Sequence record: NC_049817.1 | From: Escherichia phage tonnikala | DNA: 51,277 bases | Strand: one strand, 5' to 3' | In this document: positions 1-51,277 of the stretch, piece by piece | How the letters are laid out: each line of letters opens with the position of its first letter | Numbering within the stretch: the first letter of the stretch is position 1 | Notes under the pieces: model-generated | What the model was told of the DNA's origin: nothing | Databases searched by the model: none | What the model saw: only the letters and a program-made list of their open reading frames with translations | Made by a program: the position numbers and the translations under genes

Positions 1-541
1 CATGCACCAGGTGACAAGGTAGCGCGTGAATGTATCGACCATCCTTGACGCCGCAATCATAATGACAATCTTCCGGCGGATATATCCCCTCATAAACGCT
101 TAAGGGTGTGCGATCGAATTTTAATGTTTTTGCCATCACTTTTTCGCAGCATTCATGACTTGCCTGTTTCCCGAACGAGTAGCCAGAAGAACGTGAAGCG
201 CGCTTGTTTGCTCTGATCCTGTAATCTTGTGGCACTTTGCCGAGGAAGCGGCCCAAAATGTTGATGGCCTCGCTGTAAGGTTCGCCAGTTAATTTCATTA
301 ACCAACCGATCCCTGTGTCGTTACCGCATACGTTGCAGATCGCGCCGCCGTCGCCCTCTTCATTTAGCTTATCAGTCCATCTAAAACGATCCTTACCGCC
401 GCAGTGTGGGCAAGGCTGATGCTTTTTGTTGAAAACATCGCTATGCAGTCCGCAAATGCTTTGTAGTGCTTCACGCCATAACCCCTTCATATATGGCAAA
501 ACATCTTCTTTCTGATAGGTCATAAAGTTTTCAGTATTCAT
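1..541 (-). CDS. DNA primase, N-terminal zinc-binding domain (partial; gene continues past window start)
   Basis: Open minus-strand frame from ATG at 539-541 to window edge, not in ORF track. Translation begins MNTENFMTYQ and has CPHCGG...CNVCG zinc-ribbon cysteines typical of primase-helicase zinc-binding domains. Confidence 0.6.
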   Translation of the reverse strand, partial: MNTENFMTYQKEDVLPYMKGLWREALQSICGLHSDVFNKKHQPCPHCGGKDRFRWTDKLNEEGDGGAICNVCGNDTGIGWLMKLTGEPYSEAINILGRFLGKVPQDYRIRANKRASRSSGYSFGKQASHECCEKVMAKTLKFDRTPLSVYEGIYPPEDCHYDCGVKDGRYIHALPCHLVH

Positions 542-550
542 AGCAACCTC

Positions 551-588
551 AATAAAAAAGCCCAGCAAATATTATCATTTCGCTGGGC
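551..588 (-). terminator. rho-independent terminator-like hairpin
   Basis: GCCCAGC...GCTGGGC stem followed on the minus strand by a T-run, just downstream of the 596..1072 gene. Confidence 0.4.
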
Positions 589-595
589 CTTATCA

Positions 596-1072
596 TTAGC
601 TATTCGTGCTGTTATCACCTTTGTAGAATCGTCCGCCTGGTTCGTAGTCTGAATTTTTGACTACGCGCAACATTTCGTATTTGTCGCAACGGGTAGTAAG
701 AGGCTTGCCGTTAGAATCAAACCGCAGATCTGGACGACAAAACGAGGCGCGGTATCCTTTGCATCCATTATATTTGTAGTCGTTATGCACCTTTTGTGCT
801 CCAGCGGCTGAAATCATACCACGCTTTCGCCATTGGTTAACAACTTGCTGAGATACGCGCAGACGTCGAGCCATAGCAGGAACGCCGCCGTAATACTCGA
901 TCAGAATGTCAAGGCGAGATTTCAGGCTTGCTTTTACCTCATCTCGCAGGATAAGAAATCCGGTTCGGTGTTTTCGTGGCTTTTTGTCTTTACCTCGTCG
1001 CGTTCCGTTGTTACCGTTAATAGTGCGCTTGTCGATCTCACCCGTAGATACTGCAATTCGTGCATCTTTCAT
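596..1072 (-). CDS. helix-turn-helix DNA-binding protein (Cro/YdaS-like)
   Basis: 158 aa ORF with HTH-like segment AMARRLRVSQQVVNQWRKRG and basic N-terminus; sits between primase and helicase. Confidence 0.5.
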   Translation of the reverse strand: MKDARIAVSTGEIDKRTINGNNGTRRGKDKKPRKHRTGFLILRDEVKASLKSRLDILIEYYGGVPAMARRLRVSQQVVNQWRKRGMISAAGAQKVHNDYKYNGCKGYRASFCRPDLRFDSNGKPLTTRCDKYEMLRVVKNSDYEPGGRFYKGDNSTNS

Positions 1073-1084
1073 CTAGTCACCTCA

Positions 1085-1103
1085 TAGCATTTTTTGTTAA
1101 AAC
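1085..1103 (+). promoter_or_regulatory. conserved intergenic motif copy (variant TAGCATTTTTTGTTAAAAC), head of helicase operon
   Basis: Matches the repeated 19-bp motif; -10-like TATTAT about 18 nt downstream, then helicase start at 1160. Confidence 0.45.
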
Positions 1104-1159
1104 AGTTTATTGTAATGAGTCTATTATATGCTCCAAATGGCATTTTTTAAAGGTTTAAG

Positions 1160-3157
1160 ATGATTCCAAATATCGAAAAACAAATATCAGCGTTAGGCGA
1201 GGCAGTAATAAAAAGCATCCAAGAGCGATTCACGGTTGGCAATATAGTGCCTTATCCTTATCAGTGCGTTGCGTATGCCGAGATCGCAAAGCGCATGAAA
1301 AACTATGAGCATCCTTTCTTTGTTAAGGCTTCTGTGTCGGCTGGCAAAACATTGATGTTTGCGATGGTTGCTGCGCAATGCCGCAAAATGGGATTGAAAA
1401 TGATGGTCCTTGCTCGCCAGGCTGAAATTGTTGATCAGGATTCGGAAGAGATCAGCAATCTTGGCGTGCCAAACTCAATCTATTGCGCCGGACTGAAAAC
1501 AAAAAGCGCATACTTTCCGATCGTAGTCGGTTCTGAGGGCACTGTAGTAAACGGATTGTTTAAGTCGTTAGGTGATTATGTTCCGCACGTTATCGGTATT
1601 GATGAATGTCACCAGGTGGATTGGGAGGATCTCGCCGACGCGATAGAAAATAATGAATCTTACCAGCAGATGACCACTAAGAAGGATTTGCCTGTACTGA
1701 TTGGAGAAGAACAGCAATTTGATTCCAATGGCGATCCAATGTTCGGAACAGGGCGCACACAGTACACCGTAATAATCATGGAAATGATGCGCAGGTGTCG
1801 CGAGGCATACGGGCACGAATTGCGAATATTCGGTATGACTGGATCTGAGTTTCGCGGCGTGGTTCCAATACTGGTCGAAGATAAGAACAAAAAGGGATTC
1901 TGGCGTGAGCAGGTGACTAACATAGACACAAACTACTTAATCAAATTTGGTTCGGTAGTGCCAACAAATTTCGGCGACGTAGGCGACCTGGGGTATGACC
2001 TTTCAGAGTTCGAAGCCAGTAGCGAGGATGGCGTTTCAGACTTTGACGCTAAAACATTGCGCAAGATGGAAGAAAAAATCCATCAAGACGCAACAATGAC
2101 ACAGAAAATCATGGCTAAAGTCCATGAGATATGCAAAGACAGGAACGGAGTTTTAGTTACATGCGCAGGGGAAAGACATTGCAAGGAGGCCGCCGCCGCA
2201 CTGCCGCAAGGCGTTGAATACAGGATCATAACTGGCAAAACTGGAGATAATCAGCGTAAAGAGTGGCTGAGGGAGGCATACGAGGGGAAAGTAAAATACA
2301 TCTTCCAGGTACAGGCGCTTACCACTGGCGTTAACGTTCCGTTTTGGGATACTTCGGTAATACTGAGAAAGATAGGATCTCTAACATTGCTTATCCAGCT
2401 TTTGGGGCGCGGTATGCGACTGCTTAAGCAATGGCACATTGAGCAGGGATTCAAGAAAAAAGACCATCTTGTATTGGATTTTGCCGGTACTATGGATGAG
2501 TTAGGGGATTTGTATTTCGATCCAATCCTTGAGCAAGCGCAATTCCAAAAGAGATTTACAAACGGGAAAGAGCCTAAGACTTGTCCGATATGTGGAACGC
2601 TAAACAGCTTTTACGCTCGCCGATGTATGCACGTAGACGATAACGGGAAGAGATGCGAGCATTTTTGGACTTACAGAATTTGCGAGGACCAGGTAGATCC
2701 GAGAACGAAAAAGATAATCAAGCGCGGTTGCGGAACAAAAAACGACGTAGTGGCGAGAGTTTGCCGTTGTTGCGATATTTCTCTTGTCGATCCTAACGAG
2801 AAGTTAAGCGGTAAGCACTACACCAAAAACGATTGGTGCAACGTTAAATCTTTCCGCGTTGATATGACGAAAAACCAGAAAGGAATTGTTTTTTGCTATG
2901 AGCTTGAGGCCAACGGCGACACGTTCAAGGCATACGAAAGATTTTTCCCTGAGTCAGAAAGCAACATTTGCCGGACGATATGGAGAAAAATAGCATTGCA
3001 GCACATACCGGATCGCAAGATTGCTGGTATGGTGGCGAGCTATAGAAATGCGCGTAAAATAATGTCATACGCTCATCACATCATGCCTCCTGTACGCGTA
3101 ACGCATCGCAAAAACGGCAAAGGTGAGGATAACATTGCAAAACGGGAGTTTGTTTAA
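1160..3157 (+). CDS. SF2 DNA helicase with C-terminal zinc-finger region
   Basis: 665 aa; Walker A SAGKT, motif II GIDECHQ, C-terminal CPICG...C...C cysteine clusters. Confidence 0.8.
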   Translation: MIPNIEKQISALGEAVIKSIQERFTVGNIVPYPYQCVAYAEIAKRMKNYEHPFFVKASVSAGKTLMFAMVAAQCRKMGLKMMVLARQAEIVDQDSEEISNLGVPNSIYCAGLKTKSAYFPIVVGSEGTVVNGLFKSLGDYVPHVIGIDECHQVDWEDLADAIENNESYQQMTTKKDLPVLIGEEQQFDSNGDPMFGTGRTQYTVIIMEMMRRCREAYGHELRIFGMTGSEFRGVVPILVEDKNKKGFWREQVTNIDTNYLIKFGSVVPTNFGDVGDLGYDLSEFEASSEDGVSDFDAKTLRKMEEKIHQDATMTQKIMAKVHEICKDRNGVLVTCAGERHCKEAAAALPQGVEYRIITGKTGDNQRKEWLREAYEGKVKYIFQVQALTTGVNVPFWDTSVILRKIGSLTLLIQLLGRGMRLLKQWHIEQGFKKKDHLVLDFAGTMDELGDLYFDPILEQAQFQKRFTNGKEPKTCPICGTLNSFYARRCMHVDDNGKRCEHFWTYRICEDQVDPRTKKIIKRGCGTKNDVVARVCRCCDISLVDPNEKLSGKHYTKNDWCNVKSFRVDMTKNQKGIVFCYELEANGDTFKAYERFFPESESNICRTIWRKIALQHIPDRKIAGMVASYRNARKIMSYAHHIMPPVRVTHRKNGKGEDNIAKREFV

Positions 3158-3576
3158 TGGCTATAACTGATAAAGGCGATTATCTTGAGTTTTACGAAAG
3201 GGATCCAACCGACACGAGAAGGGAAGTTAATCACCAGATAGATAGTTTTCAGTGGTTGACTTATGCTCATCCTTATTTGCTGGCGTGGCATACGGTAAAC
3301 GAGAATGAGAAGTCTAAAGTAACGGCGATGATTGATCAGCAGTCCGGCTTGGTTAAGGGAGTAAGCGATTTCATCATCCTGATTGGTTTAAACGGAAAAT
3401 ACCCCTTTGCAGCGATTGAGATCAAACGAGTGAATAAATCAGGCAAGGGGAAAGCATCACCAGTCAGCGATGAACAAAAGGCTTTTTTGCGTCGCGTTCG
3501 CAGCTTAGGAGGATTCGCTGCGGTAGCCTACGGATTCAATCAGTTTAAGTTGGCTATTGAATACATGCTTAAATAG
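3157..3576 (+). CDS. VRR-NUC domain nuclease (PD-(D/E)XK fold)
   Basis: 139 aa; D...EIK core (DFIILIG...AAIEIKR); start overlaps helicase stop (TAATG). Confidence 0.6.
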   Translation: MAITDKGDYLEFYERDPTDTRREVNHQIDSFQWLTYAHPYLLAWHTVNENEKSKVTAMIDQQSGLVKGVSDFIILIGLNGKYPFAAIEIKRVNKSGKGKASPVSDEQKAFLRRVRSLGGFAAVAYGFNQFKLAIEYMLK

Positions 3577-3592
3577 CACTTTTTGTTAAAAC
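3574..3592 (+). promoter_or_regulatory. conserved intergenic motif copy TAGCACTTTTTGTTAAAAC
   Basis: TAG of motif is the stop codon of the VRR-NUC gene; GC hairpin and CATAAT follow 18 nt downstream. Confidence 0.45.
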
Positions 3593-3656
3593 TGGCGCGA
3601 TGGATTGCGCCATAATTCAATAACACGAGATGGCTTTTAATAGCGGAGAAATGAAA

Positions 3657-4382
3657 ATGGCTAAAGATATTTTAGATAAAGACACCCATGACGCATTCGT
3701 TAGCTTTGAGCAGTTGGAGAGAGAAACGTTTATAGGGAATGCCCTTGCAACTGGAGGCCATTACCAGGCAGTAAAGCCAAATCAATATTATAAGGTAAGC
3801 GGAAACCGATACGCTGGAAGCACTACGCCGGACGTTGTGCGCGATATGTGGAGTACGCCTCAAGAGATCGTGGAGTGGATGGAATCAGAATTTGGTGAAT
3901 ACGATCTCGACGCGGCAGCAAGCCAGGAAAACGCAGTTTGCGAGAAGTTCTATAGCAAGGAGACAAACTGCTTAAAGCGGTGGTGGGGTAGCAACAAGCA
4001 CGTATGGCTTAACCCGCCGTACAGCAACCCAACTCCATTTATCAAGAAAGCAATTGAGCAAATGGAGCACAACAACCAAATTGATGTTTTGTTGCCAGCA
4101 GACAACTCTACAGCATGGTTTTATGAGGCGCAAAAAAACGCGGCTGAAATCATCTGGATCACTGGCGAGGTTTACGAAGAGGGTGGAGTAGAATACTCCC
4201 GCACCGGAAGAATCGCCTTTGTGTCTGGATTGACTGGCGAGCCTGTGCAGGGCAACAATAAGGGAAGCGTGATTTTTGTCATGCGCAAACTTAAAGAAGG
4301 CGAGGAGCAGAAAACGCGATACGTTAAGATCAGCGATATTTGCCCTTCTGTAACCGAACGCCGCGCTCGCAAACGGAGCTAA
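3657..4382 (+). CDS. DNA N6-adenine methyltransferase (phage Dam family)
   Basis: Catalytic NPPY motif (HVWLNPPYSN); RBS GGAG 8 nt before ATG at 3657 (track ORF starts at 3630). Confidence 0.8.
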   Translation: MAKDILDKDTHDAFVSFEQLERETFIGNALATGGHYQAVKPNQYYKVSGNRYAGSTTPDVVRDMWSTPQEIVEWMESEFGEYDLDAAASQENAVCEKFYSKETNCLKRWWGSNKHVWLNPPYSNPTPFIKKAIEQMEHNNQIDVLLPADNSTAWFYEAQKNAAEIIWITGEVYEEGGVEYSRTGRIAFVSGLTGEPVQGNNKGSVIFVMRKLKEGEEQKTRYVKISDICPSVTERRARKRS

Positions 4383-4386
4383 CACG

Positions 4387-4644
4387 ATGAAAAAAGAGAG
4401 AAGCGTTTATTTAAATGAAACTGGCGAATGGTTGTTATTTCGCGCTATGGTGTGCGATGCACTTGATAAAAATCCTAACGTGAAAAAGATGATTGATTGC
4501 GATCCGTGGGAATTTTCAAGCGCATTAGATATGAGCTTTGAGGAGACAAGAAAACTCCCGCTTGAAAAATGGCACGAACAAATCAGAAATGACATGCAAG
4601 AGTTTGTCGATTCGTGGAATTTTCAGCACGGAATGATCCACTAA
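4387..4644 (+). CDS. hypothetical protein
   Basis: 85 aa ORF, tightly packed after the methyltransferase gene. Confidence 0.45.
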   Translation: MKKERSVYLNETGEWLLFRAMVCDALDKNPNVKKMIDCDPWEFSSALDMSFEETRKLPLEKWHEQIRNDMQEFVDSWNFQHGMIH

Positions 4645-4663
4645 TAGCACTTTTTGTTAAAAC
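4645..4663 (+). promoter_or_regulatory. conserved intergenic motif copy
   Basis: Immediately follows TAA stop; hairpin GCCCGGC...CGGGC and CATAAT downstream. Confidence 0.45.
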
Positions 4664-4719
4664 GCCCGGCCTAGTGTCGGGCATAATTATTTCAACGAAG
4701 CAAACATGAGGAAATAAAA

Positions 4720-4899
4720 ATGGTGGTATTCGATAAACGCGCTTTTAATCTTGCTCAAGAAGTAGCAAAAGGTTCAGTGGATGGCGGTTCAAAGGAAGGA
4801 TTCCAGTTTGATTGGGAGATCGCAATGTTTTTACTGAAAGTTGCATACGGTCACGCACCAATTGAACAAGCGGAGGCATATTATAAGCATGAAGGTTGA
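4720..4899 (+). CDS. hypothetical small protein (59 aa, below ORF-track cutoff)
   Basis: ATG at 4720 preceded by GAGGAAA; translation MVVFDKRAFNLAQEVAKG...; stop overlaps next start. Confidence 0.35.
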   Translation: MVVFDKRAFNLAQEVAKGSVDGGSKEGFQFDWEIAMFLLKVAYGHAPIEQAEAYYKHEG

Positions 4900-5131
4900 G
4901 CAAGGAAGAGATGCGGTATGGAATCACGCTAAAGAATGCGGTATTGCCGACGATATAAAGAAGATCGCGCAATACTTTGATATTGCAGATGTGAGCATAA
5001 TTAGCGGCGACAAGATGACTTTCCTCAAGGAAAGGCCGCGAAAAATGGTAAGAGTTCCAGCAGTTCCAACAAAAATTGATTTCAAAGAGGCAATGGCTAA
5101 AATCCGAGAGCCTCGCAAATATTATAAATGA
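4889..5131 (+). CDS. hypothetical protein
   Basis: In-frame ATG (MKVEQGRD) with GGAGG upstream; shorter than the track ORF starting at 4841. Confidence 0.4.
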   Translation: MKVEQGRDAVWNHAKECGIADDIKKIAQYFDIADVSIISGDKMTFLKERPRKMVRVPAVPTKIDFKEAMAKIREPRKYYK

Positions 5132-5225
5132 GGATAGTTATCATGTGGCGCTTGTTTGTTCTACCGTTACCCGTTATCATCGCTGTTACAGTTATGTACC
5201 ATATAGTGATGAGATAGGTAGCAGA

Positions 5226-6341
5226 ATGAAAAATGTAAAAATTACAGATGAGCAATTCAAGATCGAACGGGCGGCAGGTAAGACATATAAACAGATCGCT
5301 CAAGAGTACGGAATGAATGTTAGAAGCGTCGAGCGTCGCGCGGCGCGTCTTGCAAAGCAAGGACAGTTATCGACCATCGGAGCGCCTAGTTTTGGTGTTC
5401 ATGGTGAGTCAGTAATGACTGACAAAGAAGGAAATATAATCCTCAAGTGGACCAAAACCAGCAAGGATAAAGAGCAATTAGAGGCATTGATGCGCGCAGC
5501 TATGGAGGCGTTTAGCGAGGAAGTGCCGCGATTAGATCCAGTTCCATTGCAGGAGCGTAATTATAATGAAACGCTTTCATTGTATCCGATCTTTGACATG
5601 CACTTAGGCGCTATGGCCCATAAGCACGAATGCGGCGAAAATTGGGATACTGCGACGGCAGAGCGCGTTATGAATAACTTTATCGACTATGCTTTGATGT
5701 GCGCACCGGACAGCGAAAAGGCTGTTATCCTGATTGGTGGCGATATGCTGCATAGCGACGGCCTGGAGGCGGTGACACCTGCAAGCGGTCACGTACTTGA
5801 TCAAGATAGCCGATATGCAAAATTGGTTTACGTTGCAATCCGTGCAATGCGTCGCGCAATTAATAAAATGCTGTTAAAGCATAAACATGTTGAGGTCCAG
5901 ATCGTAGAGGGGAATCACGACCAATCAGGAATGATTTGGCTACGCGCAGCAATGGCGGCAGCATATGAGAACGAGCCGCGCGTTTACGTTGATGTTTCTC
6001 CTCGCGTTGTTCACCACACGCAATACGGAAAAACTTTCCTTGCGTACCATCACGGGCACACAGTGCGTAAACCGGAGACTTTGCTAATGATGTGCGCGTC
6101 AGATTGGCGGGAGGACTTCGGAAACTCAAAAACGATGTATGCGCACGTAGGGCACTGGCATCACCAGACCGTGACGGAAACGTCGCTTGGGATCGTGGAG
6201 GTACATAGCACCCTGGCAGCAAAAGACGCATACGCCGCGCGAGGTGGCTGGAGATCTCGACGCCGTGCGGCGGTTATCATTTACGACAAAGAGCATGGAG
6301 AAGTCGGGCGATTTGTTCACTATCCAGAAATGATGAGTTGA
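5226..6341 (+). CDS. calcineurin-like metallophosphoesterase with N-terminal sigma-70 region-4-like HTH
   Basis: Phosphoesterase motifs D-x-H (FDMHLG), GGD (IGGDMLHSD), GNHD (VEGNHDQ), HHGH, GHWHH; N-terminal TYKQIAQEYGMNVRSVERRAARL. Confidence 0.65.
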   Translation: MKNVKITDEQFKIERAAGKTYKQIAQEYGMNVRSVERRAARLAKQGQLSTIGAPSFGVHGESVMTDKEGNIILKWTKTSKDKEQLEALMRAAMEAFSEEVPRLDPVPLQERNYNETLSLYPIFDMHLGAMAHKHECGENWDTATAERVMNNFIDYALMCAPDSEKAVILIGGDMLHSDGLEAVTPASGHVLDQDSRYAKLVYVAIRAMRRAINKMLLKHKHVEVQIVEGNHDQSGMIWLRAAMAAAYENEPRVYVDVSPRVVHHTQYGKTFLAYHHGHTVRKPETLLMMCASDWREDFGNSKTMYAHVGHWHHQTVTETSLGIVEVHSTLAAKDAYAARGGWRSRRRAAVIIYDKEHGEVGRFVHYPEMMS

Positions 6342-6390
6342 TGAATTTTTATTTAAATCAATGACAAATTAAATCAAAAACTTGCAAAGG

Positions 6391-6417
6391 GGCGGCGTTT
6401 GTCGCCTCTTTTTTTTG
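6391..6417 (+). terminator. weak terminator-like hairpin with long T-run
   Basis: Short GGCG/CGCC stem followed by about 10 T residues after the phosphoesterase gene. Confidence 0.3.
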
Positions 6418-6486
6418 TTTAATTTTTTACCATGTGCGTTTATCATGCGGTCAATATATTGACTTTAATTAATATGGAGAATAAAA

Positions 6487-6702
6487 ATGAAAGATTTTAT
6501 TAACGCAGCTACCGCCGGATCTGGCGGTTCATCTATCGCAAGCGCCGCTACAGGGCAGTTAACCATTGCTATTGCCAGTTTTGTTTTAATGGCTGCATTC
6601 GGTGCGTGGGGCGCTTACCTTCGCTGGCGTGATAGTAAAAAATTCCACGAGGCGATCGAAAAAGGTGATATTCAAAAAGCTATTGAGATCAGGGGCAAGT
6701 AA
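6487..6702 (+). CDS. holin (small membrane protein)
   Basis: 71 aa with hydrophobic segment [21 protein letters not shown] and charged C-terminus; immediately upstream of lysozyme. Confidence 0.5.
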
Positions 6703-7193
6703 TGAGCATAAAGAACAGGGTAGCGGCTGCGGCCTTTGGCGTTGCGGTTGCCTTGACTTCTCCACTTCTTGAAGAGATCGAAGGGGTAAGATACAAGCCA
6801 TACAAAGATATTGCGGGAATATGGACGGTTTGCGCAGGAATCACCGGACCAGATGTTATCCTGGGGAAAACGTACACTAAAAAAGAGTGTGATGCTTTGT
6901 TGGCTAAACATATCCAGGTTGCTAAAAAAGAAGTTGACAAGCAGGTTAAGGTTGACATTCCTGATAGTATGCGTGCAGCAATGTACTCATTCACTTATAA
7001 TGCAGGCGTGGGAGCTTTCAGAAATTCAACAATGCTGAAACTCATCAACCAGGGGAAATTAAACGAGGCTTGCGATCAGCTTTATCGTTGGACGTATTAC
7101 CATAACCCCAAAACAGGAAGGCGCGAGAAGTCTAAAGGCTTACTTAACAGGCGCAAGGTCGAATACAAATATTGCACAATGGATCTGAAATGA
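6702..7193 (+). CDS. endolysin, T4-lysozyme-like glycoside hydrolase with probable SAR N-terminus
   Basis: Catalytic E...D...T arrangement (EEIEG...[11 protein letters not shown]); Ala/Gly-rich weakly hydrophobic N-terminus; start overlaps holin stop. Confidence 0.75.
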
Positions 7194-7585
7194 TGAGGAA
7201 ATTTTTACTTACACCAATCGCAATGGCGGTGATCTTGTCTGGATGTTCAAGCGTTACGCCACTGACCGGATTAATCGGCAGTAAGCCGGAAATCACAGCA
7301 CAGGCTGGCGCGGAGAACGTGAAGCAGACAGTTGGCATTACAGCAAAGCAGGACGCCAGCACAAAACAGAAAACCACAATAAAGGAATCTGCGGTTGACA
7401 AGGTGGACACGTCCAGCAAGAAGGATTTCACAACATCAACCATTCAGGCCAATACCATCAAGGCAGACAAAATTCAGGTCGTGCAGGGTAATAACGGCAG
7501 ATGGTACGATCCAGTAATCATATGCGTGGTTGTGTTAATTGTGCTGATTTGTCTTTACTGGAGAGAAAAGAAAAAGGAGGCTTAA
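7190..7585 (+). CDS. unimolecular spanin (T1 gp11-like)
   Basis: Lipoprotein signal with lipobox LSGC at N-terminus plus C-terminal transmembrane segment ([16 protein letters not shown]); ATG overlaps lysozyme stop. Confidence 0.65.
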
Positions 7586-7593
7586 TGCCTCCT
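7575..7593. terminator. bidirectional terminator hairpin
   Basis: AGGAGGC-TTAAT-GCCTCCT stem-loop between converging + and - genes, flanked by A-run and T-rich tail. Confidence 0.45.
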
Positions 7594-7596
7594 TTG

Positions 7597-7779
7597 TTAT
7601 TCGATACGCTTTACAGTAACCAACAAAACGCCGTCTTCATCACACAAATTATGCTCTGATATATCAAACGCTCGCATGTCAGAATGAATGAGCGTTAACA
7701 TTGCGTGCATGAAGTCGTCATGTGAGATTTGAGAAGTGGCGCAAAATTTAAGAATTTCATCTATCAGTTTACTTTCCAT
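7597..7779 (-). CDS. hypothetical small protein
   Basis: Minus ORF; start trimmed to internal ATG (MESKL...) to reduce overlap with HNH gene; no good RBS seen. Confidence 0.3.
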   Translation of the reverse strand: MESKLIDEILKFCATSQISHDDFMHAMLTLIHSDMRAFDISEHNLCDEDGVLLVTVKRIE

Positions 7780-8242
7780 GATTTTTGTGGTAGCCAAATT
7801 TAACCTCCGCCTGTTCCCTTGCCTTAATTGCATCATCAAGACTTAAAAAATATCCTAAATGCACGCTCTTACCGTTATCATATATAGTTGCGTGCCATCT
7901 TTTGTTTTTCTTATTCCAGCAAACACCAACTCGACCAGAGTTATTTCTTTTTAGTAGAGATACGTTTTTGCTGTTATCTAATCTTGATGCAAGCCTTAGA
8001 TTTTCAATTCTGTTATCGCTCCTATTGTGCCATATATGGTCTATTTCCATTCCTTCTGGTATTTTTCCATTGTGCATTTCCCATATTATCCTATGCGCCA
8101 AAAACAATACACCATTATACCTTATTCTCACATATCCATTTTCACATACACATCCCGCAACGCTTCCAGGCTTTGCTTTCCCTCTTCTGTTTCTCCATCT
8201 CAATATTCCATTGTCATATATAAATACTTCATTCCAATCCAT
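7769..8242 (-). CDS. HNH homing endonuclease with AP2-like DNA-binding domain
   Basis: 157 aa; HNH core EIDHIWHNRSDNRIENLR; C-terminal AP2-like segment; gene lies in a visibly AT-rich stretch. Confidence 0.75.
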   Translation of the reverse strand: MDWNEVFIYDNGILRWRNRRGKAKPGSVAGCVCENGYVRIRYNGVLFLAHRIIWEMHNGKIPEGMEIDHIWHNRSDNRIENLRLASRLDNSKNVSLLKRNNSGRVGVCWNKKNKRWHATIYDNGKSVHLGYFLSLDDAIKAREQAEVKFGYHKNHGK

Positions 8243-8624
8243 ATCTTTTCCTTAGAGCTTTTATTTGTTGTCTATTAGCTTTTGCCTGGAACAATTCATC
8301 ATCGCCCATCTCCCCTATTCTCGCCATATCCCTGATCCAGTCGTTGCGCATACCATCCAGGCTATACAATTCGAATCCGAAAGGCCGCTTTGACGATCCT
8401 TTGGACCAGTATTTTCCGCAGACCCCATCTATATAACCAGCCGTCATCATTCTTGCGCAAAATTCCTTAGATGCAAGGCTGGCGAACATTCGCGGCGTAA
8501 GTCCGGCGGCCCGCGCGAGCCGCTCGCATTCTCTATGCTGATAGATAAATTTGGCTATGTGCTGCCTGTTAAACCAGTCGTATGACTCACACCATTTATA
8601 CAGATCAAGCAAAAACATAATCAT
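8229..8624 (-). CDS. hypothetical protein
   Basis: 131 aa; start overlaps upstream gene stop (ATGA). Confidence 0.5.
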   Translation of the reverse strand: MIMFLLDLYKWCESYDWFNRQHIAKFIYQHRECERLARAAGLTPRMFASLASKEFCARMMTAGYIDGVCGKYWSKGSSKRPFGFELYSLDGMRNDWIRDMARIGEMGDDELFQAKANRQQIKALRKRYGLE

Positions 8625-10201
8625 CCCAGCAGTATTGGATTGACAAAAATAACACCATTAATCACGCAAACATAATTTCTTTCTTCCAGCATTGGCAGCA
8701 AGTGCCCCTCTATCCTCTTCATTACGCCAGCCTGACCAACGAAAGGTTTTACCTTTCTCGCTGATTCGTACAGGGCGCGGATATTCAGAATCCCTTTATT
8801 AGCCTTGCCGTGTCTAGTGATCAATTCAATCAATTTACCCATTTCAGCATCATCACCAGCATAACCAGAAGCATTGGCGGCGCTAATGTATGTTTTGCTC
8901 AATTCCTGAAACATGATCAGCGCCTCTTGCATTGTTTCCACGTCGATCTCTTTCAACTTCTGCGGGTATCCGGCAGGATTAAACCAGTTGCGGATAACAT
9001 GCAGGACGGAAGCAAGCCTGATCACCTGTTTATCCATTTTACCCAGCGCACCGCGTAACATTGTATGAGAATACTTTCCGCCGTCTGCAAGATGCGGTTC
9101 CATATCCTGGCGAGCAATGTTGAGCACTCGCATAGCTGAACGGCTTATTTTCAGCGATATATTTGATTCGCTCATGATGTTATGCACCAATTGATAATAT
9201 TGGGCCTTCAATTCAGGATCCACCGCCTCATAGGTAGAATCACCATTTTCATCAATGAATGAGCGACGGCCTAAGAATGATTCCTCACGGACCAACAAAA
9301 AGCGCTCACTCACACCGATACCGCGCGATCCAGCGTCCATGATTCCGCTTATCGTTTCATCCTGGGCTATAACGCTCATACATCCAAGCGCGCGAAAACT
9401 CATGTTATTGTCAGCATTAGCACGGGCAATTGATACGTGACCATTATCCCACGCCTTAAGCACTAGCTCACTGTTAGTCTTCCTTTCGCTATTGGCATAG
9501 GTCAAGCCTAACAGACTGTTAATACTTGTTGCTTCGTCAGATATTACGGCAAAGTTACCTTGCTTGTTGTTGATTTTTGCCAAGCCTTCTGGAGTTGTAT
9601 CTGAAACAGGGAAAGTTATATCACACATCTTTTCCAGCTTCTCCTCCAGATCCTCTTTTTCCTGGTATAGAGATTCCATATCAGCGCCTGATCTTTCGCT
9701 TTTCATCTCCTTTGCAAGACCTGCCAACTTTGCCTGTATTTTCTTTCTTTCCTTGCGGCGTTGCTCGTTGATCTTCTCAACTTCCGCAATCATCGGAGCA
9801 ATAGCCATACTGTTGATCGCAGATTTACCAGTTGACGGCGGCTGGCTTGTAACGACGTAAAGCGCAGTCGGCTGATCGGTCCCGTGATAGTCAACCGTAA
9901 AGCGTCCAAGCATGGCGGCAGAAATGCAGCCGATAAAGTGCATGTAAGCCGATGATTCAGGGAATTGAACGGATCGCGCAATACTGCGTGATAACTTTCC
10001 GACAACATCAATATCATTACCAAGAGAAATTACGGGGTAGCGATCGTGACCGCTATTTACATCCTTCACGTCGCCCCAAAAGCTGGACGACTGGCGATAG
10101 CCGTTAGCCTGAATTGATACGCGAACTGGTGAAAGGTTCTGGCTTTCAGCCATAGCGATTATTTGCTGTGGAGTTAATTTGTTCGTTTCTAATGAAAACA
10201 T
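8621..10201 (-). CDS. P-loop NTPase, putative replication-associated protein (DUF3987-like)
   Basis: 526 aa; Walker A-like SQPPSTGKS and Walker B-like VISDEATS; AAGGAG RBS 10 nt upstream of ATG. Confidence 0.45.
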   Translation of the reverse strand: MFSLETNKLTPQQIIAMAESQNLSPVRVSIQANGYRQSSSFWGDVKDVNSGHDRYPVISLGNDIDVVGKLSRSIARSVQFPESSAYMHFIGCISAAMLGRFTVDYHGTDQPTALYVVTSQPPSTGKSAINSMAIAPMIAEVEKINEQRRKERKKIQAKLAGLAKEMKSERSGADMESLYQEKEDLEEKLEKMCDITFPVSDTTPEGLAKINNKQGNFAVISDEATSINSLLGLTYANSERKTNSELVLKAWDNGHVSIARANADNNMSFRALGCMSVIAQDETISGIMDAGSRGIGVSERFLLVREESFLGRRSFIDENGDSTYEAVDPELKAQYYQLVHNIMSESNISLKISRSAMRVLNIARQDMEPHLADGGKYSHTMLRGALGKMDKQVIRLASVLHVIRNWFNPAGYPQKLKEIDVETMQEALIMFQELSKTYISAANASGYAGDDAEMGKLIELITRHGKANKGILNIRALYESARKVKPFVGQAGVMKRIEGHLLPMLEERNYVCVINGVIFVNPILLG

Positions 10202-10253
10202 TCGTTAGCTTCTCCTTTGTGGGCCGTAAATTTTAACGGCCCAATACTACCCC

Positions 10254-10272
10254 GTTTTGTCAAAAAGTGCTA
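10254..10272 (-). promoter_or_regulatory. conserved intergenic motif copy (minus orientation, variant)
   Basis: Reverse complement reads TAGCACTTTTTGACAAAAC; TAG is the stop codon of the 10270..10491 gene. Confidence 0.4.
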
Positions 10273-10491
10273 TTTGATCCGCTCTATTGCAACCAGAAGT
10301 CGATCAGGCTGGCGGTCGCTGTAGCATTCTCCTGTAATCCCATCCTTAAACGTAAAGTAAAGCGCCTTATGATATGAAAAACCAATCAGCCAACCTACCG
10401 CCGTTTTTTTGATGGGCCTGACTATATCGCCAGGCTTGAAAGTCTTTGTGGTAGAATGCGTTACTTTGTAACGGTTTTCACTGTTTATCAC
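10270..10491 (-). CDS. hypothetical protein
   Basis: 73 aa; 4-nt overlap with upstream gene. Confidence 0.45.
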   Translation of the reverse strand: MINSENRYKVTHSTTKTFKPGDIVRPIKKTAVGWLIGFSYHKALYFTFKDGITGECYSDRQPDRLLVAIERIK

Positions 10492-10874
10492 AGATATTTA
10501 CCCTCAAAAAGATAACAGCCGCCAGCAGAGAATCCGACCTCTTCACGGTACAGGTTCCAGCGGTCGCCGCACTCATCAAAAACATAACCCGCAACGCTTC
10601 CAAGCGGTCGCCCTTTCTCGATCTGGTATCGCTTGCCCTGCTTAAAGTGCTTTTTGCAAGGCATGTTATGATCTACAAACGTGCAAAGAACGGTTTTTGT
10701 GTTAATGGCGCGGTAATCATCTCGGTTTGCTGGAAGCCAGCGGCTACCCTTAACAAGCGTCTTAACCTGGAACTCTTCCACCTCGATCACATCATCACTT
10801 CCTGCAATCTTCTGATAAACCGTTTTAAAACGGCCTTTCATCAATACGTTGGTTTCATTACAGATAACATTCAT
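10488..10874 (-). CDS. hypothetical protein
   Basis: 128 aa minus-strand ORF in the early block. Confidence 0.5.
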   Translation of the reverse strand: MNVICNETNVLMKGRFKTVYQKIAGSDDVIEVEEFQVKTLVKGSRWLPANRDDYRAINTKTVLCTFVDHNMPCKKHFKQGKRYQIEKGRPLGSVAGYVFDECGDRWNLYREEVGFSAGGCYLFEGKYL

Positions 10875-10927
10875 GATCAGATCTCCTTTGTTTGTTCGAT
10901 GTGATTATGCCAGGTTTTTACACCTGG

Positions 10928-10946
10928 CTTTTAACAAAAAGTGCTA
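10928..10946 (-). promoter_or_regulatory. conserved intergenic motif copy (minus orientation)
   Basis: Reverse complement TAGCACTTTTTGTTAAAAG; overlaps stop of the methyltransferase-like gene. Confidence 0.4.
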
Positions 10947-11654
10947 TTTTGAGTTTGACTCAAAGATGGCGCGAGCAAAGCCGCGCGGAGTGAGGGAGCG
11001 GATCATCTTTGTGCGCGATGACTTACCGCCAGTTTTGGCCCAGCCTGGATTATCTTTGTCTTCCTCTTTCGGCAGGATTAAAGCGCGCGGAGGAATAACA
11101 AAGCCGTTGCCAGTCCAGAGGCACGTTTTCTTAAAATAGCGATCCCGTGCCGGAATAATATCAGGGAAGTCGGGATGTTTATCATCTTCCGGCAGATAGC
11201 CAGCGTAATCGCACGGATGGAACGTATAATCAGGCTTACGCCATAACGTTGACAACTTGCCAACCGGATTTTCGATCATGTAAGGAACACCGAAATAATC
11301 AGCTATATCAGCCGCGATTCTGCAAGTGTCGGCGGCCTCATCCTGGAATGATGGATTCTCAAGGCGTTTTTTGGCCCAATGGCGAGATCCGCTATTTGCA
11401 AGGTCGGTGCATGGTGGGAAGGCCATAATAAAATCAGGATTGCCCCACTCATTATTGATTGCCTTAACATAAAAAGCATCATCAATCCAGACGTTAACGT
11501 ATTCGATATTCTCATGCTGTATGCGCACTGACTGGTAATCACCGTGATCGCCACCGTCAGCATTAAAGCAAATGCACTTATAGCCATTATCAGCCCAATC
11601 TTTAACGGCTTTACCAGATCCATCAAATAGGGAGAATATTAAACCTTTATACAT
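10944..11654 (-). CDS. DNA C5-cytosine methyltransferase-like protein (short, atypical)
   Basis: Motif I-like SLFDGSG, catalytic Pro-Cys (AFPPCTD), ENV-like MIENPVG; start set at MYKG with GAGG RBS. Confidence 0.55.
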   Translation of the reverse strand: MYKGLIFSLFDGSGKAVKDWADNGYKCICFNADGGDHGDYQSVRIQHENIEYVNVWIDDAFYVKAINNEWGNPDFIMAFPPCTDLANSGSRHWAKKRLENPSFQDEAADTCRIAADIADYFGVPYMIENPVGKLSTLWRKPDYTFHPCDYAGYLPEDDKHPDFPDIIPARDRYFKKTCLWTGNGFVIPPRALILPKEEDKDNPGWAKTGGKSSRTKMIRSLTPRGFARAIFESNSK

Positions 11655-11664
11655 CGTCATTACC

Positions 11665-11889
11665 TCAAAACGGAAAACAGCGCGCACAACCAGGATCGAA
11701 ATCGCATCCACAATCATTAACAATCATAGTGGGATCTGCAAATATTGCGCTTGATTCAAGATCCATATCCATATCACCTAAAGCCTCATCAAGAGTCTTA
11801 ATTTTATATGCCACTTCAAGCGCCGCCTCTTTATTTAGTCCGGCATCTTCTGCCATTTGAAGGCGCTCAAAAAAACCGTCTTGACTCAT
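11665..11889 (-). CDS. hypothetical acidic protein
   Basis: 74 aa; acidic, Cys-rich C-terminus. Confidence 0.45.
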   Translation of the reverse strand: MSQDGFFERLQMAEDAGLNKEAALEVAYKIKTLDEALGDMDMDLESSAIFADPTMIVNDCGCDFDPGCARCFPF

Positions 11890-12002
11890 CGCATAATCCC
11901 CTTAATAACAGCCAAGATAATAGCCAGGCCAGCAGCAGTAACCAAAAAACCAACCGCGCCAATAATCGAATAAAAAAAGAAATCAATAGCTTTATCTATC
12001 AT
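11886..12002 (-). CDS. hypothetical small hydrophobic peptide (38 aa)
   Basis: Not in ORF track; ATG preceded by GAGGTGG; single predicted transmembrane helix; stop overlaps next start. Confidence 0.3.
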   Translation of the reverse strand: MIDKAIDFFFYSIIGAVGFLVTAAGLAIILAVIKGIMR

Positions 12003-12044
12003 TTTCCACCTCATTTAAAAGGCGGCAAAACGCCGCCAGATTAA

Positions 12045-12272
12045 TTAAAGAGCGCGCCAACTTTGAATATAGAAAGCGTTTTCTTCCAGTAATTCTTTTA
12101 CCTGATCTTTATTGTATTTGCGCACCTTGCCGCCTGGATGGATACCAATAAGATAGCCGCCTTTGCCCTCGGTGATAGTGATTTGGCTAATTCCGCAGGA
12201 CTTATCAAGTTTTACAGCCACGCGGTGATGAGCGTCAATAGTTGCCATAATGTTTAAAACTTTTGCTTTCAT
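12045..12272 (-). CDS. hypothetical protein
   Basis: 75 aa; GC hairpin plus T-run terminator downstream. Confidence 0.5.
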   Translation of the reverse strand: MKAKVLNIMATIDAHHRVAVKLDKSCGISQITITEGKGGYLIGIHPGGKVRKYNKDQVKELLEENAFYIQSWRAL

Positions 12273-12429
12273 TTAAATATCCTCAATTGAAATATGAATG
12301 ACGTGGCGCTCTTTTTCCGTCGCCGCCGTAATGGTCATTTGCAACCGCCACCATCCAGGCGTTTTTGAAAATAAATAGCCTCATTTCTTATTTTTCAGCT
12401 TAAATTTATGATCTGGAACACCAGCGCCA

Positions 12430-12711
12430 TTATGCGATCCCAGTTACGTTAAAACTTACAGCCTTTGTTGCGCTAAATACATAAGCATCAACAGCGCCGC
12501 CAAATACACGAATTTTACCCTGGCCGTACTGCGCATTCATATTTCGCCAAACCGTTCTATTAGAGCAGAATGCGCTACCAGTCTTAATAAGCGTATCCAT
12601 CTCTTTTCTTAGATCGCGATAGTCAAGCCAGAATCTAAAGGCGCGCTGTTTAATTCGCGCCGCCTTGATTTTTTCTCTTGCGCTATTGAAATCATTCTTT
12701 TCGTATGCCAT
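12430..12711 (-). CDS. hypothetical protein
   Basis: 93 aa, basic. Confidence 0.45.
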   Translation of the reverse strand: MAYEKNDFNSAREKIKAARIKQRAFRFWLDYRDLRKEMDTLIKTGSAFCSNRTVWRNMNAQYGQGKIRVFGGAVDAYVFSATKAVSFNVTGIA

Positions 12712-12908
12712 TAAATGATCTCCATGTATGTTTCAAAGCCATTTAACTTGAACAGGCCGTTTTCACATTTGCGCACGTTCCAAGTTAGCCCTGAGTGGTA
12801 CGCCTCCATATCATCAAGGTCAATGGTGATTTCAGCACCTTTCTTAAACAAACCTTTTTCGTGAGACTTGTCGCGCTTAACAACTTTAACATCAACCTGA
12901 TTTTCCAT
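12711..12908 (-). CDS. hypothetical protein
   Basis: 65 aa; start/stop overlap with neighbour. Confidence 0.45.
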   Translation of the reverse strand: MENQVDVKVVKRDKSHEKGLFKKGAEITIDLDDMEAYHSGLTWNVRKCENGLFKLNGFETYMEII

Positions 12909-12963
12909 CTTTAAATCCTCGTTTGTTGTCGATGCGGTAAATATACCAACTTACCGCATACGA

Positions 12964-12980
12964 CTTTTAACAAAAAGTGC
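12964..12980 (-). promoter_or_regulatory. conserved intergenic motif copy (minus orientation, variant)
   Basis: Reverse complement GCACTTTTTGTTAAAAG, directly after the stop of the 12984..13391 gene. Confidence 0.4.
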
Positions 12981-12983
12981 TTT

Positions 12984-13391
12984 TTATTCCGTGGTGTCGA
13001 TAGTGATTGGCCGCAACTCCTGGAGCGTCACACGATGATCGCGAATAATTGATTCTTTATCTTTCAGGCCATTGTAGCAATTTTGCGCTCTCTTTTTAAA
13101 ATGGCCTGCATAACAAAGGGTGGCCCGTCCATTCTCGCGATTAGTTGCAATTACGCGGTAAATAGGCCGTAATTCCTCTTCAAATACTGGTCGGAAAGCG
13201 TAACTTTCAAAGCCAGTGCCATAGAATCGGTTATCATCGTCACGCGAGATGTAAAGAGGTTCGCGATAATCATCAAGAACATACTCATCGCCATATTTTT
13301 CATCGCGCAATACGGCGTATTCAGCGCCTTTTGTGAAAGTCCATGCGTGACTGGTGTTTTCGCCAATGAATTTAAGAGACTGCGATACCAT
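12984..13391 (-). CDS. hypothetical protein
   Basis: 135 aa. Confidence 0.5.
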   Translation of the reverse strand: MVSQSLKFIGENTSHAWTFTKGAEYAVLRDEKYGDEYVLDDYREPLYISRDDDNRFYGTGFESYAFRPVFEEELRPIYRVIATNRENGRATLCYAGHFKKRAQNCYNGLKDKESIIRDHRVTLQELRPITIDTTE

Positions 13392-13405
13392 TTTTTGATC
13401 TCCTG

Positions 13406-13633
13406 TTAGTAAGTGATTGAAGAAATATCATCAAAGCCCTGGAATTCCGCATTCCATACCAGGAAGTTTGAGAGATTCTCACAACGATACCAGCCGCCGC
13501 TCAATTCCATGTATGTAGCATAACCGCCATGGATAGCCTTAACAGCGTAGCGCTTATGGTTGCGAGTGATGAAAATCGCAAAACGTTTGTCGTTTGTCTG
13601 GTCGATTGCTTTCTGGTTGGCGACTACTGACAT
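13406..13633 (-). CDS. hypothetical protein
   Basis: 75 aa. Confidence 0.45.
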   Translation of the reverse strand: MSVVANQKAIDQTNDKRFAIFITRNHKRYAVKAIHGGYATYMELSGGWYRCENLSNFLVWNAEFQGFDDISSITY

Positions 13634-13690
13634 TTTGAAAATCCTCTGTTTCGTTTCGATGCGCTTACTATACCAATCAGCAGCGCATCG

Positions 13691-13709
13691 TTTTTAACAA
13701 AAAGTGCTA
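13691..13709 (-). promoter_or_regulatory. conserved intergenic motif copy (minus orientation)
   Basis: Reverse complement TAGCACTTTTTGTTAAAAA directly after TAA stop of the 13711..13974 gene. Confidence 0.4.
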
Positions 13710-13710
13710 T

Positions 13711-13974
13711 TTAGTCCAGGAATTCGATTTCACGCTCTCCAGTTAACGGATCCACAAGCCAGAATCCGAGCGGTTCGCCGTGAACACCGCCATAGAATCC
13801 AAGCGCCGTCAGATCTTCACCTTTAACAAATACCAGATTCCCGCTACGGCTTACGTGAGACACGTTAACGATAACCGGAAATGTGCGATCCTTAAATGCA
13901 GGCCGCAGGGCGTAACATCCGTTGTTGAGCAAACGTGCTTTGCGCTTAACTGGAATAGGTGCATTAATTTTCAT
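13711..13974 (-). CDS. hypothetical protein
   Basis: 87 aa. Confidence 0.45.
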   Translation of the reverse strand: MKINAPIPVKRKARLLNNGCYALRPAFKDRTFPVIVNVSHVSRSGNLVFVKGEDLTALGFYGGVHGEPLGFWLVDPLTGEREIEFLD

Positions 13975-13986
13975 GGTTATTACTCC

Positions 13987-14199
13987 TTATCGTAAAGATT
14001 TAAAGACGTATAGTTTATTGCGGTAACTATATATCCGCATTGTTATTTCTCGCAGTGCAATATATTCCTTCCTGTTTTCCGGCAGACTGGCGAGCAATAA
14101 CAGGCAGTATTTATAAGCGCGGTCAAGATTCCTTTCCGTGCCACTGCAATATCCCTTGTTGCGCCTGGAGCGGTACAGCCATAACAATTTCTTGAACAT
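13987..14199 (-). CDS. hypothetical basic small protein
   Basis: Trimmed to internal ATG (MFKKLL...) abutting upstream stop (TGAaATG); longer track ORF overlaps neighbour. Confidence 0.3.
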   Translation of the reverse strand: MFKKLLWLYRSRRNKGYCSGTERNLDRAYKYCLLLLASLPENRKEYIALREITMRIYSYRNKLYVFKSLR

Positions 14200-14200
14200 T

Positions 14201-14410
14201 TCAGATACGCCCATACAGATCACAGACTTCGTTGATAAAACAGCGTTGAGACTCTTTATCCTGCTTCTCAAACATCGCACGGCACTCATAGCGGTGATTA
14301 TGTACGATGACAACAACCATATTTTCAGGTGCTGACGGGTGACGCGCGGAAGCGTCGCAGATTGAAACATCCATACCCATCTCATGTGCTTTCTTGATCA
14401 CATCCAACAT
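14201..14410 (-). CDS. hypothetical protein
   Basis: Start set at MLDVIKK with AGGAG RBS 8 nt upstream. Confidence 0.4.
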   Translation of the reverse strand: MLDVIKKAHEMGMDVSICDASARHPSAPENMVVVIVHNHRYECRAMFEKQDKESQRCFINEVCDLYGRI

Positions 14411-14664
14411 TTTTTCTTCTCCTGCAATAAGCAAATATCATTGATAAAATCAGCACGGCCCTTAATGTTGCTGATGTGAAACGTCTTTTCAGCGTACAGG
14501 CCATCACCTTCAATCACGATCATTACGCGAGTCGGTTTATTCACGGGCGCACACGAAAAGAGTGGTCGCGCCGGAAGAAATTTAGTAGCCACATCCAGGT
14601 TAGCCCTGGCGGCCCTGCAAAACGCCTCCGCCAGATCCAAATCATTTTCGGTAATCACCGCCAT
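14398..14664 (-). CDS. hypothetical protein
   Basis: 88 aa. Confidence 0.45.
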   Translation of the reverse strand: MAVITENDLDLAEAFCRAARANLDVATKFLPARPLFSCAPVNKPTRVMIVIEGDGLYAEKTFHISNIKGRADFINDICLLQEKKKCWM

Positions 14665-14936
14665 TACTTCTTGATCTCCTCACTGATAAATTTCAGCACC
14701 TGACGCAAGAAAACCTCGTTGTTGATAGTCGCTGGCAATTCTTCTTTCACTTCTTGCGGCAGATAGATATTGCCGTGCCAGGTCAAGCAATCGTAGTTGA
14801 TGCGATAAGAGCAAAGCCACTCGCAATCGTTATCTGCTTCCCAAATGCAGAGTTGCAGAACATCGCCGAAGTCTTCAACAGTCAGATCCAGACCGTGACG
14901 CTTAGCGAAATTGAAAGTGGTTTTGCTGATGTTCAT
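14664..14936 (-). CDS. hypothetical protein, first gene of leftward early operon
   Basis: 90 aa; AGGAG RBS 6 nt upstream of ATG at 14936. Confidence 0.5.
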   Translation of the reverse strand: MNISKTTFNFAKRHGLDLTVEDFGDVLQLCIWEADNDCEWLCSYRINYDCLTWHGNIYLPQEVKEELPATINNEVFLRQVLKFISEEIKK

Positions 14937-14994
14937 TGCTATCTCCTGAGCGGTTCGTTTCGATGTGTGTAATGTACCCGATCAGGTGGCCTGA

Positions 14995-15013
14995 GTTTTA
15001 ACAAAAAGTGCTA
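14995..15013 (-). promoter_or_regulatory. conserved intergenic motif copy heading the leftward early operon
   Basis: Reverse complement TAGCACTTTTTGTTAAAAC, then 18 nt, then TACATT (-10-like), then RBS and ATG at 14936. Confidence 0.45.
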
Positions 15014-15036
15014 TTTGACGGTTAGCGCCAGGATTG

Positions 15037-15135
15037 TGATCGAAATAATCAGAAGTAATCATTCGTAATCGAATCACGTCAAAATGATGATTGCCTTTGC
15101 AAATTTGATGAGAAAAGTAATCACGTTTAATCATT
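15037..15135. repeat. iteron-like cluster of TAATC-containing short repeats
   Basis: TAATC pentamer five times in about 90 bp (GTAATCA, CGTAATC, GTAATCACG, TTAATCA), beside the divergent promoter hub. Confidence 0.35.
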
Positions 15136-15569
15136 GGTTGCAGGGGAGATAGTGAAACCTTCCCCTCTTGCCTCACTTTTCCGCCTGGCTGTCAGTGGCT
15201 GTTGTCTTTTGTTCGCCCCTGTTACCGATTTCAGGCGGCGTGTTTCCGCGAGGTTTTCCGGTGTAGCGAAAACGGAAAAAACAAAAAAAATCCTATATAA
15301 TACATTGAAAATAAAGATTATTTATTTATATATATCTATAATGTTTTCTTTTTGTTCTCACTGTTACAGTGCTTTTTGCTGGGTGTGGTGTGGTTGTGTG
15401 TTGGTATATATGGATAGTTGCGCGCGCGGCGGATTGCATATGTATATATACTTTTTCCGGCGGATTGCGTTAACAGCGTGAACAGAAAAATAACAGCCCT
15501 GAAATCAACAACTTGCGCATGATTTTGTAGTTTTTCGATATTGGTAACGTTTTGAATACAACAAAAACA

Positions 15570-15597
15570 TTGACACGCACCAAATAGCTTTTATAAT
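15570..15597 (+). promoter_or_regulatory. sigma-70-type promoter for rightward early operon
   Basis: TTGACA (15570-15575), 16-nt spacer, TATAAT (15592-15597); about 30 nt upstream of the first rightward gene. Confidence 0.55.
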
Positions 15598-15628
15598 GCG
15601 CCAACAGTCAACAACTGGAGGAAAGGAA

Positions 15629-16093
15629 ATGGAACAGAAGACCACTAAGGACTATTGCGATTGGCTTCGCGAGCTTGGTCGCCGCCTGGCTAGTGGCGAT
15701 ATTGAAGAGTATAAAATGTCACTAATTGACCTGGCCGGAATGTTAAGCGGTGACGACTGCTACAAGATCACGCGCAGTTCATCCTACAGCCGGACCATTA
15801 TCAACCGCGTTCCAGAAGTAAGGGCCGCAGGTCGGGTAAGCATCAAGGTAGAGGAAACGGAAGATGATAAATTTTACGTTTTCCGCATGGTCCGAGAATC
15901 GAAAAGGAAAATCATCACGCCCGAAGAATTGCCAGCCATCAAGGCAAGGGCGATCAAAAAGTTTGCCGATCGCTTACTGGCAGCAATCCCGAACATCGTG
16001 GACCTGGAAGGGGATAAACTGGCTGGAGCTTGTGAGGGCGTAAGCCGCTACCAGGATATGATCCGCGAAATCATCAAAGAGGAGGAGCAATAA
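15629..16093 (+). CDS. hypothetical protein, first gene of rightward early operon
   Basis: Start set at MEQKTTKDY with GGAGG RBS; the track start at 15596 lies inside the promoter -10. Confidence 0.55.
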   Translation: MEQKTTKDYCDWLRELGRRLASGDIEEYKMSLIDLAGMLSGDDCYKITRSSSYSRTIINRVPEVRAAGRVSIKVEETEDDKFYVFRMVRESKRKIITPEELPAIKARAIKKFADRLLAAIPNIVDLEGDKLAGACEGVSRYQDMIREIIKEEEQ

Positions 16094-16365
16094 TGAAAAA
16101 GGCGTTAATCGGCGTTTTGGTGGCAATGGCATTCCTGACCGGATGCAAAGAAGATGGCGCGCATGTTGGCAATGTGCAGATGGCTAACCCTGGCGATGAC
16201 TACAGCGTAAGGGAGCTATTCACCGCTGACGGTTGCACCGTTTACCGATTCTATGACGGTCGCACTGTTTACTTCACCAACTGCAAGGGCACGACTAGCT
16301 GGGAAGTGTCGAAAAGCAATGGCAAAGGCACGAAGACAGAACATATGACCGTCGAGACAAAATAG
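16093..16365 (+). CDS. small lipoprotein
   Basis: Signal peptide with lipobox (MKKALIGVLVAMAFLTGC); 90 aa. Confidence 0.55.
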   Translation: MKKALIGVLVAMAFLTGCKEDGAHVGNVQMANPGDDYSVRELFTADGCTVYRFYDGRTVYFTNCKGTTSWEVSKSNGKGTKTEHMTVETK

Positions 16366-16381
16366 CACTTTTTGTTAAAAC
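16363..16381 (+). promoter_or_regulatory. conserved intergenic motif copy
   Basis: TAG of motif is the stop codon; hairpin GCCAGGC-GCGAA-GCCTGGC then CATAAT 18 nt downstream. Confidence 0.45.
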
Positions 16382-16437
16382 GCCAGGCGCGAAGCCTGGC
16401 ATAATAGCCTCATCGAAACGAGATTGAGGAAACAAAA

Positions 16438-16623
16438 ATGGCACGTCGCATCACCAAAGACCTTAAAGTCCTGAACAAAGAAAACGTAGTTAAAATCCTG
16501 GTTATCTGGGGCTACAACGAAGAAACAGCAAAGCAGAAGGTAGAGGCAGGTTATGACCTGGCTGTAAAAGCAATGCCAAACGACGACGCCAAAGGCATTG
16601 CAAACTATGTAGCGTTCTTTTAA
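16438..16623 (+). CDS. hypothetical protein
   Basis: 61 aa with GAGGAAA RBS. Confidence 0.45.
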   Translation: MARRITKDLKVLNKENVVKILVIWGYNEETAKQKVEAGYDLAVKAMPNDDAKGIANYVAFF

Positions 16624-16638
16624 TTAGCGGGTGAATAA

Positions 16639-16824
16639 ATGAAAACGAAATTAGTCCATAAATCAGAAATCAAGATCGGCGATACTGTGATTCACAACGG
16701 CGAGCTTAGAACGGTTGGCAAAGAGTCAATAAGCCACGATGAATTTATGGGGATCTTGTTGTTCGGTGACTCTTATCGTCTTGGTTACAAGATGGTTGAG
16801 CTTGTGGAAGAGGTAAAATTCTAA
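16639..16824 (+). CDS. hypothetical protein
   Basis: 61 aa. Confidence 0.45.
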   Translation: MKTKLVHKSEIKIGDTVIHNGELRTVGKESISHDEFMGILLFGDSYRLGYKMVELVEEVKF

Positions 16825-16825
16825 A

Positions 16826-16844
16826 TAGCACTTTTTGTTAAAAC
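16826..16844 (+). promoter_or_regulatory. conserved intergenic motif copy
   Basis: Directly after TAA stop; CATAAT 18 nt downstream. Confidence 0.45.
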
Positions 16845-16922
16845 TCAAAAGCGATAACCAGGCATAATAAATCACATAGGGCGGCACGGCGTCGCCCACA
16901 AAACCAATCAGGAGAAAGCATC

Positions 16923-17537
16923 ATGTTAAAACTTGCTGACATTAAATTCCCGATCACTTTCGAATCTCGTGGCGTTGGTCATTACATTTTTACCGATGAG
17001 AAAACATGCCATAACGTTTGGTTGCACAGCGATAAGCCAAGCCCATCAACAATGGAGATTCAGCACTTCATTGATGCGCATAATCAGCACTACAACTCAA
17101 TCCGTGACTACGGCTACGCAATGCCAGGCTACACATGCTTGCACTACAAGCCATATAAGGGCCAGGTGTTACCAGTGCGCTCGCCGGAACGCGCAGAGAT
17201 TCCGATGGTCCACATGAAAACCTGCGACTACAAAAAGCTGTGGTGCTTAAACGTGGACAATATCAAGTATCCGATCACGTTCCGCTCCGCTGGTAATTCA
17301 ACGATTCGCTACACATCGCGCGACAATGGCGTTTATAGCAATGGTCAGAAATCAGGGTTTAAGGTGGATTTCTTTGTTAATGGTCATAATAAATACAATC
17401 CGCACAATGAAAAGATAAGATTTACTATGTGGAAGACATTACAAAACACTTATTTGGAGAAACACCATTCGGCGGCGGAAAGACGTCAATTCAAAAAATC
17501 ATTGGCGAGGAGATCCACAAAGCGGCTGCCGAAATGA
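16923..17537 (+). CDS. hypothetical protein with internal tandem-duplicated domain
   Basis: 204 aa; two related segments (IKFPITFESRGVGHY... and IKYPITFRSAGNSTI...); C-terminus overlaps next ORF. Confidence 0.45.
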   Translation: MLKLADIKFPITFESRGVGHYIFTDEKTCHNVWLHSDKPSPSTMEIQHFIDAHNQHYNSIRDYGYAMPGYTCLHYKPYKGQVLPVRSPERAEIPMVHMKTCDYKKLWCLNVDNIKYPITFRSAGNSTIRYTSRDNGVYSNGQKSGFKVDFFVNGHNKYNPHNEKIRFTMWKTLQNTYLEKHHSAAERRQFKKSLARRSTKRLPK

Positions 17538-17815
17538 AAGCGCCTGGAGGATGGCGTATTGATAAGAGCGCCTTTGCAAATCAAGAAATCGTAACGAAGG
17601 GCGCGATTGAAGATATGCCAGTTGCAGCTACTCTAAAAGGAGTCCGGCTTGATGACGGCACCTGGTTTGAAGTAACGGCTACACCAAAGACGATCGAGAT
17701 TCATGATGACGTTGTTATTCTTCTGCTTCACTACGGCGGCTATAAAAACCGGACGGTTGCAGGTGAGATCAGCATCAAGCGCGGAACGATGGTTAAGTGG
17801 AAGGTGAAGATTTGA
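17429..17815 (+). CDS. hypothetical protein (GTG start in track; overlaps previous ORF by about 108 nt)
   Basis: 128 aa ORF in another frame; true start uncertain, possible frameshift relationship with upstream ORF. Confidence 0.35.
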   Translation: MEDITKHLFGETPFGGGKTSIQKIIGEEIHKAAAEMKAPGGWRIDKSAFANQEIVTKGAIEDMPVAATLKGVRLDDGTWFEVTATPKTIEIHDDVVILLLHYGGYKNRTVAGEISIKRGTMVKWKVKI

Positions 17816-17891
17816 GTTTGTTCACTGCGGCGCACGTCGCCGCATGGATCGGATTGTTTGCCTACCTGTTTAGCTTTTATTGAGGTGAGAG

Positions 17892-18044
17892 ATGGCTACC
17901 TGGATTTTGCTGATTCTTATGATTGATGGCGGCGTTGACCATATCGAAATGAATAGCCAGCAATCTTGCATTGAGGCACGAGAGCAGATCAAGAACAACA
18001 ACAGGTTTTATGCGTACACTCACACGCTATGTATTAAGAAATAG
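17892..18044 (+). CDS. hypothetical small protein (50 aa, below track cutoff)
   Basis: ATG after GAGGTGAGAG; hydrophobic N-terminus MATWILLILMIDGG; stop TAG is part of the next motif copy. Confidence 0.3.
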   Translation: MATWILLILMIDGGVDHIEMNSQQSCIEAREQIKNNNRFYAYTHTLCIKK

Positions 18045-18060
18045 CACTTTTTGTTAAAAC
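18042..18060 (+). promoter_or_regulatory. conserved intergenic motif copy
   Basis: Followed 17 nt downstream by TATAAT inside a GGCCAGG...GGCCC inverted repeat. Confidence 0.45.
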
Positions 18061-18113
18061 TCAAATGTTGGGCCAGGTATAATGGCCCTGCTTTCAACGA
18101 AGGAGATAAAACG

Positions 18114-18551
18114 ATGTACATTAAAAAGAAGATGAAATGCGTTTCCGTTAACTATGCTTGCTCTGGCATGTTCAAGCCTGGCGAAATCTATACGGCGCAA
18201 AAACTGAAAACATCAACCGGATCTTTTTACGTGAGCAATAGTAAGGGGCATCGCATGTTCCTGAACGGCGGCGAAGGCACTAAGGTTATGGCACACGCTA
18301 TGGTAATGGCTGAATTTGAGGAAGTGAAAGATGAAAACAATAAGCGCGTCAAGCACAGGTTTACTGATAACCACGGCGACGCGATTGATGTATACAAGTT
18401 CGGCGATCGCGTGTTTATTGATGGCACGTTTGAATGTGGGCGTAGGCCGGATTTTAGGTCGATACTTACCGTTGACCAAGTGCGCAAGCTGGCAGATAAG
18501 TTAAATGATCTGGCAGATGAAATAGAATACAAACAAATCCATTTTAATTGA
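18114..18551 (+). CDS. hypothetical protein
   Basis: Start set at MYIKKKMK with AGGAG RBS; 145 aa. Confidence 0.5.
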   Translation: MYIKKKMKCVSVNYACSGMFKPGEIYTAQKLKTSTGSFYVSNSKGHRMFLNGGEGTKVMAHAMVMAEFEEVKDENNKRVKHRFTDNHGDAIDVYKFGDRVFIDGTFECGRRPDFRSILTVDQVRKLADKLNDLADEIEYKQIHFN

Positions 18552-18562
18552 TAGGTTTGATA

Positions 18563-19273
18563 ATGAAAAAATACACTTTCGAACTGTGGGGCAAGAAGTA
18601 CGAATTAATCACCAGCAAGCCGATTGTTATCGTTGACCTGGACGGAACACTATCGGACGGATCGCATCGTTTGCATTTGCTGCCAACTGAAAACTTGCAC
18701 CTTACGGAATCGTGGCGCGAGTTTAACAGGGCCGCCGCCGGAGATTCACCGATTAAAAGCACTATCGCGGTTATTAACGGTTTATGGGTGTCGGGATTTG
18801 CCATCGTCATCTTGACCGGACGCAGCGACGAGGTTCGCTATGAAACCTGCAAATGGTTGAATGAGAACGGCGTGAAGTTTGACGAAATCATCATGCGCCG
18901 CCAGGAGGACAACCGAAAGGATACGGTTATTAAAGAAGAAGCCTTGCGCGCTATTGGCCTGGACAACATTGTTTGCGCCTTTGACGATTCGCCGAACGTG
19001 GTTAAGCACTTCCGCAGCTTGGGGATCACAACCTATCAGGTCACGGAATACGACAAGCCACACGCTCACATACAATCTCACGGCGTGGAATCAATAAAGA
19101 TCACGAAGCGCGCCCTATTCGTCGGCAGCAAAGACAGCCTGGTCAATGCCAGCTTTATCAAAGGCAAGGTTTATGATGTTCATAGCCATGATAAAAACCG
19201 ATTCTTTTTGTGGGATGAAAAAGGTTTTGGCTGGTGCTTTGAACACGACGACGGCGATTTTGTTAATGCGTAA
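18563..19273 (+). CDS. HAD-superfamily phosphatase, polynucleotide 3'-phosphatase-like
   Basis: HAD motif I VIVDLDGTLSD, motif II ILTGRSD, motif III K...AFDDS; extra C-terminal domain of about 70 aa. Confidence 0.6.
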   Translation: MKKYTFELWGKKYELITSKPIVIVDLDGTLSDGSHRLHLLPTENLHLTESWREFNRAAAGDSPIKSTIAVINGLWVSGFAIVILTGRSDEVRYETCKWLNENGVKFDEIIMRRQEDNRKDTVIKEEALRAIGLDNIVCAFDDSPNVVKHFRSLGITTYQVTEYDKPHAHIQSHGVESIKITKRALFVGSKDSLVNASFIKGKVYDVHSHDKNRFFLWDEKGFGWCFEHDDGDFVNA

Positions 19274-19292
19274 TAGCACTTTTTGTTAAAAC
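19274..19292 (+). promoter_or_regulatory. conserved intergenic motif copy
   Basis: Directly after TAA stop; TATAGT 18 nt downstream within a GGGCTTGCGG...AAGCCC hairpin. Confidence 0.45.
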
Positions 19293-19347
19293 ATCTCAAC
19301 GGGCTTGCGGTATAGTAAGCCCATCAACAACAAACGAGGATTAAATC

Positions 19348-19611
19348 ATGGCTAACAAGATCGAATTTTTTAAAGCGGTAGACATTATCGACGGCGCGCC
19401 TAGCTTCTTCGCTATCCATTCTATTGACGGCAAGGATATTGGGTACAACGTTATCCGTCGAGATGGAATATCAAAACTTAGTGACCTGGTAGGCCATATT
19501 GTGTCAATCGGGAAATGCGCATGGCCCGATTCGCCACGAGAGCCGCGCCGCCGCGACATGATTAATCCTGAATTGCTTTACACGCTGGTAGTAGAGGGAG
19601 AAAATAAATGA
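19348..19611 (+). CDS. hypothetical protein
   Basis: 87 aa; RBS-like GAGGA upstream. Confidence 0.45.
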   Translation: MANKIEFFKAVDIIDGAPSFFAIHSIDGKDIGYNVIRRDGISKLSDLVGHIVSIGKCAWPDSPREPRRRDMINPELLYTLVVEGENK

Positions 19612-19793
19612 TTTGGTTACTTGCTTTTTTGGTTGTTTTTCTTTACATTTCAGGCTTGTTTACGTTCCGCGCGTTGGTGAAATATTCCGACACGACAGAC
19701 AAAGACGACAAAATCGTTCTCGCTTTCTGGTTTGTTTGGGTGTGGTTAGCAATTTACGAGATCATCAGAGACAAACAGAAATTTGAGTGGTGA
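19608..19793 (+). CDS. small membrane protein (two predicted TM helices)
   Basis: 61 aa; hydrophobic stretches WLLAFLVVFLYISGLF and LAFWFVWVWLAIY; ATGA overlap with upstream gene. Confidence 0.45.
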   Translation: MIWLLAFLVVFLYISGLFTFRALVKYSDTTDKDDKIVLAFWFVWVWLAIYEIIRDKQKFEW

Positions 19794-19851
19794 TTCTTGC
19801 TATGGCGCATTCATGCAGTGCGCCATGTTGAGAAAACCTAAAGGGGGAAAT

Positions 19852-19995
19852 GATGCGTAACTTTGAAAAAATCATTACCAAAAAGAAGCGTCGCGGGTAC
19901 GATGAGCATGTGGAGTTTGTGAACAAGCAGCGCAAGAAGCGCCATAGACGCGAAATGCTGCATAATATCAACTCACGCTATGGAGGAAACTAAAT
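19852..19995 (+). CDS. hypothetical small basic protein (47 aa, below track cutoff)
   Basis: ATG after AAGGGGGA; translation MMRNFEKIITKKKRRGY...; stop abuts next ATG. Confidence 0.3.
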
Positions 19996-20185
19996 GCAAT
20001 TGCCACCATTTAACGAAAAAAGCGAAGAGATTGCCAAAACTGCATGTCACCTTCGAGAGCTTGCCGACATGATAGAGCGCGGTCAGGTTATGATTGTCAA
20101 TATGACGATCAAAAGCGAGAATAGAAATTTCAAGGTTTTAAGCGAGACAACAGAAATTACCGTCTTGAAAGCAAGGGGAGAGTAA
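19994..20185 (+). CDS. hypothetical protein
   Basis: 63 aa with GGAGG RBS. Confidence 0.45.
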   Translation: MQLPPFNEKSEEIAKTACHLRELADMIERGQVMIVNMTIKSENRNFKVLSETTEITVLKARGE

Positions 20186-20187
20186 TC

Positions 20188-20778
20188 ATGAAACGAGACA
20201 TTATCATCCTTAATGGGCCTCCAGGTTGCGGGAAGGACACTATTGCAGCTTACCTAACAGGCCATCGTTACCCAGCGGTCAAGGCGTCATTCAAACAGCC
20301 GATGTTCGATATTGCGTTTTCCATGCTGGGCGTGTACCGATACGATGAATTTATGGACCTGTACAACGACCGAGAACAAAAAGAAAAGCCTCAAGTTATT
20401 TTGGGCGGCAAGTCACCTCGACAATTCATGATCTGGATTAGCGAGGATGTAATGAAGCCAGTTTTTGGAGATCACTATTTCGGGCGTCGAATGGTTGAAG
20501 AGATTCACGAGATGTACCGAGATTTGGCGGTTGTGATCAGTGATGGCGGATTCCCCGAAGAAATCAAGCCGCTCGTTAAGGCTGGGCATGAGTTGCATAT
20601 TTGCCGATTGCATCGCGACGGATTCACGTTTGCTGGCGATTCGAGAGACTATATTGACCTGAGCGGTTATCACTATCGAATCCATCACTATGATTTCCAC
20701 TTGCAGGACGGCAAGCCTGAACTGGCTGTAAACGAGATCGTCAATGCAGTCAAATGGAAGCACACACAGATTAAATAG
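20188..20778 (+). CDS. P-loop nucleotide kinase, deoxynucleoside monophosphate kinase-like
   Basis: Walker A ILNGPPGCGKDT at N-terminus; overall layout resembles phage dNMP kinases. Confidence 0.55.
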   Translation: MKRDIIILNGPPGCGKDTIAAYLTGHRYPAVKASFKQPMFDIAFSMLGVYRYDEFMDLYNDREQKEKPQVILGGKSPRQFMIWISEDVMKPVFGDHYFGRRMVEEIHEMYRDLAVVISDGGFPEEIKPLVKAGHELHICRLHRDGFTFAGDSRDYIDLSGYHYRIHHYDFHLQDGKPELAVNEIVNAVKWKHTQIK

Positions 20779-20794
20779 CACGAATTGCTAAACG
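20776..20794 (+). promoter_or_regulatory. conserved motif variant (TAGCACGAATTGCTAAACG)
   Basis: TAG is the kinase stop codon; hairpin GCGGGG...CCCCGC then TATAAT. Confidence 0.4.
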
Positions 20795-20848
20795 CGGGGT
20801 TATCGGCCCCGCTATAATGCGCGCATCAACAAGTAAGAGGAAATCACA

Positions 20849-21229
20849 ATGGTTAACATCCGAAAAATCCGCGTCGGCACTAAATTCTTAGTTACTTACG
20901 CAATTCCAGATAGCGGAATGAAGAAGGGCCAGATTGTTAAGGTTGATAGCAAAAGATTCGGAATCCCTGGTATCAATGGCTATCTAATCAATAGAGATCT
21001 TGGATTCGACGGCTTCGCTATCCGTGCGCTTGAGGGTATTGTTGCCACTCTTAAACGAATCACTAATCATCGCGGATGCCCAATCAAGACGATTAAAGCG
21101 CCAATAAATTACGGCAAACTGGATAATCGTCGAATCCGCCGCTTGGCGCGTAACGCGTTAAAATTCCGTGGCGTAGGCGATGATTTCTACTATGGATACA
21201 AGAGGATTGCGCGCAATGCTGGGAAATAA
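20849..21229 (+). CDS. hypothetical basic protein
   Basis: 126 aa with AAGAGGAAA RBS. Confidence 0.5.
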   Translation: MVNIRKIRVGTKFLVTYAIPDSGMKKGQIVKVDSKRFGIPGINGYLINRDLGFDGFAIRALEGIVATLKRITNHRGCPIKTIKAPINYGKLDNRRIRRLARNALKFRGVGDDFYYGYKRIARNAGK

Positions 21230-21328
21230 CAATAACGCAACGAATCCTAAGCCACCTTTTGATTTTCATTACGCAATGATTGCGGTATTATCAATGCTAC
21301 TTTTTCTTTATAGCATGAGGGCGCTACT

Positions 21329-21577
21329 ATGGTTTTTAACGCATTGAAACGACTGTTTAAGCCGGAATACCGGATCGTATTTTGCCGCGACTGTTCTACT
21401 TATCATGTGCAGCGACGCAGCTTAGGCGGCAATTGGCACTATGTTACAGACGACTTTTTCTGCATCATTGCCACTGAATTTAAGTATTACAGTGATGCTT
21501 ATATGTACGTCAAGAAGCGCCACCGCTTACGCAAGTGTCGTTTTTCCGTACTGATTCACGTTAATGATTGTTACTGA
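21329..21577 (+). CDS. hypothetical Cys-rich small protein
   Basis: 82 aa with CRDC...C...C pattern, possible zinc ribbon. Confidence 0.4.
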   Translation: MVFNALKRLFKPEYRIVFCRDCSTYHVQRRSLGGNWHYVTDDFFCIIATEFKYYSDAYMYVKKRHRLRKCRFSVLIHVNDCY

Positions 21578-21584
21578 GGTGAAA

Positions 21585-21767
21585 ATGAAAACTGGTATTA
21601 TTATTCTTTTCCTGATCCTTTTCGGTAGCCATTTAACAATTAACTATGAGGGTATTATGGCCTTTTGGGGCAACTTGATGATTTTTGCCGCTGGTTCAAT
21701 TACTGGCTACTCTGACGGGAAAAAGGACGGCGTTCGCAAGATGCTGATGGGACTTAAACAAAAATAA
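21585..21767 (+). CDS. small membrane protein
   Basis: Start set at MKTGII with GAGGTGAAA RBS; two hydrophobic helices. Confidence 0.45.
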   Translation: MKTGIIILFLILFGSHLTINYEGIMAFWGNLMIFAAGSITGYSDGKKDGVRKMLMGLKQK

Positions 21768-21778
21768 GGGGATCTGAA

Positions 21779-22069
21779 ATGGCAAACAAAACTTACCGCA
21801 AACTACTGGTTAACGCTTTTGAAAACATCGCGCAGTCTAACAAGTGGAACGACTCTAAACACTCGCCAGTCACAATGAAGCGCGCCGGATTCAAAAATGC
21901 TCGTTCATGGGCGCGAGCTTTCGCAGCTTGCTATATGCCGGATGGTGGGCTAGGAACGATGAACGATTTTTTGATCAACATGATAGAGGAAGCGGCGCGA
22001 GAGGATCGACCGCTGACACAGCGAGATTTTGACGACTTCGCGCGCGATGAGCTTTACTATCTGAGCTAA
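21779..22069 (+). CDS. hypothetical protein
   Basis: 96 aa. Confidence 0.45.
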   Translation: MANKTYRKLLVNAFENIAQSNKWNDSKHSPVTMKRAGFKNARSWARAFAACYMPDGGLGTMNDFLINMIEEAAREDRPLTQRDFDDFARDELYYLS

Positions 22070-22088
22070 TAGCACTTTTTGTTAAAAC
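22070..22088 (+). promoter_or_regulatory. conserved intergenic motif copy
   Basis: Directly after TAA stop; GGGCATTTGATAAAGTGCCC hairpin with -10-like box downstream. Confidence 0.45.
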
Positions 22089-22143
22089 TTCCGCAAGGGC
22101 ATTTGATAAAGTGCCCTATTGAAGCGAAACAGAGGAAAGCGCA

Positions 22144-22356
22144 ATGAAAATCAAAATCACCAAAATCGACACCATCAACGGCGACGGATCAATCACTCTT
22201 GAGCAATGCGGTTTGGTTGTTGGTGATGTGCTGGAGGTTGACGGTCATTTCAGCGACGGATCTTATTGTGTTATTGCGCCGCGTAACAGCGAGTTTATCA
22301 AGGCTGGCGACAATATTAGTGTTAACCATGACGAATGCGAGGTAGTAGAAGAATGA
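22144..22356 (+). CDS. hypothetical acidic small protein
   Basis: 70 aa, net negative charge by inspection. Confidence 0.45.
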   Translation: MKIKITKIDTINGDGSITLEQCGLVVGDVLEVDGHFSDGSYCVIAPRNSEFIKAGDNISVNHDECEVVEE

Positions 22357-22616
22357 TCACGATTAACCTGTCAGAGCAGCAAGCGCGCATTATGTTAGCG
22401 GCCTTTGGCTGGCGAGATGATGACGGCATCCAGGCAACGGTTAAAATTCCTGAGCCAGTGGCGCGTGAAGTTTTCAGCCAGCTAGAACACGCATTTGATC
22501 CTGCTGGGACTGAGCAAGCGGAAACTGCCGCATGGTTCGGAGAGAACGGATACAGAGATCAGCAAGTCGAAAACTGGAAGCGCATAAACGAGACTATGGA
22601 GGAATCAGGTTTATGA
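22353..22616 (+). CDS. hypothetical acidic protein
   Basis: Start set at ATG overlapping upstream stop (ATGA) with GAGG RBS; acidic. Confidence 0.45.
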   Translation: MITINLSEQQARIMLAAFGWRDDDGIQATVKIPEPVAREVFSQLEHAFDPAGTEQAETAAWFGENGYRDQQVENWKRINETMEESGL

Positions 22617-22927
22617 TTTACATTCACTACTACCAAATCGGAACTAACGAGAACAAAAAAGAGCATCGTTTCATCCACGATGATTTTGACAAGGCAAAGG
22701 CCCAGCAACAGGTTTTAGGCGGAGTCATTCAGGCTTTTGAGCCTGTGGAAGATATTGAGTACCGCGAGCATTTAAAAGATGTTGTTATTGATGAGATCTC
22801 TTGCTTGATTGATGATATGACAAATCACGGCCCTGGTTCCCCGTGGGAAGATGCAGGATCTGTAACGTGGGATAAGGCCAAAGTTAAGACGCTAAACAAC
22901 TTTCGAGAGATTCTCGACGGTTTTTAA
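22613..22927 (+). CDS. hypothetical acidic protein
   Basis: Start set at MIYIHYYQ, overlapping previous stop; acidic. Confidence 0.45.
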   Translation: MIYIHYYQIGTNENKKEHRFIHDDFDKAKAQQQVLGGVIQAFEPVEDIEYREHLKDVVIDEISCLIDDMTNHGPGSPWEDAGSVTWDKAKVKTLNNFREILDGF

Positions 22928-23125
22928 TTAAAAACGCATAGCCGTTAGAGCGCCTCAATCGCATTCTAACGAGCTATTTTTCTGGTAAGGTGATTTAATG
23001 GATGAGTACAAACAACCTTCGCAGTGGTGCAAAGAGAAGCAAGAAGAGGCACTGGAGCGCGGAGATGTGGAAGAAGCTATGAACTATTTCAAACTTGCGG
23101 AAGAGTGGAAGGGGAGAGGATACTG

Positions 23126-23356
23126 ATGTTCGGCATGAATGAGGCGCAATTCAACGCAGCTAAACGCCAGGCTAAAAAGTGCGGCGAGGCGATGAAAGCG
23201 GATGTGGAAAAGCGCGGGAAGTATGTTGATGAAGTAATGAAGGGCATCATTGCAGAACACTACCAGCCAATCGCGCCAATGTTGACGATCACTCAATTCA
23301 TTTGGCTGTGTGGTTACTTGCGCGGACGTTGGGGGAACGCTTTCGACAGGGAATGA
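23126..23356 (+). CDS. hypothetical protein
   Basis: Start set at MFGMNEAQ with GAGAGGA RBS; a possible 42-aa ORF precedes it at 22998..23126. Confidence 0.4.
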   Translation: MFGMNEAQFNAAKRQAKKCGEAMKADVEKRGKYVDEVMKGIIAEHYQPIAPMLTITQFIWLCGYLRGRWGNAFDRE

Positions 23357-23385
23357 TTGACAACTCTTTCCTGATTGGTTAGCAT
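23357..23385 (+). promoter_or_regulatory. sigma-70-like promoter candidate
   Basis: TTGACA, 17-nt spacer, TAGCAT; followed by palindrome GTGACGCGATAGTCAC at 23422-23437. Confidence 0.35.
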
Positions 23386-23517
23386 GGCGTCGTTTACATA
23401 AGAGCGGCTTAGTCCGAACGCGTGACGCGATAGTCACACAACAACGGCGATATGCAGGAGGTTTTTGCATTGCAAAATAATCCGTAAGACGTATCGCCTT
23501 TTTAATGGGGATCCAAA

Positions 23518-23751
23518 ATGATTAAATACAAATTAACCGTTTCTTTCCGTGATGCCGTTATTCATCCTTTCCTCAAGAGCTTTGTTAAATGCTTTACGGT
23601 AGAAGTTACAGAGGATCAGCTGGACGGTGACGAAACTTGCATTTCTATTGGAAATGTTGCCTACCCGATTCACAACATTACCAGCATTAAGCGTGAGGTT
23701 GTCGCTGATGAATTACAAAGTGAAGATGACGATCCGGCGAATGGGGCGTAA
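23518..23751 (+). CDS. hypothetical protein
   Basis: 77 aa. Confidence 0.45.
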   Translation: MIKYKLTVSFRDAVIHPFLKSFVKCFTVEVTEDQLDGDETCISIGNVAYPIHNITSIKREVVADELQSEDDDPANGA

Positions 23752-23893
23752 TTGCCAATCATGCAAACAGGAATATGAATGCGTAGTTGATGCTCTTGAT
23801 GAACTGGAAGCAGTAGCAAAAGCAAAAGAGCAATCGGGCGCTAATCCTGAAACACATCAATTTTCAATTAATCTTGTGAGGGCTTTACAATGA
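23744..23893 (+). CDS. hypothetical Cys-containing small protein
   Basis: Trimmed to internal ATG (MGRNCQSCKQ...); track ORF from 23627 overlaps previous gene; start uncertain. Confidence 0.3.
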   Translation, partial: GRNCQSCKQEYECVVDALDELEAVAKAKEQSGANPETHQFSINLVRALQ

Positions 23894-24114
23894 TCGCATT
23901 ATCTTTCTGCATTGGTTTTATCATGGCTATCATTATCTTTTCCGTTGTCATGCGCTTTGCTTATAAGTTCGTGATTAATAAAGGTTGGTACGCTTCTGCC
24001 ATCTGGAGCGAAAAACAAAAGAAATGGCTTGTTCGTGGTCAATACCTGACAATCGGTAGCAAGATCCTTAATTCCATTCGAGCCAAAGATGGAAAAGTAA
24101 AATACACAGCTTAA
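23890..24114 (+). CDS. small membrane protein
   Basis: 74 aa; N-terminal transmembrane helix (LSFCIGFIMAIIIFSVVM). Confidence 0.45.
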   Translation: MIALSFCIGFIMAIIIFSVVMRFAYKFVINKGWYASAIWSEKQKKWLVRGQYLTIGSKILNSIRAKDGKVKYTA

Positions 24115-24120
24115 AAATCA

Positions 24121-24145
24121 CCCGCCGAACGGCGGGTTTTTTATT
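24121..24145 (+). terminator. rho-independent terminator
   Basis: CCCGCCG-AAC-GGCGGG hairpin followed by TTTTTT. Confidence 0.6.
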
Positions 24146-24155
24146 GCCCGTTGTC

Positions 24156-24164
24156 TGGTATAAT
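24156..24164 (+). promoter_or_regulatory. extended -10 promoter candidate upstream of packaging genes
   Basis: TGGTATAAT matches TGnTATAAT; about 30 nt upstream of the terminase small subunit start. Confidence 0.35.
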
Positions 24165-24192
24165 CAGGCATCTAACAAAAGGAGGATTAACA

Positions 24193-24720
24193 ATGGCTAA
24201 AAATGTTGAGCCTGCTGTAAAGGCATTAAATTTCAAAGAGTTATATAATAAAACCTATGGCGATATTGTTACGCTAAACAACCGCCACAAGTACACGCCG
24301 GAACAGGTTTTTGATATGGCGATCCGCTATTTCACTTGGGCCGAAGAGAATCACATCCAGGCGGCTGAAACTGCCTCCTTTCAGGGTGACGTGTACGAGA
24401 GCAGGGTTTACAAGCCTCGCGTTTTCACGGTAAACGGATTCAGCTTGTATCTCGGCGTTACTGAGGCGGCTGTAAGCAAGTGGCGTAAAGAGCCTGGATT
24501 CTGCGATGTGATGGAGTTTGTTGATAAAGTAATTTACGAGCAAAAATTCCAGCTTGCGGCAAACAACATGATTAACGCTGGATTTATCGGTAAAGAGATC
24601 GGAGTAGAGAAGCCAGCAACAGTGAGCGTTGAAGCGAGCGCGGCAGCTAATGCAAGCATTGACGCAGTAACTGCCGATGAGGTGAAAGAGGCTGTGATTG
24701 ATATTCTGGAGCAACTTTAA
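24193..24720 (+). CDS. terminase small subunit
   Basis: Start at MAKNVEP with AAGGAGG RBS; immediately upstream of and overlapping the large terminase. Confidence 0.6.
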   Translation: MAKNVEPAVKALNFKELYNKTYGDIVTLNNRHKYTPEQVFDMAIRYFTWAEENHIQAAETASFQGDVYESRVYKPRVFTVNGFSLYLGVTEAAVSKWRKEPGFCDVMEFVDKVIYEQKFQLAANNMINAGFIGKEIGVEKPATVSVEASAAANASIDAVTADEVKEAVIDILEQL

Positions 24721-26288
24721 TGATCATATGGGAAGATTTGACGGCGGCGCAAAAGCGAGCCATTAAAGAAATCAGTGAGCATTCATTCGAAAAGATGATC
24801 AGAATCTGGTTCCAATTATTGCAGGGGCAAAAATTCCAGAGCAACTGGCATTTTAGCTTATTGTGCAGTGAGGTAGAGAAGATCATCAATGGAGAGTCGC
24901 AGAATGTGATTTTCAACATTACGCCAGGTAGCGGCAAGACTGAGATTTTCTCGATCCACATGTCACCCTACGCGTCATTGAAAAGCCGGAAAGTGAGAAA
25001 CCTTAACCTTTCGTTTAGTGATGGCCTTGTCCAGCAAAACAGCAACCGGATAAAGGAGATTATTGGTTCTCCTGAGTGGCAAGAGCTATGGCCTGGAAAA
25101 CTGGCAAAGGCGAGCGCTAAAGATCTGATAGTCACCGAAGGCGGCAAGGTTAAATTGCAAGTTAACTCACGTTCTATTGGCGGCCAGGTAACAGGTTTGC
25201 GTGGCGGCTATATGGATGATGGTTTTACTGGTATGCTGGTTCTTGACGATCCAGACAAGCCGGATGACATGCTTTCTAAGGTCAAGCGCGAGGCTATTCA
25301 CATGCGGTTAAAAAACACAGTGCGATCGCGTCGAATGAAAGACACCACGCCAATCGTTATGGTGCAACAGCGACTACACGTTAATGATTCCACTTGGTTC
25401 ATGCTTAATGGCGGGATGGGTGGTATTGAGTTTAAAGTCGTGAGCATTCCGGCGCTGGTTACGAAAGAATACCGCGAAACGCTTCCTGATTGGTTGAAGT
25501 CTGAATTTGATCGTGATGTGCTGTCAAGTAAGCCAGTGATGATAGATGGTGTTGCTCATTATTCATTTTGGCCTGCGAAGGAAAGCGCGGAGGAGTTGCT
25601 CGCATTGCGCAATGCAGATCCTTACACGTTCGCCAGCCAATACCAACAGCAACCAATCGCGCTGGGCGGGAACGTGTTTAAAACAGAGTGGTTCCAGTAT
25701 TACGGCAGCGGCGAAAAATGCGCACTTCCTAAACCGGATCGCTTTGAATACACATTTATTACTGGAGATACCGCGCAGAAGGCCGGAGAGCTTAACGACT
25801 ATTCAGTTTTTTGTTATTGGGGGATGTATAAGAATCGCGTTTACTTCATTGATGGCATTCGCGGAAAGTGGGAAGCGCCGGATCTTGAATTAAATTTTAT
25901 TGCCTTCGTTAACCAGTGCTGGAAGCGCAATAAGGAGTGTGGCAGCTTGCGACGTATCCACATTGAGGATAAGGCCAGCGGCACGGGTTTGATTCAGGGG
26001 GCCAAAAAGAAGATCCAGATTGATATAAATCCCGTTCAGCGAAGCAATGACAAGGTAACGCGAGCAATGGACGCCGCGCCAGTGATGAGGGCAGGACGTG
26101 TGGCGCTGCCAGAAAATCACCCAATGCTGCCTGAGATACTGGCAGAGGTTGCAGCATTCACTTTTGATGATTCTCATCCCCATGATGATATTGTCGATAA
26201 TATAGTTGATGCTGTTAACGTCGAAATGAATTTGGCAGATGATCCGGTAGCAAGGATGAAAAAGCTGGCAGGTCTACGCAATAAATAG
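24720..26288 (+). CDS. terminase large subunit
   Basis: 522 aa; Walker A-like ITPGSGKTE in N-terminal ATPase region; precedes portal. Confidence 0.8.
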   Translation: MIIWEDLTAAQKRAIKEISEHSFEKMIRIWFQLLQGQKFQSNWHFSLLCSEVEKIINGESQNVIFNITPGSGKTEIFSIHMSPYASLKSRKVRNLNLSFSDGLVQQNSNRIKEIIGSPEWQELWPGKLAKASAKDLIVTEGGKVKLQVNSRSIGGQVTGLRGGYMDDGFTGMLVLDDPDKPDDMLSKVKREAIHMRLKNTVRSRRMKDTTPIVMVQQRLHVNDSTWFMLNGGMGGIEFKVVSIPALVTKEYRETLPDWLKSEFDRDVLSSKPVMIDGVAHYSFWPAKESAEELLALRNADPYTFASQYQQQPIALGGNVFKTEWFQYYGSGEKCALPKPDRFEYTFITGDTAQKAGELNDYSVFCYWGMYKNRVYFIDGIRGKWEAPDLELNFIAFVNQCWKRNKECGSLRRIHIEDKASGTGLIQGAKKKIQIDINPVQRSNDKVTRAMDAAPVMRAGRVALPENHPMLPEILAEVAAFTFDDSHPHDDIVDNIVDAVNVEMNLADDPVARMKKLAGLRNK

Positions 26289-26305
26289 CACTAATTGCTA
26301 AAAAG
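26286..26305 (+). promoter_or_regulatory. conserved motif variant (TAGCACTAATTGCTAAAAAG)
   Basis: TAG is the terminase stop codon; TATAAT follows, then a terminator hairpin. Confidence 0.4.
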
Positions 26306-26317
26306 TTATATAATCAA

Positions 26318-26342
26318 GGCTGGATTTTTCCAGCCTTTTTTA
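26318..26342 (+). terminator. rho-independent terminator between terminase and portal
   Basis: GGCTGGA-TTTT-TCCAGCC hairpin followed by TTTTTT. Confidence 0.5.
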
Positions 26343-26358
26343 TTATGGAGATTTGACG

Positions 26359-27651
26359 ATGAGCGAAAAAACAAGGCTAGTTAAGGCCGATGGATACAAC
26401 GAGATTTTCAAGGGTAGCAAGGGTAATGGGCGTGTAGAGTTGCCTTTCTTTATGCAAGGGTTCGAATACACCACGCACGCTGATTTTTACATTCGCGACG
26501 GCCTAGCAAAACGAATTATCGACGTTGTTCCAGAAGAAATGGTGACGCCTGGATTTAATATTGATGGCGTGGAAGATGAGGAGAGTTTTAGATCTTTGTG
26601 GGATGAGAAGCGACTAAACGATAAAATCATTGATGCGCTTTGCTGGTCGCGTCTTTTTGGTGGCGCTGCAATCGTGGCAATCGTTCAGGATGGCAGGTCG
26701 TTAAAGTCACCTGTAGCGCCTGGTGCAATCCTTGAAGATGTTCGCGTTTACGATCGCTTTCAGGTTAGGGTAGAAAAGCGCGAAACTAATCCACGCAAGG
26801 TAAGATATGGTGAGCCATTAATTTACACCATTTCACCTGGTGCCGACTTGCCAGAATACCAGGTTCACTATTCGCGAGTCTGTATTATCGACGGTGAGCG
26901 GCTACCAAATCAGCGGCGTAAATCAAATGATGGGTGGGGTGAGTCGATCCTGAATAAGCGACTTGTTGAGGCTATTTGTGATTATAACTACTGCGAAAAC
27001 TTAGCAACTCAATTGTTGCGACGTAAGCAACAGGCGGTATGGAAAGTTAAAGGTCTTGCTGATCTTTGTGATGATGATGATGGTGTTAGTGCCGCACGTT
27101 TGCGACTTGCTCAAGTTGATGATGAGGGTGGCGTAGGCCGTGCGATCGGCATTGATGCGGAAGATGAGGAATATGATGTTTTAAATTCTGATATTTCTGC
27201 CGTCGATTCGTTCTTGGAAAAGAAGATGGATCGCATTGTATCTCTTTCCGGCATCCATGAAATCATCCTCAAAAACAAGAACGTTGGCGGTGTTAGCGCG
27301 AGCCAAAACACGGCGCTTGAAACCTTCTACAAGCTGATCGACCGAAAGCGAAAGGAAGAATACAAACCAATCCTTGAATTTCTGATCCCGTTCCTTATTC
27401 AAGAGGAAGAATGGAGTATTCAGTTTGCGCCGTTAAGCGTTCCCAGCGAAAAGGACCAGGCCGAGATCTTGAACAAGAATATTGATTCTTTGAGCAAGGC
27501 TATTGACGGTCAATTCATGGATACAGAGGAGGCGCGCGACACATTGCGAGCCATTGCGCCTAACGTTAAACTAAAAGACGGCAATAACATTAAATTACCT
27601 GAGCAGGACGTAGAGCCGGAGCCAGGAACAACCGAGGGTAACGATCAATGA
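26359..27651 (+). CDS. portal protein
   Basis: About 430 aa directly after terminase, acidic C-terminus; start set at ATG with GGAG RBS (track begins 6 nt earlier). Confidence 0.7.
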   Translation: MSEKTRLVKADGYNEIFKGSKGNGRVELPFFMQGFEYTTHADFYIRDGLAKRIIDVVPEEMVTPGFNIDGVEDEESFRSLWDEKRLNDKIIDALCWSRLFGGAAIVAIVQDGRSLKSPVAPGAILEDVRVYDRFQVRVEKRETNPRKVRYGEPLIYTISPGADLPEYQVHYSRVCIIDGERLPNQRRKSNDGWGESILNKRLVEAICDYNYCENLATQLLRRKQQAVWKVKGLADLCDDDDGVSAARLRLAQVDDEGGVGRAIGIDAEDEEYDVLNSDISAVDSFLEKKMDRIVSLSGIHEIILKNKNVGGVSASQNTALETFYKLIDRKRKEEYKPILEFLIPFLIQEEEWSIQFAPLSVPSEKDQAEILNKNIDSLSKAIDGQFMDTEEARDTLRAIAPNVKLKDGNNIKLPEQDVEPEPGTTEGNDQ

Positions 27652-28403
27652 TAGTGAAAGGCGTCGTTAAACAATGGCGCTTTCCTGAAGCAAGCGAGCG
27701 GCAATTGCGCCGCTCAATTCAGGAGGCGATAAGGGATCTTGTTGTGCTGATGCGCAGAAAAACAAAGGAAATGAAATTTGACGCGGACACCGAAGAAATC
27801 AACGCCGCAGAGGATGAGATTAGTAGCTTCGCGTTAAAGCTAATAGCTGGCATCGCCGCATCACTTCCGGCTATCGGCCTTGCTGTTTATAAATTCAACG
27901 CAAAGCAATTTATTAACGTAGCGAAATCAACGGGAGGTAAGTCAAATTCCGCCGTTATCATCCTTATGGCTATTGGGGCCAATGCGAATGAGAGTTGGTA
28001 TAGGACGCTATACGGTCAATGGCATGACATGACGATCGCATCTCTTCAAAAACTATTTGGAAACATTGTGTCTGACTGGTCAACCAATATCAGATCGGCA
28101 AACTTTCGCGGAATGAGAGATAGTCAGGTTAATGAATTGGCTGGTAAGAGGTTCGCAGTTTATAGCTCTTGGGGTAAGACAAGGGCGGAAAACATCATAG
28201 GCGCTTGGAATAGTAGACTCATGCGCCAGCGTCTGTATGATGCAAAAGTAACTCATTATTTTTGGCATGGTATGCTTGATGACAGAGAGCGATTGCAGCA
28301 TGTACAATGGGAAGGTAAGCGCATTGCGCTAGATTCTGAACATGATTTTCCTGGTGAGCCTTTCGGTTGTCGTTGTTGGGCCATACCAGATTGGAACAGT
28401 TAA
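27648..28403 (+). CDS. head morphogenesis / minor head protein (Mu F / SPP1 gp7 family)
   Basis: Position after portal; C-terminal H...CRC motif (HDFPGEPFGCRCWAIP). Confidence 0.6.
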   Translation: MIVKGVVKQWRFPEASERQLRRSIQEAIRDLVVLMRRKTKEMKFDADTEEINAAEDEISSFALKLIAGIAASLPAIGLAVYKFNAKQFINVAKSTGGKSNSAVIILMAIGANANESWYRTLYGQWHDMTIASLQKLFGNIVSDWSTNIRSANFRGMRDSQVNELAGKRFAVYSSWGKTRAENIIGAWNSRLMRQRLYDAKVTHYFWHGMLDDRERLQHVQWEGKRIALDSEHDFPGEPFGCRCWAIPDWNS

Positions 28404-28413
28404 GAGGTGTTAA

Positions 28414-29529
28414 ATGAAGGCAAAACAAAGATTTGATAGCGCCAAAGTAAAGGCGCACTTTGATGATAACGGATTTTTAGTTGATCGCCCTATCGTGGCG
28501 CGAATTGGTTTACAAGTCTATCAGACTCCTTTCGGTGAGCGCAGAGAATTTCGTCCGGCGTCCGAAGTATTCAAGGCCGACTCACTCGCCACCTTCGCAG
28601 GGAAGCCAGTCACGGTTGGTCACGTTACGGTAACTCCAGAAAACGCCGAGAAGGTTGTGGTTGGTTCTTGTGCTGGCGCTGGTGTGCCGAACGGGATCGG
28701 CGTAGAGGTTCCGTTAAGCATTTACTCAAAACGAGCAATCGAAAGCGCGAAGAAGCGAGACACGGCGGAGATTTCAGTTGGTTATACATCGGTTGATATT
28801 GATAAACCAGGCTGGGGCAATAATAAAACTGGTGAGTACGTTTTCGATGAGGATGTTAGCGAAGACTGGAAACCTGATTCTCCTGATTGGGTTAAGTTTG
28901 ATGCAATCCAGACTGAAATCAAGGTAAACCACATCGCTTTAGTTTTCCGAGGTCGAGCCGGTATTGCAAAATTAAACCTTGATAGCCAGCAAGATTTTCC
29001 GTATAGTGACGACGTTATTAACAACAAAGAGGATCAAATCATGACTGTAAAAATTAAACTGGATGGCGCTGTAGAATTTGATGTGCCGAAAGCAGTTGCG
29101 GATCACATTGAAACGCTTAAAGCTGATGCCAAAGCACAGAAAGAAAAGGCGGATGGCCTGGAAGCTGAGCGCGATGCGCTGCAAACCAAAGTAGATGGCA
29201 TTCAGGATCAGATTGATGCCGCAGTCAAGAAGGCAAAAGAAGATGCCGAGCAATATGCTCAATTAGTGGCAGACGCTAAAGAGTTAGGCATCAAGTGCGA
29301 CGGCCTGGACGCGAAAGCAATCAAGGTTGCATACATCAAAGAAGTTATGGGTAATGACGTTTCTGATAAAACTGATGCCTATATCGAAACAGCTTTCGAC
29401 ATCGCCAAAAACTCTGATAAAATGTCGGCGCAGCGTAAGAGCATTAAGGGTGACTCTTTCGCGAATGAAAAACAGGATGAAGCAGGTTCTAAGCTGAATC
29501 CTAACGCTCGTTTTGAGAAACTGAAATAA
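28414..29529 (+). CDS. putative capsid scaffolding / prohead core protein
   Basis: 371 aa between head morphogenesis and capsid genes; Ala/Lys/Glu-rich coiled-coil-like C-terminal half. Confidence 0.45.
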   Translation: MKAKQRFDSAKVKAHFDDNGFLVDRPIVARIGLQVYQTPFGERREFRPASEVFKADSLATFAGKPVTVGHVTVTPENAEKVVVGSCAGAGVPNGIGVEVPLSIYSKRAIESAKKRDTAEISVGYTSVDIDKPGWGNNKTGEYVFDEDVSEDWKPDSPDWVKFDAIQTEIKVNHIALVFRGRAGIAKLNLDSQQDFPYSDDVINNKEDQIMTVKIKLDGAVEFDVPKAVADHIETLKADAKAQKEKADGLEAERDALQTKVDGIQDQIDAAVKKAKEDAEQYAQLVADAKELGIKCDGLDAKAIKVAYIKEVMGNDVSDKTDAYIETAFDIAKNSDKMSAQRKSIKGDSFANEKQDEAGSKLNPNARFEKLK

Positions 29530-29541
29530 GGAGTAATTAAA

Positions 29542-30051
29542 ATGGCTAAAATTGGAGCAAGTTATTTTGACACTATGGCGCGTGCGCTTCCTGGTCAGGT
29601 ATCCGACACGTCAGCATATAACATCGACGGCGCTTGCGTTCTTGACAAGGAAGACGGCATCCCAATCCTGGTTGGCGTGGCTGTTAAGCTAAAAGGCGTT
29701 GACTCAATGGGTAATAAGCTGATCGACGCTATTTCTGGTGGTGGTGATGTTCCTTATGGCGTTGGCGTTCGTTCGCACTTTCAAACTACGGCTGATAATG
29801 GTCGAATGGTTTATGAGGCTGGCGGCGGAATCAACGTTATGACTGAGGGCCGTGTCTGGATGATTGGCGATGATTCCGATAAAAGCAAAAAGCCAGAATA
29901 TCGTGAGCCTGTAAAAATTGATGAAAACTCTGGCAAGGTGAAAAGTGCTGGCGCTATCAATACAAACTGGGTTTACACTGGCGATAAAACCACTTTTGGA
30001 ACTGGCAATAATATGTTGACTTTGTTTGAAGTTCAGGTCTTCCCAAGCTAA
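29542..30051 (+). CDS. head-associated protein, possible decoration protein
   Basis: 169 aa; N-terminal domain paralogous to the next gene (YNIDG...; RVWMIGDD versus GVVWCVTQ). Confidence 0.4.
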   Translation: MAKIGASYFDTMARALPGQVSDTSAYNIDGACVLDKEDGIPILVGVAVKLKGVDSMGNKLIDAISGGGDVPYGVGVRSHFQTTADNGRMVYEAGGGINVMTEGRVWMIGDDSDKSKKPEYREPVKIDENSGKVKSAGAINTNWVYTGDKTTFGTGNNMLTLFEVQVFPS

Positions 30052-30057
30052 AATCAA

Positions 30058-30083
30058 GGCGCTCGCTTGAGCGCCTTTTTTTA
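30058..30083 (+). terminator. rho-independent terminator
   Basis: GGCGCTC-GCTT-GAGCGCC hairpin followed by TTTTTTT. Confidence 0.55.
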
Positions 30084-30102
30084 TTATGTAAGGAGAAATG
30101 AA

Positions 30103-30885
30103 ATGGCTAAAGATTATTCATCTGTTATGGGTCTTTCTTGTCCTGGTTGTTTGGTTGATTCTACTCGCTACAATATTGATGGTACTGGCGTTTGTGGTTC
30201 TGAATCGATCATTGCTGGTAAGGTTGTTTTCTTTAAGGAGAGAATCGGCGGTTACAACATATTTGTTGACCACAAAGAGGAGGACGCTGTGGTTGCAGGT
30301 GTTGCGCTAAGGAGCAACATAACAACGACAGTTAACGAGGAAGACGGGTATTCCGACTACAAGGAAGGAGACGCCATCAACATTTTGACAAGAGGTGTTG
30401 TATGGTGTGTAACTCAAACAATTGAATCTCCCCCTGAGCATGGGGATCTTGTTTATGTTAACAATGATGGTTTTGTAGCAAAGAGTGATGGCGATGAAAT
30501 CGTCGATGGCTGGATTTTTACTGGTGACTTCTACAAGTTTGATGAAACAATAAACATAGTCGGAGTCAGAATAACGCCGCTTTATCATAGAAAATATCTT
30601 CTCACTGGTGCGATCATTGAGGCTGAAAATGGATACATAGAGGGAACAGAGACGATTGATAACGTCCAATTAAAGGTGACAGTTGTTCCGACTTGGGCCG
30701 ACGACAAAACTGGTCATTGGACAATTACAAATCCACAAGATCCAATGGTTGCCAGTGTTAGTCGAACAGGCCTTGTTGTTCCTACTGGTGTGGGAGGTAG
30801 AGTTAACGTCAACTGGACTGCTAATGATGGTTCTGGAGTTGCTGACCAGTTTGATATTGTATTTACGAAAACCGCTGGCGAATAA
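30103..30885 (+). CDS. head-associated protein with C-terminal Ig-like domain
   Basis: Start at MAKDYSS with AAGGAG RBS; N-terminal domain paralogous to previous gene; C-terminal beta-rich Ig-like segment. Confidence 0.45.
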   Translation: MAKDYSSVMGLSCPGCLVDSTRYNIDGTGVCGSESIIAGKVVFFKERIGGYNIFVDHKEEDAVVAGVALRSNITTTVNEEDGYSDYKEGDAINILTRGVVWCVTQTIESPPEHGDLVYVNNDGFVAKSDGDEIVDGWIFTGDFYKFDETINIVGVRITPLYHRKYLLTGAIIEAENGYIEGTETIDNVQLKVTVVPTWADDKTGHWTITNPQDPMVASVSRTGLVVPTGVGGRVNVNWTANDGSGVADQFDIVFTKTAGE

Positions 30886-30910
30886 CTAATAGCATAAAAA
30901 AACATTGCAC

Positions 30911-30928
30911 GTTTAACAAAAAGTGCTA
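30911..30928 (-). promoter_or_regulatory. conserved motif copy in reverse orientation upstream of capsid gene
   Basis: GTTTAACAAAAAGTGCTA on + strand, followed by terminator hairpin and capsid RBS. Confidence 0.4.
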
Positions 30929-30935
30929 TCATCTA

Positions 30936-30961
30936 GGCCGTTACATTTAACGGCCTTTTTT
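30936..30961 (+). terminator. rho-independent terminator immediately upstream of capsid gene
   Basis: GGCCGTTA-CATT-TAACGGCC hairpin plus TTTTTT, 15 nt before capsid ATG. Confidence 0.5.
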
Positions 30962-30975
30962 ATGGAGGAAGCAAA

Positions 30976-31947
30976 ATGGCTAAAAAATATGATGAACTAG
31001 ATGCTACGATTGTGGCGAATCATTTGCAGATTCAGGGTGTTAAGTCCGACGCTTCTGATATGGGCATTTGGACCGCTCAAGAGCTACACAAGATCCGCTC
31101 TACCGCATACGAGAAAGAGTATCCGGCAGGTTCCGCGCTTCGCGTATTCCCTGTAACAAACGAGCTTTCTGATACTGACAAGACTTTCGAATATCAGACT
31201 TTTGATAAGGTTGGCTACGCGAAAATTATCGCCGACTACACCGATGATCTGCCGACTGTGGACGCGTTGATGACTTCTGAGTTTGGCAAAGTGTTCCGCC
31301 TGGGTAACGCTTATCTAATCTCCATTGATGAGATTAAAGCAGGTCAGCGAACTGGCAAGAGCCTGTCAACTCGCAAGGCTAACGCTGCGCAAAATGCGCA
31401 TGATCAGTTGATTAACTTCCTGGTGTTCAAAGGTTCCAAGCCTCATAAGATCGTTTCCGTTTTCGATCATCCTAACCTTACGAAAATTGTTTCTAAAGGC
31501 TGGATGAGCCAGGACGGCAATACCAAGTTCCCGGAAGTGGCAAGCGATGAACTGGAGGCCGCAATCGAAACGATCGAGGAAGTAACCAAAGGTCAGCACC
31601 GCGCGACCAATATCCTGATCCCGCCGTCCATGCGCAAAGTCCTGACGGTTCGAATGGAAAATACCACTGAAAGTTATCTGGAATACTTCCAGAAGCAAAA
31701 CGGCGGTATCACTATCGACTCTATCGCAGAGCTTGAGGATATTGACGGCAAAGGTACGAAAGGTTGCTTGGTTTACGAAAAAGATCCAATGAACATGAGC
31801 ATTGAGATTCCAGAAGCGTTTAACATGCTTCCGGCGCAGCCAAAAGACCTACATTTCAAGGTTCCTTGCACTTCCAAGTGTACTGGCCTTACGATTTATC
31901 GTCCGTTTACGATGGTGCTCATTACCGGCTTGAAAAAAGCTGAGTAA
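30976..31947 (+). CDS. major capsid protein
   Basis: 323 aa, strong GGAGG RBS, position between scaffold-like and connector genes, flanked by terminators. Confidence 0.7.
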   Translation: MAKKYDELDATIVANHLQIQGVKSDASDMGIWTAQELHKIRSTAYEKEYPAGSALRVFPVTNELSDTDKTFEYQTFDKVGYAKIIADYTDDLPTVDALMTSEFGKVFRLGNAYLISIDEIKAGQRTGKSLSTRKANAAQNAHDQLINFLVFKGSKPHKIVSVFDHPNLTKIVSKGWMSQDGNTKFPEVASDELEAAIETIEEVTKGQHRATNILIPPSMRKVLTVRMENTTESYLEYFQKQNGGITIDSIAELEDIDGKGTKGCLVYEKDPMNMSIEIPEAFNMLPAQPKDLHFKVPCTSKCTGLTIYRPFTMVLITGLKKAE

Positions 31948-31958
31948 TTAGATAACAT

Positions 31959-31988
31959 GGGGAGCCTTAAGGGTTCCCCTTTTTTTAT
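31959..31988 (+). terminator. rho-independent terminator after capsid gene
   Basis: GGGGAGCC-TTAA-GGGTTCCCC hairpin plus TTTTTTT. Confidence 0.55.
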
Positions 31989-32004
31989 TTATGGAGTGCA
32001 TAAA

Positions 32005-32271
32005 ATGAGCAAAAATTTAAAACTTAAAGTAACTGGCGTTTGCATGATTATTATGGACGGTAAGCGTTATCATCCTGGTGATGAAATTGAAATTGAATCT
32101 GAACGCATTAATGATTCCGCAATTGAATACCTGATCGCTCGCGGTGATGTGGAAGTTAAAGACAATTCCGAAATTAACGAGCAAATCAAGGCGAAAGCGG
32201 AGAAGAAGCGCAAAAAAGATCCTACCGAGGGCAAGAGCCGCAAAGAGCTAGAGGACGGCGGCGAATATTAA
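32005..32271 (+). CDS. hypothetical head-module protein
   Basis: Start set at MSKNLKLK; Lys-rich C-terminus; 88 aa. Confidence 0.4.
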
Positions 32272-32276
32272 TAATT

Positions 32277-32299
32277 GGGGCGCTTATGCGCCCTTTGTC
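32277..32299 (+). terminator. terminator-like hairpin
   Basis: GGGGCGC-TTAT-GCGCCCC then TTTGTCA; near-identical to the hairpin at 47787. Confidence 0.4.
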
Positions 32300-32317
32300 A
32301 CATCTGGAGAAAACAAA

Positions 32318-32737
32318 ATGGTAGATGAATTTTACACAGACGCTGAAATCATGCAGCAAATCGTAAAGTTAGCGCCGCCAATGCAACAGGTCGATCCCGA
32401 TTTAATTGTGGCATGGATTGAGCTTGCTAAAGAGTTTGTTTGCAAAAAACGGTTTAAAAACTCATACCCTAAAGCGGTTGCGCTTTACACTCTTCACCTT
32501 ATGACCTTAGACGGGGCAATGAAACAGGAAGGTGAAAGCGTAGAAAGCTATTCCCGCCGCGTCGCCTCGTTCACTCTGACTGGTGAGTTTAGTCAGACGT
32601 TTGATCGAATCTCTTCCGATACAAGCGGAAAGCAGATCCGACAAACGCCGTGGGGCAAAATGTACGAAGTGTTAAACCGTAAGCACGGTGGCGGCTTTGG
32701 CCTTGTGACTGGATTGCGCCGGAGATGCTGCCGATGA
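32318..32737 (+). CDS. head-tail connector protein (gp6-like)
   Basis: 139 aa; position and size fit head-tail adaptor proteins. Confidence 0.45.
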
Positions 32738-33105
32738 ACTACAATGAGATTGCAAGAATGGCTACGGCTGGGATTAACTTTTTCAGCGACGCTAACGGTA
32801 TGTTTAAGTGCATCACGCAGCAGGGAGGGGTTGAGATTATCGGTGGAGAGGAAGTTACCAAGCCGGAGATTTCAGTGATGATAAAGGGGCTTGTTAGATC
32901 TCCGAGGACTAGAGAGGTTGACGGTGAAACAATCCGAGTAACCGACAAGTTGGGGATATTCACCAATGAAACTGAGATCAAAAATGGTTATCAGATTGAA
33001 ATTGATGGCGAACGTTATGTTGTCGTTGAAGCAAGACCAGTCAGGCAGACTAACATCACGGCGGCTTATCGTCCGATATTAAGGAGGATTGCTGTGCATG
33101 GCTGA
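32734..33105 (+). CDS. head-tail joining protein
   Basis: Start set at MNYNE overlapping previous stop (ATGA); small neck-module protein. Confidence 0.4.
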
Positions 33106-33541
33106 TAATTATAAGATCAGGGAATTTCACGGTGATATAAGCAGGTGGATTGATTCAGTAAGCAGCGGCCTTGTTGATTGCGTTGAAATGTTCGCGACAA
33201 ACGTCCACGAGGATCTTGTAAATCGCTCGCCAGTTGATGCGGGCCGATATAAAGCCAACTGGCAGATAACAGCAAACAAGCCGCCGCTATATGCGCTCAA
33301 CCAATACGATCGCGATGGTGGTAAAACCATTGCAGAAGGTAAGCGAGCAATATATGCAATCATGCGTGGCGGTGGCGCGGTGCGGTCAATCTATTTTTCA
33401 AACATGCTCATTTACGCCAACGCGCTTGAATACGGGCATTCAAAACAAGCGCCGTCCGGCGTACTTGGAATCGTGGCGGTAAAGCTGCGATCTTATATGG
33501 CTAAGGCAATAAAGGATTCGAGGGCAAAAAATGCACTATGA
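33098..33541 (+). CDS. HK97 gp10-like neck / tail-completion protein
   Basis: Motif RSPVDAGRYKANW resembles the conserved PVDTG segment of HK97 gp10 family; AAGGAGG RBS. Confidence 0.5.
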   Translation: MADNYKIREFHGDISRWIDSVSSGLVDCVEMFATNVHEDLVNRSPVDAGRYKANWQITANKPPLYALNQYDRDGGKTIAEGKRAIYAIMRGGGAVRSIYFSNMLIYANALEYGHSKQAPSGVLGIVAVKLRSYMAKAIKDSRAKNAL

Positions 33542-33932
33542 TTTAATGTTGGCGGCAAGAAAGGCGCTGGCGGCTGAATATGAATCACGATTTAAGATAG
33601 CCTATGAAAACGTTGATTTTGTGCCGCCTGGAGATGGTTCTATGTGGTTAAAATTTAACTACATGGAAGCAGACACGGATCGCATATCTCTTGATAGAAA
33701 ATGTGTTTCTTATATCGGTTTGGTTCAGGTTGGAATTGTCATTCCTCCTGGCGGTGGCACTGATAAAGCGCGTTTGCTGGCTAAAGAGATTGCGAGATTT
33801 TTCTATGATGGTAGAATGCTTGAAACTGGCTATATTAGCGAGGGGGCAAACGTCCACACGTTACTAAAAAGTGAAACAGGTTGGTTATTGCCGATCCGTT
33901 TCAGTGTTAGGCTTGATACAAAGGAGGAATAA
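33531..33932 (+). CDS. tail terminator protein
   Basis: 133 aa immediately upstream of major tail protein. Confidence 0.45.
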   Translation: MHYDLMLAARKALAAEYESRFKIAYENVDFVPPGDGSMWLKFNYMEADTDRISLDRKCVSYIGLVQVGIVIPPGGGTDKARLLAKEIARFFYDGRMLETGYISEGANVHTLLKSETGWLLPIRFSVRLDTKEE

Positions 33933-33934
33933 TC

Positions 33935-34597
33935 ATGCACTTGCCTAATGGTTCTCAAATTTTCATCGGCGTTAATATGGGTGAGCCAATTAGCGCGACT
34001 CAAATCAGCAATGCTGATAATCCTGTTTTTACAACCGAAAACACTCAAAGCATCCAAAAAGGCGCTTATGTTCTTATTGAAACATCTTCCTGGGGCAAAC
34101 TGGTTAGTCGTGTGTTGCGAGTAAAGGAAGTATCTGATAACGCAAGTGTAACTCTTGAAGGAGTAGATACAACCGATCAGAACGTGTTTCCGGCTGGTTC
34201 TAATACAGCAACCTTCCGAGAAGTAAAATCATGGGTAGAGATTCCTTGCGTACAGGATCTTGCGCAGGACGGAGGCGAGCAACAGTATTACACTTATCAG
34301 TGTTTGGCTGATGACCAGGAGCAGCAGTTACCGACATACAAGAGCGCAGTTTCTCTTACCTACACCTTCGCGCATGAATATGATAATCCGATTTATCCGA
34401 TCTTGCGCGAGGCTGAGGAATCCGGCGACGTAACCGCTTTGCGTATGTACGTTCCGAAAGCTAAAGAGATGCGTTGCTGGGCTGGCGTATTGTCCTTTAA
34501 TGACATTCCGCAAACCACTATGAACGAAATGGAAACTGTTTCCCTTTCCGTATCTCTGAAAGGTCGATTCACGTTCTTACCTTCTGACGTTAAGTAA
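33935..34597 (+). CDS. major tail protein
   Basis: 220 aa with strong AAAGGAGG RBS, directly upstream of the chaperone/frameshift pair and tape measure. Confidence 0.6.
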   Translation: MHLPNGSQIFIGVNMGEPISATQISNADNPVFTTENTQSIQKGAYVLIETSSWGKLVSRVLRVKEVSDNASVTLEGVDTTDQNVFPAGSNTATFREVKSWVEIPCVQDLAQDGGEQQYYTYQCLADDQEQQLPTYKSAVSLTYTFAHEYDNPIYPILREAEESGDVTALRMYVPKAKEMRCWAGVLSFNDIPQTTMNEMETVSLSVSLKGRFTFLPSDVK

Positions 34598-34602
34598 AAC
34601 AA

Positions 34603-34624
34603 GGGGCGTTGCGCCCCTTTTTTC
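34603..34624 (+). terminator. rho-independent terminator
   Basis: GGGGCG-TTG-CGCCCC hairpin plus TTTTTTT after major tail gene. Confidence 0.5.
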
Positions 34625-34662
34625 ATTCCTGTAAAATCAATCTATCAAATAAATTAATTCCA

Positions 34663-34681
34663 CTTTTAACAAAAAGTGCTA
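34663..34681 (-). promoter_or_regulatory. conserved motif copy in reverse orientation abutting RBS of tail chaperone gene
   Basis: CTTTTAACAAAAAGTGCTA followed directly by AAGGAG and ATG at 34697. Confidence 0.4.
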
Positions 34682-34696
34682 TAAGGAGATCTTGAG

Positions 34697-35014
34697 ATGG
34701 CAAAGATGAAACTAACGTTAGGCCCACTGCCTGATTTTAAACTGCCTGTTTCTTTCGTGCTTCCAAATGGTGATGAGCAAGTTATTGTTTTCACTGTGCG
34801 CCACAAGAAGGCAAGCGAGATTCACGAACGATACACGGCAGAAAAGCCGATGAGCGACGTAGAAATGATCACCTTCCTTGCTTCCGGTTGGGATCTGGAA
34901 GATGAATTTAACGAGGAAAACGTTGCTAAATTGCTGGATTATTACCCTTCTGCGTCATTATCGCTGACTGGTCATTATATGAAAGCACTTGCGGGGCAGC
35001 GGGTAAAAAACTAA
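34697..35014 (+). CDS. tail assembly chaperone (gpG-like)
   Basis: 105 aa directly upstream of tape measure; ends at slippery site. Confidence 0.65.
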   Translation: MAKMKLTLGPLPDFKLPVSFVLPNGDEQVIVFTVRHKKASEIHERYTAEKPMSDVEMITFLASGWDLEDEFNEENVAKLLDYYPSASLSLTGHYMKALAGQRVKN

Positions 35015-35331
35015 AGCGGGCGGTTTACCTGTTTTACCTCAAGCCGCCAACTGACGCACAATTAGAGGCCGTCGGCCTATCCCGTTCAGACTACGAAGGG
35101 GAGGAGCCGCCGGAGGTAATTTTTGATGAATCAATGTTTCAATCTTGGGATCTGTTTTGCGCAATGCAGACGCAATGGAGATCTACTAGCGGCAGCGTGT
35201 ATGGGTTCGACTATAACGTTTTGCCCATGCTTTTTGACATTTACAAGATTGATGATCGTGAGATGGCGCTAAATGATTTGCGCATCATGGAACAAAAGGC
35301 GCTAGAAATGATTCATTCAAACAAAACATAA
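34697..35331 (+). CDS. tail assembly chaperone frameshift product (gpGT-like, -1 shift at 35005-35011)
   Basis: Slippery heptamer A_AAA_AAC at 35005-35011; -1 frame open with no stops to 35331. Confidence 0.55.
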
Positions 35332-35352
35332 GCGCCGCGAGGCGCTTTTTTA
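35331..35352 (+). terminator. terminator-like hairpin
   Basis: AGCGCC-GCGA-GGCGCT plus TTTTTT. Confidence 0.4.
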
Positions 35353-35370
35353 ATATCTGGAGGTTTTAAA

Positions 35371-38052
35371 ATGGCTGAAAAATACGCTGGCCTAACGCTA
35401 GGCGTTGACGTGTCGCAGGTCAACAATGCTGTTAAATCATTGCAGCAATTCAAGAAGGCAAACGACGACGCAAAAAAAAGCGTTAATGAATTTGTTGATT
35501 CTGAGGTTGTGGCCCGACAGCAAGCAAAACAGCTTGCCGAAGAACTGGCGCGCCAGAAAGCAGAATTTAAGAAAATCCAGGAGTCAATTGATCCCACCGC
35601 ATCAAAGATGGATAAGCTGAGAAAGGCAGCGACACAGCTTGATGCGCTATGGAAAAAGGGCGTTGTTCCTGATCAGACTTTTTTTGAGCTTGGGGCAATT
35701 CTTGAGACGCAGCAAAACAAGCTGATCGCAACAAAAAAAGCGATGACAGAGGAAGGCCGCGCGGCGCTTGAGGAATCAAAGAACAAGGCGCGCGCAGCGG
35801 AAGAGGCTAAAAAATTCGTCAAGGCTTTGCGTGAGCAGGAAGAAGCAGCAGGAAAAAGCAAGTCTGAATTGCTGGAAATGAAAGCGGCACAGCTTGGAGT
35901 TAGCCAGGAGGCAGCACCTTACATCGCAAGGCTGAAAGAGCAGGAAAAGCAGATCCAGAAACTTGGGATTTCTACAGGCCAATACAAACAAGCAATGCAG
36001 CAATTGCCAATGCAGATCACAGACGTGGTGACTTCACTTGCTTCTGGTATGCCTGTTTGGCTGGTTGCAATCCAGCAGGGCGGACAGATTAAGGATTCTT
36101 TTGGTGGCGCATCCAATGCTTTAAAAGCGTTGCTATCTTTCCTTAATCCGGTAAACGTTGCGTTTGGCTTGCTTTCCGGCACGCTGGCAATTGCTGCATA
36201 TAATGCCTACAAAACACAGACAGAGTTTGAGGCAATTAAAAAAACCGTTCAGGAAACAACTGGCTTGACTGGTGATTTTGCCGAAAAGATTGCTACCGGA
36301 ATCCAGGAGCTTTCCGACAAGACAGGCGAAAGCGCCGAAGATCTGGCAAAGGCTTACATCACCACGAAAGACGGCGCGAGCGAGGCGATTAAAAAACTGG
36401 TTGACGTTGGCATGACTTATGATGACGCAAAAAAGAAAGTCAACGAGTACAAAGGCGCATCTAGCTTTGTTGGCCTGAATAACGACATTGCAAACCACAA
36501 AAATAAAATCCTTGAGTTGGGCGAGTCGTGGTATGAAGTTTTGAAAGCGAAGCGTGATTACGCTTCCCCGTCCGGCGGCCTGTTAGGTAAAGAGCTTGGC
36601 TATGTTAATCCTATGCTTAAGTTTGCACTTAACACTTATGAAGACATTGGAAAGGTCGTAAAAGATGCTAATAAGGACATGGCTGAACGAGCGGAGCGCA
36701 TCGACAAAGAAAACCTGGCCTTGAACAGAGTGAGAGCAGCACAGGAGGCTTTAAACAAAGCCATTGAAGATCAGAAGGGCGTGGCGCGTTCGGCTGATGA
36801 AGAACTGAAAAAGCGTGCGGCTGAAAACGTGGAGTTCAGACGCAAAGAGCTTGAGGAGATCAAGAAGCAGGAGCAGAAAAAGAAAGAGGCTAAAGGCGGA
36901 ATAGTTCGCGGCCCTACTGAGCAGCTTGATAAAGAGTTGTACGTTTTAAAAGCGCAACTGGAAACTCTTAAAGAGCATCGCACTGTTAATGATGTTATTT
37001 CTCGCCAGCGTAAATCTTTATGGAGCATCGAAAAGCAGATCGAGATCCTGGAGGATGCGCAGAGCAAGCGTAAATTGACCGGAGCGGAACAGGCGCTACT
37101 AAACGAGCAAAAATCCGTTTTGGAAATGGCAAGGCAAAAGGCTGAATTAGGGGATCAGATTGTTTTGCAGGAGCGCAAAAACAAGCTGGAGCAAGATAGC
37201 ATTAAGTTTATCCGTGAAACGCAGGCGGCTATTGATGTGCTTGGCCTTAAGCAACTTGGCTACACTGAAAAGCAGATCGAGCGTGAGCTAGAGTTACGCA
37301 AGCTGCGCACAGACTACGAGGCGCAAGGAGGAAGCGTTAGCGATGAAGTTTTTCAGCAAATGGAGGCGAAACTTAAGCAGTATTATCAGACACAGGATGA
37401 GGTTCAAGGCAACTGGTTGGCAGGAGCAAAAAACGCATGGGAGCTATTCGCGGAAGATGCAAACAATGCCTATGGCAATGTTCAGCAGATCGCAAGCGAG
37501 GCGTTAAACGGCCTTACAAACCAATTAGCGAATTTTATCGCTACTGGCAAGGCAAACTTTAAAGACTTCTCGACGGCTATCATCAAAATGATTATTCAGA
37601 TGATCACGAAAATGGTTGTCTTTAATGCGTTATCTGGCCTGATGGGTGGTCAAACCTGGACGATGGGGAGCTTGCTTAAGAACATTGGCGGATTTGCTGG
37701 CGGTGGATACACTGGCGACGGCGGGAAGTATGAGCCAGCCGGAATTGTTCATAAGGGCGAATTTGTCATGACGAAGGAGGCGACGCAGCGTATCGGGGTA
37801 GGCAACTTGTACCGCATGATGCGAGGCTATGCTAACGGCGGCGCGGTTGGTAGTTCCGGCTATACTGGCGGTGGAGTTGTCACTGGTGGAGCACCTCAAT
37901 TTAACATCGGTGGGATTGATGTTAGCATCAATAACGGCAGCGATCCGAAGGGCATCGAAACTGGCGTTAAGATGATCTTTACTGATATGATTAAACGTTC
38001 CTGTATGCAGGGCGGAGAGGTTTACGAATTTGTTATGAGCAAGCGAGGTTGA
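35371..38052 (+). CDS. tail tape measure protein
   Basis: 893 aa, coiled-coil-rich Ala/Lys/Glu/Gln composition, Gly-rich C-terminal region, position after G/T pair. Confidence 0.85.
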   Translation: MAEKYAGLTLGVDVSQVNNAVKSLQQFKKANDDAKKSVNEFVDSEVVARQQAKQLAEELARQKAEFKKIQESIDPTASKMDKLRKAATQLDALWKKGVVPDQTFFELGAILETQQNKLIATKKAMTEEGRAALEESKNKARAAEEAKKFVKALREQEEAAGKSKSELLEMKAAQLGVSQEAAPYIARLKEQEKQIQKLGISTGQYKQAMQQLPMQITDVVTSLASGMPVWLVAIQQGGQIKDSFGGASNALKALLSFLNPVNVAFGLLSGTLAIAAYNAYKTQTEFEAIKKTVQETTGLTGDFAEKIATGIQELSDKTGESAEDLAKAYITTKDGASEAIKKLVDVGMTYDDAKKKVNEYKGASSFVGLNNDIANHKNKILELGESWYEVLKAKRDYASPSGGLLGKELGYVNPMLKFALNTYEDIGKVVKDANKDMAERAERIDKENLALNRVRAAQEALNKAIEDQKGVARSADEELKKRAAENVEFRRKELEEIKKQEQKKKEAKGGIVRGPTEQLDKELYVLKAQLETLKEHRTVNDVISRQRKSLWSIEKQIEILEDAQSKRKLTGAEQALLNEQKSVLEMARQKAELGDQIVLQERKNKLEQDSIKFIRETQAAIDVLGLKQLGYTEKQIERELELRKLRTDYEAQGGSVSDEVFQQMEAKLKQYYQTQDEVQGNWLAGAKNAWELFAEDANNAYGNVQQIASEALNGLTNQLANFIATGKANFKDFSTAIIKMIIQMITKMVVFNALSGLMGGQTWTMGSLLKNIGGFAGGGYTGDGGKYEPAGIVHKGEFVMTKEATQRIGVGNLYRMMRGYANGGAVGSSGYTGGGVVTGGAPQFNIGGIDVSINNGSDPKGIETGVKMIFTDMIKRSCMQGGEVYEFVMSKRG

Positions 38053-38054
38053 TA

Positions 38055-38405
38055 ATGAAGCTGGATCAGTTTAAGTGGTGTACGCAGGTTCAGAATGGCG
38101 GCGGGGCCATGACGTCATCGAATAACGATCGAGAGATTGCATTCGGTAACGGATACACACAGGTAGCATCTGGAGGTTTTAACACAATCCGGCGAGAGTT
38201 TAGCATTGTTTACGTTGGGCTTGACTACAGAGATGTTGTCAATTTCCTGAATGAGCACAGGCTAAAACCTTTCTTGTGGATCATGCCTGATGGAAGCCCT
38301 GGATTGTTCAGGGTGAAAAGCGGCAGCGTCGGCCTTACTCCACTGTCGCCAACCGTTCAGGAAGTAAAAGCCACTTTTACGGAGCAATTTACATCAATGC
38401 AGTAA
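38055..38405 (+). CDS. minor tail protein (lambda gpM-like)
   Basis: About 117 aa immediately after tape measure, first of an M-L-K-I-J-like series. Confidence 0.6.
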   Translation: MKLDQFKWCTQVQNGGGAMTSSNNDREIAFGNGYTQVASGGFNTIRREFSIVYVGLDYRDVVNFLNEHRLKPFLWIMPDGSPGLFRVKSGSVGLTPLSPTVQEVKATFTEQFTSMQ

Positions 38406-38410
38406 TTTAA

Positions 38411-38433
38411 AGCCGCCTTTGTGCGGCTTTTTC
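38411..38433 (+). terminator. terminator-like hairpin
   Basis: AGCCGC-CTTTGT-GCGGCT plus TTTTT. Confidence 0.4.
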
Positions 38434-38466
38434 TTGATGTTACAATGAGCAAAAAGGAGGTAGAAA

Positions 38467-39228
38467 ATGGCTAATAAAGAATCAGGTAGAGTTGAATTTG
38501 AGAACTGCCTACAAAGTTTGTACCCAGGAGAAATTATAACGCTTGTAGAGATTGACGGGACGAAGTTCGGGGCAAATATTTACCGATTTCACAATGAGAA
38601 CATCTCTTATACTGCCGAAGAATTAATGCAAGCGCAGCAAACCGGAATCTTGCCGCCGAAAGATATTATTTTCCAGGGTGAGGTTTACGGAGCGCGGCCT
38701 TTCGGTGTGAGCGGGATTAACTTCACAAGTAACGGCAGGGCAGATAAGCCTCAGCTTATAGTGTCAAACCTTGACAGCAGGGTTAGCGCCATGATCAGAA
38801 ATTACAATGGCATGATGCAAGCAAAGGTGACTTTCTGGATTACGGCAAAGGAATTTATAGGAGAAGGCGGAGCAATCAAAGATGGCGCTTACAGAAAATT
38901 GGTTTATTACATTGAGCGCCCAAGCCAGTATAATAGAGAGGTGGCGAAATTTGATCTGACATCGCCTTACGATATGGATGGATTAATGATCCCGCCGCGC
39001 ATCACTCAAAGCGTTTGCTATTGGGCGCAAAGGGGGTGGTACAGGAGCGGAAAGGGTTGCTCTTATAACGGATCGGCAATGTTCGATAAAGACAATAAGC
39101 CAGTAACAGATCCATCACAAGACTATTGCGCCGGAACTGTAACGGCTTGCAAATTGAGGTTCGGTCAGCAAAACGAATTGGATTTCGGCGGTTGCGCGGT
39201 TGCCTCACTGCTACGGAGGAATCAATAA
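38467..39228 (+). CDS. minor tail protein (lambda gpL-like)
   Basis: 253 aa; C-terminal cysteine cluster (CYWAQRGW...C...C...C) as in gpL-type Fe-S tail tip proteins. Confidence 0.65.
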   Translation: MANKESGRVEFENCLQSLYPGEIITLVEIDGTKFGANIYRFHNENISYTAEELMQAQQTGILPPKDIIFQGEVYGARPFGVSGINFTSNGRADKPQLIVSNLDSRVSAMIRNYNGMMQAKVTFWITAKEFIGEGGAIKDGAYRKLVYYIERPSQYNREVAKFDLTSPYDMDGLMIPPRITQSVCYWAQRGWYRSGKGCSYNGSAMFDKDNKPVTDPSQDYCAGTVTACKLRFGQQNELDFGGCAVASLLRRNQ

Positions 39229-39959
39229 TGATTAGTGCAAAAATTAAACTTGAAATAATGCAGCACGTTAAAGAGGAATACCCTAAAGAGGCTTGCGGCG
39301 TCATAACTCAAAAGTCACGGGTACAGAAATATCACCGCATAACCAACGTGCATGACGATCCAGAAAATCATTTTGAAATGGACGCTGTAGAATACGCTGA
39401 ATCGCTCGACAAAGGCGAATTAATCGCGGTGGTGCATTCCCATTGCGGGGATGGTGCTAGCACGATACCGAGCGCGCACGACTCATGTATGTGCGATGAA
39501 ATGGGTGTGTCGTGGATTATAGTGTCATGGCCCGAAGGTGATATGAGAATTGTCGAGCCGCAGGAGAGGCCGCTTATCGGTCGCCCGTGGTCGCTTGGGT
39601 CGTTCGATTGCTGGGGTCTTATCATGGCGTGGCATAAACAGCACGGAGTAGTATTGAATGACTTCCGAAAGCCTTACGAGTGGTGGAAGTCAGAATATGG
39701 TGAAAATCTTTACCAGGATAATTATTTAAAAGAGGGATTTATTGAAACTAACGAGCCTCCAAAGCCTGGCGATATGGTTATCATGCAACTATCATCGCCA
39801 GTCTGGAATCATGCGGGTATATATTTGGGAAACAACCAGCTATTACATCATGCGTTTGGAAAGCTATCTCGCATTGACTTGTATTCTGGATGGTATCAGG
39901 AGCACACTGTAAAAATTTGCCGACATAAGGATCTGAAATATGACATTGAAAGTAATTAA
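39228..39959 (+). CDS. tail assembly protein (lambda gpK-like; JAMM/MPN plus NlpC/P60 domains)
   Basis: JAMM-like HSH...D motif (AVVHSHCGDGASTIPSAHD) and C-terminal Cys/His peptidase-like region; start overlaps gpL stop. Confidence 0.65.
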   Translation: MISAKIKLEIMQHVKEEYPKEACGVITQKSRVQKYHRITNVHDDPENHFEMDAVEYAESLDKGELIAVVHSHCGDGASTIPSAHDSCMCDEMGVSWIIVSWPEGDMRIVEPQERPLIGRPWSLGSFDCWGLIMAWHKQHGVVLNDFRKPYEWWKSEYGENLYQDNYLKEGFIETNEPPKPGDMVIMQLSSPVWNHAGIYLGNNQLLHHAFGKLSRIDLYSGWYQEHTVKICRHKDLKYDIESN

Positions 39960-40536
39960 GCTATCTGGTTCCCTGGGGCGTAGATTTGGCGTCTTTCACA
40001 AAATGGCGGTTGACTCATACCCCGAAGCAATACGCGCGCTATCTTCCCAGGTTGAAGGGTTCAAAGACTACATGCAAAGCGAAGTAGGATCGCGCATGAA
40101 GTATGCTGTATTCGTTGACGGTAAAAACGTTGGTCAGCATGATGAAAAATCATGGAAGTGCGCGCGAGAGGTTAGAATAATTCCCGTTCCAACTGGTTCT
40201 AAGTCCGGCGGCCTGTTCAATGTTGTTTTTGGCGCTGTAATTATGGCTACTGCGTTCATTACTGGTGGTGCAAGCCTTGCGGCTATGGGCGCTTTTGCAT
40301 CTTCCGCATTTATGATGGGTGGTGCTATCGCGCTGGGGGGTGTCATGCAAATGATTTCGCCGCAGCAGGGCGGAATGAAACTGCAAAGCCAATCAGCAGA
40401 AAACAGGCCTTCTTACGCTTTCGGCGGTGCAGTAAATACCACGGCGGCAGGTTATCCGGTTCCTTTGCCATATGGATATAGGACGGTAGGCGGCGCGATC
40501 TGGTCGGCTGGCAGCTACGCAGAAGATAAAGCATAA
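39940..40536 (+). CDS. tail assembly protein (lambda gpI-like)
   Basis: 198 aa with Gly/Ala-rich hydrophobic C-terminal half; position between K-like and J-like genes. Confidence 0.6.
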   Translation: MTLKVIKLSGSLGRRFGVFHKMAVDSYPEAIRALSSQVEGFKDYMQSEVGSRMKYAVFVDGKNVGQHDEKSWKCAREVRIIPVPTGSKSGGLFNVVFGAVIMATAFITGGASLAAMGAFASSAFMMGGAIALGGVMQMISPQQGGMKLQSQSAENRPSYAFGGAVNTTAAGYPVPLPYGYRTVGGAIWSAGSYAEDKA

Positions 40537-40543
40537 AAAAATA

Positions 40544-40565
40544 CCCGCCTTGCGCGGGTTTTTTT
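40544..40565 (+). terminator. rho-independent terminator
   Basis: CCCGC-CTTGC-GCGGG plus TTTTTTT. Confidence 0.45.
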
Positions 40566-40614
40566 GTGCCTTTATAATGTGTAAACCAAGAAACAGCACA
40601 AAAGGTTAAAAGTC

Positions 40615-43600
40615 ATGGCTAAATATATGATAAGCGGCAGTAAAGGGGGCGGTCAAAAGCCCTACGTGCCAAAAGAGATGGAAGATAACCTGATCTCGAT
40701 AAACAAGATTAAAGTTTTGCTGGCTGTATCTGATGGCGAGTGCGATCCAGATTTTACGTTGCGTGATCTTTATCTTGATGATGTTCCGGTTATTGCCAGC
40801 GATGGCACTGTTAACTACGAGGGAGTTACGGCTGAATATAGGCCAGGTACGCAGACGCAAGATTACATCCAGGGTTTTACTGACACATCAAGTGAGGTTA
40901 CAGTTGCCAGAGATATTACCGGAGACAATCCTTATGTTATTTCTGTTACAAATAAAAACCTATCTGCGGTAAGAATAAAGATCCTGATGCCAGTAGGCAT
41001 TAAAACAGAGGATAATGGCGATCTTGTTGGCGTAAGGGTTGAGTATGCCGTAGATATGGCTGTTGATGGCGGTTCTTATAGCGAGGTTATGAGAGATGTA
41101 ATTGACGGCAAGACAAGATCAGGATACGACCGCAGCAGAAGGATTGATCTTCCTAAGTTTGATGAGCGCGTTTTAATCAGGGTTAAGCGACTTACCCCAG
41201 ACAGCACATCTTCAAAGGTGACTGATAAAATCAAACTGCAAAGTTACGCTGAGGTTGTGGATGCAAAATTCCGTTATCCTCTGACTGGCCTTGTATTTGT
41301 AGAGTTTGACAGCGAATTGTTTCCTACACAAATACCTAACATTTCTATAAAAAAGAAGTGGAAGATTATTAATGTGCCAAGCAACTATGATCCAATATCA
41401 AGAGAATATCACGGGTCATGGGATGGGACTTTTAAAAAAGCGTGGTCAAATAATCCTGCATGGGTTCTTTATGATCTGGTGACTAATCAGCGTTATGGAC
41501 TTGACCAGCGAGAGTTAGGAATACAGATCGACAAGTGGAGCTTATACGAGGCAGGCGTTTACTGTGATCAGAAAGTTCCAGACGGTAAGGGCGGTACAGA
41601 GCCTCGCTACCTATGCGATGTGGTGATTCAGAATCAAGTTGAGGCTTATCAGCTAATCCGTGACATTTGCTCAATCTTTCGCGGAATGAGCTTTTGGAAT
41701 GGTGAGAGCTTATCAATCGTGATTGATAAGCCGCGCGATCCATCATACGTGTTTACTAATGAAAACGTCATCAACGGTGATTTTCAGTACACAACCGCAA
41801 GCGAAAAAAGCATGTACACGCAATGTAATGTGACGTTTGACGACGAACAAAACATGTATCAACAGGACGTCGAGGGGGTTTTTGATACTGAGGCGGCATT
41901 ACGATTTGGATACAATCCAACAAGCATTACAGCGATCGGGTGTACACGCAGGAGCGAAGCGAATCGTCGAGGTCGGTGGGTTTTGAAAACAAACCTTAGA
42001 AGCACTACTGTAAACTTTTCTACCGGACTAGAGGGGATGATTCCATCCATAGGTGATGTGATTGCTATCGCTGATAATTTTCAGAGCAGCAATCTAACGT
42101 TAAATCTTTCGGGCCGAGTAATGGAAGTTTCAGGCTTGCAAGTTTTCGTTCCGTTTAAGGTTGATGTGCGTCCTGGTGATTTTATTATCATCAACAAGCC
42201 GGACGGAAAGCCAGTTAAGCGAACGATCTCAAAGGTGAGCGCAGACGGAAAAACCATTGAGTTAAATATTGGCTTTGGTTTTGATGTTAAGCCTGATACT
42301 GTTTTTGCGATTGACCGTACTGACCTTGCGTTGCAGCAATACGTTGTGACAACTATCAGCAAGGGTGATGACGAAAACGAGTTTACCTTTTCAATCACGG
42401 CTGTGGAGTACGATCCGAACAAATACGACGAGATTGATTATGGCGTAAACATTGATGACAGGCCAACTTCAATTGTTCAGCCTGACGTGATGGCAGCGCC
42501 GGAGAATGTTCAGATCTCATCTTATTCTCGCGTCGTGCAGGGTGTTAGCGTTGAAACTATGGTTGTTTCATGGGATAAGGTTCCTTACGCATCGCTTTAT
42601 GAAATGCAGTGGCGAAAAGGTGATGGTAACTGGCTGAACACGCCGCAGACCGCTAACAAAGAGATAGAGGTAGAAGGAATTTATTCAGGCAACTACCAAG
42701 TAAGGGTTAGATCTGTTTCTGCAAGTGGGAACACCTCCCCGTGGTCAAAGATTGTAACCGCCACCCTGACAGGTAAAGTTGGCGAGCCAGGAGCGCCGAT
42801 TAATCTTACAGCTTCTGATAATGAAGTTTTTGGCATTCGTGTCAAATGGGGTATGCCGGAAGGATCAGGAGATACGGCTTACATTGAGCTTCACCAATCG
42901 CCAGATGGAACGGTGGAAAACTCAAGTTTGCTTACGCTGATCCCGTATCCTCAATATGAGTATTGGCATAGTACGTTACCAGCTGGGAAAGTTGTATGGT
43001 ATAGAATCCGTAGCGTTGACAGAATAGGCAACGTTTCCGGCTGGACTGACTTTGTTCGTGGCATGGCGTCAGATGATGTTGAATCTGTTTTAGGCGACAT
43101 TCTGGACAAGATTTTTGATACCGAAGCTGGTCAAGAAATCAAAGAGAACGCCATAGACAGTGCCAACAAAATCAAAGACCAGGCGCAATCAATCATCCAG
43201 AACGCTTTGGCAAATGATTCTGATGTTAGAGTTATGAAAAAGGAGAATGGGAAACGGAAAGCTGAATTTAGGCAATCTATACAGATGATTGCTGATGAAA
43301 CAGAGGCAAGGGTAACAGCGTTAACGCAATTAAAAGCAGAATTTGATGAGGAGATAACTAGCGAAGTAACAAGACTTGATCAGGCGATCGCAACAGAATC
43401 AGAAACGCGAGCAACAGCTATAGAGGAATTAAAATCACAGATTGGTGATGATATTCAGGGGCAGTTAACGAGAGTTGAGGAAGCGATTGCAAGCGAAACA
43501 GAGGCGCGCGTTTCTGCCGATACTGCATTAACGGCAAAGTTTGGTGATCTTGAGTCGGCACTTACTGAAAAACTTGATTCATGGGCTGGCGTTGATTCCG

Positions 43601-44040
43601 TTGGTGCTCAATATTCAATGAAGCTGGGCCTAACCTATAATGGTCAGCAGTACAGCGCCGGAATGGTTATGCAGTTAACGCAATCACCGCAAGGATTAAT
43701 ATCACAGATTCTGTTTGACGCTAACAGATTCGCGATCATGACAAGTTCTAGCGGCGGGGCATATACGCTTCCTTTCGTGGTTGAGAATAACCAGGTTTTC
43801 ATCAATAGCTTACTTGTGAAAGATGGTTCAATAACTAATGCCATGATTGGAAACTTTATTCAGTCAAACAATTTTGTTCAAAATCAGCAAGGTTGGAGGC
43901 TTGATAAAAACGGAACATTTGAAAACTACGGATCAACTCCAGGAGAGGGAGCTACTAAATTCACCAACGAAGGATTGAAGGTAAAAGATGCAAACGGAGT
44001 ATTGAGGGTTGAAGTCGGAAGGATTACCGGAAGCTGGTAA
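40615..44040 (+). CDS. tail tip / central fibre protein (lambda gpJ-like host specificity protein)
   Basis: 1141 aa, position after I-like gene, beta-rich domains in the middle, coiled-coil segment near C-terminus. Confidence 0.8.
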   Translation: MAKYMISGSKGGGQKPYVPKEMEDNLISINKIKVLLAVSDGECDPDFTLRDLYLDDVPVIASDGTVNYEGVTAEYRPGTQTQDYIQGFTDTSSEVTVARDITGDNPYVISVTNKNLSAVRIKILMPVGIKTEDNGDLVGVRVEYAVDMAVDGGSYSEVMRDVIDGKTRSGYDRSRRIDLPKFDERVLIRVKRLTPDSTSSKVTDKIKLQSYAEVVDAKFRYPLTGLVFVEFDSELFPTQIPNISIKKKWKIINVPSNYDPISREYHGSWDGTFKKAWSNNPAWVLYDLVTNQRYGLDQRELGIQIDKWSLYEAGVYCDQKVPDGKGGTEPRYLCDVVIQNQVEAYQLIRDICSIFRGMSFWNGESLSIVIDKPRDPSYVFTNENVINGDFQYTTASEKSMYTQCNVTFDDEQNMYQQDVEGVFDTEAALRFGYNPTSITAIGCTRRSEANRRGRWVLKTNLRSTTVNFSTGLEGMIPSIGDVIAIADNFQSSNLTLNLSGRVMEVSGLQVFVPFKVDVRPGDFIIINKPDGKPVKRTISKVSADGKTIELNIGFGFDVKPDTVFAIDRTDLALQQYVVTTISKGDDENEFTFSITAVEYDPNKYDEIDYGVNIDDRPTSIVQPDVMAAPENVQISSYSRVVQGVSVETMVVSWDKVPYASLYEMQWRKGDGNWLNTPQTANKEIEVEGIYSGNYQVRVRSVSASGNTSPWSKIVTATLTGKVGEPGAPINLTASDNEVFGIRVKWGMPEGSGDTAYIELHQSPDGTVENSSLLTLIPYPQYEYWHSTLPAGKVVWYRIRSVDRIGNVSGWTDFVRGMASDDVESVLGDILDKIFDTEAGQEIKENAIDSANKIKDQAQSIIQNALANDSDVRVMKKENGKRKAEFRQSIQMIADETEARVTALTQLKAEFDEEITSEVTRLDQAIATESETRATAIEELKSQIGDDIQGQLTRVEEAIASETEARVSADTALTAKFGDLESALTEKLDSWAGVDSVGAQYSMKLGLTYNGQQYSAGMVMQLTQSPQGLISQILFDANRFAIMTSSSGGAYTLPFVVENNQVFINSLLVKDGSITNAMIGNFIQSNNFVQNQQGWRLDKNGTFENYGSTPGEGATKFTNEGLKVKDANGVLRVEVGRITGSW

Positions 44041-44046
44041 AAAAAA

Positions 44047-44061
44047 GGGGGCGTAGCCCCC
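44047..44061. terminator. bidirectional terminator
   Basis: GGGGGC-GTA-GCCCCC hairpin flanked by A-run (5') and T-rich (3') between converging genes. Confidence 0.5.
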
Positions 44062-44068
44062 TTTAATT

Positions 44069-44683
44069 TTAATCATAGTGTGATGCATTTATAACCAAAA
44101 CAGATGAAGCGGTGTAAATACCAACAGGTCCAGGGGTTTGTGCAACCTGCCTGGAAAAAGAGTAGATCCCGTTACCATACGCGGCAGCTTGAGACTCAAA
44201 AATCATAAATCCACCTAAAGCCGGATTAGGTACAGAGTTTAACGCTGTTAGTGATGGCATTATTGCGCAAGGGTAGCCCAGGTTAACATCAAACGCGATC
44301 CCGCTCACACCAACTTGCTTTGCATCAAGCGGCCTCATTTTTCCATGATAAACCATTTCACCATGAGCGTTATAAAACGCTATGCCGTGACTACCTGGAG
44401 GAGTCACCATGTTACTAAAAGCATAAACAATAACCTCCCCTTGATTATCAGATCTATCAATTCTTATTGCGTGCCTTCCACCATTGTTAAATTGCGTAAA
44501 TGATATGTATGATTTAGCAGTCAATCTAACAAAGAAAAAACATACCCTATCAACAGGAATTGACGAAGTAAAAACGGTTCCGGTATTAGCAGATATTACT
44601 GCCCGATCAATTAGATTAACTGGAGTGAAATCTGGACTTAACCATAACGATCCGTCTGATTTTTTTATACTCATCCCGTACAT
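44069..44683 (-). CDS. hypothetical protein (leftward module adjacent to tail genes)
   Basis: Start set at MYGMS with GGGGGTGA RBS; 204 aa; shares short sequence pattern with upstream 92-aa protein. Confidence 0.5.
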   Translation of the reverse strand: MYGMSIKKSDGSLWLSPDFTPVNLIDRAVISANTGTVFTSSIPVDRVCFFFVRLTAKSYISFTQFNNGGRHAIRIDRSDNQGEVIVYAFSNMVTPPGSHGIAFYNAHGEMVYHGKMRPLDAKQVGVSGIAFDVNLGYPCAIMPSLTALNSVPNPALGGFMIFESQAAAYGNGIYSFSRQVAQTPGPVGIYTASSVLVINASHYD

Positions 44684-44685
44684 TA

Positions 44686-44964
44686 TCACCCCCAAAAAGT
44701 ATATATATATCTTGAATCAGATCCAGAAAGCCCACTCCATGTAACGGTGTCGCCACTTACCCCTAAGTTTGGCGCCCCAGGGTCGCCACCGCGCCAGGAA
44801 TTCATGCCAACATATATTGCTTTCAATGATTTACCTGGCGGCCTGTTTTGGTAAGTCTTGCTACCTGATGGCTGAGTGAATTTATCAAGAAAGAAAACAG
44901 GCGTTAAAAGTCCTGTAACTTCCCTCCCTCGATCGTCATATATTGCATAACCATATTGCGCCAT
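44686..44964 (-). CDS. hypothetical protein
   Basis: 92 aa, Gly-rich. Confidence 0.45.
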   Translation of the reverse strand: MAQYGYAIYDDRGREVTGLLTPVFFLDKFTQPSGSKTYQNRPPGKSLKAIYVGMNSWRGGDPGAPNLGVSGDTVTWSGLSGSDSRYIYTFWG

Positions 44965-45239
44965 TAATTACACCTCAAATCAATAAATTTACTTTCATTT
45001 TGCCAGCGGTTGATAAATTTAACTTCTTTATTGTCAACGCTCAACCTGTATTGCTTTTGGCTGAATCTGTTTTCGCGGACTGCATTAATTTTGACCTCAT
45101 GGAATCCGTTAACAGGGAATGTTTTAACGTTAAATTTTGCCGTGCAATCGATCTCTTTGAAGCCGCCAGTAGGCGACGCTGCGCATCCGGTCAGAGCGGC
45201 TACGGTGGCGATAACTGCGATTAATTTTTTCATCTTCAA
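44964..45239 (-). CDS. lipoprotein, candidate superinfection-exclusion protein
   Basis: Signal peptide plus lipobox (MKKLIAVIATVAALTGC); first gene of leftward operon next to tail-tip genes. Confidence 0.55.
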   Translation of the reverse strand: MKMKKLIAVIATVAALTGCAASPTGGFKEIDCTAKFNVKTFPVNGFHEVKINAVRENRFSQKQYRLSVDNKEVKFINRWQNESKFIDLRCN

Positions 45240-45288
45240 TACTCCTTAGTTGTCGTTGCCTGTAACTATACACGATCCGACAAGCGGC

Positions 45289-45306
45289 GTTTAGCAAAAA
45301 GTGCTA
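45289..45306 (-). promoter_or_regulatory. conserved motif copy (minus orientation, variant) heading leftward operon
   Basis: Reverse complement TAGCACTTTTTGCTAAAC, then 18 nt, then TATAGT, then AAGGAG RBS and ATG at 45239. Confidence 0.45.
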
Positions 45307-45677
45307 CTTGTTATTTTTTGTTTTTCGGTGTTATCGAATTTAAGACGGCGTAAATTTAGCTCAAATTTTAGCCAACATGAGAGCGATAAACAATCAATAA
45401 AATAGATATATACATATAAAATCAATAGTTTATTTATTTATGTATGTATATTTGTTTTTTCTTGTTATCTGTGTTTCTTGTGGTTTTGGTTGTTTGTGGT
45501 GATTTTTCTTTCTGAGTATCTGTATGTGCCATCATTCATGTGTATGTATATAATCCGGCGTATCTGAGAGAACAAAGGGAACAAGAAAAATAACACATAT
45601 TAATCATTGACTTACATTTCAAATTTGTTTTCTTGCAATCTAAGAACGTTTAGAAAACAGAAAAAACAAAACAACTA

Positions 45678-45705
45678 TTGACTAAATCAACCAAATGGCT
45701 ACAAT
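45678..45705 (+). promoter_or_regulatory. sigma-70-type promoter for rightward recombination operon
   Basis: TTGACT, 16-nt spacer, TACAAT; shares CCAAAT(A/G)GC spacer with the promoter at 15570. Confidence 0.5.
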
Positions 45706-45735
45706 GCACACACAAAGCAACAAGGAGCATCAAAG

Positions 45736-46791
45736 ATGAGTGATTTTAACGCCTACACTAGCGAAGAAATGAGCAATGAGCTTTATCATGATCCTAACGC
45801 GTGGACGGCTGAATACGTCAGCGGTTCCAGCTTGGCGGAGATTTACAGCACTTGCCCGGCGTACTGGAAGTACAAGCCTCGCCAGGAAACTAAGGCACTT
45901 GTTTTCGGTACGCAGTCGCATACCAATTTTGAAAGCAAGGAGTTATTCGAAAAAACATATCGCCGCGCACCGTCGCAGGATGATTTTAAAGATCTGATCA
46001 CAAGTCAAACGGCGTTAGCCTCAAAGCTGAAATCTTTTGGCCTGAAAGGTACAACGGGTAAGCAATACCCAGAATTGCTGGAAATGCTGTACAAGTGCGG
46101 TGAGGATCTCAATGTATGGTGGCTTATCGAAATGATGGCAGAATGCCAGGCCGCAGCGGACGGCGTGCAGTTAATCGACGCGAAAGATTATGATGCCTGT
46201 GTAGCGATGCGGCGCGTACTTGAGGCAATACCTGAGCATAATGCTTGCATGAATAGCCCAACCGCGCAGCGTGAAATGTCAATATTCGGGATCATCAATG
46301 GCGTAAAAGTTAAAGTGCGCCTTGATCACGTTGACGTAAACAAGGATGTAAAGGCCACAATCATTAACGGTTACGACGAAAAAGGCCGACCGATTTATGA
46401 AGAAGTCATCTATCCAGAAGCTGTGATTATCACTGACTATAAAACAACGGTTAGCGCAAATCCGGTTGACTTCCAGCGCCTGGCTTACAATCACGGCTAT
46501 TATCTCAAAATGGCTTTGCAGCATGATTTATTTAAAAAGGCGTATCCAGACGAGGAAAGGCCAGTAATTGTGAGATTGCTTGCTCAAGAGAAGAAAGAGC
46601 CTTACTTGCCGCTCGCATTCCGCATGAACATTGAGCAATTGAAGATCGGGCGTATCCAGTACATGAGCGTGATCAACAAGTTCAACGTTTGCCAACAGTT
46701 AGATGAATGGCCTTCGTATGCAAACGGGCAGCCAGAAATTGATCTTGATACTCCTGATTGGGTGCGCGCTCAATTCAGGCAGTATCTATGA
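45736..46791 (+). CDS. PD-(D/E)XK-family exonuclease (RecE/exonuclease VIII-like)
   Basis: 351 aa; D...E-x-K style core (VIITDYKTT); encoded just upstream of Erf and SSB. Confidence 0.5.
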   Translation: MSDFNAYTSEEMSNELYHDPNAWTAEYVSGSSLAEIYSTCPAYWKYKPRQETKALVFGTQSHTNFESKELFEKTYRRAPSQDDFKDLITSQTALASKLKSFGLKGTTGKQYPELLEMLYKCGEDLNVWWLIEMMAECQAAADGVQLIDAKDYDACVAMRRVLEAIPEHNACMNSPTAQREMSIFGIINGVKVKVRLDHVDVNKDVKATIINGYDEKGRPIYEEVIYPEAVIITDYKTTVSANPVDFQRLAYNHGYYLKMALQHDLFKKAYPDEERPVIVRLLAQEKKEPYLPLAFRMNIEQLKIGRIQYMSVINKFNVCQQLDEWPSYANGQPEIDLDTPDWVRAQFRQYL

Positions 46792-46866
46792 CAAACTAAA
46801 CAAATAGCTAAACTTTTATAATGGTTGGTGATATAATTCGCCAACCAGATAACGGGAGAATGAGAG

Positions 46867-47124
46867 ATGACAGATAAAGACAATGCCACATTATTGCATT
46901 TAGAGCGATTCATTGATCGAGTAACCATTGCAATGAAAGAATTTATTAAGCCGATGAACATTAAAGAGTCGGAAGAAATGAAGACTTACATCAAGGACGT
47001 GGTTGCATCCATTGACAACGTTATCCTTGTTGCAACGATGAGCAAGGGAAACAAAGAGCGCGAGAGATTGGTTGCTGAATCAACAGAAGAATTTATTAAA
47101 ATGCTTGAAAGCGAGAAGGAATAA
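46867..47124 (+). CDS. hypothetical protein
   Basis: 85 aa between exonuclease and Erf. Confidence 0.45.
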   Translation: MTDKDNATLLHLERFIDRVTIAMKEFIKPMNIKESEEMKTYIKDVVASIDNVILVATMSKGNKERERLVAESTEEFIKMLESEKE

Positions 47125-47781
<657 letters not shown>

Positions 47782-47786
47782 TAAAC

Positions 47787-47806
47787 GGGGCGCTTGCGCC
47801 CCTTTT
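47787..47806 (+). terminator. terminator-like hairpin
   Basis: GGGGCG-CTTG-CGCCCC then TTTTGTCA. Confidence 0.4.
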
Positions 47807-47824
47807 GTCATAGGAGAAAACAAA

Positions 47825-48271
47825 ATGCACGTTATTACAGGTGAGATCCGAAAAGAGCCAAAAGTAAAGCAAATGCCTAACGGTAGCACGCTATATGTTG
47901 TTGAGCTTTCCGAACGATATAAAGACCGTGAAGGCAATTGGCAGTATACAAACTATGTATTTTTCTTTAACGCGAAAACAGACGGCCTGAATGGTTGGTA
48001 TGCTGAGGCGTTCCAGGTAGGCAAGGTTATTTCTGTTTCCTGCGATACCTTGCGAGTTGAAACGCGAGAATACAACGGAAAGATTTACAGCACCGTGCAG
48101 CCTGGCGGATTTGCAAACTTGCTATTTAGCCAGCGTGGGGAAAGCCAGCAACAATATCAGCAGCGCACTCAAGGTGGATGGGGGCAACCACAACAGCAAC
48201 AAATCCCTCAACAGCAACCACAGCAAAGCAATCAGCCGCCGATTGACTTTGATGACGATATACCTTTCTGA
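47825..48271 (+). CDS. ssb: single-stranded DNA-binding protein
   Basis: OB-fold-like N-terminus, Gln/Pro-rich linker and acidic tip DFDDDIPF; AGGAG RBS before ATG at 47825. Confidence 0.8.
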   Translation: MHVITGEIRKEPKVKQMPNGSTLYVVELSERYKDREGNWQYTNYVFFFNAKTDGLNGWYAEAFQVGKVISVSCDTLRVETREYNGKIYSTVQPGGFANLLFSQRGESQQQYQQRTQGGWGQPQQQQIPQQQPQQSNQPPIDFDDDIPF

Positions 48272-48276
48272 TAAAA

Positions 48277-48296
48277 AGCCCCGCACATGCGGGGCT
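48277..48296. terminator. bidirectional rho-independent terminator
   Basis: AGCCCCGC-ACAT-GCGGGGCT flanked by A-run and TTTTTTTT; between converging ssb and tail fibre genes. Confidence 0.6.
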
Positions 48297-48301
48297 TTTT
48301 T

Positions 48302-50782
48302 TTAGTCTGTATCTGTTGGATTGTTGATTAATTTCGCTACCGCTTTTCTTAGATCATCTATCTCTTTCTCCATTTTCTCAATTTTCCCCCCCATGTAGAC
48401 CATAGCGCAAGCCATATCTGTTAGCATAACATTGCTATCTAGCGCCAATGTGTCATCATTTCTGTCAGTTTCAATCTGACGATCAATGTATTCCTCACCA
48501 TTTTCATCAACTCCAATCACATCCTCAAATACCGGCGAGCCTGGAACTAGCTTTACATATTGTGGATCGATTTTTAACAGATCTTGAGCTATCAGGCCAA
48601 AACGTTGAACATCAGATCCGTTATATTTAAACATAGCAGGCAACCATTGCATTACGCGATCGTAGCTTTCCTTTCCGTCTGTGTATTTAATGTCGTGTTT
48701 CAAATCACGATCGGACGTTGGGTTTTTTGCGAAAATAAAAGAACCTCCGCCGAAACCTTGCTCCCATGTAGTAATGTCACCAGCATATGTAAAATGATAA
48801 GCACGATGAAAACGACCATCACCATTTAACTTTAGCGCTACATCAGGCCACGCGGCATTTCCTTTTGATACAACACCAAGCCCAACTCGCATATGATAAC
48901 CGCCAGTTGATAAAGAGCCACCAGAAACAACAGGACTCCAACCAGAGTCATTGTTTGTAACTGAGTTTGCGTAGTATGGCGCCCCCATGTGATCCCATTC
49001 AAGACCCCATGCGCCTTGTACACACTGACCATTAAAACCACGCTGCGCAGTCATGTATCCACCGTAATCATTGTGGAATCTAAACTCTTTGACGTCAGAT
49101 CCTTGATTATTAACCAATACTTTTACATGGGCTATATCAGTAGAGCCGCCTCTTACAGCGCCAAATTGCCAGAATCCACCGTACCAGTTGCCTTGTAGCA
49201 AGTTTACCCATCCATAAGCTCCACCATCTCCTGATGCGTTTGTCAGGTAAATATCTTTATCACCTCCTTCGGCAGTTCCGCAGCCAACTCGCATTGCCTG
49301 TTTTGCAGTAATCCACCCGTTAGAGTAAAGCCCACCAGTTCCATTGATTTCAACATGATGTAGACCTGATAACTTTGAGTTTTCATCAAATTGCAGGTAT
49401 CCGTGCTTGTCTCCTTCATTGTTTGCTGTATGTATTGTTGTTTTCCATAATCCGCCTTGCTTTTCAGCGTATACCCGAGAATAACCCCGAGAAACACCAT
49501 CATCACCCTTTGCGTGTAAATTCAAGATTCCACTAAGCTCAGCAGCTCCAGCATATTGATGAACAAGATCTAGATCGGAAAATCTTGGTGTTTGTCTCTC
49601 ACCCAATCCAAGACCATCCCTAAACAAAAGAATATCGCGGATAACATAATCATTAATCGCATAGAATCCTGTGTTAGTTAAAACCATTGCCCTTACTTCT
49701 GTACATTCAGCGGCAGGATCTGTCGCACCAAACTTAAAAACTGTTGCGTTTTCAACAAAACCATCTGGCGCATAATCTGATGTTGGGACAACAACATCAA
49801 TATTGCTTTCACAGTGAATGCTAACAGGAAATGCGCCGCCTCGAATGTAAACTGCAAACGCCTTTTGTGTTGCTTTCGCTGGCATCAAAATAGAATCAAT
49901 AGTTCTTTCATCTTTCTGATAGATGGTGAAATTACCATAAACGCTATCAACGCCGTCAGACCATCCAGAAGTACGAGCATAGCCAGCAAATGACGCTGAA
50001 TTATAAGGATAATCACCAGTCCTATTACTAGTTGAGATCTGGAAGAAAACGCCTAATTGACTCATATCACCAACGTTCTTTTCTTGGAAGATCACAGGGT
50101 AATATTTTGCATCTTCCGCACCCGCTGGAGCGTTTACAGTTCTTTCGTATTTCCAGCCCTGATAACCTACAACTGCTTGATGCGCTCTATCAGCTTCCAT
50201 TTCGGCGCGGTTTGCTTGCTGCAATGCGTTGGCTGAATGGTTAGCAGCCTGATCTCGCGCCGAGTTAATTTCCGCTACCGCTGAATCTTTGATCTGTTGC
50301 GTTTGTTGCATGTAGCCTTTTGCTGATTCAGCATGATTAAAAGATTGACCAGCCCATGTTTGCGCGTTTTGTTCGCTTTGTGCTGCTGATGCCGCATTTC
50401 TCACTGTTTCATCACGTAAGTCAATCAGCTTTTGCAGATCAAAGTTCCTGAAAAATTCAATTGCTTCCTCTATCTGCGTTTCCTTGCTTTGATAGTAGCG
50501 CAGCGTTTCAGCTACATCTTGCGCCAGACCGTCAACAGTGATCGAGTCATGCAGTAAAATGATGTAATTGCTTCGCGCAATTTCAGATCCGCCAGTTGTG
50601 ATGGCGCGGATTTGCGTATCACTAATAACCTCACTGATTACCGCCGCCTGAAAAGGGGCGTCAATAAAAAATATTGTCGCACCTGGGCGAATCAAGGTTA
50701 ATTGCTCACGCCATTTTGTGTCGTAACCAGTTACATAACCTTGCGCGTCCATAGACGCTTGGCCTTGTCTGTAAATTGCCAT
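48302..50782 (-). CDS. tail fibre protein with C-terminal intramolecular chaperone (peptidase S74) domain
   Basis: 827 aa from ATG with AGGAGG RBS; C-terminal segment (DRDLKHDIKYTDG...RFGLIAQDL...) typical of S74 auto-cleaving chaperone domains. Confidence 0.7.
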   Translation of the reverse strand: MAIYRQGQASMDAQGYVTGYDTKWREQLTLIRPGATIFFIDAPFQAAVISEVISDTQIRAITTGGSEIARSNYIILLHDSITVDGLAQDVAETLRYYQSKETQIEEAIEFFRNFDLQKLIDLRDETVRNAASAAQSEQNAQTWAGQSFNHAESAKGYMQQTQQIKDSAVAEINSARDQAANHSANALQQANRAEMEADRAHQAVVGYQGWKYERTVNAPAGAEDAKYYPVIFQEKNVGDMSQLGVFFQISTSNRTGDYPYNSASFAGYARTSGWSDGVDSVYGNFTIYQKDERTIDSILMPAKATQKAFAVYIRGGAFPVSIHCESNIDVVVPTSDYAPDGFVENATVFKFGATDPAAECTEVRAMVLTNTGFYAINDYVIRDILLFRDGLGLGERQTPRFSDLDLVHQYAGAAELSGILNLHAKGDDGVSRGYSRVYAEKQGGLWKTTIHTANNEGDKHGYLQFDENSKLSGLHHVEINGTGGLYSNGWITAKQAMRVGCGTAEGGDKDIYLTNASGDGGAYGWVNLLQGNWYGGFWQFGAVRGGSTDIAHVKVLVNNQGSDVKEFRFHNDYGGYMTAQRGFNGQCVQGAWGLEWDHMGAPYYANSVTNNDSGWSPVVSGGSLSTGGYHMRVGLGVVSKGNAAWPDVALKLNGDGRFHRAYHFTYAGDITTWEQGFGGGSFIFAKNPTSDRDLKHDIKYTDGKESYDRVMQWLPAMFKYNGSDVQRFGLIAQDLLKIDPQYVKLVPGSPVFEDVIGVDENGEEYIDRQIETDRNDDTLALDSNVMLTDMACAMVYMGGKIEKMEKEIDDLRKAVAKLINNPTDTD

Positions 50783-50800
50783 TTGTAAAATCCTCCTAAA

Positions 50801-50819
50801 TAGCACTTTTTGCTAATGA
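50801..50819 (+). promoter_or_regulatory. conserved motif copy (variant) abutting RBS of the leftward tail fibre gene
   Basis: TAGCACTTTTTGCTAATGAC on + strand, immediately 5' (in gene sense) of the tail fibre RBS. Confidence 0.4.
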
Positions 50820-50847
50820 CAATGCAGATAATAGCATTTTCAAATGC

Positions 50848-50872
50848 AAAAAAAAACCCCGCATAAGCGGGG
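50848..50872 (-). terminator. rho-independent terminator (minus strand)
   Basis: CCCCGC-ATAA-GCGGGG hairpin with A-run on + strand (T-run on minus), downstream of the 50889.. gene. Confidence 0.55.
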
Positions 50873-50888
50873 TAATACTAGCGGAGTT

Positions 50889-51277
50889 TTATAGCAGTGA
50901 TTCGGGCTTGTAGAGTTTTCTTTCTACGCCCTGTTTAAAATTATCGTTAACAGGCATCATTATGTCAAGACCTCTTTCCTCTGCCGCGATTATCACATCA
51001 CGATCATCCTTCCGGCAGACTACGCGCATTCTTCTTTCTCCTTTATATCTATGCGCAACCATTTCAAGATTTGAAGGAGTAAAGCAAGCCCACACCTCTT
51101 GACCAGTTGATAAATGAACATGCTGGGAATCAACCCAATCAAGGCACAAATAGATCGTCTTATCCGTGCTACCTGTTTTAACAACAGATCCGCGCGTGTA
51201 GTCGCGAGCTAAAAACCAATCCTTTCCATCCTCATCAATGAAAAGCACGTTACACATTTCATCATCCACCAGGTGAC
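50889..51277 (-). CDS. hypothetical protein (5' end may lie beyond window)
   Basis: Open minus frame to window edge; track start at 51269 is GTG; internal ATG at 51255-51257. Confidence 0.4.
   Translation of the reverse strand, partial: HLVDDEMCNVLFIDEDGKDWFLARDYTRGSVVKTGSTDKTIYLCLDWVDSQHVHLSTGQEVWACFTPSNLEMVAHRYKGERRMRVVCRKDDRDVIIAAEERGLDIMMPVNDNFKQGVERKLYKPESLL

Follow-up and report, generated by a model that had tools for sequence, protein, structure and literature searches.

The closest described system is the head of phage T1, which has been solved by cryo-EM (PDB 9KZJ; Viruses 2025, PMC11945409). The T1 shell has T=7 geometry and contains 415 copies of gp47, its major capsid protein. 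It is decorated by 80 homotrimers of gp49 and 60 heterotrimers, in each of which one gp48 is combined with two gp49 (PMC11945409). Both decoration proteins have the beta-tulip fold, and an N-terminal arm of gp49 reaches into the shell (PMC11945409). According to a figure legend, a hexon is surrounded by four homotrimers and two heterotrimers (PMC11945409). The C-terminal domain of gp48 appeared as weak, protruding density, as of a flexible part, and was modelled by the authors with AlphaFold3; they proposed that this Ig domain helps adsorption (PMC11945409).

The wider family is represented by Pam3 gp6 and E217 gp24. These are trimeric beta-tulip proteins that occupy threefold and quasi-threefold axes, where an N-terminal arm locks the capsomers. 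Publication on T1 already covers the family and its fold, the two paralogues with their mixed trimer, and the conjecture of adhesion (PMC11945409), and the two-paralogue arrangement is a feature of the T1 group and is not new. What is added here is incremental and partly inferential, and concerns how far back the duplication goes, recurrent losses of the Ig domain, the position of the second gene relative to a terminator and a promoter, a hot spot of mosaicism, and a placement at the capsid vertices.

The window, i.e., the whole stretch of 51,277 nucleotides that was analysed, is judged from its sequence to be a T1-like phage of the Drexlerviridae (Tempevirinae, Warwickvirus). A megablast of positions 28400-32300 found Escherichia phages MikeNSara and FritzSarasin (BASEL Bas04) to be 99.1 and 98.6% identical, respectively, over the full 3.9 kb. 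The head module runs from the portal gene through a Mu-F-like gene, the protease, A and B to the major capsid gene, with A and B adjacent and both on the + strand. As is typical of the Phage_cement family, A and B lie within the head module and adjoin the gene for an HK97-fold major capsid protein. The relevant features are as follows:

26353-27651: portal gene (PF06381)
27648-28403: Mu-F-like head morphogenesis gene
28414..29529, + strand: prohead protease/scaffold gene (DUF2213; phrog_530 head maturation protease; called prohead protease by the FritzSarasin annotation), directly 5′ of A
29542..30051, + strand: gene A, major cement (decoration) protein of 169 aa (PF22758, 1.1e-23), probable T1 gp49 counterpart
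30090..30095, + strand: Shine-Dalgarno sequence of B, AAGGAG, by direct reading of the sequence
30103..30885, + strand: gene B, minor cement paralogue with a C-terminal Ig-like domain, 260 aa (PF22758, 5.8e-22, and Big_2), probable T1 gp48 counterpart
30103..30576, + strand: cement (beta-tulip-type) domain of B, aa 1 to ~158 (BLASTP, Pfam, AF2 model, Foldseek)
30607..30864, + strand: Ig-like (Big_2) beta-sandwich of B, aa ~169-254 (AF2 model; the Pfam part, aa 187-246, is 30661-30840)
30976..31947, + strand: major capsid gene (HK97 fold family PF09950), 77% identical to T1 gp47, expected binding partner of the cement trimers

The start of B required correction. A mechanical list of open reading frames gives B as 30067-30885 with a TTG start at 30067, which falls inside a hairpin described below. 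The true start is the ATG at 30103 and the product has 260 aa, because AAGGAG precedes this ATG with a spacing of 7 nt and the same start opens the 783-nt CDS annotated in the near-identical FritzSarasin and MikeNSara. The N-terminus of B is 3-4 residues shorter than that of A. FritzSarasin labels A a 'capsid decoration protein' and B a 'hypothetical protein', and B is 'hypothetical' in MikeNSara as well.

An initial annotation made from the sequence had proposed that the N-terminal ~150 residues of the two products are related and that the second has, in addition, a C-terminal domain that is beta-rich and Ig-like. We confirmed both points. A single BLASTP comparison with composition-based statistics aligned residues 1-159 of A with residues 1-153 of B at 31% identity and 46% positives (E=8e-14), which is significant similarity, far beyond chance. 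Both proteins match the same two Pfam families above their curated cut-offs. The first is PF22758 (Phage_cement; 'Structural cement protein (E217 gp24/Pam3 gp6)'), for which A scores 84.4 bits (1.1e-23) and B 78.8 bits (5.8e-22) against a gathering cut-off of 27 bits. The second is PF23982 (XM1_gp53, 'XM1 gp53 minor capsid protein'), with 52 bits for A and 69.7 bits for B. Both also match phrog_1989, and an NCBIfam scan of A and B gave no matches. A Big_2 domain (PF02368) was found in B only, at aa 187-246, with 28.1 bits against a cut-off of 22.8 bits, and the C-terminus of B matches the PHROG 'Ig domain containing protein'.

An AlphaFold2 (AF2) model of B, built from an alignment of 16 sequences, has a mean pLDDT of 86.5. 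It consists of an all-beta N-terminal domain followed by a separate beta-sandwich at residues ~169-254, which is modelled with a pLDDT of ~90 (~88-95). In Foldseek searches the top matches of the model were the FCWL1 capsid (9kmg), the FCWL1 portal vertex (9kmh) and the T1 capsid (9kzj), with a TMt of 0.76-0.82 and an rmsd of 2.2-3.7 Å to the T1/FCWL1 cement chains. XM1 (7kmx_a, TMt 0.66) and Pam3 (8hdt_G, TMt 0.67) came next. The cement fold of B superposes on solved cement proteins; for A, the fold rests on 46% identity to the solved T1 gp49. The C-terminal domain of B matches a Big_2-CBM56 structure (7quz; rmsd 2.4-3.0 over ~90 columns) and also the Ig domains of T5 pb6 and lambda gpV. A copying of this domain from the phage's own tail-tube Ig domain was considered and rejected, as similarity between the two is absent at E<=100.

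The resemblance to T1 extends to both genes and to their setting. In a PDB sequence search A matched the 158-aa 'decoration protein / cement protein II' of 9KMG, 9KMH and 9KZJ (E=2.6e-36), and B matched the 255-aa 'BIG2 domain-containing protein' of 9KZJ (9kzj_H) over the whole length (E=2.1e-13). A is 46% identical to T1 gp49 (E=1e-42), and its most visible difference is a loop that is 11 residues longer and lysine-rich (DDSDKSKKPEYRE). B has the two-domain architecture of T1 gp48, i.e., a cement domain and a Big_2 domain, but is strongly diverged from it: in BLASTP, 242 aa align at 29% identity (E=7e-16). Taken separately, the Ig domains are 44% identical over 62 aa (E=2e-9) and have the motifs A(T/D)DKTGxW and NxxWTAND in common. 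The N-terminal domain of B scores about equally against T1 gp49 (4.6e-15) and gp48 (2.1e-13). T1 genes 50 (protease), 49, 48 and 47 (major capsid) correspond to the order of protease, A, B and major capsid gene here, so that the T1 layout of a short and then a long cement gene between the protease and major capsid genes is present, including a terminator between the two paralogues. The two phages belong to the same family but to different subfamilies, T1 being placed in the Tunavirinae and the window phage in the Tempevirinae (Warwickvirus). Since a neighbor-joining (NJ) tree of the N-terminal domains leaves T1 gp48 unplaced, orthology of B and gp48 rests on synteny and on the common Ig domain. 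The fused cement-Ig architecture of B and gp48 probably has a common origin.

Given these matches in sequence and fold, the percent identities and the synteny, A and B are very probably the Warwickvirus version of the T1 gp49/gp48 capsid cement system, with a T1-like assembly. By homology with the T1 head, trimers of A would occupy the threefold and quasi-threefold positions of a T=7 shell and clamp neighbouring capsomers. Of the 140 trimers, 60 would be mixed, a single B subunit being combined with two of A. Carried over from T1 by inference, the stoichiometry would be 360 A to 60 B to 415 capsid protein; these numbers and positions are applied to the window phage by analogy.

The positions can be narrowed further by geometry. 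By our count a T=7 shell should have 140 local threefold sites: 20 on the icosahedral threefold axes (one per hexon), 60 between three hexons (three per hexon) and 60 adjacent to vertices (two per hexon). Because only the vertex-adjacent class fits both two heterotrimers per hexon and a total of 60, we infer that the B-containing trimers are those next to the vertices. Each vertex would then be surrounded by a ring of five outward-facing, flexibly tethered Ig-like domains. In agreement with this placement, the 255-aa protein is present as exactly five chains in 9kmh, the entry for the FCWL1 portal vertex; the FCWL1 evidence, from 9KMG and 9KMH, consists of PDB chain names and chain counts.

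The same chains bear on the alternative that A and B decorate the head independently, with homotrimers of A at most sites, homotrimers of B at a subset, and mixed trimers absent. Sequences alone cannot separate homo-oligomers from hetero-oligomers, and within this Pfam family Pam3 gp6 and E217 gp24 occur as homotrimers only. However, gp48 was seen in T1 only as one subunit with two gp49 in a heterotrimer (PMC11945409), and five chains at the FCWL1 portal vertex fit one copy per vertex-adjacent trimer, not three. We therefore regard independent decoration as improbable, and favor mixed trimers as in T1.

The history of the pair was followed in a wider set of phages. A k-mer-based homologue search with B returned only 28 proteins, and for this reason the survey used tblastn on a phage collection. 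Of 50,697 phage records, 527 matched B, mostly from Escherichia and Klebsiella phages. Three arrangements occur in the phages compared. A single cement gene is found in Rtp and Webervirus KpV522, among the Drexlerviridae examined. TLS (HtjA and HdeC, the latter 146 aa), Hanrivervirus aalborv (144 aa) and Vibrio phage Vc1 (138 aa) have a pair of genes whose second member lacks an Ig domain. A pair whose second member includes Big_2 is found in T1, phiL, Klebsiella phage K50, Henuseptimavirus and Warwickvirus. In the NJ tree bootstrap support for a single clade of all A-type proteins is 100%, and none of the B-type proteins clusters with the A encoded in the same genome. We looked for monophyly of the B-type proteins in the same tree, where the deep B nodes are without support and T1 gp48 is unplaced (42-57% support). 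The grouping of the A-type proteins, together with the absence of any pairing within a genome, suggests that the A/B duplication is old and predates these genera.

The Ig-less B of aalborv groups with the Ig-bearing B of IsaakIselin (Bas10) with 93.5% support, which indicates a recent loss in aalborv. The gene of IsaakIselin itself loses the Ig domain to a TAG that lies in frame between the domains. A programmed read-through of this codon, by which the Ig domain would be displayed in sub-stoichiometric amounts, was considered and rejected: Enterobacter phage AS5, which is 96% identical to IsaakIselin, has GAG at that codon, and the TAG is a plain nonsense change or a sequencing error. The Ig domain is dispensable and has been lost repeatedly, as its absence from TLS, Hanrivervirus and Vc1 and the nonsense codon in Bas10 indicate, and the B-type cement domain has been retained. 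The initial annotation had seen in A and B the duplication and divergence of a decoration protein. This stands in its main part, and can now be tied to a trimeric cement family and to synteny with the T1 gp49 and gp48 seen on the capsid by cryo-EM. It needs refining in that the duplication is probably old and not a recent event in this genome, that the Ig domain is optional, and that the T1 paralogues co-assemble.

The Ig half of B varies strongly between Warwickviruses. We compared the window with two other Warwickviruses, KMB46 and EC125. Amino acid identity to the window, in that order, is 98.7 and 98.7% for the protease, 98.1 and 98.8% for the major capsid protein, 93.5 and 75.9% for A, 79.6 and 57.7% for the N-terminal domain of B, and 45.5 and 43.0% for the Ig half of B. 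At the DNA level, identity drops from ~97% to 35-60% at 30200-30900 in KMB46 and at 29600-30900 in EC125, and in both comparisons it recovers exactly at a conserved promoter-like element upstream of the capsid gene. Such a profile is characteristic of recombination that replaces a cassette: the cement genes, and the outer half of B above all, are swapped among phages with 97-99% identity elsewhere. The exposed cement layer thereby stands out as the portion in which an otherwise constant head varies.

This variability is one argument for a second alternative, in which B is chiefly an adhesin, similar to Hoc or a 'capsid fibre', and its cement-like N-terminal domain is a mere anchor. Within the head module, variability is greatest in the outer half of B (43-45% identity, compared with 98-99% for the capsid proteins), as would be expected of a ligand-binding surface. 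One GenBank record names a B homologue 'capsid fiber protein', and a role in adsorption was proposed by the T1 authors (PMC11945409). Yet TLS (HdeC), Hanrivervirus aalborv and Vibrio phage Vc1 keep B-type paralogues of 138-146 aa that have no Ig domain, and the GAG-to-TAG change in IsaakIselin removes the domain in a viable phage. The gene is thus maintained without the adhesin module, and we give this alternative slightly less credence than independent decoration. Since the Ig domain is dispensable and the B-type cement domain is kept, the conserved role of B is most likely structural, that of filling an asymmetric vertex-adjacent site, with the Ig domain as an accessory. As a conjecture, and the same one as that of the T1 authors, the Ig domain might bind weakly and reversibly to glycans of the cell surface or the environment.

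GenBank names of homologous sequences point in several other directions. Homologues of A and B are entered as HtjA, zonula occludens toxin, scaffolding protein, capsid fiber protein or preneck appendage. On the strength of such records A and B could be read as a scaffolding protein, a zonula occludens toxin (Zot), the head-tail joining protein HtjA or a preneck appendage. These names are legacy or transferred labels, however; homologues (E=1e-36 and 1e-13) have been modelled on the outside of the mature T1 and FCWL1 capsids, and Pfam, PHROG and NCBIfam contained no match supporting a scaffold, Zot, HtjA or appendage function. We consider such functions very unlikely. That the resemblance of A and B is due to chance or composition can be dismissed almost entirely, as E=8e-14 was obtained with composition-based statistics and the same curated HMMs are matched independently at 1e-22 or better.

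The two paralogues would be needed in unequal amounts, and the DNA around B offers a possible means of achieving this. Three elements flank the gene:

30056..30082, + strand: intrinsic-terminator-like hairpin between A and B, with a 9-bp stem (6 GC pairs), a 4-nt loop and a T-run
30905..30932, + strand: promoter-like element before the capsid gene, with TTGCAC, 16 nt and an extended -10, TGCTATCAT
30935..30961, + strand: second hairpin, with a 9-bp stem and a T-run, directly 3′ of the -10 element and 5′ of the capsid gene RBS

The first hairpin itself spans 30056-30077. A hairpin and U-tract follow A at the same place in all ten two-gene Drexlerviridae examined, with differing stem sequences, and T1 has an annotated rho-independent terminator there, at 14235-14267. 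The element before the capsid gene is nearly invariant across 10 Drexlerviridae. It includes an 18-mer found phage-wide, TTTAACAAAAAGTGCTAT (30912-30929), of which the window has 13 exact copies, and 17 with <=2 mismatches, versus 0.01 expected. A scan for consensus promoters did not list this element, whose -35 matches at 3/6 positions, and it is conservation, not the scan, that argues for a putative promoter. The stem of the second hairpin covaries between phages (GGCCGTTA/TAACGGCC, AGCCGTGA/TCACGGTT and GGCTGTTA/TAACAGCC). In the single-gene phages KpV522 and Rtp the order is cement gene, terminator, promoter and capsid gene.

The terminator after A and the putative promoter before the capsid gene may together keep the expression of B low. 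Lying between the two, B would be transcribed at a lower level than either A or the capsid gene, which is in line with the 60 copies in T1, compared with 360 and 415. We tentatively extend this to a view that we hold to be possible, at somewhat worse than even chances: B would be a vertex-specific subunit, its dose would be set by a transcriptional 'valley', and its outer half would be an exchangeable cassette. Transcription would extend into B only by reading through the terminator that follows A, and the capsid gene would be boosted again by its own promoter. If this is true, the ring of Ig domains at each vertex is a head-borne diversity module comparable to the cassettes of tail fibres.

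The finding itself changes little, and its side results are of modest use for the engineering of T1-like phages. The 260-aa 'hypothetical protein' of Warwickviruses, including the BASEL phage Bas04, can be renamed as a minor cement protein bearing an Ig-like domain, and the legacy labels Zot, HtjA and scaffolding protein can be corrected. An Ig domain that is naturally dispensable and swapped is a plausible site for display on the capsid, at ~60 copies clustered at the vertices. The layout of terminator, gene and promoter suggests how a phage might set a ratio of ~6:1 between two paralogues of one trimer.

Beyond T1, A and B can be compared with four other groups of head proteins. They pass the curated cut-offs of the families of E217 gp24 and Pam3 gp6 (PF22758) and of XM1 gp53 (PF23982). 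Unlike the T1-like phages, with two paralogues and mixed trimers, Pam3 and E217 have one gene and homotrimers only, and Pam3 has a C-terminal seven-stranded domain where A has none and B has Big_2. Lambda gpD, P74-26 gp87 and TW1 gp56 are likewise trimeric beta-tulip clamps at threefold positions, and the T1 (PMC11945409) and E217 papers place these decoration folds in the same class. The Pfam scan did not find the gpD families for A or B, and the three proteins were not in the top 50 Foldseek matches of the B model.

The herpesvirus triplex, one Tri1 with two Tri2, is cited by the T1 authors as an analogous fold (PMC11945409). It too is a heterotrimer that combines related subunits 1:2 and occupies local threefold positions in a shell with the HK97 fold. 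A sequence relation to A and B is undetectable and the likeness is one of analogy only; the triplex is required for assembly and is present at every threefold site, whereas mixed trimers of the T1 type occupy 60/140 sites. Ig-like capsid decorations are known from T4 Hoc and T5 pb10, which are flexibly tethered, non-essential and proposed to provide weak adhesion, and a general pattern of Ig-like domains on phages was reportedly described by Fraser et al. in 2006. Hoc and pb10 anchor as monomers at the centres of hexons. B resembles them in that a flexibly tethered Ig-like domain would be displayed on the surface of the head, and differs from them in that this domain is fused to a subunit of a cement trimer and not to a monomer at the hexon centre.

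Recombination has a hot spot in the cement genes. Between the window and the Warwickviruses KMB46 and EC125, DNA identity falls to 35-60% at 29600-30900, compared with ~97% elsewhere, and the right-hand boundary of this low-identity stretch falls at the conserved promoter-like element. In IsaakIselin (Bas10; L010), the homolog of B, the second cement paralog with its Ig-like domain, carries an in-frame TAG at 2293-2295 between the cement and Ig domains, and the annotation splits the gene into two ORFs. The matching codon in a close relative, Enterobacter phage AS5, is GAG. The Ig domain is truncated in a viable BASEL phage, by either a natural or a laboratory event.

Alignment of the two paralog types revealed a PGC motif common to B-type (second paralog) proteins but missing in A-type (first paralog) proteins. 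Warwickvirus B proteins have four further cysteines, none of which occurs in A-type proteins:

Window 30136-30150, 30193-30195 and 30406-30408: B residues C13, C16, C31 and C102

Disulfide networks have been reported in the T1 tail tube (PMC11945409), and disulfides are possible in B-type proteins. Among the tblastn matches to B, 19 records titled 'Campylobacter phage' (e.g., MG065667, MG065657) also carry T1-like cement genes, with ~40% identity to the B N-domain, as in the E. coli Hanriverviruses. Mislabelling or contamination with enterobacterial phages may account for these records.

The promoter-like element preceding the capsid gene contains an 18-mer, TTTAACAAAAAGTGCTAT, that is repeated across the window. 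Counting both strands, there are 13 exact copies and 17 at ≤2 mismatches, against 0.01 expected:

30912-30929 and 16 further sites, both strands: 18-mer, ≤2-mismatch count
3573, 4644, 10930, 13693, 14997 and 16362: example sites in the window
16825, 18041, 19273, 22069 and 34665: more example sites in the window

The 'spacer' does not vary, which suggests that the 18-mer is recognised by something besides the sigma-70 hexamers. Upstream of the capsid gene the 18-mer is also invariant among the 10 Drexlerviridae compared. At several window sites a GC-rich hairpin lies directly 5′ of the 18-mer, so that terminator and promoter-like element form a single punctuation unit.

Before the capsid gene (window 30927-30961), a terminator-like hairpin lies on the 3′ side of the -10 element, its 5′ arm starting 2 nt past the end of that element. 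A putative start ~7 nt past the -10 would place the transcript 5′ end within the stem, leaving the full hairpin missing, while upstream read-through transcripts would carry it whole. The hairpin could be a terminator that transcripts from the predicted promoter escape.

Next after the capsid gene is a mechanically called ORF (31957-32271) that starts within the capsid-gene terminator (31959-31979). The gene annotated there in close relatives is shorter, with a CDS of 267 nt, and its product belongs to DUF7444/phrog_2716. The DUF7444 gene, the counterpart of T1 gp46, is conserved beside the capsid gene across the phage family.

Strong terminator-like hairpins are enriched in the structural module (window 24000-36000), with 25 found versus 12.9 ± 3.5 in shuffles. 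They lie 3′ of the terminase, cement, capsid and major tail genes:

24120, 26316, 30056, 30935, 31959, 34601 and 35330, + strand: strong terminator-like hairpins

These structural-module hairpins agree with T1, in which many rho-independent terminators are annotated.

Follow-up and report, generated by a model that had tools for sequence, protein, structure and literature searches.

In phage lambda, cI bound at OR2 activates PRM from approximately -42 and represses PR. The Mor/C middle and late promoters of Mu have a -10 box without a -35 hexamer and a dyad over the -35 region; this dyad element is centred near -43, and its binder is a small HTH dimer. For phage TLS a 21-nt repeat, aaATAGCACnnnTTGnTAAAA, has been published, with about 20 copies per genome in T, G and A subtypes and with cassette copies approximately 76 nt before start codons; it was also noted in T1, Rtp and Rogue1 (PMC11447400). 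The TLS authors recognized only three canonical sigma-70 promoters, one of them driving the regulator gene (PMC11447400). In addition, PeSLs have been described as composite terminator/promoter sequences mediating indels (PMC2839356, PMC4122927).

The window analyzed here, a stretch of 51,277 nt, is the near-complete genome of a T1-like coliphage (Drexlerviridae, Warwickvirus), and its motif is a member of the TLS repeat family, sharing the subtypes, the approximate copy number and the distance of cassette copies from start codons. A difference is that three copies here are inverted and lie 14-47 nt from the start codon. Across the whole window, 19 motif matches with at most two mismatches were found against 0.72 expected by chance, and 19 sites matched the family consensus at 13 or more of 15 positions against 0.2 in shuffles; AACAAAAAGTGCTA occurs exactly at 30915-30928 (+) and 34668-34681 (+) and with one mismatch at 50801-50814 (-). 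These matches confirmed the original prediction that the motif stands before the major capsid, tail chaperone and tail fibre genes, inverted relative to each of them. The three copies also run opposite to about 14 cassette copies. The motif noted as inverted genuinely belongs to a 19-21 bp repeat that marks most promoters in T1-like phages, and the view of one element used in both orientations with different neighbours holds.

The consensus site is ATAGCAC-nnn-TTG(C/T)TAAAA, with the imperfect dyad TAGCA-N5-TG(C/T)TA as its core: two conserved blocks, one helical turn apart, around a free central triplet (TTT, GAA or TAA). With C at position 13 in 31 copies and T there in 29, half of the copies are perfect TAGCA-N5-TGCTA dyads, and G3, C4 and G12 are invariant within the window. 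The dyad pairs at 4-5 of 7 positions, which alone is not significant, and the flanks are asymmetric. Orthologous sites exchange the central triplet, from T-type to G-type, and keep the outer DNA blocks.

About 14 copies stand at a fixed register in promoter cassettes; except where stated otherwise, those below are family-consensus matches in the cassette register.

3573..3591, + strand: forward cassette copy, -10 at index 38-43
4644..4662, + strand: cassette copy
10255..10273, - strand: cassette copy, TTGACA variant
10929..10947, - strand: cassette copy
12965..12983, - strand: cassette copy
13692..13710, - strand: cassette copy
14996..15014, - strand: cassette copy
16362..16380, + strand: cassette copy
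16825..16843, + strand: cassette copy
18041..18059, + strand: cassette copy, -10 displaced by 1
19273..19291, + strand: cassette copy
20775..20793, + strand: cassette copy, G-type TAGCACGAATTGCTA, perfect 5-N5-5 dyad
22069..22087, + strand: cassette copy
45289..45307, - strand: cassette copy preceding the leftward operon 45239..44069

All read ATAGCAC...TAAAA along the direction of transcription, an invariant orientation that could reflect common descent or a true asymmetry. The -35 box is absent, its place being occupied by a GC-rich inverted repeat, and the -10 box sits 19 nt past TTAAAA; among 84 copies from four genera, nAnnnT lies exactly at index 38-43 in 64 and at +/-1 in approximately 8 more. 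The predicted start site falls at a conserved CAT (commonest 5-mer CCATC), which places the motif centre at about -42. TTGACA and TTGCTA variants were found at repeat positions 10-15.

At the capsid gene the arrangement is different, as the following features indicate.

30905..30910, + strand: -35 hexamer TTGCAC of the capsid promoter, conserved spacing to TAnnnT
30911..30929, - strand: repeat copy, consensus ATAGCACTTTTTGTTAAAC on this strand, 14/15 match
30924..30932, + strand: extended -10 TG-c-TATCAT of the capsid promoter, conserved TG and TAnnnT
30935..30962, + strand: terminator-like hairpin AGGCCGTTA/TAACGGCCT plus T6, separating the promoter from the capsid SD

This copy, inverted relative to the gene and conserved in relatives, forms the spacer and TGc-TAT of a sigma-70 promoter, TTGCAC-16 nt-TGc-TATCAT, which is conserved across the family. 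In 75/75 distinct upstream regions, of which a script detected 65 and inspection by eye the other 10, TTGnnn precedes TAnnnT by 16 nt (15-17), and TG plus TAnnnT is kept over 54-99% capsid identity (TATCAT, TATTAT, TATATT, TATTCT). In Webervirus the motif at this promoter has decayed to 11/15, with the consensus still kept in that genus's cassettes; since the promoter itself is always retained, the motif is an add-on rather than a promoter requirement. From spacing only, the transcript is predicted to start at ~30937-30940, so that the motif would lie upstream of the start and outside the mRNA. The original prediction had placed the motif against the ribosome-binding site and within the leader of late mRNAs; the second would not hold for the capsid gene, and the first does not, for a hairpin of 22 nt and a T-run stand between the motif and the SD (30964-30968; ATG 30976). 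The hairpin folds with z = -3.0 when its full 5' arm is included, and in 17/17 diverse relatives the stem begins 1-4 nt past the -10 with differing stem sequences. In TLS the capsid copy is listed without comment as DR7 (negative strand, Table S1), and the equivalent hairpin as terminator T35 (PMC11447400).

Both of these claims fared better at the chaperone and fibre genes, where conserved predicted promoters lie upstream of the motif.

34601..34625, + strand: terminator following the major tail gene, its loop holding the chaperone -35 TTGCGC (34609-34614)
34632..34637, + strand: -10 hexamer TAAAAT, rightward chaperone promoter; start predicted at ~34644
34639..34644, - strand: leftward -10 TAGATT preceded by TGa, cassette register, index 38-43
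34664..34682, - strand: repeat copy, ATAGCACTTTTTGTTAAAA on this strand, 15/15 match
50780..50797, - strand: SD GGAGG and true ATG (50782) of the tail-fibre gene
50800..50818, + strand: repeat copy, ATAGCACTTTTTGCTAATG on this strand, 13/15 match
50828..50836, - strand: extended -10 TG-c-TATTAT of the fibre promoter, predicted start ~50820

The chaperone copy, inverted relative to its gene, spans ~+21 to +39 of the predicted rightward promoter, and its closing CTAT is followed directly by the SD AAGGAG (34683-34688) and the ATG (34697). That promoter, TTGnnn-N16-18-(T/C)AnnnT with the T-run inside the spacer, was found in 56/60 distinct regions, and its -10 (TAAAAT, TAGAAT, TACAAT, TAATAT or CATAAT) is conserved with or without the motif. 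The repeat is present in 20/60 distinct relatives, always in the same orientation and with 12-23 nt between it and the ATG. A conserved divergent promoter likewise has this copy as its -42 element; the predicted transcript of that promoter would start at ~34632 and run leftward only into the bidirectional terminator (34619-34601). The leftward TAnnnT occurs in 20/20 distinct motif-bearing relatives as 11 different hexamers, with TGn in 16/20; motif-less relatives lack this -10 pattern, as judged by eye from a few alignment rows. In Rtp, a forward cassette and an additional gene, rtp34, occupy the chaperone position.

The fibre copy, inverted relative to the leftward gene, covers ~+3 to +21 of the predicted promoter, and in the leader its CTAT is directly followed by TTAGGAGG; the GTG (50806) that is the mechanical start of the reading frame falls inside the repeat. 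The promoter box AAATGCTATTAT is conserved in 7/8 IMG/VR loci, and the extended -10 reads TGcTACAAT in Rtp and TGaTAAAAT in T1, which carry G-type equivalents of the repeat; four relatives lack it. Three genera share this order of an extended -10 and then the motif, at ~+1 to +21, its centre being T-type or G-type. To judge from the many relatives without them, the chaperone and fibre copies are dispensable.

The link with late structural genes was incomplete. An inverted copy also precedes an early HTH regulator gene, and forward copies precede the portal gene and the tail-tip gene J.

596..1072, - strand: early gene for a Cro-like HTH protein of 158 aa (phrog_2856 transcriptional regulator, E = 1.6e-72)
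1084..1102, + strand: repeat copy ATAGCATTTTTTGTTAAAA, at -42 of the helicase promoter
1122..1128, both strands: overlapping -10 boxes, TATTAT (+, 1122-1127) serving the helicase gene (1160) and TATAAT (-, 1128..1123) serving the regulator
26285..26303, + strand: forward copy before the portal gene, TAGCAC exactly 17 nt 5' of TATAAT (26309-26314)
40593..40611, + strand: degenerate forward copy, 12/15 match, within the gene J leader (ATG 40615)

Relative to the divergent promoter of the regulator, the copy at 1084-1102 spans ~+15 to +33, and it adjoins the regulator SD (1078-1083). It is the fourth inverted copy that abuts an SD and the most conserved of all, the arrangement being found in 37/39 distinct relatives; its TLS equivalent is DR11 plus P57 (PMC11447400). 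At the portal gene, TATAAT is followed by a hairpin and T-run (26316-26344), an SD and the ATG (26359); the copy is conserved in Tempevirinae, and the -10 and hairpin are kept even where the motif is missing. Gene J has the promoter TTGCGC (40550-55, inside a terminator loop)-17 nt-TATAAT (40573-78), and its copy has equivalents in T1 (25022) and TLS (DR8). The J leader of this window and the T1 terS leader carry the motif opposite to the inverted late copies; that late leaders have it in both orientations would be expected of a DNA site but not of an RNA signal.

We tentatively propose an operator model, to which we give slightly less than even credence, with activation from -42 and repression or competition at late promoters. 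One DNA site would be bound by a sequence-specific protein, possibly the phage Cro-like regulator (1072..596), and its effect would be set by its position relative to a host sigma-70 promoter. The cassette promoters, with a site at ~-42 and no -35 hexamer, have the arrangement that is classical for class II activators. The late and regulator copies would overlap the core promoter or first transcribed bases of self-sufficient promoters (centres at ~-18, within the spacer, for the capsid, ~+13 for the fibre, ~+31 for the chaperone and ~+25 for the regulator), so that bound protein would impede the transcription of these genes or compete with it; at the chaperone and the regulator, the sites would double as the -42 element of the overlapping divergent promoter. 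A single factor could in this way turn cassette genes on and restrain the late genes and its own gene. The geometry and the family-wide conservation were observed directly; we infer where transcripts start, that a binding protein exists and which one it is, and in which direction it regulates. Every start site in this analysis is a prediction from promoter consensus, and no published start-site map was found in the literature.

The regulator appears to be the most likely binder of the repeat. It is 54-59% identical in T1 and Rtp and shows weak Pfam matches to YdaS/P22_Cro and a profile match to P22 Cro 1rzs (E = 0.0023); a single-sequence structure model was unusable (pLDDT 36). A second HTH candidate is also present.

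Against the operator model, a late-promoter repressor made early needs a release mechanism, and we have none to point to. Furthermore, ATAGCA read in reverse gives TGCTAT, which is a textbook extended -10, so polymerase itself might be the reader. That host RNA polymerase reads the element directly, making an extra factor unnecessary, nevertheless seems unlikely to us. The T/A tracts and TTGnTA of the cassettes would then be an UP-like element, an idea raised by the TLS authors (PMC11447400), or a displaced -35 element; reversed GTGCTAT would supply the extended -10 (TGnTAT) of capsid-type late promoters, and at the chaperone and fibre genes the copies would represent promoters of this kind that are weak or have decayed, or else no more than the upstream portion of a divergent promoter of the cassette type. 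The capsid TGcTATCAT does make a good extended -10, and all relatives retain it, the fibre box AAAATGCTATTAT resembles a shortened copy of the same element, and the variants at positions 10-15 fit as well. However, the cassette TTGnTA is 22 nt from the -10, beyond sigma-70 tolerance; the A-tract lies ~8 bp off the established location of the UP subsites; and invariant G and C positions are unusual for UP elements. In addition, the would-be chaperone -10 has its final T in 0/8 distinct variants, with a start that would fall past the SD, and the Webervirus capsid promoter outlives motif decay. It is extremely improbable that an antiterminator is loaded at the capsid and portal motif, in analogy to the Q-binding element at lambda PR', and carries polymerase past the adjacent hairpin and T-run and the terminators that punctuate the late region. 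The motif does overlap the -35/spacer there with a terminator-like hairpin within a few bases, but the stems begin so close to the -10 that the predicted start lies inside the 5' arm, and transcripts could escape termination unaided. Nor does this idea explain the -42 cassette copies and the copies downstream of start sites, and a Q-like protein was not identified.

The late copies might instead be recombination by-products of PeSL-like promoter/stem-loop cassettes that mark module gain or loss and have little regulatory function, which we hold to be distinctly unlikely. The cassettes, with motif, GC-rich stem-loop and -10 between small early ORFs, match the PeSL description, the chaperone and fibre copies are patchy, and Rtp has its cassette and extra gene at the chaperone position. 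Yet the leftward chaperone-site -10 retains TAnnnT in every motif-bearing relative with variable middle bases, the regulator copy is retained almost throughout, and three genera share the fibre copy although its centre differs among them, all of which indicates selection on the late copies themselves. The post-transcriptional role in the original prediction, with the transcribed inverted motif acting in late leaders as a translational enhancer, an mRNA protein-binding site or a partner for complementary read-through early transcripts, is very improbable. The predicted promoters do put the motif in the chaperone, fibre and regulator leaders directly 5' of the SD, and the motif is A/U-rich, as known S1-binding enhancers are. 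But the leaders are no more stably folded than shuffled sequences (z = 0.09, 0.06, 0.53), T-type/G-type exchange at orthologous sites alters the RNA while the outer DNA blocks are conserved, the J and T1 terS leaders bear the opposite strand, the capsid motif is 5' of its predicted start, and the chaperone leader lacks a copy in 40/60 relatives. That motif and SD lie close together follows from the fixed geometry of promoters within intergenic gaps that are very short. At the late genes the motif stands within ordinary host-type promoters or just past them, and a protein-binding DNA site would fit this better than an RNA signal beside the ribosome-binding site.

Such a site, as the operator model has it, resembles the lambda OR region and other shared-operator divergent switches, in that the regulator gene is divergent from the target promoter, the shared operator lies at ~-42 for one promoter and within the core or transcribed stretch of its partner, and the candidate protein is Cro-like; here, however, the phage is virulent, the site is single rather than tripartite, and ~20 further sites occur genome-wide. 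The cassette promoters share the Mor/C layout of Mu, but Pfam matches are Cro/YdaS-like, with no Mor/C-family match for any protein examined here, and the element also stands at positions expected to repress. The stoperators of cluster A mycobacteriophages (L5 gp71), an analogy raised by the TLS authors (PMC11447400), are likewise many short intergenic copies, some downstream of promoters; they differ as asymmetric 13-mers that serve the immunity repressor of a temperate phage and block elongation, whereas most copies here are upstream of predicted start sites in a fixed activating register. T4-type PeSLs are likewise intergenic early promoter and stem-loop units between small ORFs, tied to module gain and loss, but belong to another phage family with unrelated sequence, and neither a separate operator-like block nor embedding in late promoters has been reported for them (PMC2839356, PMC4122927).

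One further forward copy lies outside the cassettes, with equivalents in T1 (35977), NPat (26500) and TLS (DR10).

594..612, - strand: degenerate forward copy (11/15) past the regulator gene, followed by a terminator and then the primase SD

The three inverted copies named in the original prediction, which precede the major capsid, tail chaperone and leftward tail fibre genes, proved to be real. In the window AACAAAAAGTGCTA has 19 matches at no more than two mismatches against 0.72 expected; it is exact at 30915-30928 and 34668-34681 and has one mismatch at 50801-50814. The element is a known family. A 2024 paper on phage TLS described a 21-nt repeat, aaATAGCACnnnTTGnTAAAA, at 18 intergenic places, in the subtypes TTT, GAA and AAA, reading the same way as the transcripts and lying ~76 nt before start codons; similar repeats were mentioned for T1, Rtp and Rogue1, and the function was left as an unanswered question, with stoperators, enhancer sites and UP elements offered as ideas (PMC11447400). 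Scoring by matches to that paper's family consensus (PMC11447400), which specifies 15 positions, gave 19 sites of at least 13/15, compared with 0.2 in shuffles. Matches to aaATAGCACnnnTTGnTAAAA at these positions number 14/15 for the capsid copy, 15/15 for the chaperone copy and 13/15 for the fibre copy; all three are intergenic by annotation and end 47, 14 and 17 nt, respectively, 5' of the ATG. Two first-scan matches, at 9294 and 35291, were set aside as chance, being intragenic and below 12/15. The orientation described for TLS, about 76 nt before the start, was found at ~14 copies of the window and not at the three named ones, which are inverted both relative to their own gene and relative to those ~14 copies, where ATAGCAC...TAAAA reads with transcription. 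The inverted late copies are an undescribed variant in the use of a known family. Their reported abutment on the ribosome-binding site holds for the chaperone and fibre genes; at the capsid gene a hairpin plus T-run (30935-30962) lies between.

A 7-kb test segment (29000-36000) showed 98% identity to Escherichia phages vB_EcoD_Poky, MikeNSara and FritzSarasin (Drexlerviridae, Tempevirinae, Warwickvirus), and the 51,277-bp window looks like a near-complete genome in circularly permuted form, because its length agrees with theirs and the primase gene is broken by its ends (50889-51277 and 1-~595). The literature yielded neither start-site maps nor transcriptomes for T1-like phages.

The forward copies occupy a fixed place in recurrent cassettes. 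Aligned in the ATAGCAC orientation, with index 1 at the T of TAGCAC, the ~14 cassettes of the window contain, in order, the motif (index 0-18), an inverted repeat that is GC-rich and varies in sequence, a hexamer resembling a -10 at 38-43, the conserved CATCGAAACGA from index 49, an SD and the ATG at about index 76. Among 84 copies of at least 12/15 in this phage, T1, Rtp and Klebsiella phage NPat (four genera), 64 have nAnnnT at exactly index 38-43 and about eight others are off by one; the most frequent hexamers are TATAGT, TATTAT, CATAAT and TATAAT, and the most frequent start context is CCATC. Given the usual 7-nt distance from the -10, the start is predicted at the A of CAT (index 50; about 16412 for the 16363 cassette), which would place the motif centre (index 8) at -42. 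The -35 position (index 15-20) reads AAAACN, without a -35 hexamer, and TTGnTA lies 22 nt from the -10, a distance beyond the reach of sigma-70. From the fixed -10 register, the AAAACN at -35 and the too distant TTGnTA, it follows that the cassettes are predicted promoters in which a conserved upstream block replaces the -35. By its predicted starts, the block lies in the class II activating position (-41.5 to -43.5, no -35).

The GC-rich inverted repeats (e.g., 16381-16399, 10911-10929 and 3592-3611) differ in sequence each time and lie between motif and -10 or around the -10. Several are rho-independent terminators according to the T1 annotators; a simple terminator scan of both strands called no cassette hairpin, and a role in terminating antisense transcription was rejected on that count. 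In addition, the late region of Rtp holds full forward cassettes at 16304-16380 and 8426-8500, driving rtp34, which precedes the chaperone, and the virion protein rtp22, which comes after terL, so the cassette type is not confined to early genes. A perfect consensus sigma-70 promoter, TTGACA-16-TATAAT (12/12), lies at 15570-15597 (+) just before the gene at 15596, the first of the rightward early arm; unlike the -35-less cassettes, it is likely an immediate-early promoter.

The following predicted features bear on the individual sites.

Predicted promoter features of the window
30905-30910 (-35), 30924-30925 (TG) and 30927-30932 (-10), plus strand: capsid promoter, the motif serving as spacer and extended -10
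34601-34637: overlap of terminator and promoter at the chaperone gene, in 56/60 distinct relatives
40545-40578: overlap of terminator and promoter at the J gene, in the window
50836..50828, minus strand: extended -10 of the fibre gene, TGcTATTAT, 3' of the primase terminator
1122-1127 (-10) with predicted start at 1135 and ATG at 1160 (index 76), plus strand: cassette promoter of the helicase gene

At the capsid gene, 79 IMG/VR loci with 54-99% capsid identity gave 75 distinct regions. Next to the inverted motif stands TTGCAC, TTGACC, TTGACG or TTGAAC, 16 nt before a -10 hexamer that is always TAnnnT (TATCAT, TATTAT, TATATT or TATTCT); positions -15/-14 are always TG, and farther 5' there is an A-rich block. 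A pattern of the TTGCAC-16-TGc-TATCAT type was recognized in all 75 regions, 65 by script and 10 by eye, the latter having a spacer of 17 nt or else ATGA where the others have GTGC. Because of this distribution, we assign the capsid motif to a strong predicted sigma-70 promoter, as its spacer plus extended -10. In Webervirus the motif inside this promoter has decayed to 11/15 and the phages' own cassettes retain the consensus, so the capsid promoter does not require the motif. Furthermore, a hairpin begins 1-4 nt 3' of the -10 in 17/17 diverse relatives, with differing stem sequences; these were folded sequence by sequence, a MAFFT/RNAalifold alignment having mis-registered the stems. The predicted start (near 30937-30940 in the window) falls within the 5' arm, and transcripts from upstream would meet the full terminator, whereas those of the capsid promoter would carry a truncated stem only. 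A leftward promoter at this copy was rejected: the TA at index 38-39 belongs to the adjacent stop codon, and T43 is not conserved. In TLS the capsid-proximal copy is listed uncommented in Table S1 as DR7, negative strand, beside terminator T35 (PMC11447400).

Two predicted promoters are associated with the chaperone copy. Family-wide, the terminator after the major tail gene carries TTGCGC, TTGCAC or TTGTGC in its loop, and in 56 of 60 distinct regions TAAAAT, TAGAAT, TACAAT, TAATAT or CATAAT follows 16-17 nt beyond this loop -35; this is a conserved predicted promoter, directed rightward and starting near 34644. Just 20 of the 60 regions contain the motif, always inverted, 12-23 nt before the ATG and roughly at +21 to +39. 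Read on the other strand, TAnnnT stands at index 38-43 from the motif in 20/20, in 11 different hexamers, with TGn before it in 16/20; motif-less relatives were without this leftward pattern (by eye, few rows). Since the hexamer keeps the cassette register in every case, the copy is also the -42 block of a conserved predicted leftward promoter of the cassette type, likewise in the class II activating position from its predicted start (near 34632). It overlaps the rightward promoter and leads into a bidirectional terminator only. The inverted copy as a -10 for the chaperone gene itself was rejected: the hexamer at 34680-34685 (repeat end plus the three next bases) is TATAAG, and the final T is found in none of the eight distinct variants there and in orthologues (TATAAG, TATCAA, TATTTA, TATCGG, TATCAC, TATTCA, TATTAG and TATTAC). 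The fibre counterpart, TATTTA, was rejected likewise and lacks the final T as well; neither gene has a conserved -35 there, and at both such a -10 would start transcripts 3' of the SD. At the chaperone repeat end a working -10 may be avoided.

At the fibre gene the predicted order is extended -10, start (about 50820, minus strand), motif (some +3 to +21), SD and the real start codon, ATG 50782, with GGAGG 9 nt 5' of it. The extended -10 is kept as AAATGCTATTAT in 7/8 relatives, and Rtp (TGcTACAAT) and T1 (TGaTAAAAT) each have a G-type (GAA) copy after theirs; the fibre copy is missing in four relatives. A promoter in cassette register at this copy is absent from the window, Rtp and T1. The fibre ORF of the mechanical list begins inside the repeat, at GTG 50804-50806 (-). 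The promoter box TTTGAAAATGCTATTAT (50828-50845, -) resembles a shortened inverted repeat (compare TTTAACAAAAAGTGCTATCAT at the capsid), and the repeat may be the origin of such late promoters.

Late genes do not all have the copy in one orientation, as indicated by three forward copies. In front of the portal gene TAGCAC precedes TATAAT by exactly 17 nt, followed by a hairpin plus T-run; at J a degenerate copy covers about +9 to +27 of TTGCGC-17-TATAAT, whose -35 is again in a terminator loop; and in T1 a copy adjoins the terS SD. These copies bear on the proposal that the inverted motif acts in late mRNA leaders as RNA, as well as in DNA. It was suggested by the use of one element in both orientations, with a -10 box or an RBS as partner, and we now consider it improbable: the leaders at the three sites fold no better than shuffles (z-scores 0.09, 0.06 and 0.53), late leaders carry both orientations, the subtypes (T-type and G-type) interchange at orthologous sites, and the capsid copy lies 5' of the predicted start and would not be transcribed from its own promoter. 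The observation is partly confirmed and its post-transcriptional interpretation not supported.

A further copy at 1084-1102, missed by the original prediction, is the ordinary forward cassette of the helicase gene. Its -10 is overlapped on the other strand by TATAAT (1128..1123), with a predicted mRNA start at ~1116 for gene 1072..596, in whose leader the motif would occupy about +15 to +33, adjoining the SD. This arrangement was found in 37/39 distinct relatives, and its TLS counterpart is DR11 plus P57, one of just three canonical promoters found by the authors (PMC11447400). The gene encodes 158 aa matching phrog_2856 "transcriptional regulator", with weak Pfam matches to YdaS/P22_Cro and a profile match to P22 Cro at E = 0.0023; identity in T1 and Rtp is 54-59%. 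A single-sequence AlphaFold model was unusable (pLDDT 36), and a search for distant homologues, for regulator-motif covariation, gave only Drexlerviridae of at least 51% identity, all with the same motif. Copies at predicted repressing positions often read ATAGCAT for ATAGCAC, among them the regulator copy in the window, Rtp and NPat (1084-1102 and orthologues) and many of those at the capsid gene; sites of this kind may be weaker.

We tentatively favour, at slightly below even odds, the reading that the repeat is a DNA operator of a dimeric helix-turn-helix protein, which would activate from -42 and hinder or compete where the site falls in the promoter core or in the early transcribed stretch. 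One helical turn separates the conserved blocks, with a free triplet between, G3, C4 and G12 are invariant, and the dyad TAGCA-N5-TG(C/T)TA has 4/5 half-site pairs in T-type copies and 5/5 in G-type or TTGCTA copies (31/64 cassettes), with asymmetric flanks, dyad symmetry alone being not significant by our rough estimate. The operator reading fits because the blocks are so spaced, half of the cassettes have perfect dyads and those three bases do not vary; because the cassette register is fixed at -42, whereas positions at self-sufficient promoters vary and overlap them; and because the element is common to the regulator gene and its divergent neighbour. The candidate binding protein is the Cro-like regulator; we infer that it binds, in which direction it regulates and where each transcript starts. 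The cassettes have a site near the predicted -42 and no -35, the operator position of the lambda PRM and Mu Mor-C type; as regulator of such a site the Cro-like protein beside a shared operator is a candidate only. A second candidate is a phosphoesterase-like protein (5076-6341, +) whose N-terminal HTH resembles sigma-70 region 4; Sigma70_r4_2 scores 26.6 bits in NPat gp35 (31222-32352), above cutoff, and 18 bits in the window, below it.

That the host polymerase reads the element directly is unlikely in our view; ATAGCA reversed is TGCTAT, a textbook extended -10, and the conserved sigma-70 extended -10 features (TG, TAnnnT, TTGnnn at 16-18 nt) are found at the capsid copy only. Were the polymerase alone responsible, the result would be a more ordinary one. 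Slightly more doubtful still is that the late copies are recombination relics of cassettes like PeSLs, in which an early promoter and stem-loop form a unit between small ORFs, as also seen in the window; patchy presence at orthologous sites is compatible with this, and the likeness to T4-type PeSLs is an analogy only. A Q-like loading site is very improbable. The stoperators of mycobacteriophage L5 are bound by the immunity repressor and block elongation depending on orientation, whereas most copies here lie 5', not 3', of predicted starts; we know of no immunity system in this virulent family.

Other identities were rejected. A T7-like promoter, suggested by CTATA-AGGAGA, has no start context common to the copies, and annotations of the family include no phage-encoded RNA polymerase, as also stated by the TLS authors (PMC11447400). 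The T4 MotA box (TGCTTtA) has no -10 at the required 11-13 nt, and sites for IHF, DnaA, CRP and Fis, compared by eye with their consensus sequences, did not fit. The sigma-54 consensus is TGGCAC-N5-TTGCW, with GG and GC 10 nt apart; in the repeat (TAGCAC-N3-TTGC), AG replaces GG and G(C/T) follows after 8 nt, not 10, a spacing 2 nt short. The Lrp consensus matches at 12-13/15 positions; Lrp is a possible host candidate.

A wider scheme, in which one Cro-like protein and ~20 operator copies run the whole transcription programme of a virulent T1-like phage, is in our judgement unlikely to hold as a whole. The protein would be made from one of the few canonical promoters, activate ~14 cassette promoters without a -35 from -42, and concurrently hold down the promoters of the capsid, portal, tail chaperone and tail fibre genes as well as its own gene, whether by occupying the promoter core or leader or by drawing polymerase to an overlapping decoy promoter without a gene; its dilution over replicating genomes would then flip early to late expression. 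If true, this would explain the 21-nt repeat of Drexlerviridae, whose function was published as open.

Laboratories and fermentations are commonly contaminated by T1-like phages, which are also phage therapy candidates. The same site stands at the predicted -42 of most promoters, yet within, or immediately 3' of, a few strong late promoters and that of the regulator itself, and this geometry makes a question left open in the literature accessible to a few direct experiments on one protein, one 19-mer and a few predicted starts, for which reason we rate the interest as moderate.

The compact promoter/terminator modules, with a -35 in terminator loops or a predicted start inside a terminator stem, could serve as synthetic biology parts. 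In late terminators with TTGCGC or TTGCAC in the hairpin loop, the -10 stands 16-17 nt on, past the T-run, so that the terminator overlaps the next promoter. The capsid (30927-30962) and portal (26309-26344) modules have a terminator-like hairpin 1-4 nt after the -10, with the predicted start in its 5' arm. The terS module (24120-24196) comprises a terminator, the extended -10 TGgTATAAT and a short leader, TCTAACAAAAGGAGG, which is not a scored copy and partly resembles the inverted repeat (AACAAAAAG).

What the first reader, a model, noticed from the sequence alone, without database searches (positions are those of the whole stretch)
35005..35011. Programmed -1 frameshift site in the tail assembly chaperone
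A classical A_AAA_AAC slippery heptamer sits at the last codons of the gpG-like ORF, and the -1 frame stays open for 109 codons into the downstream ORF. This gives the conserved G/G-T chaperone pair just before the tape measure gene.
Basis: partly seen in the sequence, partly recalled or inferred. Interest (0 to 1): 0.35.

Follow-up and report, generated by a model that had tools for sequence, protein, structure and literature searches.

The report
Known T1-type tail chaperone frameshift
This is the ordinary, already annotated -1 ribosomal frameshift site that lets a T1-like E. coli phage make a short and a long form of its tail assembly chaperone just upstream of the tape measure gene.

Summary
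A_AAA_AAC lies at 35005-35011 in the X_XXY_YYZ register of a 105-codon ORF (34697-35014). It is followed directly by TAA. The -1 frame runs 106 further codons to 35331.

The heptamer alone is not significant: there are 25 copies in the window against 21 expected. The supporting evidence is comparative.

- The window is a Warwickvirus-like member of Drexlerviridae (T1-like).
- The ORF is PF08748 (Phage_TAC_4) and the -1 extension is PF08809 (DUF1799).
- One PHROG profile of 213 positions matches the two pieces end to end.
- The 41 extension codons that have no ATG, GTG or TTG codon upstream of them in that frame evolve as coding sequence.
- A_AAA_AAC followed by a stop is present in 16 of 16 GenBank relatives and 70 of 80 IMG/VR relatives, down to 39% protein identity. 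The codon before it varies (Val, Ala, Thr, Leu) but always ends in A.
- The T1 GenBank record already carries the joined "frameshift product" CDS at this A-run.

A downstream hairpin is present in only about half of the lineages and has no convincing covariation.

Its practical value is correcting annotation. No experiment on this site was found.

The parts
33935..34597 (+). Major tail (tube) protein gene, immediately upstream (context)
   Evidence: PF08813 Phage_tail_3, E=3e-64, and phrog_584
34601..34619 (+). Terminator-like GC hairpin plus T-run between the tube gene and the chaperone gene (context)
   Evidence: The same element is annotated as a terminator in phage vB_Eco_Sip
34683..34689 (+). 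Shine-Dalgarno-like AAGGAGA, 7 nt before the ATG of the chaperone gene
   Evidence: Read directly from the sequence
34697..35014 (+). Short chaperone ORF (G-like, 105 aa, 11.9 kDa), the product of standard decoding
   Evidence: PF08748 Phage_TAC_4, E=5e-31, covering the full length. The exact protein is in databases as 'TfmA' or 'tape measure chaperone' of Warwickvirus. Mass
35005..35011 (+). Slippery heptamer A_AAA_AAC in X_XXY_YYZ register (the last base of codon 103 plus codons 104 and 105)
   Evidence: Present in 16/16 GenBank relatives and 70/80 IMG/VR relatives. The preceding codon is GTA, GCA, ACA or CTA, always ending in A
35012..35014 (+). 0-frame stop TAA directly after the heptamer; possibly part of the signal
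   Evidence: TAA in 68 and TGA in 2 of the 70 motif-bearing IMG/VR loci. A role as stimulator is inferred, not shown
35011..35331 (+). -1 frame extension (T-like, 106 codons plus stop). It has no ATG, GTG or TTG before 35134
   Evidence: PF08809 DUF1799, E=2e-12, and phrog_680 from extension residue 10. Codon-position divergence of residues 1-41 is 0.24/0.17/0.56. ORF list
34697..35331 (+). Predicted fusion product, join(34697..35011, 35011..35331): 211 aa, 24.3 kDa
   Evidence: phrog_17368 matches G at positions 1-107 and the extension at 108-211. The T1 homologue AAP50000.2 has the same 211-aa architecture. Mass
35019..35048 (+). Candidate stimulatory hairpin (GGCGGTTT / AAGCCGCC, 14-nt loop) 7 nt after the heptamer; status inconclusive
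   Evidence: It is in the MFE fold but z=-0.77. Energy -13.2 kcal/mol, 9th percentile of local windows. Stronger in about 20 of 36 lineages and absent in the rest. No RNAalifold consensus. Weak covariation
35330..35347 (+). Terminator-like hairpin plus T-run right after the extension's stop, before the tape measure gene (context)
   Evidence: Annotated as a terminator in T1 and vB_Eco_Sip
35371..38052 (+). Tape measure protein gene (893 aa), the presumed client of the chaperone
   Evidence: PF06791 TMP_2, E=2e-37; PF09718, E=2e-22; phrog_24

Best explanation

Most ribosomes translate 34697-35011 and terminate at TAA, giving a 105-aa chaperone (11.9 kDa). A minority slip back one base on A_AAA_AAC. 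The tRNA-Lys on AAA re-pairs with AAA, and the tRNA-Asn on AAC re-pairs with AAA with a wobble mismatch. These ribosomes continue in the -1 frame to 35331 and make a 211-aa fusion (24.3 kDa) whose C-terminal half is a DUF1799 domain.

By analogy with lambda gpG and gpGT, the shared N-terminal part would coat the tape measure protein and the extra domain would recruit the tube protein. The fixed low shift rate would set the ratio of the two forms.

Shown here: the site, its register, the open -1 frame, the family assignments, coding-type evolution of the start-less extension, and nucleotide-level conservation of the heptamer and the stop.

Inferred: that slippage is ribosomal, its efficiency (probably a few percent or less), which tRNAs slip, the roles of the two domains, and any stimulatory role of the adjacent stop or the hairpin.
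For: - Register and frames.
- Families: PF08748 for G and PF08809 for the extension. phrog_17368 matches the two parts contiguously, 1-107 and 108-211.
- Context: lambda-order tail module.
- No start: there is no ATG, GTG or TTG in the -1 frame between 34930 and 35134. Yet extension residues 1-41 diverge 0.24/0.17/0.56 at codon positions 1/2/3, like the rest of G and T, and begin with the conserved LKRAVYL.
- Conservation: AAAAAAC plus a stop in 16/16 GenBank relatives from at least 8 genera and in 70/80 IMG/VR loci that were found by protein pattern, not by motif, including one at 39% identity.
- Nucleotide-level selection: the preceding codon encodes V, A, T or L but always ends in A. A is used at 22% of comparable codon positions elsewhere, and the joint baseline for the three synonymous choices is about 0.08.
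- Prior annotation: T1 has a two-piece joined CDS 'frameshift product' whose protein equals G plus the -1 frame joined in this A-run. Papers on the T1-like phages Stevie and Skenny state that the frameshift is conserved (PMC4319613, PMC6763657).
- Precedent: A_AAA_AAC is a proven low-efficiency -1 site in E. coli IS1 without an established stimulator (PMC4066793). The lambda G/GT mechanism and its 30:1 ratio are reviewed in PMC5009743.
Against: - I found no experimental demonstration (reporter, western blot or mass spectrometry) for this phage or any T1-like phage. The primary papers by Xu et al. 2004 and Roberts et al. 2004 could not be read.
- The heptamer by itself is as frequent as chance predicts.
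- In E. coli, heptamers ending in a mixed purine/pyrimidine codon such as AAC shift less well than those ending in AAA or AAG (PMC4066793).
- No stimulatory RNA structure is conserved across the family.
- A few relatives lack the heptamer. phiEB49-like phages have GCA AAG GTC TAA and L085 has GCA AAA GCC TAA, so the exact motif is not obligatory.
- Most GenBank records of close relatives annotate a separate 65-aa ORF instead.
Confidence: 0.88

Rival explanations
1. The downstream part is made only as an independent 65-aa protein that initiates at ATG 35134, as most GenBank records of close relatives annotate it. On this view the heptamer is incidental.
For: - Gene callers annotate 35134..35331 equivalents as a separate CDS.
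- The Met at extension residue 42 is present in all 12 aligned relatives.
- A GGAGG lies upstream at 35112-35116.
Against: - The GGAGG is 17 nt from the ATG, which is too far for a typical Shine-Dalgarno spacing.
- The 41 codons upstream of the ATG are conserved as protein (LKRAVYL...) with a coding substitution pattern. They match phrog_680, phrog_17368 and DUF1799.
- Annotated start positions differ between relatives, whereas the heptamer-stop junction is fixed.
- This rival does not explain selection on synonymous bases of the heptamer.
Confidence: 0.05
2. The fusion arises from transcriptional slippage. RNA polymerase adds one A in the A6 run, giving A7 mRNAs that encode G-T in one frame with a ...V-K-K-L-K-R... 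junction.
For: - A homopolymeric A6 run is present.
- Transcriptional slippage is used by some bacterial and IS genes (reviewed in PMC5009743).
- Inserting one base would give the same reading frame as a -1 ribosomal shift.
Against: - On an A6 run in E. coli (pDEST17), cDNA sequencing showed a single RNA species with six As, while -1 ribosomal frameshifting occurred (PMC1851650).
- From my own knowledge, productive slippage normally needs runs of about 9 or more.
- The conserved feature is a heptamer in a fixed codon register with C at position 7 and an adjacent stop. A polymerase has no reason to require that.
- The phiEB49-like variant keeps A_AAG, a ribosomal shift tetramer, with only three As.
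Confidence: 0.05
3. Chance coincidence: the heptamer, the stop and the open -1 frame have no decoding function.
For: - The heptamer count equals expectation.
- The mechanical criteria also pick up four other sites in the window. Both of the two I checked are artefacts.
Against: Conservation of the motif at synonymous positions down to 39% protein identity, family matches on both sides of the junction, and purifying selection on a start-less ORF.
Confidence: 0.02

Closest known systems
Phage T1 tape measure chaperone pair (AAP49960.1 and frameshift product AAP50000.2, record AY216660.1)
   Same: - Same Pfam families.
- Same lengths, 105 aa and 211 aa.
- Same ...A AAA AAC TAA A junction.
- Same position between the tube and tape measure genes, with terminator-like hairpins on both sides.
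   Different: G is about 56% identical in protein and the region about 66% identical in DNA. T1 has an extra inner helix in the downstream hairpin, which the window lost through a CAG-to-CTC (Gln-to-Leu) change. The close relatives whose records I inspected lack the joined CDS.
Lambda gpG / gpGT (G_GGA_AAG; Levin 1993; Xu, Hendrix and Duda 2004, 2013, 2014)
   Same: Same gene position and order, a -1 shift near the end of the first ORF, no required RNA stimulator, a low-level fusion product, and the same presumed division of labour: tape measure binding and tube protein recruitment (PMC5009743).
   Different: - Different heptamer.
- Lambda's G stop lies several codons after the site, not adjacent to it.
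- Different Pfam families, PF06894 and PF06223.
- No detectable profile similarity.
IS1 insA-insB' frameshift (A_AAA_AAC)
   Same: The identical heptamer working in E. coli at low efficiency (about 1%) with no established stimulator, and producing a fusion protein (PMC4066793, PMC1851650).
   Different: It is a transposase gene, not a phage chaperone. From my own knowledge, the 0-frame stop is not immediately adjacent.
E. coli dnaX (A_AAA_AAG with an upstream SD-like element and a downstream stem-loop)
   Same: An A-rich heptamer and a hairpin a few nucleotides downstream (7 nt here, 5 nt in dnaX; PMC1851650).
   Different: dnaX shifts at high efficiency and needs both stimulators. Here the last base is C, no upstream SD-like element is conserved, and the hairpin is lineage-specific.

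Membership tests
G/GT-type tail assembly chaperone with programmed -1 frameshift (class of Xu, Hendrix and Duda 2004) | Two overlapping ORFs located between the major tail gene and the tape measure gene | tested here: met
   Tube gene 33935-34597, G 34697-35014, extension to 35331, tape measure 35371-38052. Lambda-order module downstream
G/GT-type tail assembly chaperone with programmed -1 frameshift (class of Xu, Hendrix and Duda 2004) | The second ORF is in the -1 frame, has no start of its own near the overlap, and is nevertheless coding | tested here: met
   No ATG, GTG or TTG in the -1 frame from 34930 to 35133. Residues 1-41 show a coding substitution pattern and profile matches
G/GT-type tail assembly chaperone with programmed -1 frameshift (class of Xu, Hendrix and Duda 2004) | A slippery X_XXY_YYZ heptamer in the overlap, in register, and conserved among relatives | tested here: met
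   A_AAA_AAC in register. Present in 16/16 and 70/80 relatives. Synonymous positions are fixed
G/GT-type tail assembly chaperone with programmed -1 frameshift (class of Xu, Hendrix and Duda 2004) | The fusion protein is actually produced at a low fixed ratio and is needed for tail assembly | not testable with these tools
   Needs a western blot, mass spectrometry, a reporter or phage genetics. No published test on a T1-like phage was found
T1-family chaperone proteins (Pfam PF08748 Phage_TAC_4 + PF08809 DUF1799; phrog_17368) | Scores above the curated Pfam thresholds for both halves | tested here: met
   107.9 bits against a cut-off of 21.1, and 47.4 bits against 26. phrog_17368 E=1.6e-39 and 1e-53, contiguous
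Lambda gpG / gpT protein families (PF06894 Phage_TAC_2, PF06223 Phage_tail_T) | Sequence or profile similarity to lambda G and T | tested here: not met
   No hit to these families. Lambda G and T hit them. hhalign of the G alignment against lambda G gives probability 0.1%. A shared fold could not be tested because the AF2 model reached only pLDDT 43
Structure-stimulated -1 frameshift signals (dnaX or IS3 type) | A conserved stem-loop or pseudoknot 5-9 nt downstream, supported by covariation | tested here: inconclusive
   A hairpin lies 7 nt downstream in the window (z=-0.77). It is strong in about 20 of 36 lineages and absent in about 16. No consensus fold. The covariation score is matched by a slid control. 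Both arms encode conserved residues (RAVY / KPP)
Structure-stimulated -1 frameshift signals (dnaX or IS3 type) | A conserved upstream Shine-Dalgarno-like stimulator 6-17 nt before the heptamer | tested here: not met
   The G-rich stretch upstream in the window (GCGGGGCAGCGGG) is not kept in T1 (GCCGGACACCGCG) or other relatives (alignment A1). Judged by eye only

The most novel reading that the evidence does not exclude
The stop codon immediately after the heptamer is nearly invariant: TAA in 68 and TGA in 2 of 70 loci. It is kept even though this forces the rarest Leu codon, CTA, in the -1 frame. It could itself be the stimulator, a 'shifty stop'. In that case slippage would happen after translocation, with tRNA-Asn in the P site and UAA in the A site, and would compete with release-factor binding. 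The ratio of short to long chaperone would then be set by termination kinetics rather than by an RNA structure. The lineage-specific hairpin and the A_AAG variant of phiEB49-like phages would be alternative ways of tuning the same ratio.
Probability: 0.3. Interest if true: 0.35.

Novelty: already known. Interest (0 to 1): 0.12.

Why it matters
The value is mainly for annotation. The window's close relatives whose records I inspected list G and a truncated 65-aa 'T' as separate genes, or label them 'tail length tape measure protein'. The biologically relevant product is probably a 211-aa fusion, join(34697..35011, 35011..35331).

The family-wide comparison also gives a clean natural data set for asking how E. 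coli phages set a low frameshift rate. It contains an invariant heptamer with an adjacent stop, an optional hairpin, and an A_AAG variant.

Tail assembly chaperones have also recently been reported as triggers of bacterial Avs sensors, which bind the N-terminal core shared by both isoforms (PMC12803255). Correct isoform models therefore have some practical use.

Tried and rejected
- **AlphaFold2 on the fusion.** The 211-aa fusion was folded without an alignment. Mean pLDDT was 43 and pTM 0.37, with residues 1-118 below 50. This is unusable, so I ran no fold search. Loci-derived homologues are not accepted for an alignment job.
- **The search for homologous proteins with the fusion.** Only 3 hits came back, all -1 frame ORF calls of 123-136 aa. 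This told me nothing about fusions. The exact-sequence look-up answered the question instead.
- **PDB and NCBIfam.** The PDB sequence search and NCBIfam returned nothing relevant.
- **RNA structure.** RNAalifold on 12 diverse relatives predicted no consensus structure. The window fold has z=-0.77. The covariation count for the hairpin was not clearly above the slid controls. I therefore do not claim a stimulatory structure.
- **Upstream SD-like stimulator.** Rejected, because it is not conserved.
- **Remote homology to lambda gpG.** Rejected at sequence level.
- **Primary papers.** Xu et al. 2004 (PMID 15469818) and Roberts et al. 2004 (PMID 14972552) are not held. What they report about T1 is known to me only through the T1 record's note and through citing papers.
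- **Other heptamers flagged by the mechanical scan.** The sites at 14688 and 45985 on the + strand lie in shadow ORFs. The sites at 18571 and 11372 on the - strand were not examined further.

Full report
**1. What is in the sequence.**

The ORF at 34697..35014 has an AAGGAGA Shine-Dalgarno-like sequence 7 nt upstream and encodes 105 aa. It ends ...CAG CGG GTA AAA AAC TAA. The heptamer at 35005-35011 is therefore A_AAA_AAC in the X_XXY_YYZ register. It occupies the last base of codon 103 and the last two sense codons, and the stop follows immediately.

The -1 frame is open from 34930 to 35331. After the heptamer it encodes 106 residues, LKRAVYLFYLKPPTD...HSNKT. The first ATG, GTG or TTG in that frame is at 35134.

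**2. Is it more than chance?**

Not on the window alone. AAAAAAC occurs 25 times and 21.4 +/- 4.5 copies are expected. Of 390 X_XXY_YYZ heptamers, five combine a long upstream 0 frame with a -1 frame that extends at least 50 codons beyond the stop. The two others I looked at lie in shadow ORFs of real genes. The case rests on homology and conservation.

**3. Identity of the genes.**

- The window is 96-97% identical to Warwickvirus phages (Drexlerviridae, Tempevirinae), that is, T1-like phages. The G-T region is 100% identical to phage brachmannus.
- The flanking genes are a tail terminator (PF13554), the tube protein (PF08813) and the tape measure protein (PF06791 + PF09718). Homologues of lambda M, L, K, I and J follow.
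- The 105-aa ORF is PF08748 Phage_TAC_4 (E=5e-31). The -1 extension is PF08809 DUF1799 (E=2e-12).
- phrog_17368, a 213-position profile, matches G at positions 1-107 and the extension at 108-211. This indicates that fused proteins of this architecture are already in the databases.

**4. Evidence that the start-less part is translated.**

In 12 relatives spanning at least 8 genera, the extension aligns from its first residue (LKRAVYL...). Residues 1-41 lie upstream of the window's first ATG. They diverge 0.24/0.17/0.56 at codon positions 1/2/3. The rest of T gives 0.29/0.16/0.58 and G gives 0.31/0.22/0.60. The length of the -1 frame upstream of the site varies from 9 to 56 codons, whereas the extension is constant at 104-110 codons.

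**5. Conservation of the signal.**

- All 16 GenBank relatives I fetched carry ...A AAA AAC TAA A. They include T1, Rtp, Hanrivervirus, TLS-like phages, and Klebsiella, Cronobacter, Enterobacter and Pseudomonas phages.
- I scanned IMG/VR with protein patterns from the G alignment, so the scan was not biased toward the motif. 70 of 80 loci have AAAAAAC directly before the stop, TAA in 68 and TGA in 2. One of them has only 39% protein identity.
- The preceding codon is GTA, GCA, ACA or CTA. The amino acid differs but the third base is always A. A is used at 22% of comparable positions elsewhere in these genes, and the joint baseline for the three synonymous choices is about 0.08 per lineage. The 34 representatives used for the codon tally were selected by the motif itself; the unbiased figures are those. 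This argues for selection on the nucleotide sequence itself.
- The exceptions are informative:
  - Five phiEB49-like loci have GCA AAG GTC TAA, which keeps the A_AAG shift-prone tetramer.
  - One locus has GCA AAA GCC TAA.
  - Four genomes have an A5 run that breaks the frame relationship, most likely homopolymer errors.

**6. Prior knowledge.**

The T1 record AY216660.1 carries a two-piece joined CDS, 'tape measure chaperone, frameshift product'. An exact-sequence look-up shows that its protein AAP50000.2 equals T1 G joined to the -1 frame inside this A-run, with the junction written ...AKK-LKR.

Genome papers on the T1-like phages Stevie and Skenny state that the chaperones contain the conserved frameshift (PMC4319613, PMC6763657). 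The lambda paradigm is reviewed in PMC5009743: G_GGA_AAG, a 30:1 ratio, G binding the tape measure and T binding the tube protein.

The window's exact fusion, with either junction, is not in the protein collection, although its G protein is. The close relatives whose records I inspected annotate a separate 65-aa ORF, or none, after G.

**7. Mechanism.**

The best-supported reading is low-level ribosomal -1 slippage on A_AAA_AAC.

- In E. coli this heptamer is a proven shift site in IS1 with no established stimulator. Heptamers ending in a mixed codon such as AAC are weaker than those ending in AAA or AAG (PMC4066793). That fits a need for a minor product.
- On an A6 run in E. coli, cDNA analysis found no extra A while ribosomal frameshifting occurred (PMC1851650). 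This argues against transcriptional slippage.
- The hairpin GGCGGTTT/AAGCCGCC starts 7 nt after the heptamer and appears in the MFE fold, but it is not better than shuffles (z=-0.77).
- About 20 of 36 representative lineages have a stronger version (-14 to -20 kcal/mol, top 2-6% of local windows). Rtp-like, Ec_L1-like and other lineages lack it.
- RNAalifold finds no consensus. The covariation score is matched by a slid control. Both arms encode conserved residues, so a stimulatory role remains open.
- The stop adjacent to the heptamer is nearly invariant and may contribute as a 'shifty stop'. This is inference only.
- The junction residue (N or K) and the efficiency are unknown.

**8. Comparison with known systems.**

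The site works like lambda G/GT and belongs to the T1 chaperone family. It does not belong to the lambda G and T sequence families, which are different Pfam families with hhalign probability 0.1%. Fold-level kinship could not be tested, because the single-sequence AF2 model reached only pLDDT 43.

**9. Verdict.**

The feature is already known in T1 and widely recognised in T1-like phages. Interest is low. The main practical outcome is a corrected annotation: a fusion of 211 aa and 24.3 kDa alongside the 11.9-kDa short form.

Noticed in passing
L054, L062, L063, L065, L066 (phiEB49, e4/1c and relatives), about 1500-1515 in each locus: These Rogunavirus-like relatives replace A_AAA_AAC with GCA AAG GTC TAA. 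The same 106-codon -1 extension follows. Only the shift-prone tetramer A_AAG remains, which suggests a single-tRNA slip variant of the same recoding event. 31 GenBank records match this region; I did not check which of them carry the variant, and Sd1 (L055) has A_AAA_AAC.
   Followed up: partly
L085 (IMGVR_UViG_3300045988_004166), end of the G-like ORF: A further variant, CGT GCA AAA GCC TAA, with a 105-codon -1 extension. Only an A_AAA tetramer is available for slippage.
   Followed up: no
L023 (Shigella phage 2019SD1), L083, L089 (length matches Citrobacter phage HCF1), L094: The A-run is A5 instead of A6 (GTAAAAACTAAA). The T frame is then +1, not -1, relative to G. L089 and L094 have further frame breaks nearby. 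These are probably homopolymer sequencing errors, but a real variant is not excluded.
   Followed up: partly
window 34601-34619 and 35330-35347: Terminator-like GC hairpins with T-runs bracket the G-T cassette, one after the tube gene and one before the tape measure gene. The same arrangement is annotated in T1 and vB_Eco_Sip. It may step transcription down along the tail operon.
   Followed up: partly
window 35038-35040 versus relatives (alignment A4, columns 34-36): The window and its close relatives have CTC (Leu) where most relatives have CAG (Gln). This removes the inner helix (CTG...CAG) of the downstream hairpin and weakens it from about -18 to -13 kcal/mol.
   Followed up: partly
window 35134-35136 and 35112-35116: The Met at extension residue 42 is present in all 12 aligned relatives, and a GGAGG lies 17 nt upstream of it. 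Some independent initiation of a 65-aa (7.8 kDa) T fragment cannot be excluded.
   Followed up: partly
GenBank records MG065640, MG065636, MG065680, MG065670, MG065688: About 20 unannotated records named 'Campylobacter phage' with host C. jejuni are 72-73% identical to this E. coli T1-like region and have T1-like genome sizes. The host label looks doubtful for Drexlerviridae-type genomes.
   Followed up: no
PHROG and RefSeq naming: phrog_569, phrog_17368 and phrog_680, and many RefSeq records, call the two chaperone ORFs 'tail length tape measure protein'. That name belongs to the next gene, so the label has propagated by mistake.
   Followed up: no
window 45985 (+), 14688 (+), 18571 (-), 11372 (-): These other heptamers pass the mechanical 'long 0 frame plus long -1 extension' filter. 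The sites at 45985 and 14688 lie in short shadow ORFs overlapping real genes (for 45985; for 14688, by inference: the neighbouring genes appear to be on the minus strand). The two minus-strand sites were not examined.
   Followed up: partly
window 32725-33105: This 126-aa ORF in the head-tail connector region gives only a sub-threshold hit to the EF-P KOW-like domain (PF08207, 21.4 bits against a cut-off of 23). One relative annotates the equivalent gene as 'ribonucleoside-triphosphate reductase', which looks like a mis-annotation.
   Followed up: no

What the first reader, a model, noticed from the sequence alone, without database searches (positions are those of the whole stretch)
44964..45239. 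Lipoprotein gene transcribed divergently beside the tail-tip genes: candidate superinfection-exclusion factor
A 91-aa lipoprotein is the first gene of a leftward operon driven from the 45 kb hub, directly adjacent to the J-like gene. Phages such as T5 (Llp) and T1/phi80 (Cor) encode early-expressed lipoproteins near receptor-binding genes that block the receptor after infection. A second lipoprotein at 16093..16365 may play a similar role.
Basis: inference. Interest (0 to 1): 0.55.

Follow-up and report, generated by a model that had tools for sequence, protein, structure and literature searches.

The report
Receptor-blocking lipoprotein of a T1-like phage
This small gene makes an outer-membrane lipoprotein that a T1-like coliphage carries together with its receptor-binding genes, most likely to shut the host's BtuB receptor after infection; this arrangement is already described for this phage group, so the finding is correct but ordinary.

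Summary
The ORF is real. Its true start is ATG 45233 (89 aa); it has an AAGGAG ribosome-binding site and the lipobox LTG|C. The window is a Warwickvirus (Drexlerviridae), 99.4% identical here to phage FritzSarasin, whose terminal receptor is experimentally BtuB.

The lipoprotein is the first cistron of a tightly coupled three-gene leftward operon: lipoprotein, then 92 aa, then 204 aa. The last two are the putative receptor-binding proteins. The operon ends at a bidirectional terminator shared with the J-like gene.

It occupies the slot held by cor in the congeneric FhuA phage PeterMerian. Promoter, ribosome-binding site and signal peptide are shared. Homology breaks exactly after the lipobox cysteine and resumes in the J C-terminus. 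The mature domain and the two receptor-binding genes therefore form one swappable specificity cassette.

The superinfection-exclusion reading is supported by inference and already published for these loci. The second lipoprotein (16093..16365) does not track the receptor.

The parts
45292..45306 (-). Upstream promoter-class motif TAGCACTTTTTGCTA (a perfect 5-5-5 palindrome), centred about 42 nt upstream of the inferred transcription start
   Evidence: 18 copies in the window against 0.22 expected by chance. In most copies a -10-like hexamer, an RBS and an ATG follow at fixed spacing.
45265..45270 (-). -10-like hexamer TATAGT of the lipoprotein operon promoter
   Evidence: It lies 21 nt downstream of the motif, as in the other copies. 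GTGTATAGTT is conserved upstream of the lipoprotein gene in KarlJaspers and of cor in PeterMerian. The stringent sigma-70 scan did not call it because there is no good -35.
45242..45247 (-). Ribosome-binding site AAGGAG, 8 nt before ATG 45233
   Evidence: Read from the sequence.
45183..45233 (-). Signal peptide with lipobox (MKKLIAVIATVAALTG|C); Cys17 is the lipidated residue
   Evidence: This stretch is shared with cor of PeterMerian; DNA homology resumes at 45180.
44964..45182 (-). Mature 72-residue lipoprotein domain plus stop codon: the candidate BtuB-blocking superinfection-exclusion factor, with invariant Cys30 and Cys88 (precursor numbering)
44686..44964 (-). Second cistron, 92 aa ('small' protein of the receptor-binding locus); its ATG overlaps the lipoprotein stop (TAATG)
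   Evidence: phrog_557 E 4e-20. 71-72% identical in KarlJaspers and Zar3M; weak similarity to the PeterMerian small protein, E 0.003. No signal peptide or membrane segment.
44069..44683 (-). Third cistron, 204 aa from ATG 44683 ('large' protein, the putative BtuB receptor-binding protein); starts 2 nt after the previous stop
   Evidence: phrog_425 E 2e-49. 61-65% identical in KarlJaspers and Zar3M. N-terminal 149 aa are 27.5% identical to the PeterMerian FhuA-type large protein, E 5e-9. The start is inferred from orthologues.
44044..44064 (.). Bidirectional intrinsic terminator shared by the J-like gene and the leftward operon
   Evidence: 9-bp stem with T runs on both strands.
40615..44040 (+). 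J-like tail-tip gene; its last ~170 codons (43525..44040) diverge together with the cassette
   Evidence: Against PeterMerian: 92.7% identity up to 43415, 73.7% over 43525..44054.
45736..46791 (+). Exonuclease VIII-like gene, the divergent neighbour across the 500-bp intergenic hub
   Evidence: A plus-strand promoter-like site TTGACT-16-TACAAT lies at 45678..45705.
16093..16365 (+). Second lipoprotein named in the finding (DUF4884); not part of the receptor cassette
   Evidence: Pfam DUF4884 E 5e-8. Its alleles do not follow the receptor type.

Best explanation
The gene encodes an outer-membrane lipoprotein that is the receptor-masking (superinfection-exclusion) component of a BtuB-type host-recognition cassette.

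Proposed sequence of events:
1. A phage promoter at 45306..45265 drives a tricistronic leftward mRNA: lipoprotein, 92-aa protein, 204-aa protein. It ends at the terminator 44064..44044.
2. The precursor is exported, lipidated on Cys17 and cleaved before it. Having Ala rather than Asp at +2, it is sent to the inner leaflet of the outer membrane.
3. The 72-residue mature domain is a small SH3-like beta-barrel, probably clamped by a Cys30-Cys88 disulphide as in T5 Llp.
4. It binds the periplasmic face of the TonB-dependent transporter BtuB and locks it in a state the phage's own receptor-binding protein cannot use.
5. Infected cells and their debris then no longer adsorb this phage or other BtuB-dependent phages.

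Shown here: the gene, its signals, the operon structure, its conservation, its positional equivalence to cor, and its co-inheritance with the receptor-binding genes.
Taken from the literature: BtuB is the receptor of the near-identical phage FritzSarasin, and the analogous lipoproteins Llp (FhuA) and Rtp45 (LptD) bind their receptors from the periplasm.
Inferred: binding to BtuB, the disulphide, the exclusion phenotype and the timing of expression.
For: - Identity of the phage: 99.4% nucleotide identity to FritzSarasin over 44000..45750. FritzSarasin (Bas04, Warwickvirus) and KarlJaspers (Bas06) are experimentally BtuB-dependent, while PeterMerian (Bas05, same genus) uses FhuA.
- Lipoprotein signals.
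- Operon: TAATG overlap, 2-nt gap and shared terminator. The promoter-class motif occurs 18 times against 0.22 expected, and the copy at 45306..45292 has the standard spacing to a -10, RBS and ATG.
- Same slot as cor: T1 and PeterMerian read J> small> large> <cor, then the exonuclease gene. Upstream region, RBS and signal peptide are shared with PeterMerian cor.
- Natural swap: window against PeterMerian shows no DNA homology across 44055..45179. That stretch is exactly the mature lipoprotein domain plus both receptor-binding genes. Homology resumes at 45180, the end of the signal peptide.
- The trio is inherited as a unit in KarlJaspers, Dhillonvirus Zar3M, SaltyDalty and a metagenomic contig, with parallel divergence. 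Lipoprotein/small/large identities are 57/72/65, 53/71/61 and 44/52/45%.
- Cor/Llp hallmark: N-proximal C-[TE]-A-x-[YF] and C-terminal F-x4-C cysteines are invariant. In Llp the Cys11-Cys58 disulphide ties the termini and is shared with Cor (PMC9586334).
- Profile-profile, mature domains only: family against Cor gives P 4.6e-5 over the full length.
- Literature: these loci are described as receptor-binding proteins plus cognate exclusion proteins. Cor-like proteins are noted in BtuB-using Tempevirinae. Rtp45 from the equivalent locus binds the periplasmic face of LptD.
- It is not the spanin: the lysis cassette with its u-spanin is at 6487..7582.
Against: - I found no experimental data for this allele.
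- The database label 'Cor' rests mainly on the signal peptide. The mature domain alone gives no PHROG 1119 hit at E<=1; the KarlJaspers orthologue gives E 0.028.
- The full-length protein scores 18 bits against the NCBIfam Cor model, cutoff 31.
- The mature-domain profile does not reach Cor, Llp or Rtp45 in 1.84 billion proteins or in PDB sequences.
- Foldseek against PDB finds nothing.
- AlphaFold models of such lipoproteins are known to be unreliable.
- Co-transcription and tight coupling with presumed structural receptor-binding genes sits oddly with the 'early' expression reported for T5 Llp. Timing here is unknown.
- Some family members occur away from any receptor-binding locus: among early genes of a Proteus phage and on a plasmid/ICE-like contig. 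The family's target is therefore not proven uniform.
Confidence: 0.8

Rival explanations
1. It is a receptor-masking lipoprotein, but its target is not BtuB. It could act on another outer-membrane or periplasmic component needed for entry, such as TonB or a different transporter, or it could act from the cell surface after being flipped outward.
For: BtuB binding is inferred only from linkage to the BtuB-type locus. Stand-alone homologues occur in phages and on a plasmid/ICE-like contig whose receptors are unknown. A surface location has been discussed for some exclusion lipoproteins.
Against: The mature domain is exchanged together with the receptor-binding genes, with breakpoints hugging it. 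Its divergence parallels theirs. In both solved cases the lipoprotein binds the phage's own terminal receptor from the periplasm.
Confidence: 0.1
2. It is an assembly or lysis accessory, for example an o-spanin-like lipoprotein or a factor needed for maturation of the receptor-binding proteins. Its tight coupling to those genes would then reflect a structural role rather than exclusion.
For: It is coupled to the two receptor-binding cistrons by a stop/start overlap and a 2-nt gap in one operon. In SaltyDalty the trio lies directly downstream of J on the same strand, that is, in the late tail operon.
Against: The protein is exported and lipid-anchored, while the receptor-binding proteins have no signal peptide and assemble in the cytoplasm. 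A complete holin-endolysin-u-spanin cassette exists at 6487..7582. In FhuA-type loci the equivalent gene (cor) is a separate, oppositely oriented transcription unit with a known exclusion function.
Confidence: 0.05
3. [quoted passage not shown]
For: PHROG 1119 'Cor' E 1.1e-7 for the full-length protein. The Kalemo annotation says Cor. It has the same genomic slot and signal peptide as cor.
Against: Without the signal peptide the PHROG hit vanishes. The protein scores 18 bits against a 31-bit cutoff for the NCBIfam Cor equivalog, whereas T1 Cor scores 55.8. The near-identical phage uses BtuB, not FhuA. The FhuA phage of the same genus carries a different mature domain that is a clear Cor.
Confidence: 0.03

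Closest known systems
Cor exclusion lipoprotein of T1, phi80, N15 and HK022 (PHROG 1119; NCBIfam NF047972)
   Same: A small outer-membrane lipoprotein in the same slot between the J-linked receptor-binding genes and the exonuclease/recombination genes, in the same orientation. Promoter region, RBS and signal peptide are shared with cor of the congeneric phage PeterMerian. The N-proximal and C-terminal cysteine pair and the W/Y-x5-F-x4-C tail are shared. Profile-profile P is 4.6e-5.
   Different: The mature domain is 14 residues longer and fails both curated Cor models. The predicted target is BtuB, not FhuA. Here the two receptor-binding genes are inverted, so they are co-transcribed with the lipoprotein. 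In Cor loci they follow J on the other strand and cor stands alone.
Llp, the lytic-conversion lipoprotein of phage T5 (PDB 8A60 chain B, in complex with FhuA)
   Different: No significant sequence similarity (hhalign P 0.024) and no Foldseek hit. Llp is transcribed divergently from pb5 from its own early promoter. Here the lipoprotein shares an operon with the receptor-binding genes.
Receptor-blocking lipoproteins of BtuB-dependent T5-like phages (BF23 Llp; phiR2-01 g145)
   Same: The same predicted receptor (BtuB). Same size class, lipobox and C-T-A-Y ... D-C cysteine pattern. Weak predicted-fold match in BFVD, TM 0.52.
   Different: No detectable sequence homology, and a different phage family and locus type. 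The BFVD match is not significant (E 0.33).
Rtp45, the exclusion lipoprotein of phage Rtp (PDB 9RPS, in complex with LptDE)
   Same: It is encoded in the equivalent locus downstream of the J-like gene in a Drexlerviridae phage. It is experimentally shown to bind the periplasmic side of the phage's terminal receptor and block receptor-binding-protein attachment.
   Different: About 6 kDa, with a different fold (long hairpin, Cys30-Cys38). Its target is a non-TonB-dependent protein. No sequence match to the window family in PDB sequences.
BtuB-type 'bona fide RBP locus' of small siphoviruses (Maffei et al. 2021, PMC8594841)
   Same: This is that locus. It is 99.4% identical to FritzSarasin (Bas04) and homologous to KarlJaspers (Bas06) and to Dhillonvirus Zar3M and PTXU06.
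   Different: Nothing substantive. This analysis adds the exact swap boundaries, the operon signals and the test of the Cor label.

Membership tests
Cor exclusion lipoprotein (PHROG 1119 / NCBIfam NF047972) | Whole-protein score above the curated family threshold | tested here: not met
   NCBIfam NF047972: 18.0 bits against a cutoff of 31. T1 Cor as positive control scores 55.8 bits.
Cor exclusion lipoprotein (PHROG 1119 / NCBIfam NF047972) | Sequence similarity of the mature domain, not only the signal peptide | tested here: inconclusive
   Mature domain against PHROG 1119: no hit at E<=1 for the window protein, E 0.028 for the KarlJaspers orthologue, 3e-19 for T1 Cor. hhalign of mature-domain alignments: P 4.6e-5, probability 41%, full length. 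HMM search of 1.84 billion proteins does not reach Cor.
Cor exclusion lipoprotein (PHROG 1119 / NCBIfam NF047972) | Lipoprotein signal peptide with lipobox and no inner-membrane retention residue at +2 | tested here: met
   MKKLIAVIATVAALTG|CA. Position +2 is A, T, S or G across the close homologues aligned.
Cor exclusion lipoprotein (PHROG 1119 / NCBIfam NF047972) | Position next to the J-linked small and large genes, facing the recombination genes | tested here: met
   Same slot and orientation as cor in T1 and PeterMerian, with a shared upstream region and signal peptide.
Cor exclusion lipoprotein (PHROG 1119 / NCBIfam NF047972) | Inactivates FhuA and excludes FhuA-dependent phages | not testable with these tools
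   Predicted not to apply: the near-identical phage FritzSarasin uses BtuB.
Llp-type receptor-blocking lipoprotein (T5) | Small beta fold resembling Llp in PDB 8A60 | tested here: inconclusive
Llp-type receptor-blocking lipoprotein (T5) | Cysteine pair tying the N- and C-termini of the mature domain (Cys11-Cys58 in Llp) | tested here: met
   Cys30 and Cys88 (mature positions 14 and 72) are invariant in the family and align with the Cor/Llp cysteines. Disulphide formation itself is inferred.
Llp-type receptor-blocking lipoprotein (T5) | Detectable sequence homology to Llp | tested here: not met
   hhalign P 0.024, probability 1%. No PDB sequence hit.
Llp-type receptor-blocking lipoprotein (T5) | Binds the periplasmic face of the phage's TonB-dependent receptor and abolishes adsorption | not testable with these tools
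   Needs expression and adsorption assays, or a complex structure or model with BtuB.
BtuB-type receptor-binding locus of Drexlerviridae/Dhillonvirus | Located immediately downstream of the J-like gene | tested here: met
   The cassette 44069..45233 abuts the J stop at 44040 through a shared terminator.
BtuB-type receptor-binding locus of Drexlerviridae/Dhillonvirus | All cassette genes homologous to those of phages with experimentally proven BtuB dependence | tested here: met
   FritzSarasin: lipoprotein 100% identical, locus 99.4%. KarlJaspers: 57/72/65% identity for the three proteins. Receptors are from the BASEL S5 table.
BtuB-type receptor-binding locus of Drexlerviridae/Dhillonvirus | This phage itself requires BtuB | not testable with these tools
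   Requires plating on a btuB mutant.
Rtp45-type exclusion lipoprotein (LptD) | Sequence or fold similarity to Rtp45 (PDB 9RPS) | tested here: not met

The most novel reading that the evidence does not exclude
The mature domain is not a Cor. It is a separate, small family (17 clusters among 1.84 billion proteins) of periplasmic lipoproteins dedicated to shutting BtuB. It would be built as a swappable cassette with its receptor-binding genes, with the lipobox-coding sequence serving as the recombination joint. Copies of the same domain that have escaped to a plasmid/ICE-like element and to unrelated large phages would then act as stand-alone receptor-masking defence genes. If confirmed, this would be the first Drexlerviridae BtuB-blocker characterised. 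It would also be a second case, after Llp on FhuA, of a TonB-dependent transporter being closed from the periplasm, showing that the mechanism generalises.
Probability: 0.45. Interest if true: 0.4.

Novelty: already known. Interest (0 to 1): 0.2.

Why it matters
Receptor-masking lipoproteins determine whether phage progeny are wasted on debris and whether co-infecting phages, colicins or vitamin B12 can still use the receptor. That matters for phage-cocktail design and for engineering receptor specificity. For this locus the concept is already published. What remains open is the biochemical proof for BtuB and the structural mechanism.

The practical points added here are these:
- The 'Cor' label produced by automatic annotation is driven by the signal peptide, not the mature domain.
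- The specificity cassette has precise boundaries (44055..45179) that begin right after the lipobox cysteine. This is useful for designing receptor swaps that keep the exclusion factor matched to the receptor-binding protein.

Tried and rejected
- Foldseek of the AF2 model against PDB: no hit at E<=0.001, and Llp is not in the top 50.
- PDB sequence search with the mature-domain profile: only chance hits such as gp120.
- Rfam scan of 43900..45900: only a sub-threshold hit on the terminator.
- Pfam: only a lipid-attachment-site motif below threshold.
- PHROG search with the signal peptide removed: the Cor hit disappears. I therefore rejected the idea that the full-length Cor hit proves family membership.
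- Stringent sigma-70 scan: no minus-strand promoter in the hub. The promoter was found only through the repeated motif.
- Spanin hypothesis: rejected, because a complete lysis cassette lies at 6487..7582.
- Second lipoprotein as a receptor-linked exclusion factor: rejected as unsupported. Phages with a 96-100% identical first lipoprotein (atuna, tiwna, Kalemo, mar001J1) carry the 46-50% allele of the second one, the same allele group as the FhuA phages PeterMerian and JakobBernoulli. The family also occurs in LptD phages, Serratia phages of about 68 kb and a Xanthomonas jumbo phage.
- Antisense ORFs 44943..45224(+) and 45010..45249(+) were treated as shadow ORFs and not tested separately.
- A complex model with BtuB could not be run: structure prediction takes single chains from the window only.

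Full report
**What the window is.** The region 44000..45750 is 99.4% identical to Escherichia phage FritzSarasin and 95-98% identical to some forty other T1-like coliphages. The neighbouring genes are typical of Drexlerviridae: a J-like tail-tip gene (40615..44040, +), exonuclease VIII, Erf, SSB, and a lateral tail fibre on the minus strand. According to the BASEL collection's S5 table, FritzSarasin (Bas04; Tempevirinae, Warwickvirus) uses BtuB as its terminal receptor. So does KarlJaspers (Bas06, Hanrivervirus). PeterMerian (Bas05, also Warwickvirus) and JakobBernoulli (Bas07) use FhuA.

**Check of the observation.**
- The ORF exists at 44964..45239(-).
- The TTG at 45239 is merely the first permissible start. 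ATG 45233 is preceded by AAGGAG at an 8-nt spacing and is the start used in annotated orthologues. The product is 89 aa.
- MKKLIAVIATVAALTG|C is a canonical lipoprotein signal with a lipobox. The +2 residue is never Asp in the close homologues aligned. By the established Lol sorting rule this predicts an outer-membrane location.
- The protein is found in 88 phage records and has 32 invariant positions among 13 sequences that go down to 53% identity.
- Corrections: two genes separate it from J. Its operon converges on J at a shared bidirectional terminator (44044..44064). It diverges only from the exonuclease gene.

**Operon anatomy.** On the minus strand the lipoprotein stop overlaps the next start (TAATG). 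That gene encodes a 92-aa protein (44964..44686). Two bases after its stop, ATG 44683 opens a 204-aa protein (to 44069), followed at once by the terminator.

Upstream, a 15-nt motif TAGCACTTTTTG(T/C)TA occurs 18 times in the window against 0.22 expected. In most copies it is followed after 21-22 nt by cATAAT or TATAGT, then about 30 nt, an RBS and an ATG. The copy at 45306..45292, with TATAGT at 45270..45265, fits this pattern. The leftward operon therefore has a promoter of the class used by many non-structural transcription units of this phage. The motif centre falls near -42, so it may be an activator site; that is inference. The plain sigma-70 scan missed this promoter.

**What the neighbours are.** The 92-aa and 204-aa proteins match phrog_557 and phrog_425. 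These are the same families as T1 ST32/ST31 and their N15/HK022 counterparts. [quoted passage not shown] The literature treats this locus as the receptor-binding-protein locus. The large protein's first 149 residues are 27.5% identical to the FhuA-type large protein of PeterMerian (E 5e-9). The small proteins are weakly similar (E 0.003).

**Positional equivalence to cor and a natural swap.** In T1 and PeterMerian the order is J> small> large> <cor, then the exonuclease gene. In the window it is J> <large <small <lipoprotein, then the exonuclease gene. The lipoprotein keeps the slot and orientation of cor, while the small/large pair is inverted and so joins its transcript.

The upstream region, RBS and first 18 codons are shared between the window gene and PeterMerian cor. 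BLASTN of the window against PeterMerian gives:
- 92.7% identity through J up to 43415;
- 73.7% over 43525..44054;
- nothing across 44055..45179;
- 80.9% from 45180 onward.

The non-homologous block is exactly the mature lipoprotein domain plus both receptor-binding genes. Its right boundary is the codon after the lipobox cysteine. Against KarlJaspers (BtuB) the whole stretch 43525..46813 is colinear at 72.5%.

The trio is also intact in Dhillonvirus Zar3M, in SaltyDalty (where it lies co-directional right after J) and in a metagenomic contig. Divergence of the three proteins runs in parallel. This co-inheritance is the strongest in-silico evidence that the lipoprotein's function is tied to receptor specificity.

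**Is it a Cor?** The full-length protein hits PHROG 1119 'Cor' at E 1.1e-7, and phage Kalemo's annotation carries that label. The control fails:
- With the signal peptide removed, the window protein gives no Cor hit at E<=1. Its KarlJaspers orthologue gives E 0.028, and T1 Cor gives 3e-19.
- The NCBIfam Cor equivalog scores 18 bits against a 31-bit cutoff, while T1 Cor scores 55.8.
- tblastn and pairwise BLAST match Cor only over residues 1-34.
- A mature-domain HMM run against 1.84 billion representative proteins finds only 17 proteins. All those retrieved are 87-108-aa lipoproteins sharing VDC...TFP...VR-DRFG...WQ...F-x4-C. None of them is Cor.

Some signal does remain. hhalign of mature-domain alignments gives P 4.6e-5 over the full length of Cor. 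That is far better than this family against Llp (0.024) or Cor against Llp (0.021). All four groups (this family, Cor, T5 Llp, phiR2-01 g145) share an N-proximal C-[TE]-A-x-[YF] and a C-terminal F-x(3-5)-C. In Llp these cysteines form the Cys11-Cys58 disulphide that ties the termini, a feature noted as shared with Cor.

My reading is that this is a distinct family. It may be a very distant relative of Cor, and it is functionally analogous. It is not a member by any curated threshold.

**Structure.** AlphaFold2 on the mature domain (11-sequence alignment) gives a five-strand all-beta model with pLDDT 79.9.
- Foldseek against PDB finds nothing.
- In BFVD the best matches are family members in Proteus and Providencia phages. 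The 'receptor-blocking protein' of the BtuB-dependent T5-like phage phiR2-01 appears at rank 14 without significance.

This is compatible with an Llp-like fold but not specific. Published work also warns that predicted models of Llp and Rtp45 differ from the experimental structures.

**Mechanism proposed.**
- Shown here: gene, signals, operon, conservation and cassette linkage.
[quoted passage not shown] Rtp45, from the equivalent Drexlerviridae locus, binds periplasmic LptD and prevents attachment of the receptor-binding protein. Authors expect the same for other TonB-dependent transporters and have noted Cor-like proteins in BtuB-using Tempevirinae.
- Inferred: the mature domain, anchored in the inner leaflet of the outer membrane and disulphide-clamped, binds BtuB from the periplasm and makes it unusable for the phage's receptor-binding protein. 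That would protect infected cells from superinfection and progeny from adsorbing to debris. Co-expression with the receptor-binding genes would fit the progeny-protection role. Expression timing is unknown.

**Second lipoprotein (16093..16365).** It is a real lipoprotein (MKKALIGVLVAMAFLTG|C) with a DUF4884 domain. Its alleles do not follow the receptor. Phages carrying a 96-100% identical first lipoprotein (atuna, tiwna, Kalemo, mar001J1) have the 46-50% allele of the second. That is the same allele group as the FhuA phages PeterMerian and JakobBernoulli. Relatives also occur in the LptD phages Rtp and JeanPiccard, in Serratia phages of about 68 kb and in a Xanthomonas jumbo phage. Nothing links it to the terminal receptor, and its function remains unknown.

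**Novelty and verdict.** The locus type, its receptor association (including this very phage lineage) and the reading of its lipoprotein as the cognate exclusion factor are all published.

Modest additions from this analysis:
- the Cor label is driven by the signal peptide;
- the mature domain defines its own small family;
- the cassette boundary sits exactly at the lipobox;
- the lipoprotein is tightly coupled to the receptor-binding genes under a phage promoter class repeated 18 times.

Interest is low (0.2).

Noticed in passing
window, 18 sites (e.g. 3574, 4645, 10932, 13695, 14999, 16363, 16826, 18042, 19274, 22070, 45292, 50801): A 15-nt motif TAGCACTTTTTG(T/C)TA occurs 18 times against 0.22 expected. 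It is usually followed after 21-22 nt by a -10-like hexamer, an RBS and an ATG. This looks like a phage-specific promoter or activator-site class centred near -42. Only two copies are perfect palindromes, and both sit beside host-recognition genes: the lipoprotein/receptor-binding operon and the lateral tail fibre gene start.
   Followed up: partly
window 45400..45600 and 15290..15500: Two AT-rich divergent intergenic hubs share a ~200-bp segment that is ~68% identical by BLAST. It includes a conserved TTCCGGCG..AT.TG...AACA...GAACA core. Its function is unknown; a regulatory or origin-like role is possible.
   Followed up: partly
window 16079..16149 and 45180..45233: For both lipoprotein genes, DNA homology to the congeneric phage PeterMerian covers the signal-peptide codons and stops right after the lipobox, while the mature domains differ. 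Signal-peptide sequences may act as recombination joints for swapping lipoprotein domains.
   Followed up: partly
L011 5001..5264 (Logan contig SRR29409118_26, 62.6 kb): A distant member of the lipoprotein family (P0018) sits alone on a contig with DnaB, Hha and TraG_N genes, so it looks like a plasmid or ICE. No receptor-binding genes are nearby. It could be a stand-alone receptor-masking defence gene.
   Followed up: no
L007 4028..4276 (Proteus phage 3H10_20, Privateervirus, 90 kb): A 29%-identical homologue with the same predicted fold (BFVD TM 0.76) lies among tRNA genes and early genes of an unrelated large phage, without the small/large partner genes.
   Followed up: no
window 44069..44964: [quoted passage not shown] The names look like inherited misnomers for tail-tip receptor-binding components.
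   Followed up: partly
window 43416..44040: The last ~170 codons of the J-like gene are only 73.7% identical to PeterMerian, against 92.7% for the rest, and 43416..43524 has no match. The J C-terminus appears to co-vary with the receptor cassette, as suggested in bioRxiv 10.64898/2026.04.02.716166.
   Followed up: partly
window 15400..19270: This stretch of small early genes is largely non-homologous to PeterMerian, although the genomes are otherwise 89-98% identical. It is a mosaic accessory region that includes the DUF7174 gene and the DUF4884 lipoprotein.
   Followed up: no

What the first reader, a model, noticed from the sequence alone, without database searches (positions are those of the whole stretch)
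45250..45735. Second divergent-transcription hub, paralogous to the 15 kb hub
It separates a leftward three-gene module (lipoprotein first) from the rightward exonuclease-Erf-SSB operon. It contains TTTATTTATTTATGTATGTATA, a GT-rich tract (CTTGTGGTTTTGGTTGTTTGTGGTG), GAACAAGAAAAATAACAC and a TTGACT-16-TACAAT promoter whose spacer (CCAAATGGC) echoes the 15570 promoter (CCAAATAGC). Two matching hubs with like promoters suggest co-regulated early expression.
Basis: seen in the sequence. Interest (0 to 1): 0.6.

Follow-up and report, generated by a model that had tools for sequence, protein, structure and literature searches.

The report
Iteron-flanked unwinding element plus early promoter
This 490-base gap in a T1-like coliphage is one of two related copies of a conserved non-coding module, made of phased short repeats around the genome's most easily melted DNA and ending in a strong host-type early promoter; it is a plausible candidate for the still-unknown replication origins of T1-like phages.

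Summary
The window is a Warwickvirus (T1-like, Drexlerviridae), 99.8% identical to phage FritzSarasin over the finding. The 45.3-45.7 kb region is a true paralogue of the 15.2-15.6 kb region (64% identity over 379 columns, E=9e-24; z=32 against shuffles with the promoter excluded).

The label "divergent-transcription hub" describes only the edges. The right edge is a sigma-70 promoter (TTGACT-16-TACAAT), conserved in all 43 relatives examined, including T1 and TLS. The left edge is a different promoter class: the known T1-like 21-nt direct repeat. It is lineage-specific, because in TLS the same module sits between two same-strand genes.

The roughly 370 bp in between evolves far more slowly than synonymous sites. 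It does not code, is not a structured RNA and has no second conserved promoter. It holds three triplets of TGTT/AACA repeats at 9-11 bp phasing, arranged around a 60-bp AT core. The two cores are the two least stable stretches of the genome, here and in T1.

The repeat word changes with phage lineage. Some copies (GTGAACAG) resemble the phage P4 ori/crr repeat TGTTCACC, and the phage primase is homologous to P4 alpha. My best reading is an origin-type element coupled to an early promoter. This is not proven.

The parts
44964..45233 (-). Cor-like lipoprotein gene, first gene of the leftward three-gene module (context)
   Evidence: ORF; FritzSarasin annotation; PHROG phrog_1119 (Cor superinfection exclusion), E=1.2e-7.
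45265..45309 (-). Leftward promoter of the 21-nt direct-repeat (DR) class: DR at 45290-45309 and -10 TATAGT at 45265-45270. The DR starts 76 nt upstream of the ATG at 45233.
   Evidence: Consensus aaATAGCACnnnTTGnTAAAA and the ~76-nt distance to the start codon are from PMC11447400.
45308..45335 (+). Repeat triplet 1: TGTT at 45309, 45319 and 45329 (10-bp phasing)
   Evidence: TTTTGTT (45316-22) and TGTT (45329-32) are conserved in at least 80% of 19 sequences from several genera.
45391..45452 (.). AT core (about 89% A+T), candidate DNA-unwinding element
   Evidence: One of the two least stable 60-bp and 100-bp stretches of the genome (z=4.9; next best 3.2). Sequence features are shared by all hubs, including T1. 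No more hairpin potential than shuffles.
45452..45501 (+). Repeat triplet 2 (TGTT at 45453, 45463, 45472, plus 45491), running into the GT-rich tract 45477-45501
   Evidence: The GT-rich tract is present in Tempevirinae but not clearly in T1.
45536..45566 (+). TATA-rich block followed by CCGGCGTAT. It includes a sigma-70-like site (GTGCCA-17-TATAAT, 45526-45554) that relatives do not conserve.
45568..45597 (+). Repeat triplet 3 in the inverted orientation: AACA at 45571, 45580 and 45592
   Evidence: GAACAA (45570-75) is conserved across genera.
45601..45613 (+). IHF-like site AATCATTGACTTA (one mismatch to WATCAANNNNTTR). The homologous position in the 15 kb hub (15503-15515) is an exact match.
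   Evidence: ATCA and ACTTA conserved. Weak evidence: the window holds 5 exact matches against 4.4 expected.
45653..45675 (+). A-rich tract with AACA at 45656, 45665 and 45670, directly upstream of the -35 (UP-element-like)
   Evidence: The UP-element reading is inference.
45678..45705 (+). Sigma-70 early promoter TTGACT-16-TACAAT. Inferred start near 45712, RBS AAGGAG at 45722-45727, exonuclease ATG at 45736.
   Evidence: Conserved with a 16-nt spacer 28-34 nt before the start codon in most relatives (48 nt in one; none found in 2019SD1). Equivalent to TLS P51.
15190..15597 (+). Paralogous module: TGTT at 15200/15210/15220; AT core 15283-15345; TGTT at 15342/15353/15362; GT tract about 15378-15406; AACA at 15472/15481/15492; IHF-like 15503-15515; promoter TTGACA-16-TATAAT at 15570-15597
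14995..15014 (-). DR-class leftward promoter element at the left edge of the 15 kb module

Best explanation
The interval is a composite of three elements.

(1) Left edge. A leftward promoter of the T1-like 21-nt direct-repeat class drives the Cor-like module. It is a lineage-specific addition.

(2) Right edge. A host sigma-70 early promoter, preceded by an A-rich tract, drives exonuclease-Erf-SSB.

(3) The roughly 370 bp between them. This is one of two paralogous copies of an origin-type element. Three triplets of short repeats (core TGTT(A/C)Y, 9-11 bp apart) are arranged with the first two in one orientation on either side of a 60-bp AT core. That core is the most easily melted DNA in the genome. 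The third triplet is inverted, about 100 bp further on.

Proposed mechanism (inferred). A phage-encoded DNA-binding protein coats the phased repeats. Candidates are the winged-helix C-terminus of the MCM-like DUF3987 helicase or the Cro-like HTH protein encoded next to the primase. Negative supercoiling behind RNA polymerase leaving the adjacent early promoter helps the AT core open. The helicase and the P4-alpha-like primase then start replication. The two copies, 30 kb apart, would act as two origins or as an ori/crr-type pair as in phage P4.

What is shown: paralogy, purifying selection, repeat layout, extreme helical instability, promoter conservation, primase homology to P4 alpha. What is inferred: protein binding, unwinding, initiation.
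For: Paralogy: E=9e-24, z=32. The same pair of modules exists in TLS and T1.

Constraint: module identity between genera is 61-73%, against 36-48% at four-fold sites of the adjacent exonuclease gene.

Conserved stretches: the runs conserved across genera are the TGTT/AACA cores, parts of the AT core, ATCA..ACTTA, and the -35 and -10.

Repeat layout: phased triplets in both modules.

Instability: the AT cores are the two least stable 60-bp and 100-bp stretches, in the window (z=4.9 and 4.9, next 3.2) and in T1 (z=5.8 and 5.5, next 3.8).

Lineage-specific repeats: T1 uses TGTAACA, with 6 of 6 genomic copies inside the hubs, which make up 2.5% of the genome. Other lineages use GATTACA or TGTATAC. 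This points to a phage-encoded binder rather than a host protein.

P4 comparison: the P4 RefSeq record annotates ori and crr with 16 'type 1 repeats', mostly TGTTCACC, in phased arrays such as GGTGAACAGTGGTGAACAGACGGTGAACAG next to an AT-rich stretch. The window has CGTGAACAGA and TLS has CGTGAACACGTGAACAGC. The phage primase matches residues 20-263 of P4 alpha at E=1e-15 and carries Zn_Ribbon_Prim.

Literature: DUF3987 helicases are MCM-like and have a C-terminal winged helix (PMC4889955). [quoted passage not shown] No origin is known for T1-like phages (PMC11447400; PMC7718038).

Promoter.
Against: There are no replication or binding data.

The helicase C-terminal domain shows no detectable sequence similarity to the P4 alpha origin-binding region (hhalign probability 0.3%; no PDB hit). 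It is not hypervariable between lineages that use different repeats. My single-sequence model of it is low-confidence (pLDDT 47).

The Tempevirinae repeat core is short and T/A-rich, so its enrichment in the hubs is only 5-8 fold.

The module always travels with an early promoter at a conserved register. That fits a purely transcriptional role equally well.

GC skew follows gene orientation and cannot tell the two readings apart.

Only the AT core aligns significantly between the two T1 hubs (E=5e-11).
Confidence: 0.45

Rival explanations
1. The region is purely an early-transcription control region, which is an extension of the first reader's view. The repeat arrays are operators or enhancer-like sites for a phage regulator, for example the Cro-like HTH protein encoded at 596-1072(-). 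That regulator would switch the two early operons on or off together, as lambda OL/PL and OR/PR are paralogous control regions. The AT core would only be upstream architecture.
For: The module is always attached to one of the few sigma-70 promoters, at a conserved register. A Cro-like HTH protein is encoded by the phage (PDB 3bd1 and 5w8y matches; phrog_2856 'transcriptional regulator'), and its recognition helix differs between T1, TLS and the window. All four copies of CCAAATRGC in the window lie inside sigma-70-like promoter spacers.
Against: The conserved repeats lie 90-400 bp upstream and do not overlap the -35 or -10. The regulator's own promoter region and the ssb promoter have no such array. 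This model does not explain why the cores are the two least stable sites of the genome in two distant phages. The window and TLS have similar repeats but different recognition helices. CCAAATRGC is not conserved beyond Warwickvirus at the ssb promoter or in the 15 kb module.
Confidence: 0.3
2. The region is an upstream activating region built from host architectural proteins and intrinsic DNA shape (IHF or Fis sites, phased T/A tracts, H-NS-prone AT DNA). It boosts or insulates the early promoter, and no phage protein is involved.
For: There are conserved IHF-like ATCA..CTTA elements. The T- and A-rich repeats are phased at about 10 bp, and an A-tract sits next to the -35.
Against: The repeat word changes with phage lineage although the hosts are the same enterobacteria. 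Exact IHF consensus matches in the window are no more frequent than chance (5 against 4.4). The AT core lies about 270-330 bp from the start site, too far for direct RNA polymerase contact.
Confidence: 0.12
3. The region encodes a product: a non-coding RNA or one or more small proteins. Some GenBank annotations place up to three or four 'hypothetical proteins' here.
For: Several records annotate small ORFs under the match. The plus-strand RNA fold is slightly better than shuffles (z=-2.4).
Against: The ORFs differ in position and frame between relatives and are interrupted by stops, and the alignment has many 1-2-nt indels. There is no Rfam match at the gathering threshold over the whole window or at E<=1 over the finding. 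The minus-strand fold gives z=-1.0. No conserved internal promoter exists to make such an RNA. The weak fold signal comes from the left TGTT arrays pairing with the right AACA arrays.
Confidence: 0.04
4. The region is a packaging or recombination signal, such as a pac-related site, a Chi-like GT tract or a cruciform.
For: In TLS and T1 the deposited genome start (pac, or the terminal repeat) lies about 100-200 bp to the left of the 15 kb type of module. The tract is GT-rich.
Against: Only one of the two copies lies near pac. Neither GT-rich tract quoted from the two hubs is an exact Chi octamer GCTGGTGG. The AT cores have no more hairpin potential than shuffles (z from -1.3 to +1.5). The GT tract is not clearly present in T1.
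Confidence: 0.05

Closest known systems
Satellite phage P4 ori and crr (two cis-acting replication regions carrying 'type 1' 8-bp repeats)
   Same: Two separate non-coding regions each carry arrays of a short repeat in both orientations, partly as tandem triplets at 10-11 bp spacing next to AT-rich DNA. Some T1-like copies (GTGAACAG) match 7 of 8 bases of TGTTCACC. P4 ori also lies between divergent operons. The primase is homologous to the N-terminal part of P4 alpha (E=1e-15).
   Different: P4 alpha is one protein combining primase, SF3 helicase and a winged-helix origin binder (PMC2777425). The T1-like phage has a separate primase and an MCM-like DUF3987 helicase, and I found no protein with detectable similarity to the alpha origin-binding domain. 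The T1-like copies are true paralogues fused to early promoters and lie 30 kb apart. Most Tempevirinae repeats are degenerate (TGTTAT/TGTTTC), and T1 uses TGTAACA. In my scan, P4 ori is not among the least stable DNA of P4.
PICI / SaPI replication origins
   Same: Two sets of iterons flank an AT-rich presumed melting site, next to primase and helicase-type initiator genes (PMC6092414).
   Different: Those origins are single-copy and lie beside their rep gene. Here there are two copies, far from the helicase and primase genes, and each is joined to an early promoter.
TLS predicted promoters P01 and P51, and the 21-nt direct repeats (Kropinski/Misra reannotation, PMC11447400)
   Same: The rightward promoters of both modules are the counterparts of TLS P01 and P51. 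The left-edge element is a copy of the published repeat aaATAGCACnnnTTGnTAAAA, 76 nt upstream of the start codon.
   Different: That paper does not describe the paralogous upstream modules, states that it found no iteron-like repeats, and leaves the origin unidentified.
Lambda early control regions OL/PL and OR/PR
   Same: Two paralogous non-coding control regions each drive an early operon, and the phage encodes a Cro-like HTH protein.
   Different: Lambda operators are 17-bp palindromes that overlap the promoter hexamers. Here the repeats are 5-8 bp, phased, mostly 90-400 bp upstream, and surround an AT core.
Promoter-linked phage origins (T7 primary origin, T4 oriF/oriG, transcriptional activation of lambda ori); recalled from textbook knowledge, not tested here
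   Same: A promoter is coupled to an AT-rich unwinding element.
   Different: In T7 and T4 the promoter reads into the unwinding element to make a primer. Here the conserved promoter reads away from it.

Membership tests
Sigma-70 (housekeeping) promoter | -35 and -10 hexamers close to TTGACA and TATAAT, with a 16-18 nt spacer | tested here: met
   TTGACT-16-TACAAT at 45678-45705, 10 of 12 matches; sixth-best plus-strand site in the genome by my scoring matrix.
Sigma-70 (housekeeping) promoter | Conserved position and spacing in relatives | tested here: met
   TTGAC(T/A)-16-TAnAAT lies 28-34 nt before the start codon in most sequences scanned, including T1; exceptions are 48 nt in L029 and no site found in 2019SD1. 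It is invariant in the alignment.
Sigma-70 (housekeeping) promoter | Transcription starts there in vivo, early in infection | not testable with these tools
   I found no transcript-start data for T1-like phages.
T1-like 21-nt direct repeat (DR) element | Consensus aaATAGCACnnnTTGnTAAAA, intergenic, in the direction of transcription, about 76 nt upstream of a start codon | tested here: met
   45290-45309(-) reads AAGTAGCACTTTTTGCTAAA. It starts 76 nt upstream of the ATG at 45233 and is followed at the usual distance by TATAGT.
Iteron-type replication origin (P4 ori/crr, PICI/SaPI type) | Arrays of a short repeat, in tandem with helical phasing | tested here: met
   Three triplets at 9-11 bp spacing in each module. 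Their cores are the stretches conserved across genera. In T1 all 6 TGTAACA copies lie in the hubs.
Iteron-type replication origin (P4 ori/crr, PICI/SaPI type) | Adjacent AT-rich, easily melted DNA-unwinding element | tested here: met
   The AT cores are the two least stable 60-bp and 100-bp stretches of the genome, in the window and in T1.
Iteron-type replication origin (P4 ori/crr, PICI/SaPI type) | An initiator encoded by the element, with a DNA-binding domain specific for the repeats | tested here: inconclusive
   Candidates exist: the DUF3987 helicase, with a C-terminal winged helix according to PMC4889955, and a Cro-like HTH protein. There is no similarity to the P4 alpha origin binder, no clear co-variation with the repeats, and the structure model is low-confidence.
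Iteron-type replication origin (P4 ori/crr, PICI/SaPI type) | Replication initiates there, and the element is required in cis | not testable with these tools
   Needs marker-frequency analysis, 2D gels or a plasmid origin assay.
P4 ori/crr specifically | Type 1 repeat TGTTCACC | tested here: inconclusive
   The P4 record gives 16 repeats, mostly TGTTCACC. The 15 kb module has TGTTCAC once (15480 region), and TLS has it twice in tandem. The finding's own copies are GAACAA and TAACAC only.
Lambda-type operator array | Palindromic operators that overlap the promoter hexamers | tested here: not met
   The repeats are asymmetric and upstream of -50. Only CCAAATGGC lies in the spacer, and it is not conserved across genera in the 15 kb module.
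Known RNA family or structured ncRNA | Rfam match, or a fold clearly better than shuffles | tested here: not met
   No Rfam match; z=-2.4 and -1.0.

The most novel reading that the evidence does not exclude
T1-like phages (Drexlerviridae) replicate from a bipartite, P4-like pair of origin elements. These are two paralogous modules of repeats and an unwinding element about 30 kb apart. Each is joined at a fixed register to one of the very few host-polymerase early promoters, so that early transcription licenses unwinding. The lineage-specific repeats co-evolve with a phage initiator. If so, these would be the first candidate origins for the T1 family.
Probability: 0.35. Interest if true: 0.7.

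Novelty: new member of a known kind. Interest (0 to 1): 0.6.

Why it matters
T1 is one of the classical T phages, yet the two genome papers I read state that no origin could be found for T1-like phages (PMC11447400, PMC7718038). This analysis gives two precise, testable candidate sites per genome. It also gives a conserved repeat layout, and a link to the P4 alpha-type primase and the P4 ori/crr repeats.

It further separates two promoter classes in these phages: a few sigma-70 early promoters, and many promoters built on the 21-nt direct repeat. That bears directly on the open question, raised in the TLS paper, of what the 21-nt repeats do.

If the origin reading is wrong, the region is still a strongly constrained early-promoter control module that deserves mapping.

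Tried and rejected
1. A second conserved sigma-70 promoter inside the hub. The site at 45526-45554 scores well, but it is found only in the window, not in the 15 other hub B sequences scanned.

2. A cruciform or palindrome in the AT core. DNA folds of eight cores are no better than shuffles.

3. A structured ncRNA. No Rfam hit and weak z-scores.

4. Small proteins. The ORFs are not conserved.

5. CCAAATRGC as a shared operator. All 4 copies lie in promoter spacers. However, the count is not significant on its own (8 of 100 shuffles reach 4), and the motif is not conserved across genera.

6. GC skew as an origin marker. It is confounded by gene orientation.

7. Exact IHF consensus. No more frequent than chance genome-wide.

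8. Similarity of the helicase C-terminus, the primase C-terminus or the HTH protein to the P4 alpha origin-binding domain. None was detected.

9. Co-variation of the helicase C-terminus with repeat type. Not clear.

10. A single-sequence structure of the helicase C-terminus. pLDDT was 47, so I ran no fold search. Only the order of helices and strands is consistent with a winged helix.

11. The idea that the DR-binding factor also binds the hub repeats. This is unlikely, because the one T1 DR copy examined closely resembles the window and TLS consensus while T1 uses different hub repeats.

12. Literature searches for transcript starts or an origin in T1-like phages found nothing.

Full report
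WHAT THE WINDOW IS. Over 45240-45740 the window is 99.8% identical to Escherichia phage FritzSarasin (Bas04; Drexlerviridae, Tempevirinae, Warwickvirus). The primase gene runs off the window's end and continues at its start. The window is therefore a complete, circularly permuted T1-like genome.

OBSERVATION. The promoter TTGACT-16-TACAAT is at 45678-45705. Its partner TTGACA-16-TATAAT is at 15570-15597. To the left lies a three-gene minus-strand module beginning with a Cor-like lipoprotein. To the right lie exonuclease, an 85-aa ORF, Erf and SSB.

The paralogy is real. blastn aligns 45309-45668 with 15200-15569 at 64% identity over 379 columns, E=9e-24, and finds no third copy. Without the promoter and the 21-nt repeat, the local score is 69 against 12.7 +/- 1.8 for dinucleotide shuffles (z=32).

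CONSERVATION. The module upstream of the exonuclease gene is recognisable in most of the 43 IMG/VR loci of T1-like phages, including TLS, and more weakly in T1. The 15 kb type of module is present in W011D, PeterMerian, pSf-1, phSE-2, 2019SD1 and TLS. TLS and T1 each have both modules.

Between genera the module keeps 61-73% identity. Four-fold degenerate sites of the adjacent exonuclease gene keep only 36-48%. The whole non-coding stretch is therefore under purifying selection.

THE EDGES. The right edge is the only sigma-70 promoter that is conserved. It keeps a fixed 16-nt spacer and lies 28-34 nt before the start codon in most relatives scanned, including T1. The exceptions are one locus at 48 nt and 2019SD1, where no site was found. 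It corresponds to TLS P51, and the 15 kb promoter corresponds to TLS P01. These are two of only three intergenic sigma-70 promoters reported for TLS (PMC11447400). By my scoring matrix the hub promoters rank among the best sigma-70-like sites in the window.

The left edge is different. At 45290-45309(-) sits a copy of the published T1-like 21-nt direct repeat, 76 nt from the start codon, as that paper describes. I find that 16 of the 18 copies matching the search pattern are followed, 18 nt after the ...AAAAC end of the repeat, by a -10-like (C/T)ATAAT. That places the repeat around -41, the position of class II activator sites. The activator reading is my inference.

In TLS the homologous module sits between two plus-strand genes, tspJ and recE. 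In T1 the leftward Cor gene has an ordinary sigma-70-like promoter. Divergent transcription is therefore not what defines the module.

THE MIDDLE. I excluded several readings of the central region:
- The ORFs inside it are not conserved.
- Rfam finds nothing, and the RNA folds are unremarkable.
- The good-looking site at 45526-45554 is found only in the window, not in the 15 other hub B sequences scanned.
- The AT core is not a conserved palindrome.

What is conserved is a pattern:
- TGTT at 45309, 45319 and 45329.
- An AT core at 45391-45452.
- TGTT at 45453, 45463 and 45472, running into the GT-rich tract.
- After about 100 bp, AACA at 45571, 45580 and 45592 in the opposite orientation.
- An IHF-like ATCA..ACTTA.
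- An A-rich tract with further AACA copies.
- The promoter.

The 15 kb module has the same layout: TGTT at 15200/15210/15220, core at 15283-15345, TGTT at 15342/15353/15362, and AACA at 15472/15481/15492. In a 19-sequence alignment spanning several genera, the runs conserved in at least 80% of sequences are exactly these cores, parts of the AT core, ATCA..ACTTA, and the -35 and -10.

TWO FURTHER FACTS.

First, nearest-neighbour stability. The two AT cores are the two least stable 60-bp and 100-bp stretches of the whole genome in the window (z=4.9 and 4.9; next best 3.2). The same holds in T1 (z=5.8 and 5.5; next best 3.8).

Second, the repeat word differs by lineage while the layout stays the same. 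T1 uses TGTAACA, and all six genomic copies lie in the hubs, which make up 2.5% of the genome. One other lineage uses GATTACA and another TGTATAC/TGTAACC. Tempevirinae use TGTT(A/C)Y. These phages infect the same enterobacteria, so a phage-encoded binder is more likely than a host protein.

COMPARISON WITH P4. The P4 RefSeq record annotates ori and crr, two cis-acting regions. Together they carry 16 'type 1 repeats', mostly TGTTCACC, partly as tandem triplets at 10-11 bp spacing next to an AT-rich stretch. P4 ori lies between divergent operons.

The 15 kb module contains CGTGAACAGA, and the TLS module contains CGTGAACACGTGAACAGC. The phage primase aligns with residues 20-263 of P4 alpha (E=1e-15) and has the primase-helicase zinc ribbon.

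The phage also encodes a DUF3987 helicase. The literature describes this family as MCM-like with a C-terminal winged helix (PMC4889955). A Cro-like HTH protein is encoded next to the primase. E. coli PICI origins have two iteron sets flanking an AT-rich region (PMC6092414).

I could not identify the binder. No protein resembles the P4 alpha origin-binding domain by sequence. The helicase C-terminus is only moderately more divergent than its core. My structure model is low-confidence.

INTERPRETATION. The promoter part I hold with high confidence (about 0.85). For the middle, the best-supported reading is an origin-type element: phased repeats around an unwinding element, present twice, coupled to early transcription. 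I give this about 0.45.

The main rival, at about 0.3, is a purely transcriptional control region bound by a phage regulator. It explains the constant association with early promoters. It does not explain the extreme instability of the cores or the distance of the repeats from the promoter.

Host-factor architecture, an RNA or peptide product, and packaging or recombination signals are less likely, for the reasons given under the rivals.

NOVELTY. The promoters and the 21-nt repeats are published. The paralogous repeat/AT-core modules are not described in the papers I could read. The TLS paper says it found no iteron-like repeats, and both the TLS and the SU57 papers report that no origin was identified. 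If the origin reading holds, this is a new member of the iteron-origin kind, with unusual features: two true paralogues, each fused to an early promoter.

Noticed in passing
window, pattern-matching DR copies, e.g. 3575, 4646, 16364, 16827, 18043, 19275, 22071 (+); 10945, 12981, 13708, 15012, 45305 (-): 16 of the 18 copies of the published 21-nt direct repeat that match the search pattern are followed, 18 nt after the ...AAAAC end, by a -10-like (C/T)ATAAT, TATAGT or similar hexamer. This puts the repeat at about -51 to -31 (centre about -41), the position of class II activator sites. The repeats therefore look like the upstream half of a phage-specific promoter class, which would answer the open question posed in the TLS paper.
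   Followed up: partly
window 1133-1141, 15580-15588, 45691-45699, 47734-47742: All four exact copies of CCAAATRGC in the genome lie inside sigma-70-like promoter spacers: the promoter in the regulator/helicase divergent region, the two hub promoters and the ssb promoter. TLS P57 carries the reverse complement (GCCATTTG). The count alone is not significant, and the motif is not conserved across genera.
   Followed up: partly
window 47726-47802: A strong sigma-70-like site (TTGACA-18-TAAAAT) lies inside the 3' end of erf. It is followed by the hairpin GGGGCGCTTGCGCCCC plus a T run, just before ssb (ATG at 47825). The -35 and -10 positions are kept in all relatives, including T1, but they overlap the conserved Erf C-terminal codons.
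   Followed up: partly
window 15015-15190: The 15 kb intergenic region has an extra left part absent from the 45 kb copy. It is rich in GATT/AATC and TGTGAT motifs. In TLS the deposited genome starts (pac, AGATTT...) about 100 bp to the left of the homologous module, and in T1 the terminal repeat starts about 200 bp to the left of the AT core. This stretch may therefore be the pac region.
   Followed up: partly
window 30910-30929(-) and 34663-34682(-): Two DR copies point leftward inside the plus-strand structural gene block. The one at 34.6 kb has a -10-like TAGATT at the usual distance. They could be antisense promoters or could serve small unannotated minus-strand ORFs.
   Followed up: no
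window 596-1072(-): The 158-aa 'transcriptional regulator' has a Cro-like HTH whose recognition helix differs between the window, TLS and T1. Its N-terminal segment STGEIDKR.INGNNG.RRGKD.K.R is almost invariant between these three phages.
   Followed up: partly
window 50889-51277 joined to 1-541 (-): The primase gene is split by the window ends, so the window is a whole circularly permuted genome.
   Followed up: yes
GenBank MG0656xx records (e.g. H103, H106, H108): Eighteen records named 'Campylobacter phage', with host Campylobacter jejuni, carry this T1-like module. The five listed are about 73-75% identical to the window over about 93% of the query, like Hanrivervirus coliphages. They look like mislabelled or contaminating T1-like phages.
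   Followed up: no
L044 / L054 (Shigella phage 2019SD1): In this phage the right half of the 45 kb type of module (inverted repeats and promoter) is replaced, together with a divergent exonuclease allele. The left half and the AT core are kept.
   Followed up: no
window 44044-44064: The hairpin AAAGGGGGCGTAGCCCCCTTT scores as a terminator on both strands. It lies between the J-like tail gene and the end of the leftward Cor module.
   Followed up: no
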